Origin: a virus | Lineage: Duplodnaviria > Heunggongvirae > Uroviricota > Caudoviricetes | Virus record (IMG/VR): IMGVR_UViG_2563366867_000008 | Length of the DNA: 23,271 nucleotides | Reading direction: 5' to 3' (one strand) | In this document: positions 1-23,271 of the stretch, piece after piece | Position numbering within the stretch: the stretch's first letter is position 1 | How the letters are laid out: every line of letters begins with the position of its first letter | Program-made: the position numbers and the translations under genes | Notes under the pieces: generated by a model | Database searches by the model: none | What the model saw: the letters and a program-made list of their open reading frames with translations, nothing else | What the model was told of the DNA's origin: nothing

Positions 1-626
1 ATGAAGTGGATTGTGATTGATACAGTTATCCAGCCATCATGCGGAATATCTTTTTCAGTCATATGGAGTAAAATAAAATTAATAATCTGGTATCAATCGG
101 ATGCTTTCTTACCTCCTGAAAGTATATTTACACTGACTCACACAGGTATCATGCTCAATAACAAAGTGCTACCTGTAACCATTTACAACGTAGCACCATT
201 CAATAAAACATTCTGGAATTTAATCAAAAACAGCCAGGAATGTCCTACAAATACAGATAACGTATTGAATGAATGCTTTAATAACCGTTGCACTCTGCAA
301 ATATGTCCTTATGGACTAAAACAACAAAGTCCATAAGGAGTTTACTCACATCTGACAAAATCAATATAAACAGCCCCTCCGGAGAGGGGCTGGAGAGTGG
401 CGCTATGTGCCATTGCATGGTGCCGGGTGCCTCCCGGTGAATTCAGTACCAGCACCTGAATCCGCGATTATCCCATATACCTACTCGCTGATTGCCCCTC
501 CGCACAGGGGGATTCACCATGCCAGTTTCTTTTAACAAACTCCCCGCAAAACAGACAACTGTCAACCGTCTGAATTGTGAGACATTTAAAAAAAGGCCCG
601 CAAAAGCGAGCCGGGAAAAATAAGTC

Positions 627-703
627 TGGCGCGTTGTACTGGATTCGAACCAGTGACCGATTGCTTAGAAGGCAATTGCTCTGTCCGGTTGAGCTAACAA
701 CGC
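627..703 (-). tRNA. tRNA-Arg, anticodon UCU
   Basis: Reverse complement folds as cloverleaf: acceptor GCGTTGT/ACAACGC, D-stem GCTC/GAGC, anticodon stem ATTGC/GCAAT with loop CTTCTAA, T-loop TTCGAAT, 3' CCA; last gene of a tRNA trio resembling the ileZ-argN-argO cluster of lambdoid/Stx phages. Confidence 0.85.
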
Positions 704-716
704 AGGGTACAGATAA

Positions 717-793
717 TGGACCGCCATCGAGGACTCGAACCCCGCGCAACCAGCTTCGAAGGCTGGCGCTCTATCCTGATGAGCTAATGGCGG
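717..793 (-). tRNA. tRNA-Arg, anticodon UCG as read from sequence
   Basis: Reverse complement: acceptor CCGCCAT/ATGGCGG, D-stem GCTC/GAGC, anticodon stem CCAGC/GCTGG with loop CTTCGAA, T-loop TTCGAGT, 3' CCA. Confidence 0.75.
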
Positions 794-800
794 TATGTGA

Positions 801-876
801 TGGTGGCCCTTGCTGGATTTGAACCAGCGACCTGGCGATTATGAGTCGCTCGCTCTCACCACTGAGCTAAAGGGCC
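801..876 (-). tRNA. tRNA with CAU anticodon (Ile2/lysidine type or Met)
   Basis: Reverse complement: acceptor GGCCCTT/AAGGGCC, D-loop AGTGGTGA, anticodon loop CTCATAA, T-loop TTCAAAT, 3' ACCA; first gene of the trio. Confidence 0.85.
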
Positions 877-916
877 GGGAGCCGCATAATAACGACGCGT
901 AATTAATTCTTCAATA

Positions 917-1195
917 TCATCCGTTCTGGCTGACTAAATCCTGTACTTCCCGAACCGTCTGCTCAAAACGTTCAGTCTCCAGCTCAACGCCAATTGCACG
1001 ACGCCCGAGCGCCAGTGCCGCTTTCACTGTCGAACCCGACCCCATGAAAAAATCTGCAATCAGGTCACCCGGACGACTGCTAGCGCTGATTATCTGCTGC
1101 AGCATTTCTGCCGGTTTTTCGCACGGATGTTTCCCGGGATAGAACTGCACCGGTTTATGCGTCCAGACATCGGTATACGGCACCTGCGCCGTCAC
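917..1195 (-). pseudogene. DNA methyltransferase remnant (C-terminal SAM-binding half only)
   Basis: 92-aa ORF with HPCEKP...DLIADFFMGSGST motif typical of beta-class N6A/N4C MTases; no DPPY-containing N-terminal half; GTG start; frame runs upstream into the tR' hairpin with no ATG. Confidence 0.5.
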
Positions 1196-1253
1196 GCCAA
1201 AATACCGCCGCAGTCGGCATTCACAACCACCAGCGCATTTAACGTTCAGCCAT

Positions 1254-1277
1254 AAAAAAACCCGCTCGCGGCGGGTT
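1254..1277 (-). terminator. Rho-independent terminator downstream of Q (tR'-like)
   Basis: On minus strand: GC stem CCCGCCGCGAGCGGG followed by TTTTTTT; located ~70 nt after the Q stop, as expected for the short pR' transcript. Confidence 0.75.
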
Positions 1278-1346
1278 TAAGCTGTGTGGCGAAGTAACCA
1301 CTCTTAACATACTGACATACTTTTTGCGGACCGCACTAATCATTTT

Positions 1347-1742
1347 TTACTTTTTTAGCAGCCAGTCGTCCATCTCCAGTCTTACCCCCAGCACAGACAA
1401 ACATCCGTCAATAAACCCTTCGGCTATCTGCATCTCAATTCGTATTGCTTTTTCGCTTTTCTTTCTCGTCCTGGCTATCTGTCTTTTTGATATTCGCAAC
1501 AAATAATGAGCAATGAGAAGCGAATACTCCTCAGGTTTTTTCTGCTTCAGACGAGCAAGACAGTTTTCAATGATAAGTCCGTCATCATCGCAGCAGGCCG
1601 GACGTGGTTTAGTGGCAGATGGTAAAAGTCCTTTGAATCCGGCAGCGATCGGAGAATAGTCCACCCCGGTGTTACCACTTGCAGCCCATGCCCCCCAGCG
1701 TTCAAGAACCATCTGAATATCACGCATCAACTTTCTCCACAA
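1347..1742 (-). CDS. Late antiterminator Q-like protein
   Basis: 131 aa; resembles small Q antiterminators of lambdoid phages as I remember them; sits immediately upstream of the tR'-like terminator and tRNA trio. Confidence 0.55.
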   Translation of the reverse strand: MWRKLMRDIQMVLERWGAWAASGNTGVDYSPIAAGFKGLLPSATKPRPACCDDDGLIIENCLARLKQKKPEEYSLLIAHYLLRISKRQIARTRKKSEKAIRIEMQIAEGFIDGCLSVLGVRLEMDDWLLKK

Positions 1743-1744
1743 AA

Positions 1745-2764
1745 TCAGGACAGCACACCAATCGCCAGCGCGCGATCGATAAAACGAAATATCAGCTCCA
1801 GTTGGGAGCCATACTTCTCTTCAAATGCCACGGTATCCGCATGCAGTTCGTCATGGTGTTTTCTGCACAAAGGCAACACAAAAAGGTCATGCGCTTTTGT
1901 TCCCATTCCACCCTGACCGTGACCTATCAGGTGGTGGGGATCATCAGCGGGCTTTCCACAACATGCACACGGCTGTGTCTTAACCCAGCGCGTGTACTTT
2001 TCATTAACCCAGCGGCGACGTTTTGGGCGTAACATAAAAGACTCCGGCGACTCCGGATCCACTTTCAGCGCCAGCACCTTTTTCGCCTTATCCCGGATGA
2101 TGCTGGTGGCAGGAACCGAAGGCACAAGGTCACTTTCCCGGGTAACAGTCGGCACAACAGGCTTCGGTAATCTCAGTGCCTTACGGGCTGCACTTTCCGG
2201 TAAGGCATCCGCCAGATCATTACGAATCAGCCACCAGCACAGTTCCGGCATTGTCACAACGTGACTGTCATCAAAACCGAGATCCCGACGCACAACAGAC
2301 AACACCCAGCGGGCACAGTTATCCGTTGCCCTTGATTCCAGCCGTTCCGTGAACTGATCGCGCAGCTGATTATCGCAGTGCCAGCACAGACGGATTGCAC
2401 CCGGAGCGTGTCGCATTGTGGTCATGTTCTCGCTGTGCCAGTCGGAATGAGGCCACTGGCAGCCTTTTTCACGAAGTAACCAGCTTTCAAGACATTCCAC
2501 GCCACCAGCACGACGGATCACTGCCTCATTGCGGAACACGGCCCGAACGGCAGGATCATCCGCCAGCGGTTGTGATGCCGCCGGAACGGCACCGCTGGCG
2601 AAAGATGAATAACGTTCCGGCTCAGGCTCCAGCAGGACACGCCCCTGCATAAACAGGGGCATCAGCTCTGAACCGGGCCTGAACAATACAATCCCCATAC
2701 GCGGGGCAATTTCAGGGGTCAGCAGTGCTCTCACGGTCACCTCAGCAAACGATATTGAATGCAT
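1745..2764 (-). CDS. DUF968-like prophage protein (Cys/His-rich C-terminal region)
   Basis: 339-aa ORF; C-terminal CACCGKP...HHLIGHGQGGMGTK...CRKHHDELH motif; nin-region position upstream of Q; start shares 4 nt with Q stop region. Confidence 0.5.
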   Translation of the reverse strand: MHSISFAEVTVRALLTPEIAPRMGIVLFRPGSELMPLFMQGRVLLEPEPERYSSFASGAVPAASQPLADDPAVRAVFRNEAVIRRAGGVECLESWLLREKGCQWPHSDWHSENMTTMRHAPGAIRLCWHCDNQLRDQFTERLESRATDNCARWVLSVVRRDLGFDDSHVVTMPELCWWLIRNDLADALPESAARKALRLPKPVVPTVTRESDLVPSVPATSIIRDKAKKVLALKVDPESPESFMLRPKRRRWVNEKYTRWVKTQPCACCGKPADDPHHLIGHGQGGMGTKAHDLFVLPLCRKHHDELHADTVAFEEKYGSQLELIFRFIDRALAIGVLS

Positions 2765-2785
2765 ACAGAGAAAAAAACTCAGTCA

Positions 2786-3043
2786 TCACGCAGTAAACTC
2801 CTTCACCAGTATTTCAAACTGGCTTACCTGTCCTTCCAGTTCCGCCACGCAATCCACCAGCTCATCCACCGCCTTTTGTGTGCGGTGTTTTGCCTGCAGC
2901 AGATCACGAAGCGCCGGAGTAAGCTGCTTGCGGAGCGTATCTTTTTTCACGCTCGTTTTTTCCATCTGTTCAGCACAACGAAGCATCTCCTGCGCCTGCC
3001 GACGAAGTTGTTCCGGTGAAACAGTGATTGTTCTGTTGTTCAA
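2786..3043 (-). CDS. Hypothetical small coiled-coil protein
   Basis: 85-aa ORF whose start overlaps the DnaB-like stop (translational coupling); no recognisable domain. Confidence 0.45.
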   Translation of the reverse strand: MNNRTITVSPEQLRRQAQEMLRCAEQMEKTSVKKDTLRKQLTPALRDLLQAKHRTQKAVDELVDCVAELEGQVSQFEILVKEFTA

Positions 3044-4440
3044 AATAAACGCTCCGTTTTACTGCCCGACATGCGGTTATTGCTGTATCTGCGCGGATTG
3101 CCCGGCGTCATGGGAGTGGAAAGAACCCGGGCACTCTCCTGGTCCACAGGCAGAAAATGTCCGTTATGAAAACGCCGGTAAATGGTCCCGAGTGTGCCAT
3201 TACGCTGTTTCGTGATGTTGATTTCTGCTATGCCTCTGGCCTGTGTATCCGGGTTATACACCTCATCCCTGTAAAGCATCAGAATGATATCGGCATCAGC
3301 CTCTATTTCCCCGGAGTTTTTCAGGTCTGAGTTCATGGGACGTTTATTGGGTCTGGATTCCACGCCTCGGGAGAGCTGGCTCAGAGCAATCAGCGGGAAA
3401 CCGCCGGATTTTGCCAGGCTTTTAAGTCCCTTTGAGATTTCCCCCACAGCAAGGTCGTGACGCCCCGTGCTGCGGGTTTTAATCAGACCGAGGTAATCGA
3501 CCACCACCAGCGCCGTTTCCGGGTGTTTCATCCGGTGGTGCTTCGTGGTTGCACATATCTCATCAATGGTCAGGTTTGCCTGATCCACCATCCAGATATT
3601 ACGCCCCGTCATTCGTCCCACGCCCTGCGAGAAACGCGCCCAGTCTTCATCTTCAAAACGGGCAACAGACTTAAGACGGGATACCGGCATTCCACCGGCA
3701 GCAGACACCATACGTTCACCAATCTGGATGTTCGCCATCTCCATGGTGAACAGAAGCACGCCATGCCCCTGCTCAGTCACCTTGTCGATGATGTCCAGCG
3801 CAAGTTCGGTTTTCCCCATCGAAGGACGGGCGGCAATGAATACCAGGTCTCCGGGCTCCATACCGCCCGTTTTTGCGTCCAGTTCATCAATACCGGTCAT
3901 CAGCGCCCTGGATTTCTCCAGTCCCTGATTGCGGCATTCAACACGGTCGACCACTTCCGGAAGGACATCATCAATGTGAACCGGCTGAATGACGCCCTTT
4001 CCGGTCGACAGTGAGGCCATCATGTTCTGCACATCCTTCAGGGCATCCTCGGCTGCTTCACAGGTATACGCATCACGTAAATTCTGTAATGCTTCAGTCA
4101 GTGTTTTTTCTGCATCGCGCAGTGCGGCATTGCGCCGCAACGCTGCGACATAGTGCTCCAGTGAAGACTTCACCCAGGTTTTGCGTCCGGTGTCGGTAAT
4201 CACCGGGGCAAGTTCCGGCATCTCATTGCACAGCAGTACGGGGTCAATGACGCCGGATATGCTAGCCTGTCTGCAAATCCCCGCGTAAATATCCCGGTAC
4301 TGACGCACAAAAAATACATCCGCCGGAAGTGTGGCCAGAATATCCATCACTTCCGGATCGGCCCCACGCAGAAAAAACGCACCGATGACAGCGCCTTCCA
4401 GGTCATCGTTACGCCATGCCGGGGTGTTCTGGCTGGTCAT
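3040..4440 (-). CDS. Replicative DNA helicase, DnaB family
   Basis: 466 aa; Walker A ARPSMGKTE, Walker B-like region and overall DnaB-like layout; start overlaps upstream stop. Confidence 0.85.
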   Translation of the reverse strand: MTSQNTPAWRNDDLEGAVIGAFFLRGADPEVMDILATLPADVFFVRQYRDIYAGICRQASISGVIDPVLLCNEMPELAPVITDTGRKTWVKSSLEHYVAALRRNAALRDAEKTLTEALQNLRDAYTCEAAEDALKDVQNMMASLSTGKGVIQPVHIDDVLPEVVDRVECRNQGLEKSRALMTGIDELDAKTGGMEPGDLVFIAARPSMGKTELALDIIDKVTEQGHGVLLFTMEMANIQIGERMVSAAGGMPVSRLKSVARFEDEDWARFSQGVGRMTGRNIWMVDQANLTIDEICATTKHHRMKHPETALVVVDYLGLIKTRSTGRHDLAVGEISKGLKSLAKSGGFPLIALSQLSRGVESRPNKRPMNSDLKNSGEIEADADIILMLYRDEVYNPDTQARGIAEINITKQRNGTLGTIYRRFHNGHFLPVDQESARVLSTPMTPGNPRRYSNNRMSGSKTERLF

Positions 4441-5345
4441 GCGGCAACACCTCCGATACGAGAACGGTAGCTGGGCCAGTTAAACGACAACCAGTTGCGC
4501 CCGCCATCGGTGATTCTGTCGGCAATCCGGGGACTGATGAACGCCCACAATTCTTCCGGTGAAAGGTTGCTGATCAGGATAGTTGGCAAAATACCCTCAT
4601 ACCGGGCATTGATAATTTCCTGCAAAATGGCCATTTCAGCCGCACTGCCAAACTGAACGCCGACTTCGTCGACAATCAGCAAATCCAGTGACGCATAATG
4701 CTCAATGACGTCATCCGCTGTTTTTTCACTGTCATTCCGCCAGCAGTTTTTCACAGCCCGGGTAAGGCGCATCACGTCGGTGATCTCCACACTGGCCAGA
4801 TAGTTACGGATGATGTGTTTTGCCATTGATACCGCCAGATGATTTTTCCCGGTACCGCAACTGCCGGTCATAACAAGACTGGTACCGTTCTCCAGCATAT
4901 CTGGCCAGTTCTCCGCATAGCGGCGACAGGCCGCAAGATTTCTGGCTGCGTCAGGATTAACCTCCAGATAATTATCAAACTCGCAGTCCCGAAAACGCAG
5001 AGCAATTCCGGCGTTATCAGTCAGTTCTTCCGCCTTGAGGGACGACAGTTCCATGGTCAAATCACTGGCCTCAGCGATCAAGCAGTCAGGGCAGCATGAA
5101 ATTTTTTCTCTGTCCTCGCCATTACGATCGATCCACACCAGTATATGCGTACGATATTTACCGTGTTTTTCGCAATATCCGCGACCTTCACGCATCAGGC
5201 AGGAACGATAAGGCCATGGCTTTTCGCCCTTCTGAGCAAATGCAATCTCTGCCCGTAACTCATCCATTTCTGCCCGTAACTCATCCATTCGCGCCTGTAG
5301 TCTTGTTTGTTTCTCACGTTGGTCAATCGTCATCATCGCTGTCAC
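4437..5345 (-). CDS. DnaC/IstB-like AAA+ helicase loader with Cys-rich N-terminal region
   Basis: 302 aa; Walker A GSCGTGKNH, Walker B LLIVDEVG; contains an in-frame 21-bp tandem duplication (MDELRAE x2). Confidence 0.8.
   Translation of the reverse strand: MTAMMTIDQREKQTRLQARMDELRAEMDELRAEIAFAQKGEKPWPYRSCLMREGRGYCEKHGKYRTHILVWIDRNGEDREKISCCPDCLIAEASDLTMELSSLKAEELTDNAGIALRFRDCEFDNYLEVNPDAARNLAACRRYAENWPDMLENGTSLVMTGSCGTGKNHLAVSMAKHIIRNYLASVEITDVMRLTRAVKNCWRNDSEKTADDVIEHYASLDLLIVDEVGVQFGSAAEMAILQEIINARYEGILPTILISNLSPEELWAFISPRIADRITDGGRNWLSFNWPSYRSRIGGVAA
5247..5288. repeat. Perfect 21-bp tandem duplication (2 copies) inside the DnaC-like gene
   Basis: tctgcccgtaactcatccatt repeated head-to-tail at 5247-5267 and 5268-5288. 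Confidence 0.9.
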
Positions 5346-5346
5346 C

Positions 5347-6273
5347 TCAGAATGTCAATTTGTTACTGGATTTACCGAATTTGTCAGACATGGCTCCCAG
5401 GCCAGCCAGGACATCGACCTGTCGCTGTCGCCCACCTCCGTGAGCGGCTGGCTGTTGCCAGTAATCTTCGAAGTGACGATCGGGTCCAAAGAACGTCGCA
5501 GCCTGCTTCACGAACTGTGTGCCGGTATTTCCTGTAGCACGTACCCAGGCGGCATACCGCTTCACGCCATCAAGCATGGTCTCCGGTTTTATTCCCTCCC
5601 TGATACGGGCTTTCCAGGCTTTGAAGGCTGCTGATTTGGAATTGCCACCAGCACGTTTGGGATATTCCTGCCAGGCCTGTTCAAATTCCGGTGAATATTC
5701 CTGTCTGGCAGAACGCGCTGGTGCAGACGCGTCAGCGGATGCGCCAATATCTTGCGGTTCATGTTTTGAATTTACTGGTGGTTCATGTTTTAAACCTTGT
5801 GGATCTGGAGTCAGATTCTGAAGGGTCAAACGCGTATTTTTGCCAGAATCTGAAGGGTCAAACACGCCTGAACATACAGATTCTGACGGTTCAGATTTTG
5901 AAGGTTCAGAATCTGAAGGGTCACGTAATACTGAAAGTCTGCGCTGCTGTTTCAGTTCTGCAACCTTATCCCGCTCAGTTCTGGCAAGCTGCTCAAGCCG
6001 ATCAGCATTCAGATGATAAAGATTGGACGTATTACGGTTACCTTTGCGGCGTGACTGACGCGTCAGCCAGCCATCAGCCTCCAGTTCGGAGATTGCCGTT
6101 CTGACTGTACTTTCTCCCAATCCAAGCTGTCGACATATGGTTTCAACACCCGGGTAGCACACCCCGTCATCATTCGAATAATCAGCCAGGCGCGCCATAA
6201 TCATCAGTTTTGCACCTTTGACGCCATATGCTGCGCATGCATCCCAGACATTACCGAGGATCTTGCTACTCAT
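5347..6273 (-). CDS. Replication initiator, O-like (N-terminal HTH, Pro/Ser/Asp-rich linker)
   Basis: 308 aa; position directly upstream of DnaC/DnaB-like genes; iteron array lies within the linker-coding region. Confidence 0.65.
   Translation of the reverse strand: MSSKILGNVWDACAAYGVKGAKLMIMARLADYSNDDGVCYPGVETICRQLGLGESTVRTAISELEADGWLTRQSRRKGNRNTSNLYHLNADRLEQLARTERDKVAELKQQRRLSVLRDPSDSEPSKSEPSESVCSGVFDPSDSGKNTRLTLQNLTPDPQGLKHEPPVNSKHEPQDIGASADASAPARSARQEYSPEFEQAWQEYPKRAGGNSKSAAFKAWKARIREGIKPETMLDGVKRYAAWVRATGNTGTQFVKQAATFFGPDRHFEDYWQQPAAHGGGRQRQVDVLAGLGAMSDKFGKSSNKLTF
5757..5925. repeat. Iteron array plus AT-rich repeat: putative phage origin of replication inside the O-like gene
   Basis: Five copies of CAGAWTCTGAAGGGTCA-like 17-mers (starts 5812, 5844, 5877, 5892, 5907), flanked by duplicated GGTTCATGTTTT at 5756-5766 and 5781-5791. 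Confidence 0.7.
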
Positions 6274-6494
6274 ACGACACCTCCCAGACGCTTAAACATT
6301 TTTCCGGACTGAAACGCCACCAGCGGGTAACTCAGGGTATAAGTACGCCCCTGCACCTGGCAGACAACCTTCTGACTTTCTGCATTGACCAGGCAAACCC
6401 GCAGAACGAGGCCGTTGCTGGTGGTAAACCACTGCCCCACTCGGGGGCAACGGTTGTATCGGTGATACAGGGAATTAACGATGTGGCGGATCAT
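6270..6494 (-). CDS. Hypothetical protein (cII position, not HTH-like)
   Basis: 74-aa ORF overlapping O-like start and upstream stop by 4 nt. Confidence 0.45.
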   Translation of the reverse strand: MIRHIVNSLYHRYNRCPRVGQWFTTSNGLVLRVCLVNAESQKVVCQVQGRTYTLSYPLVAFQSGKMFKRLGGVV

Positions 6495-6685
6495 GGACGC
6501 ACCTCCGCCGTAGTTACGTATTTAACCGGGCTACCTTTCATTGAGATGGTTTCACACATCTCTGCCGCTTTCAGTTCCGCTGTTTTTCTGGATTTATAGC
6601 GACGGTGCCAGACAGATACATCCGTGCGAACTGATACATCGTTTCTGTATTCCGTAGTGGAGATGATGATTTCGTAACTAATCAT
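6491..6685 (-). CDS. Hypothetical protein
   Basis: 64-aa ORF translationally coupled on both sides. Confidence 0.4.
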   Translation of the reverse strand: MISYEIIISTTEYRNDVSVRTDVSVWHRRYKSRKTAELKAAEMCETISMKGSPVKYVTTAEVRP

Positions 6686-7245
6686 GGGCGAACCTCCTTG
6701 TCAGAACCATTCAGCCTAGAATCAACAAGTGCAGCGCCAAAAACAGCATCACCAACACGGTCGTACAGTTTGCTAGCCAGCGGAGATTCAACGGCCTTAA
6801 GCATTGGATAAAGCTGGCTTGTCCAGATTTGATGGATTTCACGCAAATGCAGGTATACGCCTCTGGCGTTTCGTGCGACAGCTGACATATCAGACGCATC
6901 GGCACCTGATAAACTCTTCTCCATCAGGTTAAAGGCGTTGATGTATGCCTCTTTGAACCGGGCAGCACGTTTACCCGTGAAACCCATAGCAAGAAATGCA
7001 AAACCGTCTCGTGTGATTTGATAGCAAGGGAGCTTGCGTGTACCGCCGTTCGGTTGATTTACCGAAATCGATGTCTCCGCAAAATTGCGGGCACAAAACT
7101 CTGGAGAACAATCCAAAATGCGAATCTTTTTCAGAACATCGTCATGACGTTTAGAGAAGAAGTCAGCAACAGCCAAAGAAGATGTAACAGCCTGACCATC
7201 AACGATGGCAATTTCAGGTTGAGAGAGGGTTGGGAGAGTAGTCAT
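6682..7245 (-). CDS. Rha-family phage regulatory protein (second copy); start uncertain
   Basis: Rha-like motif IAIVDGQAVTSSLAVADFFSKRHDDVLKKI begins ~10 aa after internal Met at 7245; the longest ORF extends to 7548 but that 100-aa extension covers a hairpin-rich, terminator-like region. Confidence 0.6.
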   Translation of the reverse strand: MTTLPTLSQPEIAIVDGQAVTSSLAVADFFSKRHDDVLKKIRILDCSPEFCARNFAETSISVNQPNGGTRKLPCYQITRDGFAFLAMGFTGKRAARFKEAYINAFNLMEKSLSGADASDMSAVARNARGVYLHLREIHQIWTSQLYPMLKAVESPLASKLYDRVGDAVFGAALVDSRLNGSDKEVRP

Positions 7246-7631
7246 AGTGACAGCCCCGGTAGTCAGTTTTTTAGAAAACTCACCACATGGGACGCCAATC
7301 ACAGAGGTGGTGAGACGTACAGGGTTGGCGTTACCGGAGACTACCGAACCCGGCCCGACCGAAGTCGGCCCTGTACGCCCCACCATAATTTGGGCGTAGC
7401 AATGCTCATGACACGAAAAAACCGCATGAGCGCGGTTATGCTCAGTAATCAATTTCAGGACGCCAATCCCGGCACCCGCTTTATAAGGTGCGGAGACAGT
7501 GTAACGTCCCGAAATTGCAGAATCAATATTTGGTCTTGAAATGATCATATAGCTGCTGATATCTTTAGAACTGTTCTTGGATGTTTCGGAGCCGTTTTAT
7601 GCGAAACAGCTCCCCGTTATTGATGTTGAGT

Positions 7632-7657
7632 GAGCCGGGTTACTCCCGGCTTTTTTT
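7632..7657 (+). terminator. Plus-strand rho-independent terminator (orphan) immediately 3' of the first Rha gene stop
   Basis: Stem GCCGGG-ttact-CCCGGC followed by TTTTTTT on plus strand; on the minus strand the same hairpin is boxB-like (6-bp stem, 5-nt loop). Confidence 0.55.
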
Positions 7658-8364
7658 CACCGCTGCCAACCAATAACCTGAAATAACCCCATTTTCGGGT
7701 GATACCAGCGAGTCCCTCGCGGTTCTGCTTCCTCCATAACCCGATAAAAAGCAGCCATAAACGGTTCCACAGCAACAATTGCGCGACGTGACAACAATCC
7801 GTCCGGCGTCATGAACTCATGGGTGTCTGTAGGAATCTGATAGGCGTTCACCAGATTGCGGCATTTATCATCTGACAAACCGGTTTTTGCTTTCAGTTGG
7901 CGATATCCGGCATAGCCCTCACGAATAGTGCCCTTTTTAATTTGCTCGACTGTTTCAGCAACGTGGCTGACTTTTTCTTCCACCTGAGTGATCCGTTTCT
8001 GCTGACGAACTGCTTCAAGAGCCATCGCGGCAACCATTTCGATTTCGCTCATTGGCTTACGGATCTGTTCTTCCAGTTCGCGCCAGCGATCTACCAGGCG
8101 AGCAGTGAATTCAGGACAGAGCTGTGCGACGACAATGATGCTGTCGCGCTTACCTTGTTCTCCTTCAAACAGGTAATGCTCATATTGAACTTTAAAACCT
8201 AAGTTATTGATTCTTTCGGAAACCTCAATTTGAGGAGACCGGACAACGCCACCTTTGGCTAATGTTTCAATAGTGCGTTTCACATTGTCATGACGTTTAC
8301 CCACCAGCTCTGCAATTTCAACGCTGGTCATGGATGCTTTGCCGTTAAAAATTGCGGTGTTCAT
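7657..8364 (-). CDS. Rha-family phage regulatory protein (antirepressor-like)
   Basis: 235 aa; N-terminal MTSVEIAELVGKRHDNVKRTIETL Rha signature; strong RBS AGGAGA 8 nt upstream. Confidence 0.8.
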   Translation of the reverse strand: MNTAIFNGKASMTSVEIAELVGKRHDNVKRTIETLAKGGVVRSPQIEVSERINNLGFKVQYEHYLFEGEQGKRDSIIVVAQLCPEFTARLVDRWRELEEQIRKPMSEIEMVAAMALEAVRQQKRITQVEEKVSHVAETVEQIKKGTIREGYAGYRQLKAKTGLSDDKCRNLVNAYQIPTDTHEFMTPDGLLSRRAIVAVEPFMAAFYRVMEEAEPRGTRWYHPKMGLFQVIGWQR

Positions 8365-8588
8365 TGTTGGTCTCCTGTGGGCTTGTCATCTTCTGTATTC
8401 GCTAGACTTGGGTGTGTATATGGAATGCTCGTATCCAGATGACAAAGAATGGCAACATCCTCCGGAACACCTCGCGTTTTCCACTTTCCAACACCTTGAC
8501 TGCCACGAGGCCTTCCTTTCTTTGGGAACCTGCGACCAATAGCGGCATTGGTTTTAAATTGAATTTTTAATATTTCATAAAGGGTCAT
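8361..8588 (-). CDS. Hypothetical small basic protein in the cro position (doubtful)
   Basis: 75-aa ORF, ATGA overlap with Rha gene, weak RBS, low-complexity K/R/G/P-rich composition; no HTH recognised. Confidence 0.25.
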   Translation of the reverse strand: MTLYEILKIQFKTNAAIGRRFPKKGRPRGSQGVGKWKTRGVPEDVAILCHLDTSIPYTHPSLANTEDDKPTGDQQ

Positions 8589-8599
8589 TCTTTAGTCTC

Positions 8600-8680
8600 A
8601 CACCAGATACTTTGTTATCCAACGATGTTAACCACAGGAACCCAAAGTATCAAGAAATTCTGTTACTTTAGTATCAACAG
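8600..8680. promoter_or_regulatory. Right operator/divergent promoter region (OR-like)
   Basis: AGTATCAA half-sites at 8646-8653 and 8668-8675, inverted GATACTTTG at 8606-8614; lies between the cI-like start and the minus-strand early operon. Confidence 0.6.
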
Positions 8681-8699
8681 CCATGAGAGGAGAAGAAAA

Positions 8700-9356
8700 A
8701 TGAAGTCTTTAGGTGAACGTCTCATCAACGCACGGCAAAAAGCTGGGTTAACACAAGATGCGTTGGCTAAAAAAGCTGGGGTCACCAGAGTTGCAATCAG
8801 TAAAGCCGAGCAAGGCCTTACAAAAAGTTTCAACGGTGACACCCTTTTTAAAGTTGCAGCTGCACTGCAGTGTTCACCGCAGTGGCTTCAGAACGGAGAT
8901 GAAAAAGATAAGCATTGGGAAAATAATGTTAAGAGCTGCCCACAGAGAGACACAGCATACTCTTACCCTGTAATTAACTGGGTTCAGGCAGGATTATTCG
9001 CAACTTCTGGTGATGACTACAACATGTATGATCAGGATAATTGGAGGCATTCTGTAAAATACGCTGGTGAGAGGGGGTTCTGGCTGGAAGTGCACGGAGA
9101 CTCAATGACTTCGCCCGTAGGAATAACATTTCCTGAAGGAATGTCGATCCTTGTCAACCCAGATAAAGAAGTTTTTTCAGGGTGTTACGTCATCGCCAGA
9201 AAAAAATCTACCAATGAAGCAACATTCAAAAAATATATTTCTGAAATGGGAAAGGCGTTTCTAAAGCCCCTTAATCCACAATATCCAATCATAGAAATGG
9301 ACAATGATTGCGAAATAGTAGGTGTTGTGGTTGATGCCAGGTGGGATATTTTCTAA
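8700..9356 (+). CDS. cI-type repressor (N-terminal HTH-XRE, C-terminal S24 LexA-like autopeptidase)
   Basis: Start at internal ATG with RBS GAGAGGAGAAG; HTH LTQDALAKKAGVTRVAISKAE; GDSM serine and downstream Lys typical of S24. Confidence 0.85.
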   Translation: MKSLGERLINARQKAGLTQDALAKKAGVTRVAISKAEQGLTKSFNGDTLFKVAAALQCSPQWLQNGDEKDKHWENNVKSCPQRDTAYSYPVINWVQAGLFATSGDDYNMYDQDNWRHSVKYAGERGFWLEVHGDSMTSPVGITFPEGMSILVNPDKEVFSGCYVIARKKSTNEATFKKYISEMGKAFLKPLNPQYPIIEMDNDCEIVGVVVDARWDIF

Positions 9357-9379
9357 CCAGACACAAAACACAAAAAGAA

Positions 9380-9456
9380 ACCAAAGTATCAAAAATCACT
9401 TGCCACACCTTGATACCTTAGTTACCATAAAACAAAGTTCGTAACTGAGGTATCAT
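9380..9456. promoter_or_regulatory. Left operator/promoter region (OL/PL-like)
   Basis: AAAGTATCAA (9382-9392) and inverted TTGATACCTT (9410-9419), GGTATCA at 9449-9455, plus GTTAC...GTAAC inverted repeat; same half-site as the OR region. Confidence 0.6.
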
Positions 9457-9459
9457 CTC

Positions 9460-9876
9460 ATGATCAATAAAGCTACAACTCTTGACTGTCTCGAAGAACT
9501 GAAAAACCTCGGCAGCCTCATTACACTAATAGCAAAAGCAACACCTGATGCTACGCTCTCTAGCGATATAGAGTCATGCGCAGGACTGGCATGGGATATG
9601 ACAAATAGCATATCCAGAAAGCTATCGTCAGCAATGCTTTTACAGAACAAAAATTCTGCAATCAACAACCGTCTTCGCACCCAACGCGAAGCCTGCGGCT
9701 TAACAACCGCCGAACTCGCCAGGCTGCTCGATCTCGATGAAGAAATTATCATCCAGTGGGAGAGCGGAGAGTATGAACCAACTATCAGTATGCTTATCCC
9801 ACTGGCAAATATTCTTGGCTGCGATCCGATGTGGCTGTTAACTGGCGAAACGGCAGCAAAGGATATCTGCGCATGA
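9460..9876 (+). CDS. HTH-XRE DNA-binding protein (C-terminal HTH), first gene of the PL-side operon
   Basis: 138 aa; LTTAELARLLDLDEEIIIQWESGEYEPT HTH; occupies the position of N but has no arginine-rich motif. Confidence 0.7.
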   Translation: MINKATTLDCLEELKNLGSLITLIAKATPDATLSSDIESCAGLAWDMTNSISRKLSSAMLLQNKNSAINNRLRTQREACGLTTAELARLLDLDEEIIIQWESGEYEPTISMLIPLANILGCDPMWLLTGETAAKDICA

Positions 9877-10115
9877 AAAACTGTGATGCTTACCATATTT
9901 GTCTCATTGGTGAATTGCTTGATTTCATACAAAAAAGCACTGCGCGCAATAATAAAAATATAACATATGGTGATCTGGTAATAATTTCAGAGGATATAAA
10001 GAGCATCGCTCTTAAATTCAAGAGCGACGCGAGTATTGATGACGCTATTTACGCTTATCTTGCGAAAATAATTGACGGATCCAAAATCCAGCCTCTGGAT
10101 GAACCTCGTCAGTGA
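9873..10115 (+). CDS. Hypothetical protein coupled to the HTH gene
   Basis: 80 aa from ATG at 9873 (ATGA overlap with upstream stop); AT-rich codon usage; 3' end overlaps a convergent ORF. Confidence 0.4.
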   Translation: MKNCDAYHICLIGELLDFIQKSTARNNKNITYGDLVIISEDIKSIALKFKSDASIDDAIYAYLAKIIDGSKIQPLDEPRQ

Positions 10116-10272
10116 AAAACTCCTTTGATGAAGATGAGAACTGCTTCATAAACTTTACTTTATCTTCAGGTGAAACTACCTGACGAATTAATGCGGAGAT
10201 AGCAACTTTGTGCCAAATTAATTCTTTTTTGAGTTCTGAAATCTCTTTTTCGAGTTGCTCTGCGTTAATCAT
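10045..10272 (-). CDS. Hypothetical coiled-coil protein, own promoter, opposite to PL transcription
   Basis: 75 aa; strong RBS GGAGGA 4-5 nt upstream of ATG. Confidence 0.55.
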   Translation of the reverse strand: MINAEQLEKEISELKKELIWHKVAISALIRQVVSPEDKVKFMKQFSSSSKEFFTDEVHPEAGFWIRQLFSQDKRK

Positions 10273-10451
10273 TTATCCTCCATTGAGAGCTGAATTGAAA
10301 ATGGGGACCAACACGCGGCTACGTGTGGTCGTGCGCCGGACACGGATAAGCATCCGGTAACTGATTATCAATCATTGCGGAAACAGTCTCAATATGAAAA
10401 CACTTCTGAGACTCGCTATATAGCAGGACATATAAGTCAGCTGAGGAAGCC

Positions 10452-10817
10452 ATGAAAAAGTTCGAAAACATAACTGTTCTCCATGTTGATGACTTTGATT
10501 ATACAAACCCGGAACTTCTCCCGGAGGTTGTAAAGGCAATAGATGTTGCCGATATAGTGATTAGAGGAAAGAGAATTGTCAAAAACAGGCTCGCATGCAC
10601 TTCAGAAGCAATGACAGAAACAACCTCACAGCAAGATAATTACGAAGGCATTTGTCTGGAGCCTGATTCATTTGCGGTAAATGTTTATCATTTATTGCAT
10701 GCAACACAGGTATTACATATGTCCAGTAATCACGAAACGAAAACACTCGGCAGCGAAATTCTGAATTTTGCATGTGAGTATGCAAAAACTGCTGCCGAAA
10801 AAGAATTAGCGCAATAA
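10452..10817 (+). CDS. Hypothetical protein
   Basis: 121 aa; RBS GAGGAAG; divergent from the 10045-10272 gene across a palindrome-rich 180-bp spacer. Confidence 0.55.
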   Translation: MKKFENITVLHVDDFDYTNPELLPEVVKAIDVADIVIRGKRIVKNRLACTSEAMTETTSQQDNYEGICLEPDSFAVNVYHLLHATQVLHMSSNHETKTLGSEILNFACEYAKTAAEKELAQ

Positions 10818-10895
10818 CAACAAATATGCTCTGAACGTTTATTGCGGTTTTATCGCCGGGGATTGTTACAATCTTAATCCACAGGAGGATTTATT

Positions 10896-11009
10896 ATGAC
10901 TTTTATAAAGAATATGGCATCACACAAGACCGCCTGTCTTATTGCACAATACGGTGAAAATTACATGCATATTGCCTGCTTATTTCTGCGTAAAGCATAC
11001 GGGAAATAA
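10896..11009 (+). CDS. Small ORF (37 aa) with strong RBS
   Basis: AGGAGG 7 nt upstream of ATG; below the 60-aa cutoff of the ORF track; translated manually. Confidence 0.3.
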   Translation: MTFIKNMASHKTACLIAQYGENYMHIACLFLRKAYGK

Positions 11010-11012
11010 CAA

Positions 11013-11372
11013 ATGACACATGAACCCATTAATACATATCGTCGCCGTATAGCTGTTGCAGCACTCCATCGAATAAAACGTAAAACAGGTGGTGATCTGC
11101 TTATTGTTGACCTTCTGGATGGGAACATTACGACCATAGAAATAACAGAACAGTTTATAAACCAGTTGCTGTTGCGCTTTGAAGATATTACCCGTGGTGA
11201 ATTGGGTCGAGTGGAGGGTGAAACAGAATTCCGAACTGCATACCAGAATGCCATCGGGATTAATCAACATACTGAATACCAGGCTGAAACCGGAAAGTTA
11301 ATTATAGACAACCTTTTACAAGAGGTTATTGATTACGCGAAAGAAAAATATATCAGCGGAGGAATTAACTGA
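11013..11372 (+). CDS. Hypothetical protein
   Basis: 119-aa ORF, first of four tightly packed same-strand ORFs. Confidence 0.5.
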   Translation: MTHEPINTYRRRIAVAALHRIKRKTGGDLLIVDLLDGNITTIEITEQFINQLLLRFEDITRGELGRVEGETEFRTAYQNAIGINQHTEYQAETGKLIIDNLLQEVIDYAKEKYISGGIN

Positions 11373-11587
11373 TGGCTAATTTATCCCCTGTATCTGTTGT
11401 GCACGAAAAAGTGCAGATCGTTATGACAATTGAAAATGGCCAGGTAACAGATGTCTGCAAAGTCCGCGATGGAGAGCTGATTGCCAGCATGGATACATTC
11501 ATATGGCTGGCAGAAAGAGCGGGGTATCAGATAACAGCACCTGCTCAGGAGGAAACCAGTGACATTAACAGCAACGCGAATTCCTGA
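11372..11587 (+). CDS. Hypothetical protein
   Basis: 71 aa; RBS GGAGG; start overlaps upstream stop. Confidence 0.5.
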   Translation: MANLSPVSVVHEKVQIVMTIENGQVTDVCKVRDGELIASMDTFIWLAERAGYQITAPAQEETSDINSNANS

Positions 11588-11777
11588 GTGGGTCCACCAG
11601 CAGGCGTTGCTGGTCCTGCGGCGGTACAGATGCCGACGTATATTCCCGCATCGGATACAGCGCAACGGATATCTCAGTCTGAAGGTTAACCGTCGCTGGC
11701 GGCTGTTATCGAAAGACGACGGCCGGAACTGGGAAATAATGAGTCATGAACGTTATTCGGGAGAAATAAAGAAATGA
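11559..11777 (+). CDS. Hypothetical basic protein (GTG start)
   Basis: 72 aa; AGGAGG 6 nt upstream of GTG. Confidence 0.45.
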   Translation: MTLTATRIPEWVHQQALLVLRRYRCRRIFPHRIQRNGYLSLKVNRRWRLLSKDDGRNWEIMSHERYSGEIKK

Positions 11778-12166
11778 TCGACAACCGCACCGCCAGCGCC
11801 ATTGACCAGGCATTACAGAAACATGATACACCCGTCGGCCCGTTATTTTTTGTAACACATCACGGAAGAACAAAAAAATGCCTCACTCGAAAAACGGCAA
11901 TTCGTTACCTGGCATTCTTTATGACCACCCGCGCTTTTGAACGTTCAGGATTCCGACAACGCCATCCTGACAAGCGTTTTATCTTCAACGGGAATGAAAT
12001 ATGGAAACGTGGAGAATCAACCACAGAGTACACCCGCGCACACCAGCGAACAATCAGACGACTGCGCAGACTCATCGCCAGGAAACAGTATACAGAAAAA
12101 TGGTTCAGAAAATATGACACATGGAGCGCCGGATATTACGAACTGATGGCAACAAAACCATTCTGA
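11774..12166 (+). CDS. Hypothetical basic protein
   Basis: 130 aa; ATGA overlap with upstream gene. Confidence 0.5.
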   Translation: MIDNRTASAIDQALQKHDTPVGPLFFVTHHGRTKKCLTRKTAIRYLAFFMTTRAFERSGFRQRHPDKRFIFNGNEIWKRGESTTEYTRAHQRTIRRLRRLIARKQYTEKWFRKYDTWSAGYYELMATKPF

Positions 12167-12226
12167 CGTAAACGAAATTAACCATGACGCAATTAAATAA
12201 GGCAAGCTGAATACAGCAGGAGGACC

Positions 12227-12415
12227 ATGAACATTTATTTCAGAATAGTTATATCACTGGCAATTATCGCATGTATTTACGGATTGCTCGTCCCGTTTCT
12301 GATATCAATGAAGGATACGGTAGCGGTGATTTCTGGCTTTGCACTGACGTTTCTAACCCCGCCATGTATTTATACCATTTATAAGGGGCTTTCTTTCACT
12401 AAGGATAAAAGATGA
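12227..12415 (+). CDS. Small membrane protein (two predicted TM helices)
   Basis: 62 aa, hydrophobic; RBS AGGAGG; stop overlaps start of SPFH gene (ATGA). Confidence 0.6.
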   Translation: MNIYFRIVISLAIIACIYGLLVPFLISMKDTVAVISGFALTFLTPPCIYTIYKGLSFTKDKR

Positions 12416-13239
12416 AAAAAATTATTTTTTCTTTAGCCATTGTTCTGCCTGCCATTGGCCTTGTCGGTTGTGATCGTGTTGAGCCTGGTAATGTGGGCAT
12501 CAAAGTCAACAAACTTGGCGACGACAAAGGCGTCGGTGAAGTGGTCGGTGTTGGTCGCTACTGGACAGGCTGGAACACTGAAGTTTATATCTTCCCGACC
12601 TTTAAGCAGATGAAGACCTACGATGATCCATTCAGTTTCCAGATGAGCGATGGAACAACCATTGGTTACCACATCGGAGTAGCCTACAAGGTTGATCCAT
12701 CCAAAGTTACCACAGTCTTTCAGACCTACCGCAAAGGCGTGGACGACATTACCGACACCGACCTGCGCCAGAAGATAGCCGACGCACTCAACCGACTGGC
12801 CAGCAAAATGACCACCGACAAATTTATCGACGGCGGCAAGTCTGAGCTGCTGGATGCAGCTCTTAAAGACATTCAGGAAGAAATGACGCCCATCGGTATT
12901 CAGGTAATAAGCCTCTCATATGTGGGTAAGCCGGAGTACCCGCCTACTGTTATCGACAGCATTAATGCCAAAGTCACGGCGAACCAGAAAACTCTGCAAC
13001 GCGAGCAGGAAGTAAAACAGCGCGAAGCGGAAGCCAACATGTTGCGCGCGGAAGCTGCCGGACAGGCTGATGCGATTCGCACAAAAGCCCAGGCTGAAGC
13101 CGATGCTATTCGTTTACGCGGTGAAGCTCTGCGTCAGAACCCCGGTGTTATGGAGCTGGAAGCCATCAATAAATGGAACGGCACGCTGCCGCAATACATG
13201 ACCAGCGGTGCCAATACACCATTTATCCAGGTTAAATAA
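12412..13239 (+). CDS. SPFH/band-7 (prohibitin/stomatin-like) lipoprotein with C-terminal Ala/Glu-rich coiled coil
   Basis: 275 aa; signal peptide with lipobox LVGC; SPFH-like core; RBS AAGGA. Confidence 0.7.
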   Translation: MKKIIFSLAIVLPAIGLVGCDRVEPGNVGIKVNKLGDDKGVGEVVGVGRYWTGWNTEVYIFPTFKQMKTYDDPFSFQMSDGTTIGYHIGVAYKVDPSKVTTVFQTYRKGVDDITDTDLRQKIADALNRLASKMTTDKFIDGGKSELLDAALKDIQEEMTPIGIQVISLSYVGKPEYPPTVIDSINAKVTANQKTLQREQEVKQREAEANMLRAEAAGQADAIRTKAQAEADAIRLRGEALRQNPGVMELEAINKWNGTLPQYMTSGANTPFIQVK

Positions 13240-13310
13240 CTTAATATGCCCGGCAGGCCGTCGGGCTAAGGGAAAAGCAGATAAACACTCATAATACTCA
13301 ACCGCAAATA

Positions 13311-13652
13311 ATGAACTATGACCCAAATCTGACGTCATGCGGACGCATGGCGAAACAAACCGTTCGATTAACTTTCGGGCAATGGGAATACCGCGAAACA
13401 TTCGAAGTCACTGTCGGTGGCAACCTGACCGGACTCGATGTTATCAGTTGCGCTATTGAAAGCCTGTACGCAACGCTGCCTTATGAAGAAGTCGAGGATG
13501 AGCGTACAGGGGAAACAGATATCATGGCCACCATTAATATTGGCGAACTGACATGCCAGGATGAAGACCTGTCCGGAGAGCTCTGGCTTGCCGGGATGCT
13601 TATCTCAGCAGAAATTATCAGTATTGAACCCGCTACAAACATACGGCTCTGA
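13311..13652 (+). CDS. Hypothetical acidic protein (start uncertain, possibly 13347)
   Basis: 113-aa ORF, no recognised domain. Confidence 0.4.
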   Translation: MNYDPNLTSCGRMAKQTVRLTFGQWEYRETFEVTVGGNLTGLDVISCAIESLYATLPYEEVEDERTGETDIMATINIGELTCQDEDLSGELWLAGMLISAEIISIEPATNIRL

Positions 13653-13683
13653 AGTTCTCACTATTCAGAGAGCAGGAGAAAAA

Positions 13684-13926
13684 ATGTTCGCTTTGATTAA
13701 TCAGGGACAACTGTATACCGACAGTGCCGGTTACCCGGTAATAATTATTCGCTGCATAAACAACACTGTGTTGTACAGAAGAATTGATGGGCGAACACAG
13801 TCAGTAAAAATAAACGATTTCAATGAACTGTTTGAACGGATTGATCACCAGGAATACCGACAAATTCTGGCAGAAACAGAGCAGGAGGCTCATCTGAAAA
13901 AATTACGGGCCATGAAAAGGAAGTAA
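13684..13926 (+). CDS. Hypothetical protein
   Basis: 80 aa from internal ATG with RBS AGGAG; longer ORF from 13561 less likely. Confidence 0.45.
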   Translation: MFALINQGQLYTDSAGYPVIIIRCINNTVLYRRIDGRTQSVKINDFNELFERIDHQEYRQILAETEQEAHLKKLRAMKRK

Positions 13927-13929
13927 AGA

Positions 13930-14076
13930 ATGAATAAAGCGTTTGAGCTATGGGTGCGCCAGCGTTACGGCAATCGCTATGACCTGACGCGAGATGTTGA
14001 CGGCTTCTACTGTCGTGAAATTGTGAAACGAATGTTTGAAGTGTGGTGCCACTGCCGTGGGCTGAGTGTTGTGTGA
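13930..14076 (+). CDS. Small Cys-containing protein (48 aa)
   Basis: RBS AAGGAAG; manually translated; immediately precedes putative xis. Confidence 0.35.
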   Translation: MNKAFELWVRQRYGNRYDLTRDVDGFYCREIVKRMFEVWCHCRGLSVV

Positions 14077-14084
14077 GGTAATAC

Positions 14085-14321
14085 ATGGGCAATGTGATTC
14101 AACTGGCTCCCAATGAATGGGTTTGTGAAAGCGTTCTTATCGCAATTACCGGGCTCAAACCAGGCACAATTCTTCGGGCCCGGAAAGAATGCTGGATGGT
14201 TGGAAGAGAGTATATTCACGTATCACCAGACGGTAATCCAAAGCCTTCCAGTGAATGTATGTATAACAGAAAAGCAATAGATGCCTGGGTCGCCTCAATG
14301 AAAAACAAACAACCCAGGTGA
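14085..14321 (+). CDS. Putative excisionase
   Basis: 78 aa directly upstream of integrase in the same orientation; assignment is positional, sequence not confidently matched to a family. Confidence 0.45.
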   Translation: MGNVIQLAPNEWVCESVLIAITGLKPGTILRARKECWMVGREYIHVSPDGNPKPSSECMYNRKAIDAWVASMKNKQPR

Positions 14322-14376
14322 TTTAATATCATGAAATATGTAAGCTCGTATCGCTCTTGGGCGTCTGGAGGTATCG

Positions 14377-15690
14377 ATGGATAAAGTCAAATATCCAACA
14401 GGCGTCGAAAACCACGGCGGCACATTACGCATCTGGTTTAATTTTAAAGGTAAACGTGTCAGGGAAAATCTTGGTGTCCCTGACACTGCCAAGAACAGGA
14501 AGATCGCCGGGGAACTGCGGACATCAGTATGTTTTGCCATCCGCACAGGAAGCTTTGATTATGCTGCACAGTTCCCTGACTCCCCCAACCTTCAGGCTTT
14601 TGGGGTAAGTAAAAAAGAAATTACGGTGAAGGAACTTGAAGAAAAGTGGCTGGATCTGAAACGAATGGAAATCTCTGCAAATGCATTCAATCGCTATGAA
14701 TCCGTTGCAAGAACGATGGTTCCGAAAATTGGAGGCAGTAAACTGGTGTCATCGGTAACCAAAGAGGAATTGCTGTATATCAGGAAAGATTTGCTGACCG
14801 GGTATCAGAATTCAACGAAAAACAAAGCAGCAGCAAAAGGACGGAGCGTCGTTACTGTAAATTATTACATGACGACAATCGCTGGAATGTTTCAGTTTGC
14901 TGCAGATCACGGTTACTTAGAAGCAAATCCCTTCCAGGGAATTAAGCCTCTTAAAAGAGCCAGGGCAGAGCCAGATCCGCTAACTCGTGACGAATTTATT
15001 CGCCTGATAGATGCTTGCCGACATCAGCAGACGAAAAACCTGTGGTCATTGGCTGTGTACACAGGAATGCGTCACGGTGAACTGGTCTCCCTGGCCTGGG
15101 AAGATATCGATCTGAAGGCAGGAACAATTACCATCAGGCGCAATTATACGAAACTTGGTGAGTTCACTCTACCGAAAACTGAAGCAAGCACAAACAGGGT
15201 TGTGCACCTTATCCAGCCCGCTATCAGTGTCCTGAAAAATCAGGCTGAAATGACAAGACTGGGTAAGCAGTACAACATCAAGGTGCAACTACGTGAATAT
15301 GGACGTTCAGTGAACCATGAATGTACTTTCGTGTTTAACCCTCAAGTGGTTAGAAAAAGCGAACAGGTAGGTTTTGTCTACAAAGTCGATTCTGTAGGTG
15401 ACTCATGGGAAACAGCCATTAAGCGTGCAGGGATCAGGCATCGAAAGGCATACCAGTCACGACACACTTATGCGTGCTGGTCATTATCTGCCGGAGCAAA
15501 CCCAAGCTTCATTGCCAGCCAGATGGGCCATGCAAGTGCCCAGATGGTATTCAATGTATACGGAGCATGGATGACTGACAGCAATGCAGAACAGATCGCA
15601 ATGCTGAATCAGAAGCTGACAGATTATGTCCCAATGATGCCCCATAGTCACCAAAGTGACACCAGAGGCTTATTAAAATCAGTAAGTTAA
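14377..15690 (+). CDS. Tyrosine integrase (lambda Int family)
   Basis: 437 aa; RBS GGAGG; C-terminal catalytic region with R...HxxR...Y-type residues (RHTYACWSLSAGANPSFIASQMGHASAQMVFNVY); abuts disrupted host gene. Confidence 0.85.
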   Translation: MDKVKYPTGVENHGGTLRIWFNFKGKRVRENLGVPDTAKNRKIAGELRTSVCFAIRTGSFDYAAQFPDSPNLQAFGVSKKEITVKELEEKWLDLKRMEISANAFNRYESVARTMVPKIGGSKLVSSVTKEELLYIRKDLLTGYQNSTKNKAAAKGRSVVTVNYYMTTIAGMFQFAADHGYLEANPFQGIKPLKRARAEPDPLTRDEFIRLIDACRHQQTKNLWSLAVYTGMRHGELVSLAWEDIDLKAGTITIRRNYTKLGEFTLPKTEASTNRVVHLIQPAISVLKNQAEMTRLGKQYNIKVQLREYGRSVNHECTFVFNPQVVRKSEQVGFVYKVDSVGDSWETAIKRAGIRHRKAYQSRHTYACWSLSAGANPSFIASQMGHASAQMVFNVYGAWMTDSNAEQIAMLNQKLTDYVPMMPHSHQSDTRGLLKSVS

Positions 15691-15716
15691 TCCTTAATAC
15701 CCGTCATGTTAACTGC

Positions 15717-16118
15717 GTGGAGGGTAACACCACGCTTTATGCCCTGCCGAAACCCGAGGTTGTCCTGCGCTGGCGTGAGCAGACCACAGATGACTTCCGC
15801 TTCTGTTTTAAGTTTCCGGCGACCATTTCGCATCAGGCAGCATTACGGCATTGCGATGATTTAGTGACTGAATTTTTGACCCGCATGTCACCGTTGGCTC
15901 CGCGCATTGGACAATACTGGCTGCAACTGCCTGCCACATTCGGCCCACGGGAGCTGCCTGCGCTTTGGCATTTTCTCGATTCTCTTCCCGGTGAATTTAA
16001 TTATGGGGTGGAAGTCCGCCATCCACAGTTTTTCGCCAAAGGGGAAGAGGAACAAACGCTTAATCGCGGTTTACATCAGCGCGGCGTTAATCGGGTGATT
16101 TTTATTAGACACGTTTAA
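15717..16118 (+). pseudogene. Internal fragment of a DUF72-family (yecE-like) host gene, cut on both sides
   Basis: 133-aa frame with no proper start; EVRH-containing DUF72-like motifs; frame ends 5 codons after a sharp GC drop at ~16100; recognition of yecE is from memory. Confidence 0.45.
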
Positions 16119-16168
16119 ATACACCATCTAAAACGATACAATCTAGGGCATCAGTTTTGAGGTGAACA

Positions 16169-17692
16169 ATGAAACGTGCCATTTCTTACATCAGGTTTTC
16201 ATCTGAGAAGCAATCCCGAGGTGATTCATTACGCCGACAGTCTAAGATGGTTAATGACTGGCTTAAGGCTCATCCTGAGTACTACCTTGACCAAGATTTA
16301 TCTTTTCGTGATTTGGGGGTGAGTGGGTTCACTGGTAAGCACTTGAAAGGTGGCTTAGGTGACTTTTTAACCGCTATCGAGAAAGGGCTTGTTAAAGCTG
16401 GTGATACGCTCTTGATAGAATCTCTTGACCGTCTGTCACGTCAAGATGTAGACCAAGCAAGTGAGCTACTCAGAAACATTCTTCGCTCTGGTGTAGATGT
16501 GGTCACCTTGTCCGATGGTGAACATTACACAAAGGAAAGCTTAAAAGACCCGTTAGCTCTGATTAAAAGCATTTTGATAATGCAGCGGTCGCATGAGGAG
16601 AGTTTGCGTAAATCTGAACGTATCCAAGCTGCATGGGATGCAAAGAAAGAAGCTGCTAAAGCCGGTATCAAGATTTATAAGCGTTGTCCTGCATGGCTTA
16701 AGCTTAATGATGACCGTAAGACCTTCTCTGTGATACCTGAGAAGGTAGAAACTGTGAAGAGGTGCTTTCAATTACGGTTAGAGGGTAAGTCTATTTGGGA
16801 GATTGTCAGGACTCTTAATGATGAAGGTCACCAGACACTTAACCAGTACAAAGCAGGTAAGTTTGGTCAAACCTCAGTGCAAGACCTTCTGAAAAATCGC
16901 TCTGTAATTGGTTACTTCACACCTAAAGGCTGTGAGGAGATAGCTGGTTATTTCCCCCCTATCATCCCTGAGACTGATTTCTACAAAGTCCAGCAACTAT
17001 CATATTCTCGTTATGGAAGAAAGCCTGCTTCAGATAAACCATTGAGTGTGAATCTTTTCAAAGGTGTTATCCGTTGTTCTGAATGTGGTCATGCTTTGAT
17101 TATCACAGGCTTTAGCGATACAAGAAACGGGATTTATCGTTGTCCTCTTCGTAATGAAAACCGTTGTAGTGCTAAAGGACTTTCACGTAAGCAAACCGAT
17201 GGTACATTGCTTGCCCTGCTATCCCGTATAGACCGATTTGATAGCGATATGACGAATACCATAGACACACTGAAGCTACACCGTGAACACATCTCAAGCA
17301 ATATTGAAAAGCTGGTACAGCTATCACTTGAAATTGAAGACTTGTCCGCTATTACCAGCAAACTAAAACAGTTAAAAGGTGAGCTATCACAGGTTGATGC
17401 GGATATCGAGAAGGAGACACAACGCCTTAAATCTATTGATGTTGGTTGTTTGTCTGATTGTGACTTGACTACAAAGGCGGGAAGGATTGAAGCACAACTG
17501 ATAATCAAAAGTGCTGTTAAAGAGGTCATTTTAAATACTGCTAAACGTCGCTGTAAAGTAACTTTTCACAATAGTAAGTCAATCACCCTACCAATAACAG
17601 AAACCCCCTCAGAGGACGTTACAGAGGCTATACAGTCGCTTTCTGAAGTCACTGAGAGGGGGTTGATAGATGTTGATGAGGTTATCATATAG
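16169..17692 (+). CDS. Large serine recombinase (serine integrase)
   Basis: 507 aa; N-terminal resolvase catalytic motif AISYIRFSSEKQ...RQ, recombinase domain, Cys-rich zinc ribbon (CSECGH...YRCP...RC), C-terminal coiled coil; RBS GAGGTGA; candidate -10 TACAAT upstream. Confidence 0.85.
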   Translation: MKRAISYIRFSSEKQSRGDSLRRQSKMVNDWLKAHPEYYLDQDLSFRDLGVSGFTGKHLKGGLGDFLTAIEKGLVKAGDTLLIESLDRLSRQDVDQASELLRNILRSGVDVVTLSDGEHYTKESLKDPLALIKSILIMQRSHEESLRKSERIQAAWDAKKEAAKAGIKIYKRCPAWLKLNDDRKTFSVIPEKVETVKRCFQLRLEGKSIWEIVRTLNDEGHQTLNQYKAGKFGQTSVQDLLKNRSVIGYFTPKGCEEIAGYFPPIIPETDFYKVQQLSYSRYGRKPASDKPLSVNLFKGVIRCSECGHALIITGFSDTRNGIYRCPLRNENRCSAKGLSRKQTDGTLLALLSRIDRFDSDMTNTIDTLKLHREHISSNIEKLVQLSLEIEDLSAITSKLKQLKGELSQVDADIEKETQRLKSIDVGCLSDCDLTTKAGRIEAQLIIKSAVKEVILNTAKRRCKVTFHNSKSITLPITETPSEDVTEAIQSLSEVTERGLIDVDEVII

Positions 17693-17706
17693 TTGAGATT
17701 CTATCG

Positions 17707-18480
17707 TCAGAATCGCTTGTTAGGATTCACAGAAAATTTCTTCAAAGTACTACCTGTACCAGCATTATTAAGCACCTTTGAAGCTTGCGCATTAGCGGCA
17801 TCTGAGAAGGTGCTTTTTCCATTCTCAACTTTGACACTTTTACCACAATTGATACGGGCTTGAAGTTGCTCATTAGTGAGTTCACTCGTAGAGCGATTAT
17901 ATAGCTCCTGACACAGCAACATACCATTACCTAGACTTGTCGTAGTGTTACCAGTGTTCTTCTTAGAAGTTGCACCACCATCATTCGTGGTAGCAGTCTT
18001 TCCAGTTGCAGCAGAAATATCAGTCTGACCAACAATAGCTTTGAAGTTAATTTCCTGAAAAGTTAGCTGGATTCTTAGACCGTTTGAAATCCCCACATCT
18101 TTAGAGGCTTTAAAACTCGTAATAATGGAATCGTCAATTTTAATTCCGTCTTTACAGATGACCGAAATAATCTGTTTCTGGTCACGCCAGCTTTCAAGAG
18201 TGTCGATGAAGTTTTCTACTAATTGACCCTGACGAGTTAATAATAAGCTTCCTTCATAGCCAACTACAACGACACCACTAATAGTGATTGTTCTGGGTGC
18301 TCTTTGCACATTATCTGTAACGGTTTGTCCTGATTGCATGTTCTGTGTAGTCACCTGCATAGGACTATCAAATTCCATGTTTTCAGTTGCTGATAAGGTT
18401 AAGAAGGCATCTACATTATCTCTTAAGTGGAAATAGATGCCGTCTTTGCCACTATATTTGATTTGGTTAGAGTAAATCAT
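17707..18480 (-). CDS. Hypothetical protein with Thr/Gly-rich linker (possible tail-associated protein)
   Basis: 257 aa from internal ATG with RBS AAAGGGGA (ORF extends to 18501); follows the tape-measure-like gene; no domain recognised. Confidence 0.5.
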
Positions 18481-18555
18481 TAAATTCCCCTTTGATTTCA
18501 AAGGCTTAGTGTATTTTAATCATTTTTAACCAAGCCTTTGATATATAAGTGTTTT

Positions 18556-18626
18556 CTCTGTTAAGCGTGTTGTACGTAAATTCTATTTTTCAGTGTGGGT
18601 ATTAGCTTTACAGATTTCACGTAGCA
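18556..18626 (-). promoter_or_regulatory. Conserved cis-element, copy B (upstream of 264-aa gene)
   Basis: Blocks CTCTGTTAAGCGTG / TACGTAAA / GTGGGTAT / AGATTTCACGTAGCA shared with copy A at 20702-20772. Confidence 0.6.
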
Positions 18627-18637
18627 TTCGACTATTA

Positions 18638-20686
18638 TCAATCATCTTCTGGGAATGATGAACTTAATAGCGTAGCTTCTGCGTATTGGTCGTAGATATT
18701 ACTGCTAAAGGTCATAAAGCTGGTTTCATCTGGTTTAATGGCAACTTCACCACCAAGTGAAACTTTCACAGGCTCCTGAATACGTTTGCTCAAAGCACTA
18801 ATTTCATCTCTCAGGCTTTGGATATCCGTATTCGTTAATGCCGCATCTTGTCTCATGGTGATTAATTCTGGATGCTGGAAGTTAGCAAGATTCATAGCTG
18901 CACTATTAAACCAACCTTTCACATCGTCCATAGTAAATACTGGCTTAAGTCCAGATTCTTTAGCTAACTCTGGTAATTTAGCTTGTGCTTCCATTCGTTC
19001 AGGTGTAGAGGCTAGTCTTTCATAACCTGCATAGAGAGCGCTACCAGCTAATAGCATATTCCCAAGATTCAGTCTTGATGGTTTCCCATTCTTTCTATTC
19101 ACGTTATCCGCTGTAGTATCAGCAACCTGACCTAATCTTGTGATAGCAGTCATAAGCCCGTAAATACTTCTGGTTACACCAACAACTTTATTTACAGCAA
19201 TAACACCAGCCAAGACTTTTAAACTATTAATCAAGCCAGAACCTAAAGCATCAACAACTTTCTTTTGTTCATCGGTTAAACCACGATAAGCTAATGTCAC
19301 CTCATCAAAGAACGCTCGCACCTTGTAACTAATATCGGCCAGACTATCGACACCATGTGACATATCAGTCATCAAGCTACCAAGAGATTCACCAAGACTT
19401 TTACCACTTCCACCAAGAGCGTTTAAAAGCGTTGTTAAGCTTCTTGTAAAATCTTGCAGACCACTTTCAGAACCTCTGAAGATACTATCAAGCGTGGTAT
19501 TCCAAGAGTTTTTCAGGTTCCCTAATTGTGCCTGTGTACTTTCTGAAATAGCTTTCCAGCCACCTTTAGCGGTGATTTGTCTATTCAGTTCCTGAGTGAC
19601 CTTCTGAAGAGTATCGGCAGATTTTAAAGCCCCCTTCTTCATGGCATCAAATAATTCCTGTTCAGTCTTTCCGGTTGCTTTAGCGAATACCTGAACCATA
19701 CCAGGAACAGCTTCAGCTAGTTGCCCCTTAAGCTCTTCAGCCATAACCTGACCCTTACCAGCCATCTGTGATAATGCTGTCAGTGCTCGCTTAATCTCTT
19801 CTTCACTTCGACCCATCAGACGAGAATAGCCAATCATACTTCTAAAAAGTTCTTCAGAACCTTGAATACCCATAGACTCTTTAGCTGAAGCACCGAAACC
19901 AGCAAACTGTGATTGCAGTTCAGCGATATCTAAACCCGTTGTTTGAGCTAATGACTTTGTGAACTCTTTTACCTGACCTGCATCTTTATCAAATACGAAA
20001 TCAATTGAACGTTCAGCACTTGCACGCTGTAAACCAATTTCCATTACTCGCTGATAAGCTGCCAAAGCACTTTGAAAAGTGTAAATAGCCGTACCCGCTT
20101 TAATTGCACTTGAAGCTAGTACATCTAAACCATTTGAAGCATTTTCACTGTGATTATTTTTGCTGGTGGTCTTGTTAAACTTAGAAAGTGTTTCACGTAG
20201 ATTTTGATTTAACTTTGCTAACTCACGATTAAAAGCTTCGTTTCCAAGTGTCTTGGATTTACTACTTAATGCGTAAAACTGACTCTTAATGTATTTCTCG
20301 ACAATTGGGTTAAGACCTTTCAGCTTAGACATATTCGCTGAATAAGCCGCTGTGATTGCTCTGTTGCCGCTAATTCGTGGCTGTCTTGGCTGTCTAAGTG
20401 GCTTTAAAGTATCCTCAATTTCCGTTTTAATCTTAAACGCTCTAGTGTTTTTAAGACGCTGCTCAATCTTGTCAAAGGTCTTATTAAACTTCCTTTCAAG
20501 TTGCCCTAAAGAACTTGTCAGATTGCTGTCAAGTTGCTTGGTATCGACCTTAAACGCTCTATTCAAATTACGTTCAATTCTTTGTGCTGACTGCAAAGCT
20601 GCCTTTTCAACTCTTTGCAAGCCCTTAATAACGTTCTCGCTGAAGCCTAGCTCAACGATAAAACTATCAACTTTAAATTGTGCCAT
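18638..20686 (-). CDS. Phage tail tape-measure-like protein
   Basis: 682 aa, largely alpha-helical/coiled-coil; central LSQMAGKGQVMAEELKGQLAEAVPGMVQVFAKATGKTEQELFDAMKKGAL segment matches the tape-measure core motif as I remember it. Confidence 0.65.
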   Translation of the reverse strand: MAQFKVDSFIVELGFSENVIKGLQRVEKAALQSAQRIERNLNRAFKVDTKQLDSNLTSSLGQLERKFNKTFDKIEQRLKNTRAFKIKTEIEDTLKPLRQPRQPRISGNRAITAAYSANMSKLKGLNPIVEKYIKSQFYALSSKSKTLGNEAFNRELAKLNQNLRETLSKFNKTTSKNNHSENASNGLDVLASSAIKAGTAIYTFQSALAAYQRVMEIGLQRASAERSIDFVFDKDAGQVKEFTKSLAQTTGLDIAELQSQFAGFGASAKESMGIQGSEELFRSMIGYSRLMGRSEEEIKRALTALSQMAGKGQVMAEELKGQLAEAVPGMVQVFAKATGKTEQELFDAMKKGALKSADTLQKVTQELNRQITAKGGWKAISESTQAQLGNLKNSWNTTLDSIFRGSESGLQDFTRSLTTLLNALGGSGKSLGESLGSLMTDMSHGVDSLADISYKVRAFFDEVTLAYRGLTDEQKKVVDALGSGLINSLKVLAGVIAVNKVVGVTRSIYGLMTAITRLGQVADTTADNVNRKNGKPSRLNLGNMLLAGSALYAGYERLASTPERMEAQAKLPELAKESGLKPVFTMDDVKGWFNSAAMNLANFQHPELITMRQDAALTNTDIQSLRDEISALSKRIQEPVKVSLGGEVAIKPDETSFMTFSSNIYDQYAEATLLSSSFPEDD

Positions 20687-20701
20687 TGTTCATATTTCAC
20701 C

Positions 20702-20772
20702 TCTGTTAAGCGTGAGCTACGTAAAAAATAATTTTTGGTGGGTATATCTGTTCAGAAGATTTCACGTAGCAC
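20702..20772 (-). promoter_or_regulatory. Conserved cis-element, copy A (upstream of tape-measure-like gene)
   Basis: Same block order as copy B; ends 15 nt from the ATG; contains inverted repeat GCTACGT...ACGTAGC. Confidence 0.6.
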
Positions 20773-20779
20773 ACATACA

Positions 20780-20821
20780 AAAAAGGGAGAAACTACCGAA
20801 TAATATCGATAATCTCTCCCC
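20780..20821 (-). terminator. Rho-independent terminator after the 69-aa gene
   Basis: Minus strand: GGGAGA...TCTCCC stem followed by TTTTTT. Confidence 0.6.
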
Positions 20822-20869
20822 GTGTTATAGATTCGATAGAACCTATCTCATACACCCAACCAATCTTTT

Positions 20870-21079
20870 TTAATGCCTGACAAGATAATGTAGTTCCGTT
20901 TCACCTATAATTTGAGCATCGGAAGGGATACGGTCGATACACCACTTTGGAATCTTGCGTGTTTTTGGTTTGCGTGAGGTGATAATTTGATGTTTGGTTT
21001 TAATTCTTAAGGCTGGCTTAGTTTGTAACTTTAAGTTTTCACAAACAGACCGAATAGTCTCTAAACGTTCTTCAAACAT
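20870..21079 (-). CDS. Small basic protein
   Basis: 69 aa; RBS GAGGTG; Lys/Arg-rich. Confidence 0.5.
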   Translation of the reverse strand: MFEERLETIRSVCENLKLQTKPALRIKTKHQIITSRKPKTRKIPKWCIDRIPSDAQIIGETELHYLVRH

Positions 21080-21102
21080 TAATCACCTCTTTTAATTCAT
21101 AA

Positions 21103-21810
21103 TCAAAGTGCTTTGCTGTATTTCTGAGAAATCTTCGTTAACTGCTCAATATCAGCCTGCATAGCAACCTTCTTCTGCGTTTCATAGTCACTAATAATCG
21201 CTTTCATGCTATCAAGTTCTTTTTTAAGCTTTTGCTTTAACTTATCCAGTTTACCGGAATAATGCTTAGTCAAATTAGCTTCAGCTAACTGAAGAATCTC
21301 TTCATCTGTTTTATCAGTCGTCAAAATAAATTGACCAGAACCCCTTAATGCTTGTCTGACATCAATTAACCGGAACCCTTCAGGGATACTTTGAAGAACT
21401 TTAGGAACGTCTTCAATCGCTGTACCAAAACCATCATTAAAGTTTCCTTCATAATAGATAAACGGGTTTGACTTAATCTCGTAAGCAATATCATATTCTG
21501 AAGGTTTCGAGGTTTCTTCGAAGTTCTTAACCGCATCGTAAGCAATATCAAGTTTAATTCTTTGTGCTTTCAGTAGTGGGTAATATTCACGCTCAAGCTC
21601 AAGTAATGATTCAGTTTTGCATACATCAGGCATCTCTTGAGGTTCAGGAGTCACAAAGATGATTTCCTTTGGTGACATCTTTAACTCTTGCTCAAGTGCA
21701 ATTCTTTCATCGTGCTCTTTGCGCTGAATAGCGATAGCTGGATGTTCAGTCTGTGGTGACCAGTCACCGAAGCTATCAATCTTTTTACCGTTAATATATA
21801 GATTTTCCAT
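21103..21810 (-). CDS. Acidic hypothetical protein with C-terminal coiled coil
   Basis: 235 aa from internal ATG with RBS GAGGAAAA (ORF extends to 21855). Confidence 0.5.
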   Translation of the reverse strand: MENLYINGKKIDSFGDWSPQTEHPAIAIQRKEHDERIALEQELKMSPKEIIFVTPEPQEMPDVCKTESLLELEREYYPLLKAQRIKLDIAYDAVKNFEETSKPSEYDIAYEIKSNPFIYYEGNFNDGFGTAIEDVPKVLQSIPEGFRLIDVRQALRGSGQFILTTDKTDEEILQLAEANLTKHYSGKLDKLKQKLKKELDSMKAIISDYETQKKVAMQADIEQLTKISQKYSKAL

Positions 21811-22063
21811 TTCATTTTCCTCTTCTAAGTAATATTCAGTTTTTAAAAAGCACACCTGACAGCCTATCTAAACTTAGAAGAGACTTAAAAGGCGGTTTGC
21901 CAAGTATGCTTTTTAAAAGCTGAAAAAGCCCTAAACATAGGTGATTCGGATATTCATGGAATCATCCTTATCTGTGAAGGGCTTTGGAGGTTTGCTTTAT
22001 AACGTTAACGAAGTTTCAGGAAAAACTTTCTTTAAAAGTTCTGTTTAAAAACTCTTAAAGAAA

Positions 22064-22083
22064 GCCCTAATCATGATTAGGGC
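22064..22083. promoter_or_regulatory. Perfect 20-bp palindrome GCCCTAATCATGATTAGGGC (operator-like)
   Basis: Exact palindrome; related half-sites AAAGCCCT at 21925-21932, AGGGCTTT at 21979-21986 and CCCTAA/TTAGGG at 22757-22778. Confidence 0.6.
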
Positions 22084-22216
22084 AAAGCTGTAAAGGGTTC
22101 AATGAATGAATGATTAAGCACTTTTCGAGATGACCTCTCAGGTTATATAAGAGGCCATGTAGCGAAAAGCATTGCACCTTTCAGAATAACTATCCCTAGA
22201 TGTAGATGGAATTGTT

Positions 22217-22243
22217 GAAAGAAATAAGAGAGCAATTCTCTCT
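22217..22243 (-). terminator. Putative terminator after the 101-aa/25-aa operon
   Basis: Minus strand: AGAGAG-aattg-CTCTCT stem followed by TATTTCTTTC. Confidence 0.45.
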
Positions 22244-22305
22244 ATAATTAAAATTATGTCATGCTTAAGGTTATTTGTCAACAGCTTTTTAACAGATTGG
22301 TAACA

Positions 22306-22383
22306 TTAATTCTTATTTACCGTATTACCTACCCAGCAACCAACAAATAGCCCTAAAACCGTCCAGAGAATAACGAGTGTCAT
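22306..22383 (-). CDS. 25-aa hydrophobic peptide (MTLVILWTVLGLFVGCWVGNTVNKN)
   Basis: Manually translated; GAGGTG 5 nt upstream; start overlaps stop of the 101-aa gene; single predicted TM helix. Confidence 0.4.
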   Translation of the reverse strand: MTLVILWTVLGLFVGCWVGNTVNKN

Positions 22384-22688
22384 TACATCACCTCACTGTA
22401 AGGGTTTAATTCATTCTGATAGGTCAAGAATACATTCAGCTTCAATAATTGCTCCGGGCTTAAATCAAGTCGGTTGCATTCGCTTGTGATAAATCTCTTG
22501 TAGTCTGGGTCTGTTACTTCCAGTTTATGAACAAAGTCACCAAGTTTAATTTCGTTGATTATATGCTTGTCAATATACGTTGACGCTTCAAAACAATGCA
22601 TGAAATAGATATTAAAGCCCGACCTGTTCAGGTCATTAAGCCAATTCATAGTTTCTTGGTCAACCATAACTTGCATTGAATAATTCAT
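22383..22688 (-). CDS. Hypothetical protein
   Basis: 101 aa; RBS AGGAAGGA; no domain recognised. Confidence 0.5.
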   Translation of the reverse strand: MNYSMQVMVDQETMNWLNDLNRSGFNIYFMHCFEASTYIDKHIINEIKLGDFVHKLEVTDPDYKRFITSECNRLDLSPEQLLKLNVFLTYQNELNPYSEVM

Positions 22689-22834
22689 TTTTAAAATCCT
22701 TCCTGTATCGCATTCTAAGACGTTTTAACCCCTTTTTTAGACCACTTAAGGCGATTCCCTAAGTTACCCTGATTAGGGGCTTAAAATCGCTTAGAATTCG
22801 TCTGGTAAAGCCTGAGAGATATGTTTTACTGTTT

Positions 22835-23050
22835 TTAGCTCAAGTCTGAGACTAATAGCCCCATCTGGTGACCGTAGTCTTTTAACCAGCTTTGCTTAAC
22901 CGGAGCCTTCAGAGAATAGTTAGGGGCTGACAAGTGAAGATAGATATCATCTTTGCCGTGGATGCTTCCCCATCCTTCGTATAACTCAAGCAAGTTTTCA
23001 AAATAACGAAATGCTTTATTAGTCTGAAGTTGTACTGTGATAGTTTTCAT
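22835..23050 (-). CDS. Hypothetical protein, second gene of an overlapping pair
   Basis: 71 aa from ATG at 23050 preceded by GGGGTG; start overlaps upstream stop by 1 nt. Confidence 0.4.
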   Translation of the reverse strand: MKTITVQLQTNKAFRYFENLLELYEGWGSIHGKDDIYLHLSAPNYSLKAPVKQSWLKDYGHQMGLLVSDLS

Positions 23051-23271
23051 CAAGCACCCCATTCAGAAATAAGCTTAATTCCCTGCTCAAGCTGTTCAGG
23101 GTCGTTATAGTCGAGTATTACCAGTGGCTTTAATTCGTGTTTAAGCTGGTGGATTTGAGAGGGTTTTAATCGTTTGTTTGCTTTGAGGGTCACATCTTCA
23201 AATTCAGCATCTGCTAAATTCTGTCTGATTAGGTGGCTGCCAAGTGTGGAATATTGGAACCTGTAACACAT
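23050..23271 (-). CDS. Hypothetical protein, first gene of the pair; 5' end may lie beyond the window
   Basis: 73-aa ORF reaching the window edge. Confidence 0.35.
   Translation of the reverse strand: MCYRFQYSTLGSHLIRQNLADAEFEDVTLKANKRLKPSQIHQLKHELKPLVILDYNDPEQLEQGIKLISEWGA

Follow-up and report, generated by a model that had tools for sequence, protein, structure and literature searches.

Two copies of a non-coding cassette of about 70 bp, each standing 5′ of a phage-derived tail gene, are most likely regulated promoters, judging from their sequence; the fuller reading, in which the module is a portable, factor-dependent and island-specific promoter/operator for the two genes, is about an even call. 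The genes encode a tape measure protein (TMP) and a Dit-like tail protein, and they belong to a satellite-like island of about 11 kb, not to a phage. In the window, by which is meant the whole stretch of 23,271 nucleotides analysed, the genes and the parts of the cassette are as follows.

18638 to 20686, minus strand: TMP gene, 682 aa, matching Pfam TMP_3 and PHROG tape measure families.
17707 to 18480, minus strand: gene for the Dit-like tail protein, 257 aa from the ATG at 18480, matching Pfam Dit_like.
18556 to 18626, minus strand: cassette copy A (repeat family D2), directly 3′ of the TMP stop codon and 75 nt 5′ of the Dit-like ATG.
18617 to 18624, minus strand: upstream ACGT-core box CTACGTGA of copy A, alignment columns 7–14 being invariant or at least 90% conserved.
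18580 to 18585, minus strand: −10-like hexamer TAGAAT of copy A; T46, A47 and T51 are invariant and columns 48–50 variable over 51 variants.
18572 to 18579, minus strand: downstream ACGT-core box TTACGTAC of copy A, overlapping the predicted transcription start; ACGTA (columns 54–58) is invariant.
18556 to 18569, minus strand: 3′ block CACGCTTAACAGAG of copy A, part of the most conserved 25-nt stretch of the TMP-to-Dit region.
20701 to 20771, minus strand: cassette copy B (repeat family D2), with a terminator-like hairpin on one side and the TMP ribosome-binding site on the other.
20762 to 20769, minus strand: upstream ACGT-core box CTACGTGA of copy B, seen in the sequence.
20725 to 20730, minus strand: −10-like hexamer TATTTT of copy B, in the same register as TAGAAT of copy A.
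20717 to 20724, minus strand: downstream ACGT-core box TTACGTAG of copy B, seen in the sequence.
20701 to 20714, minus strand: 3′ block CACGCTTAACAGAG of copy B, its final bases merging into the TMP Shine-Dalgarno sequence GAGGTG.

That a module of this size is duplicated here had been claimed in the original prediction, and the repeat with its ordered exact blocks is real, though its second copy occupies 20701–20771 and not 20702–20772. A repeat search of the window pairs it with 18556–18626 at 73% identity, ungapped; the blocks CTCTGTTAAGCGTG, TACGTAAA, GTGGGTAT and AGATTTCACGTAGCA are common to both copies, exactly and in the same order, and exact occurrences of the two end blocks are limited, in the window, to these two places. 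Read in the sense direction (minus strand) the cassette runs TGCTACGTGA...CACGCTTAACAGAG. Could the likeness be fortuitous? Chance similarity is excluded since the whole cassette is kept in hundreds of other genomes, and the further copies that had been proposed as a search object, found in related elements, mean that this is no one-off local duplication. Each copy does precede a gene start, as had been stated, both genes being on the minus strand; the second of them, put at 264 aa, is shorter, as homology with the phage protein makes the ATG listed above its most likely start. The co-ordinate control also put forward for the two genes is an inference.

Over 51 distinct variants of the cassette the invariant elements are CTACGTGA, T[T/C]ACGTA, a TAnnnT lying 2 bp 5′ of the second box, and GCTTAA. 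The hexamer takes the forms TATTTT, TAGAAT, TAGATT, TAGTTT and TAATTT, its middle three positions being free, and with only about six independent hexamer variants the statistical weight of the TAnnnT signature is limited. The TAGAAT to which attention had been drawn is present, but in the 18556–18626 copy (reading 18585 to 18580) and not in the other, which has TATTTT (20730 to 20725). Mean pairwise identity in the 3′ part of the cassette is 0.93 against 0.47–0.67 in the adjoining TMP coding sequence, and the non-coding cassette, at 0.76–0.93, is better conserved than that coding sequence; the most variable part of the alignment is the stretch where a −35 would sit. The inverted repeats CTACGTGA ... 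T[T/C]ACGTAG bracket the core in every variant, so the internal inverted repeat of the earlier account is genuine, with only 7–8 bp of it kept across variants. Even the most divergent member, from Citrobacter, retains the boxes, TAGATT and GCTTAACA. A small ORF in the cassette is not conserved, its reading frames differing between copies.

With a start at about 18573–18575 in copy A, the upstream box CTACGTGA would be centred at about −47, to be followed by a variable stretch with no conserved −35, then an A-tract, and after it the putative −10 hexamer TAnnnT. The second, inverted ACGT-core box, T[T/C]ACGTAG, would span the predicted starts at about 18573–18575 and 20718–20720, and what would be the first transcribed block, CACGCTTAAC, almost invariant, would lead into the ribosome-binding site. 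TAnnnT is also present on the opposite strand of the A/T-rich quasi-palindromic core, so the orientation assigned rests on gene context.

The absence of a clean −35 from the module, already remarked on from the letters, holds up: a promoter consensus scan (threshold at least 9 of 12 matches) finds no site inside either copy, and for a TTGACA-like hexamer 16–18 bp upstream of the −10 the best candidate by eye is TGAACA in copy B (18-nt spacer, 4/6), with none credible in copy A. Lacking a −35, the promoter should be weak alone, and the suggestion of an activator- or alternative-factor-dependent promoter, like that of a repressor-controlled one, is compatible with the in-register invariant TAnnnT of the 51 variants and the want of a usable −35. 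The match of the cassette to the sigma-70 consensus is weak, under the scan threshold, and counts against the promoter reading; other operons of the island have perfect TTGACA-17 promoters, unlike the cassette. One such operon, and the hairpin that ends it, lie just upstream of copy B.

22253 to 22281, minus strand: sigma-70 promoter-like site, TTGACA-17-CATAAT with TG, of the operon with genes 21103–21855 and 20870–21079; the island L128 has an equivalent.
20784 to 20821, minus strand: terminator-like hairpin and T-run, a 16-pair stem then TTTTTTG, closing the upstream operon just before copy B and kept in related islands.

With a strong terminator-like hairpin directly before copy B, a new start is needed there. 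Neither copy itself contains an intrinsic terminator in the scan, the second box being followed by GCTCACG and no T's. The sigma-54 sequence TGGCA-N6-7-TGC(A/T) at −24/−12 is absent from the cassette, as is a T4-type late promoter TATAAATA at −10; sigma-32, sigma-28, sigma-E, MotA-box, boxA/nut and T7-like promoters were rejected by eye, their likeness being superficial and their spacing wrong.

How might such a promoter be switched? A sequence-specific DNA-binding protein would act on both boxes, either as an activator at the upstream box or as a repressor clamping the −10/start region through the two of them. The island has a conserved tandem ribbon-helix-helix (RHH) protein, its gene lying outside the window, that is a candidate for this part, and another is a helper-phage protein. 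Further proteins that might bind the boxes are one of 141 aa with an HTH at its C-terminus and a basic one of 69 aa whose gene stands directly 5′ of copy B. The best structural match of the RHH protein is TraY; its gene lies several kb from the cassette, with a promoter region of its own that is without boxes. ACGT boxes are not enriched in other intergenic regions of the island, and the search there made no link to a regulator.

The late promoters of P2, 186 and the satellite P4, served by Ogr, B and Delta, are activator-dependent, with a TGT-N12-ACA dyad at about −55. Like them the cassette has a −10 with no usable −35 and an upstream symmetric element, and one cassette is repeated before several morphogenetic units, in a helper-satellite setting for the timing of structural genes. 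However, neither the copies nor their flanks contain the TGT-N12-ACA dyad, a pair of ACGT-core boxes brackets the −10/start region, the putative first transcribed block is conserved, and scans of the island proteins recognise none of Ogr/Delta type. P1 late promoters (Lpa-dependent) and Mu middle/late promoters (Mor/C) have TAnnnT, no −35 and a symmetric element that recruits a phage-encoded activator; the shared TAnnnT −10, missing −35 and conserved symmetric element are a lead only, as sequences and the positions of the symmetric elements differ, and no Lpa, Mor or C homologue is found among island proteins with Pfam and NCBIfam. RHH-controlled promoters include Pant of P22 (Arc/Mnt), PY of the F plasmid (TraY) and those with omega repressor heptads. 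The cassette resembles these in its short subsites of 5–8 bp, direct or inverted, overlapping or flanking the candidate promoter, whereas its boxes are 45 bp apart and not adjacent.

The cassette was found in 449 of 5426 complete E. coli genomes, at a median of two places per genome (range 1–5, none on plasmids), and also in Shigella, Citrobacter, IMG/VR and gut metagenome contigs. Viral sequences were scanned with a 17-mer, a preceding scan with a 14-mer having been swamped by chance matches; a protein scan of genome contigs gave only 3 loci. Throughout the genome survey the cassette is always intergenic, and it is confined to one island family, at three fixed gene-relative positions. The position before the Dit-like gene (that of copy A) is occupied in all 61 islands examined, that before the TMP gene (copy B) in 32 of 64, and so is optional; that half of the islands have TMP without the cassette counts against the promoter reading. 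The same sequence variants occur at either position, depending on the island, which suggests that the A and B positions would be functionally interchangeable. Beyond the window, at the opposite end of the island, stands a third copy, in reverse orientation. It has TAACTT or TAATAT in the same register, including in islands without the upstream box; its core is inverted relative to the 3′ block, and that block is degenerate there. Neither the satellite-like chromosomal island, nor the optional nature of the TMP-side copy, nor this opposite copy had been noticed at the outset.

Among the alternatives the one that fares best, though it is improbable, is an RNA element that would act in cis from the 5′ leader or the intercistronic region: a hairpin from the inverted repeat, and CACGCUUAACAGAG near the Shine-Dalgarno sequence, would govern processing, stability or translation of the TMP and Dit messages; an RNase III/E site and a site bound by a protein or sRNA are among the possible kinds. 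The region around copy A is probably already transcribed from upstream, the copy beginning 12 nt past the TMP stop with no terminator between, and action at the RNA level is thereby possible. The 3′ block adjoins the ribosome-binding site, copy B folds at −17.3 kcal/mol (z = −2.4), a single stem pair alternates between G-C and G-U, and 3′ of copy A the same leader has a hairpin of greater significance.

18490 to 18549, minus strand: stable leader hairpin between copy A and the Dit-like ribosome-binding site; inverted repeat I24, −17.7 kcal/mol, z = −4.15.

However, copy A folds no better than its shuffles (z = −1.07), and covariation, which the shared 5′ leader entertained in the original prediction would lead one to look for, is absent from the stem: 81.4% of cells are paired against 81.2% in shuffles, 206 of 500 shuffles reaching the observed value, and no compensatory signals rise above controls. 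In RNAalifold just 7 pairs survive, around a loop of 37 nt (−4.4 kcal/mol), and 0 of them are compensated; the outer repeat arms vary independently of each other, and for this region Rfam gives no match, whether gathering thresholds or E ≤ 10 are applied. In the third copy the core is turned round with respect to the 3′ block, which a leader RNA would not tolerate. T7 RNase III sites are intercistronic processing hairpins, and an imperfect palindrome of about 70 nt between genes of a phage-type operon does recall them, unlike the lack of covariation, the weak consensus fold and the conservation of sequence rather than of pairing.

A little less probable again is a reading in which the palindromic module serves recombination or mobility, being either targeted by or left over from site-specific or short-homology recombination, or else a miniature inverted-repeat-like element; it would have spread to three places in the island, with regulation secondary. 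The presence/absence polymorphism at the TMP site is clean (32 with, 32 without), symmetry in some copies extends to 13–20 nt or more (TTAACGGTGTT-CTACGTGA ... TCACGTAG-CTCACGCTTAA), between the same boxes the core of the third copy runs the other way, a palindromic insertion of 24–27 nt is found in both orientations, segments are shuffled between copies as a mosaic, and in some islands a small serine recombinase gene adjoins the third copy. Against such mobility are the limitation to one island family, to at most 5 places per genome and to the same three gene-relative positions, and the absence of target-site duplication when filled and empty sites are compared. That recombinase is missing from most islands and its gene is preceded by GAGAC repeats of its own, while the strong column-specific conservation (0.93 in the 3′ part) argues for a sequence-specific function. 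All 69 distinct variants at the A and B sites have one orientation, and all third-site copies the other; no locus shows orientation polymorphism among 93 A/B-site and 15 third-copy instances. A box spacing of 45 bp is too short for intramolecular synapsis, which also counts against recombination.

Invertible promoters with flanking inverted repeats, such as fimS and the Mpi-controlled promoters of Bacteroides, offer a related comparison. Here too inverted repeats bracket a promoter-like core, one copy has its core reversed, and some islands have a small serine invertase-like gene with a weak match to the Mpi family; unlike in those systems, the core is only about 45 bp, orientation does not vary, and the invertase is missing from most islands. 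An active inverton was rejected on the uniform orientation, the 45-bp size and the unrelated GAGAC repeats of the recombinase. So, by reading, was an integron attC-like site, GTTAAGC...GCTTAAC fitting the degenerate core though in the wrong order and with the left partner missing in most copies.

Is the cassette instead something brought along from the phage? Felix O1-like phages are the source of the tail genes, and the cassette is absent there. Blastn against 50,697 phage records gave no match; in the complete garuso genome its sub-motifs are as frequent as expected by chance and lie in coding regions, neither ATACCCAC nor TTACGTAG occurring there, and these same results led to rejection of a copied helper-phage promoter. 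No spacer separates the TMP gene from the Dit-like gene in the phage. A helper-phage relic is nonetheless conceivable, if distinctly unlikely: the final codons of the tape-measure chaperone gene would have come in with TMP and given rise to the 3′ third, which would later have been duplicated before the Dit-like gene and kept only as a translation-initiation region. In the copy-A variant the 3′-terminal 28 nt are similar to phage DNA directly 5′ of the TMP ATG, with a local score of 12–14 against 8 ± 1.3 in shuffles (4–35 of 2000 shuffles reach that score), BLAST alignments to Felixounavirus extend about 24 nt 5′ of the ATG, into the 3′ block, and islands without copy B retain the phage-like ACTTAAGAGGTG. 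However, similarity of the cassette to phage is no longer significant once the last 12 nt are taken away, and in the copy-B variant it is not significant in any case; boxes, A-tract and hexamer are without phage counterpart. The 3′ block is better conserved as non-coding island DNA than the neighbouring coding sequence, and it also stands at the Dit site and, degenerate, at the third site, both of which are without a TMP start.

A DNA site for packaging or replication, for instance a binding region for terminase or initiator, is the least credible alternative. TCACG motifs are repeated, inverted and direct, beside an A-tract in the cassette, an IHF-consensus-like TATCAAAGGCTTG can be picked out by eye 3′ of copy A, and a replication initiator is encoded in the island. 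Against this, every one of the three copies stands at a gene start, one of the two here is optional, iteron arrays are lacking, and the presumed helper phage type, whose terminase would have to recognise the cassette, has no counterpart of it.

To return to the regulated promoter, the reading most likely on the evidence above: without its island the cassette would be an ordinary kind of element, a promoter/operator. Besides a replication initiator the island carries an integrase gene convergent with the tail genes.

16169 to 17692, plus strand: large serine integrase gene; Pfam Resolvase, Recombinase and Zn_ribbon_recom, PHROG integrase.

In scans with Pfam, PHROG and NCBIfam profiles, only the integrase, replication initiator, Dam, TMP and Dit were recognised, and most small island proteins had no family match; the sole PADLOC hit was the integrase, which matched LmuB marginally (E 1.3e-4, 18.8 bits). 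Both tail proteins are composite. Only about 45 N-terminal and about 10 C-terminal residues of the TMP are close to the TMP of phage garuso, identity overall being 27%. Residues 6–187 of the Dit-like protein are about 99% identical to garuso gp119 while its C-terminus has diverged, and 17923–18466 has 94% nucleotide identity to Felixounavirus. If the cassette is a regulated promoter, it gives an experimental handle on an island that places phage-compatible yet diverged TMP and Dit-like proteins under separate control.

Felix O1-like phages are virulent and widely used in typing and biocontrol. A tentative and rather doubtful extension of the promoter reading is that the cassette is the switch of a family, previously undescribed, of satellites, or of anti-phage islands resembling satellites, which live in E. 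coli, Shigella and Citrobacter and parasitise these phages. The three factor-dependent promoter copies would be silent when the island is integrated and fire together on infection; they would drive the chimeric TMP and the chimeric Dit-like protein, each keeping only phage-compatible interface segments, and from the third copy transcription would cross the attachment junction of the excised circle to reach the serine integrase gene. A literature search found no report of a Felix O1-like phage satellite or of a relevant Felix O1-type late promoter. According to one recent preprint, satellites do not otherwise carry tape measure genes (PMC12822802). Identification of the trigger of the cassette would tell whether tail assembly is hijacked by the island or sabotaged, and would also yield a compact, portable, infection-responsive promoter. 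The island, apparently undescribed so far, is present in about 9% of complete E. coli genomes, i.e., about 1 in 11.

A 71-nt sequence, the cassette, is present twice in the window, the repeat search giving 73% identity without gaps, and on reading the two copies the exact blocks common to them keep their order, with the terminal ones, AGATTTCACGTAGCA and CTCTGTTAAGCGTG, having exact occurrences in the window only there. The pair of ordered-block copies in the original prediction is real, though its second interval was one base off (20701-20771, not 20702-20772), and each copy does precede a gene start, copy B that of the tape measure protein (TMP) and copy A that of a Dit-like tail protein.

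17707-18480, minus strand: Dit-like tail protein gene, from its most likely start, ATG 18480
18556-18626, minus strand: cassette copy A
18638-20686, minus strand: TMP gene, 682 aa
20701-20771, minus strand: cassette copy B
14377-15690: tyrosine integrase of the neighbouring prophage end

In the sense direction both copies are laid out as TGCTACGTGA ... CACGCTTAACAGAG and end just 5' of a gene; the TMP Shine-Dalgarno sequence directly continues copy B, and copy A is 75 nt upstream of the Dit-like ATG.

What carries these genes? They are no part of a phage. A separate element is entered at 16169, and 16169-23271 is the left part of a satellite-like island that runs past the window end. The island, of about 11 kb, was detected in 486 of 5426 complete E. 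coli genomes. Its chromosomal insertion sites number at least three (yecE, ymdF/wrbA and yciI/tonB), and there are full copies at 10670-21573 in locus L001 and about 4400-16600 in locus L128. Its genes are, in order, those for a Dam methylase, a replication initiator, several small unknown proteins and 236-250-aa and 69-aa proteins, then a terminator, TMP, Dit-like and a convergent large serine integrase; TMP and Dit-like are its only structural genes. PADLOC gave no meaningful match to a defence system, literature searches found neither a described satellite of Felix O1-like phages nor a paper on the island, and TMP genes are, according to a recent preprint (PMC12822802), otherwise absent from satellites. 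The main interest of the cassette is as the probable control point of this undescribed, common island with its chimeric tail genes. Adjoining the island, at 1-16118, is a lambdoid prophage end, of which 1-15690 is the early/immunity/integrase part, with replication genes (O-like, DnaC-like and DnaB-like), Ant/Rha-type regulators, a CI-like repressor, three tRNA genes (Arg, Arg, Met) and matches to STnc100, C4 antisense RNA and isrK. As a 133-aa ORF at 15717-16118 matches no more than the initial portion of a 278-position PHROG profile, that gene may be interrupted by the island insertion.

Searching databases for further copies, a check suggested with the original prediction, did yield them. 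With copy A as blastn query, matches are in 449 of the 5426 complete E. coli genomes, at 703 places (median two per genome), none of them on a plasmid or under an annotated feature; pattern scans of IMG/VR and metagenomes and a protein-anchored scan of species-representative genomes add over 100 instances, including ones from Shigella and Citrobacter. The site upstream of Dit-like has the cassette in 61 of 61 loci and that upstream of TMP has it in 32 and not in 32, counts that are biased as most loci were retrieved via the cassette itself, though loci found independently of it agree. Boundaries at the TMP site are clean, there is no target duplication on comparing filled and empty sites, and both window variants are seen at either position in other islands. 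In Shigella flexneri (L003 15880-16010) and in L046 the end of an insertion sequence meets the cassette right at the 5' boundary of TAGAAT, and upstream box and core are gone.

All islands have a third copy, outside the window and near the opposite island end, examples being the following.

L214 9839-9911: third copy, oppositely oriented
L174 about 10425-10500: third copy, oppositely oriented
L160 10455-10551: third copy, oppositely oriented
L128 4954-4990: third copy, oppositely oriented

It has the identical arrangement of hexamer, box and block in reversed direction, its constant half, toward the island end, being TAACTT or TAATAT, TC, ACGTAG and GAAATCGTTAAG. One type retains the whole core together with the upstream box, plus a strong mirror image of the 3' block; in other types, different sequence or the gene of a small serine recombinase takes the place of the upstream half. 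From these types, the unit common to the three loci is the hexamer, start-region box and initial block, with the upstream box frequent but dispensable. Both orientations were not seen at any one locus, and an active invertible switch was rejected on that ground. Four GAGAC repeats precede the small resolvase/invertase-like serine recombinase gene of some islands (L128 5040-5194), and are possibly the enzyme's own binding or crossover sites. Speculatively, transcription from the third copy would cross the attachment junction and, in an excised circle, enter the serine integrase gene.

In a gap-free alignment of 51 distinct 70-nt variants, the invariant or nearly invariant parts are the upstream box CTACGTGA, an A-tract, T-A-n-n-n-T followed by T, the downstream box (C/T)ACGTA, which is the inverted partner of the upstream one, and C-A-C-G-C-T-T-A-A. 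The hexamer occurs as TATTTT, TAGAAT, TAGATT, TAGTTT and TAATTT, with bases 1, 2 and 6 fixed and the middle ones free, a distribution typical of a -10 element. Where a -35 element would be expected is the cassette's most variable part, and no sigma-70 promoter is found within it at scan level; perfect TTGACA-17-TAnnnT promoters are present in other island operons, e.g., at 22281-22253. Across a 770-nt region of 80 distinct TMP-to-Dit segments, mean pairwise identity is 0.47-0.67 over the 3' part of the TMP coding sequence; in the cassette it is 0.76-0.78 for the first two thirds and 0.93, the regional maximum, for the remainder. In the Citrobacter member, which diverges most, both boxes, TAGATT and GCTTAACA are retained, but the ATACCCAC motif is missing. 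Some copies at the TMP site (L130 9706-9790, L132, L197, L216) and third site (L214, L237) have, directly beside one ACGT box, a 24-27-nt insertion with the palindrome GGATAAGAATTATCC, seen in both orientations and following that of the cassette core.

The best-supported reading is that the cassette would be a portable promoter/operator, in which two ACGT-core boxes, inverted relative to each other and centred near -47 and -2, enclose a -10 element without a -35, and the conserved block downstream, the first to be transcribed, meets the ribosome-binding site; the transcription start, factor dependence and factor identity are what we infer. Copy B directly follows a strong terminator-like hairpin, and so a fresh start would be needed for TMP, while copy A would uncouple Dit-like from TMP, genes that in the phage are fused head-to-tail. 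Comparative evidence supports the promoters of the original prediction in part, short of proof. In how it would work, the cassette is closest to activator-dependent late promoters such as those of P2/186/P4, P1 or Mu, or to RHH-controlled promoters, though the sequence features that define the P2/P4, T4-late and sigma-54 classes are absent.

Could it instead act as RNA, as a leader or processing element? This is possible, and copy A is probably co-transcribed with TMP, yet structural support is missing. The 18-pair inverted-repeat stem is 81% paired across variants, but every covariation measure equals the column-shuffle control (206 of 500 shuffles reach the observed value) and the two sides of the outer stem vary independently. 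RNAalifold gives seven invariant pairs around a 37-nt loop at -4.4 kcal/mol with 0 compensated pairs, the folding of copy A shows no advantage over shuffles (z = -1.07) and that of copy B some advantage (z = -2.4), and there is no Rfam match to the cassette. Conservation is in the box sequences and not in their pairing, and the 5' leader offered as an option in the original prediction is not borne out, covariation analysis giving no signal above shuffles. A recombination or mobility element would account for the presence/absence polymorphism, the symmetry that some copies extend further, the inversion of the core and the shuffling of segments as a mosaic, while leaving unexplained the fixed gene-relative positions, the column-specific conservation and the missing orientation polymorphism.

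Is the cassette purely a phage relic? By sequence comparison, Felix O1-like phages (Ounavirinae) are the source of the tail genes. The Dit-like protein is about 99% identical to gp119 of one such phage, garuso, over residues 6-187, with the C-terminal 70 aa diverged; TMP, 53 residues shorter than that of garuso and 27% identical to it overall, retains of it only about 45 residues at the N-terminus and about 10 at the C-terminus. Relative to these phages both proteins are chimeras, a make-up that suggests they are built to plug into, redirect or poison helper tail assembly. The phage TMP and Dit-like genes abut with zero spacer, which makes the intergenic cassette a feature of the island; blastn found no match among 50,697 phage records, and in the complete garuso genome its sub-motifs are no more frequent than chance predicts and lie inside coding regions. 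There is a modest likeness between the final 28 nt of the copy-A variant and the phage DNA directly 5' of the TMP start, where a chaperone gene ends (4-35 of 2000 shuffles reach the score); it is gone once the last 12 nt are removed. Captured phage sequence may therefore be the origin of the 3' block, but not of the boxes and hexamer, and a relic would account for the last 12-28 nt at most. With three copies, all close to genes, and no phage counterpart, the cassette is unlikely to be a packaging or replication site.

Two observations concern translation. The Shine-Dalgarno GAGGTG is better spaced for a six-codon mini-ORF (20673-20693, minus strand; ATG 20693, MNNGTI, stop), which runs across the TMP start (20686) in another frame, than for TMP. 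The Dit-like leader, from copy A to the ribosome-binding site, contains a stable 13-bp hairpin (18490-18549, minus strand; -17.7 kcal/mol, z = -4.15), whose variants have single, mostly wobble-compatible changes; UCAAAGG in the Shine-Dalgarno region could be an alternative pairing partner for the hairpin's 3' arm (CCUUUGA), and so the hairpin may control translation.

Follow-up and report, generated by a model that had tools for sequence, protein, structure and literature searches.

A folded minus-strand leader RNA with tandem terminator hairpins precedes the tail genes of a phage-satellite-like island

The gap that precedes a tail-gene operon in the virus record IMGVR_UViG_2563366867_000008 (the window, 23,271 nucleotides) carries a folded minus-strand leader RNA, and the palindromes that a sequence-only reading had picked out there are the stems of two transcription terminators within it. 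We consider it probable, though well short of certain, that this leader acts in cis, gating the tail-gene module by termination and blocking its translation, and that an antiterminating factor would be needed to express the genes behind it. The gap is free of genes, as the sequence-only reading had stated, but it runs from 21816 to 22305 and thus measures about 490 bp instead of 450 bp, because the RefSeq homologues begin the downstream gene, which encodes a 236-aa protein, at an ATG near 21815 or 21810. No ORF is conserved in the gap, since indels of 1, 2 and 4 nt distinguish the relatives in the conserved core. Of 5426 complete E. coli genomes, 477 (~9%, about one in eleven) carry a homologue of the gap with 75-97% identity, and in none of the 477 is a feature annotated there. 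In E. coli ZH177 (NZ_CM125652.1, 2714602-2715153) the identity to the gap of the window is 97%. In all, 52 distinct leaders were collected from E. coli, E. albertii, an Escherichia sp., Citrobacter, IMG/VR and metagenomes, one of which (L027) is identical to the window. The metagenomes were scanned with 16-mers, which gave mostly chance matches and were filtered by BLAST, and a scan of genome contigs with the 236-aa protein returned only 2 loci.

The gap belongs to a compact island. Positions 1-15.7 kb of the window are a separate lambdoid prophage, and positions 16.1-23.3 kb are the left part of a ~13-kb phage-satellite-like island bounded by serine recombinases (Table 1). The gap sits between regulatory/replication genes and tail genes, all on the same strand; on its upstream side, the ORF of 25 aa is preceded by a 101-aa gene and then by further small genes. 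On the other side, gp118 and gp119 of Felixounavirus garuso are homologues of the tape-measure and Dit-like genes, with DNA identities of up to 92-95%. The complete E. coli copies of the island continue with small genes, sometimes with an HNH endonuclease or a DnaD-like protein, followed by genes for a Dam methylase and a small recombinase of the resolvase type. Searches with the proteins that flank the gap (101-aa, 75-aa and neighbours) returned no Pfam, PHROG, NCBIfam, PADLOC or PDB match, and the AlphaFold model of the 101-aa protein is too poor for use (pLDDT 59.5). Hence none of them could be assigned as a regulator. The 236-aa protein carries the PGAP label "transposase", behind which there is no model.

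Table 1. Positions of the leader elements and of the neighbouring genes in the window.
Feature	Position	Strand	Details
Large serine recombinase	16169-17692	+	
Tail-gene operon downstream of the leader	17707..21815	-	
Dit-like tail protein	17707-18501	-	
Tape-measure protein	18638-20686	-	
69-aa protein	20870-21079	-	
236-aa protein	21103-21815	-	
CUUAGAAGAG, overlapping the Shine-Dalgarno sequence GAGGAA	21829-21820; GAGGAA 21822-21817	-	complementary to the H-IR loop
Hairpin H-IR	21835..21924	-	27-nt arms 21924-21898 and 21861-21835
Apical loop of H-IR carrying CUCUUCUAAG	21882-21873	-	
Terminator T2	21913..21985	-	AAAGCCCT...AGGGCTTT pair, then U-run UUUUUCAGCUUUU; -19.9 kcal/mol
A/U hairpin H-AT	22026..22064	-	about 15-17 bp; -15.8 kcal/mol
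Terminator T1	22057..22083	-	20-bp palindrome + UUUCUUU; 8-bp stem, 4-nt loop; -10 kcal/mol
Conserved core domain	22084..22182	-	invariant 20-mer and helices P1, P2, P3
Core closing helix P1	GAAAGGUG with CAGCUUU, 22090-22084	-	
Core helix P2	22170-22163 with 22127-22118	-	
Core central hairpin P3	22160-22128	-	
Invariant 20-mer GAAAGGTGCAATGCTTTTCG	22182-22163	-	in all E. coli-type copies
Variable segment	22183..22226	-	three main sequence types across relatives
5' hairpin H1	22227..22243	-	AGAGAG-AATTG-CTCTCT; placed as terminator-like by scan
Promoter P	22253..22293	-	-35 TTGACA 22281-22276; 17-bp spacer; -10 CATAAT 22258-22253
Extended -10 TG of promoter P	22261-22260	-	within the 17-bp spacer
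A-rich UP-like tract upstream of promoter P	22293-22282	-	putative UP element
25-aa hydrophobic ORF	22306-22383	-	ends 24 nt upstream of the -35

The leader begins at promoter P, which matches the consensus at 11 of 12 positions, has an extended -10 element and is the top site in a sigma-70 consensus scan, with transcription predicted to start at about 22245-22249. P is almost invariant in the 52 relatives while the flanking coding DNA is divergent, and the Citrobacter versions retain it; the spacer and the 40 bp upstream are likewise unusually conserved in relatives. In nearly all of them the -10 element is followed by TATAGR or TATGRG, which lacks the final T of TAnnnT, the -10-like sequence of a sigma-70-dependent promoter-proximal pause element. 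Judged by its sequence, P would be active and constitutive.

The 5' part of the RNA is built of distinct modules. The stem of H1 appears in relatives as GGGAGAG/CTCTCTC, GGAAGAG/TTTTTCC and GGAGA/TCTCC, with exchanges of GC and AU pairs and G·U changes, and a diverged copy of the H1 module (TGAGG-stem-loop-stem-CCGAA) is duplicated once or twice in some relatives. No pairing partner was found for the variable segment that follows, and its type is uncorrelated with that of the downstream UTR, of the upstream gene/leader or of the peptide. The core domain opens with the invariant 20-mer, 10 nt of which (GUGCAAUGCU) are invariant in Citrobacter as well. Its closing helix P1 persists in variants without T1, where the 3' partner is swapped for CACCUU and, as read from the alignment, still pairs with AAGGUG; helix P2 shows a compensatory change in one pair (GC:45, AU:7), and the central hairpin is 98% paired, with compensatory changes in 4 of its 11 pairs.

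The core leads directly into T1, whose stem is the sequence GCCCTAATCATGATTAGGGC at 22064-22083, correctly described earlier as a perfect 20-bp palindrome. The RNA from P to T1 has a predicted length of 189-193 nt (~190 nt). T1 is 100% paired in the alignment of the 52 leaders, with no compensatory pair, and it contributes little covariation of its own because its stem is almost invariant; one Citrobacter-type variant, GCCCTC...GAGGGC, is compensatory. The loop measures 4-7 nt and reaches ~50 nt in one relative (L163). In Citrobacter, T1 may be weak, because the U-tract is interrupted (AUUUCUUC). The inverted pair AAAGCCCT...AGGGCTTT, which was confirmed at 21925-21985, belongs to T2, whose stem on the minus strand is AAAGCCCU...AGGGCUUU followed by UUUUUCAGCUUUU. 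Its inner stem-loop is optional; indeed, a 19-30-nt indel deletes precisely this element in many relatives. T2 is 97.5% paired in the same alignment, with CG replaced by UA in 9 sequences and 1 compensatory pair.

T1 and T2 are paralogous, as AAAGCCCTAAACAT and AAAGCCCTAATCAT share 13 of their 14 letters and the flanks are similar. Both have the form of intrinsic terminators, a G+C-rich stem-loop followed by a U-run and located downstream of a co-oriented promoter, and are predicted to terminate efficiently. A GCCCT...RGGGY hairpin that ends in a T-rich tail occurs between P and the gene in all 52 leaders, once in 16 of them and two or more times in 36. The single-terminator leaders arise through fusion of T1 with T2 (L012, L164), through fusion of the core with T2, or through replacement by a related hairpin. 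A consensus scan between T1 and the 236-aa gene found no other sigma-70-like promoter. Downstream of T1 lies the A/U hairpin H-AT, whose 5' arm is the U-tract of that terminator and which is therefore restricted to transcripts extending past it. H-AT is 97% paired in the 52-leader alignment, with UA replaced by CG in 6 sequences, 2 compensatory pairs and several G·U pairs. Since H-AT both re-uses the U-tract of T1 and covaries, the RNA beyond T1 is selected as RNA.

Beyond T2 comes the long hairpin H-IR: 11 of its 20 aligned pairs show compensatory changes, many pairs are G·U, and 97.5% of the 52-leader positions remain paired. Its apical loop is complementary to a sequence overlapping the Shine-Dalgarno (SD) sequence of the 236-aa gene, and this second pairing also covaries, being 88% paired across the 52 leaders with compensatory changes in 5 of 10 pairs. 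Three or more unrelated types of H-IR arm were distinguished, and in every one of them the loop complements the SD region of the gene that follows (CUCUUCUAAG/CUUAGAAGAG, UCUAAGUGU/ACACUUAGA and UCACCUCU/AGAGGUGA); in Citrobacter this pairing uses G·U. Pairing of the SD region with its upstream segment averages -17.3 kcal/mol, compared with -9.3 for shuffled SD sequences, and this holds true for 96% of the leaders. Such a pairing between loop and SD sequence would constitute a pseudoknot-like block on ribosome binding.

The leaders were aligned with MAFFT using no structural reference, and the helices of the window together with the loop-SD pseudoknot were mapped onto the 52-sequence alignment for pair counting. 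Of 4614 cells, 93.4% are paired, against 34-61% when the partners are slid by 1-3 columns. Compensatory changes, in which both sides differ, affect 28 of 99 pairs (5-13 after sliding); the score for covariation reaches 0.169, and in the controls at most 0.068. None of 500 shuffles reached the observed values, but shuffling overstates independence among leaders that are mosaic and close relatives of one another, and more weight rests on the slid controls and on the difference between the strands. Regarding the strand, RNAalifold yields -35.95 kcal/mol for the small-RNA part on the minus strand and -17.8 on the plus strand, and -43.4 versus -17.3 for the whole leader. The first alignment contained 90 G·U cells versus 4 A·C cells, the G·U pairs fitting the minus strand only; this count is biased, as the minus strand had also served to derive the structure. 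Single sequences also fold more stably than expected: the z-score is -3.9 for the 190-nt RNA, -8.75 for the stretch extending from T1 to the start codon (22090-21795) and -6.6 in a relative with a different UTR type.

Taken together, these results bear out one of the suggestions of the sequence-only reading, a non-coding RNA locus: the gap holds a minus-strand promoter with terminators, and folding and covariance, with compensatory and G·U changes in 52 relatives, both support a structured minus-strand RNA. Rfam 15 contains no family for the gap at gathering or permissive thresholds, the best hits being noise, from microRNA models that score roughly one quarter of the threshold. Neither the leader nor the 236-aa protein showed similarity among 50,697 phage records, and our literature searches, sequence strings included, found no paper on the island or on the leader RNA. 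The leader is therefore a candidate new RNA family, supported by covariation and without a match in Rfam.

We propose the following mechanism. The near-consensus sigma-70 promoter, probably constitutive, would fire into the leader, and most transcripts would end at T1, releasing an RNA of ~190 nt. Transcripts escaping T1 would then meet its paralogue T2, and in the RNA that reaches the 236-aa gene, the SD sequence would be paired with the loop of the 27-bp hairpin, so that translation would also be blocked. Because T1, T2 and the SD pairing would block by default, tail-gene expression would need a factor that overrides the terminators by rendering RNA polymerase resistant to them; this factor could be supplied by the island or by a helper phage, probably of the Felix O1-like kind, that infects the cell. 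The hairpin would also have to be opened or cut, and the length of its 27-bp stem makes RNase III an obvious candidate. In this scheme, the start site, the efficiency of termination and the read-through are predictions from sequence, and read-through would be the regulated step.

Inspection of the leader by eye recognised neither a conserved pause element of the Q type nor a boxA/boxB or an RfaH ops site. Several specific devices were considered and set aside. Leader-peptide attenuation was suggested by GAAAGGUGcaAUG, which resembles an SD sequence with a start codon, but the ORF has 9 aa in the window and at least 22 aa elsewhere, and the frames differ. A boxA/boxB-like nut site was rejected, similarity to boxA being limited to some variants, and so was an RfaH ops element, which is absent. 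A riboswitch-type antiterminator would call for a conserved alternative pairing, of which there is none, and a retron, omega-RNA or bridge-RNA has neither a matching protein partner nor a match in Rfam.

Late gene expression in phage lambda is controlled by the PR' promoter, the 6S RNA (194 nt), the tR' terminator and antitermination by Q, and this arrangement is the closest analogue of the island leader. In both, a strong, constitutive-looking sigma-70 promoter stands directly before structural (late) genes at the boundary between regulatory and structural modules, and the default product would be a terminated RNA of ~190 nt, the downstream genes needing an override of the terminator. Unlike in the lambda region, no homologue of Q accompanies the leader, nor could a Q-binding element or a sigma-dependent pause element be recognised; it has two tandem paralogous terminators and far more structure, and adds a covarying translation block, in an island that is small, recombinase-bounded and endowed with tail genes only. 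Because neither a Q protein nor its signals were recognised, the leader may be said to work like PR'-6S-tR'/Q, not to be a member of that class.

Other known systems share single traits with the leader. In satellite P4, the CI RNA is cut from the leader of the alpha operon and causes premature termination, and C4 of P1/P7 is an antisense RNA (Rfam RF01695). With these the island RNA would have in common that it is small, structured, leader-derived and abundant, and that termination silences the operon. However, no match to the C4 covariance model was found in 21700-22900, even at E up to 10, and no complementary sites of the seqA/seqC type were found in the leader; the only C4 match in the window lies at 7303-7390, in the neighbouring lambdoid prophage. 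Leaders that sequester the SD sequence, and phage leaders processed by RNase III such as those of lambda N and the T7 early mRNAs, resemble the island leader in their long, near-perfect stem before the start codon and in the pairing that hides the ribosome-binding site. They differ in that the ribosome-binding site of the island leader pairs with the apical loop of the stem, in a pseudoknot-like manner. Finally, attenuators of the terminator/antiterminator type and riboswitches also carry a structured domain immediately 5' of an intrinsic terminator, but the island leader has no conserved antiterminator pairing, no conserved leader peptide and no Rfam match; a UAGGG able to pair with T1 occurs only in the window's own type of variable region.

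As a possible but considerably less probable alternative to a cis-acting leader, the ~190-nt RNA from P to T1 would be a stand-alone, trans-acting small RNA, and the remaining gap a separate 5' UTR. Such an RNA could serve immunity or maintenance of the island, as do P4 CI and P1 C4, or could target mRNAs of the helper phage or the host. It would fit a unit with its own very strong promoter and its own intrinsic terminator, a compact and conserved fold, a 20-nt segment invariant in E. coli-type copies (10 nt also in Citrobacter), a variable segment that could set specificity and, in some relatives, a core fused directly to a single terminator. However, the helices that require read-through of T1 are conserved and covarying, and the invariant segment is predicted to be paired and not a free seed. 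Moreover, no target was found, and the variable segment shows no covariation with the UTR, the upstream leader or the peptide gene. In a blastn-short search of one Felixounavirus genome, the best match (14 nt, the invariant segment against the garuso_17 mRNA) only equalled the best score of shuffled queries, and no phage record and no Rfam family, C4 included, resembles the RNA. A trans-acting role of the short RNA may nevertheless coexist with the leader model.

Two further readings are improbable. The RNA might be a type I antitoxin to the 25-aa peptide, whose small ORF is hydrophobic in all relatives and adjoins a strongly promoted small RNA. Yet the RNA does not lie antisense to the peptide gene but follows it in the same orientation; inspection by eye found no extended complementarity to the translation start of the peptide, and peptide types and variable-region types of the RNA do not covary. 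Translational coupling (ATGTAATG) links the peptide ORF to the 101-aa gene, as in an ordinary operon. The gap might equally little be a replication origin, as the sequence-only reading had also suggested, or a packaging (pac/cos) site of the island. It is AT-rich, with several palindromes of the TTTAAAA type, it adjoins structural genes, and in some relatives a DnaD-like protein is encoded 2-3 kb away. However, it contains no iterons, the only repeats being the two-copy paralogous terminator modules, and no DnaA boxes, and its pattern of conservation is that of RNA helices on one strand.

The remaining reading, which had been put forward from the palindromes themselves, took them for the operators of a single dimeric regulator, with echoes at two further sites. 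A motif scan of the element showed GCCCTAA to be mildly over-represented (5 occurrences versus 2.1 expected, with 5 of 100 shuffles reaching 5), but CCCTAA was not significantly enriched (9 versus 7.8). Of the five GCCCTAA sites, one hairpin accounts for two, one in each arm, and a second hairpin for one more, likewise in an arm; another lies inside the 25-aa ORF and is not kept in relatives, and the last sits within the tape-measure gene. The first of the supposed echoes, GGCGATT-CCCTAA...TTAGGG-(GCTTAA)-AATCGC, is present at 22750-22790, but it is imperfect, with asymmetrically spaced outer arms. The leader of the 101-aa gene, in which it lies, is hypervariable, and the CCCTAA/TTAGGG palindrome was found in 0 of 12 relatives. 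The second, TCTAGGGCA, is present upstream of the recombinase at 16142-16150, but reads CTAGGGC and not TTAGGGC; in relatives this site becomes TCTAGGTAT, TCTAGGGGT, TCTAGGCAT or TCGCGCTAT, the variation falling exactly at GGGC. With neither site conserved and the motif barely enriched, the claim of an echo is not upheld, and the motif is common only to the two hairpins within the gap. That these palindromes, which do exist and do contain the mildly enriched GCCCTAA, are operators of a dimeric regulator acting also at 22750-22790 and at the recombinase promoter is very unlikely, as the distance between half-sites is not fixed (4-7 nt up to ~50 nt, with insertions within the loops), changes keep pairing rather than sequence and include one-strand G·U pairs, each hairpin precedes a U-run on the transcribed strand and lies 165-320 nt downstream of the promoter, and neither echo site is conserved. 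The framing as a regulon of operator palindromes is thus not supported.

To return to the cis-acting leader, this is where the tail-gene module would be controlled, in a compact island whose tape-measure and tail genes are near-identical to those of virulent Felix O1-like phages. Should the island be a satellite of these phages or a defence element directed at them, induction would be decided at the leader. A more ambitious reading, which we regard as speculative and rather unlikely as a whole, is that the leader is the central switch of an undescribed satellite family of E. coli and Citrobacter that parasitises these virulent phages. On that reading, the abundant terminated RNA would serve as a trans immunity or a helper-sensing/anti-helper RNA, and a helper factor would cause read-through and thereby the production of substitute tape-measure and baseplate-hub-type proteins. 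The cis-acting leader would itself combine three layers of control, namely tandem terminators, a hairpin that re-uses a U-tract and a loop-to-SD pseudoknot, and would provide a tractable model. In E. coli, the island is inserted in yecE or between tonB and yciI, and the Citrobacter islands have the same layout.

In the recombinase-bounded island, the tape-measure and Dit-like genes (17707-20686, minus strand; L156/L169) share up to 92-95% DNA identity with gp118/gp119 of the Felixounavirus garuso. The island contains neither capsid nor terminase genes. This element looks like a satellite of virulent Felix O1-like phages or a parasite that interferes with their tails; a literature search returned no description of it. 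A direct repeat lies in both intergenic gaps flanking the tape-measure gene. Its two copies agree at 73% of positions over their full length and have the same ends (CTCTGTTAAGCGTG...GATTTCACGTAGCA); they could delimit a cassette that is open to exchange, or could constitute a repeated regulatory element.

The 236-aa protein encoded just upstream of the tape-measure gene belongs to a family of more than 3000 clusters, and is named 'transposase' by RefSeq/PGAP in hundreds of genomes. No match to this protein was obtained in Pfam, NCBIfam, PHROG, PADLOC or PDB. Its position next to the tape-measure gene, together with its charged, helical-looking C-terminus, suggests a role in tail assembly rather than a transposase function.

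In the structured RNA leader of the 236-aa gene, the 5' hairpin of the window (22227-22243) reads AGAGAGAATTGCTCTCT, which is exactly inverted relative to the form more commonly found in relatives, GAGAGCAATTCTCTC; the hairpin has been flipped as one unit. In some other relatives, one or two additional, diverged copies of the 5' hairpin module are present. The TTCTAAG/CTTAGAA heptamer pair, which occurs 8 times versus 2.9 expected, is common to this leader and to that of the small upstream 101-aa gene, where it sits in the arms of a long hairpin, just upstream of the SD. Relatives carry unrelated sequences in place of the window's 101-aa gene leader. An ORF encoding a 25-aa hydrophobic peptide, MTLVILWTVLGLFVGCWVGNTVNKN, has an ATG that overlaps the 101-aa stop codon (ATGTAATG). 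Every E. coli-type relative, and Citrobacter as well, has an ORF for a hydrophobic peptide at this position, with a sequence that varies between copies. Within the core of the 236-aa leader, 14 nt of the invariant RNA segment (GUGCAAUGCUUUUC) are perfectly complementary to the garuso_17 mRNA (garuso, L168, 8301-8314), a match that is at chance level since shuffled queries reach an equal best score.

Features of the island and of the neighbouring lambdoid prophage
Feature	Position	Strand	Remarks
71-nt direct repeat	18556-18626 and 20701-20771		Repeat D1; gaps on either side of tape-measure gene
236-aa protein	21103-21815	minus	RefSeq/PGAP 'transposase'
25-aa hydrophobic ORF	22306-22383	minus	Unannotated
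Long hairpin, 24-nt arms (I9)	22689-22834	minus	101-aa gene leader
tRNA-Arg, tRNA-Arg, tRNA-Met, STnc100, C4 antisense RNA, isrK	within 362-876 and 7303-7491		Lambdoid prophage

The lambdoid prophage is integrated in yecE and adjoins the island, and two mobile elements therefore lie in tandem at one gene.
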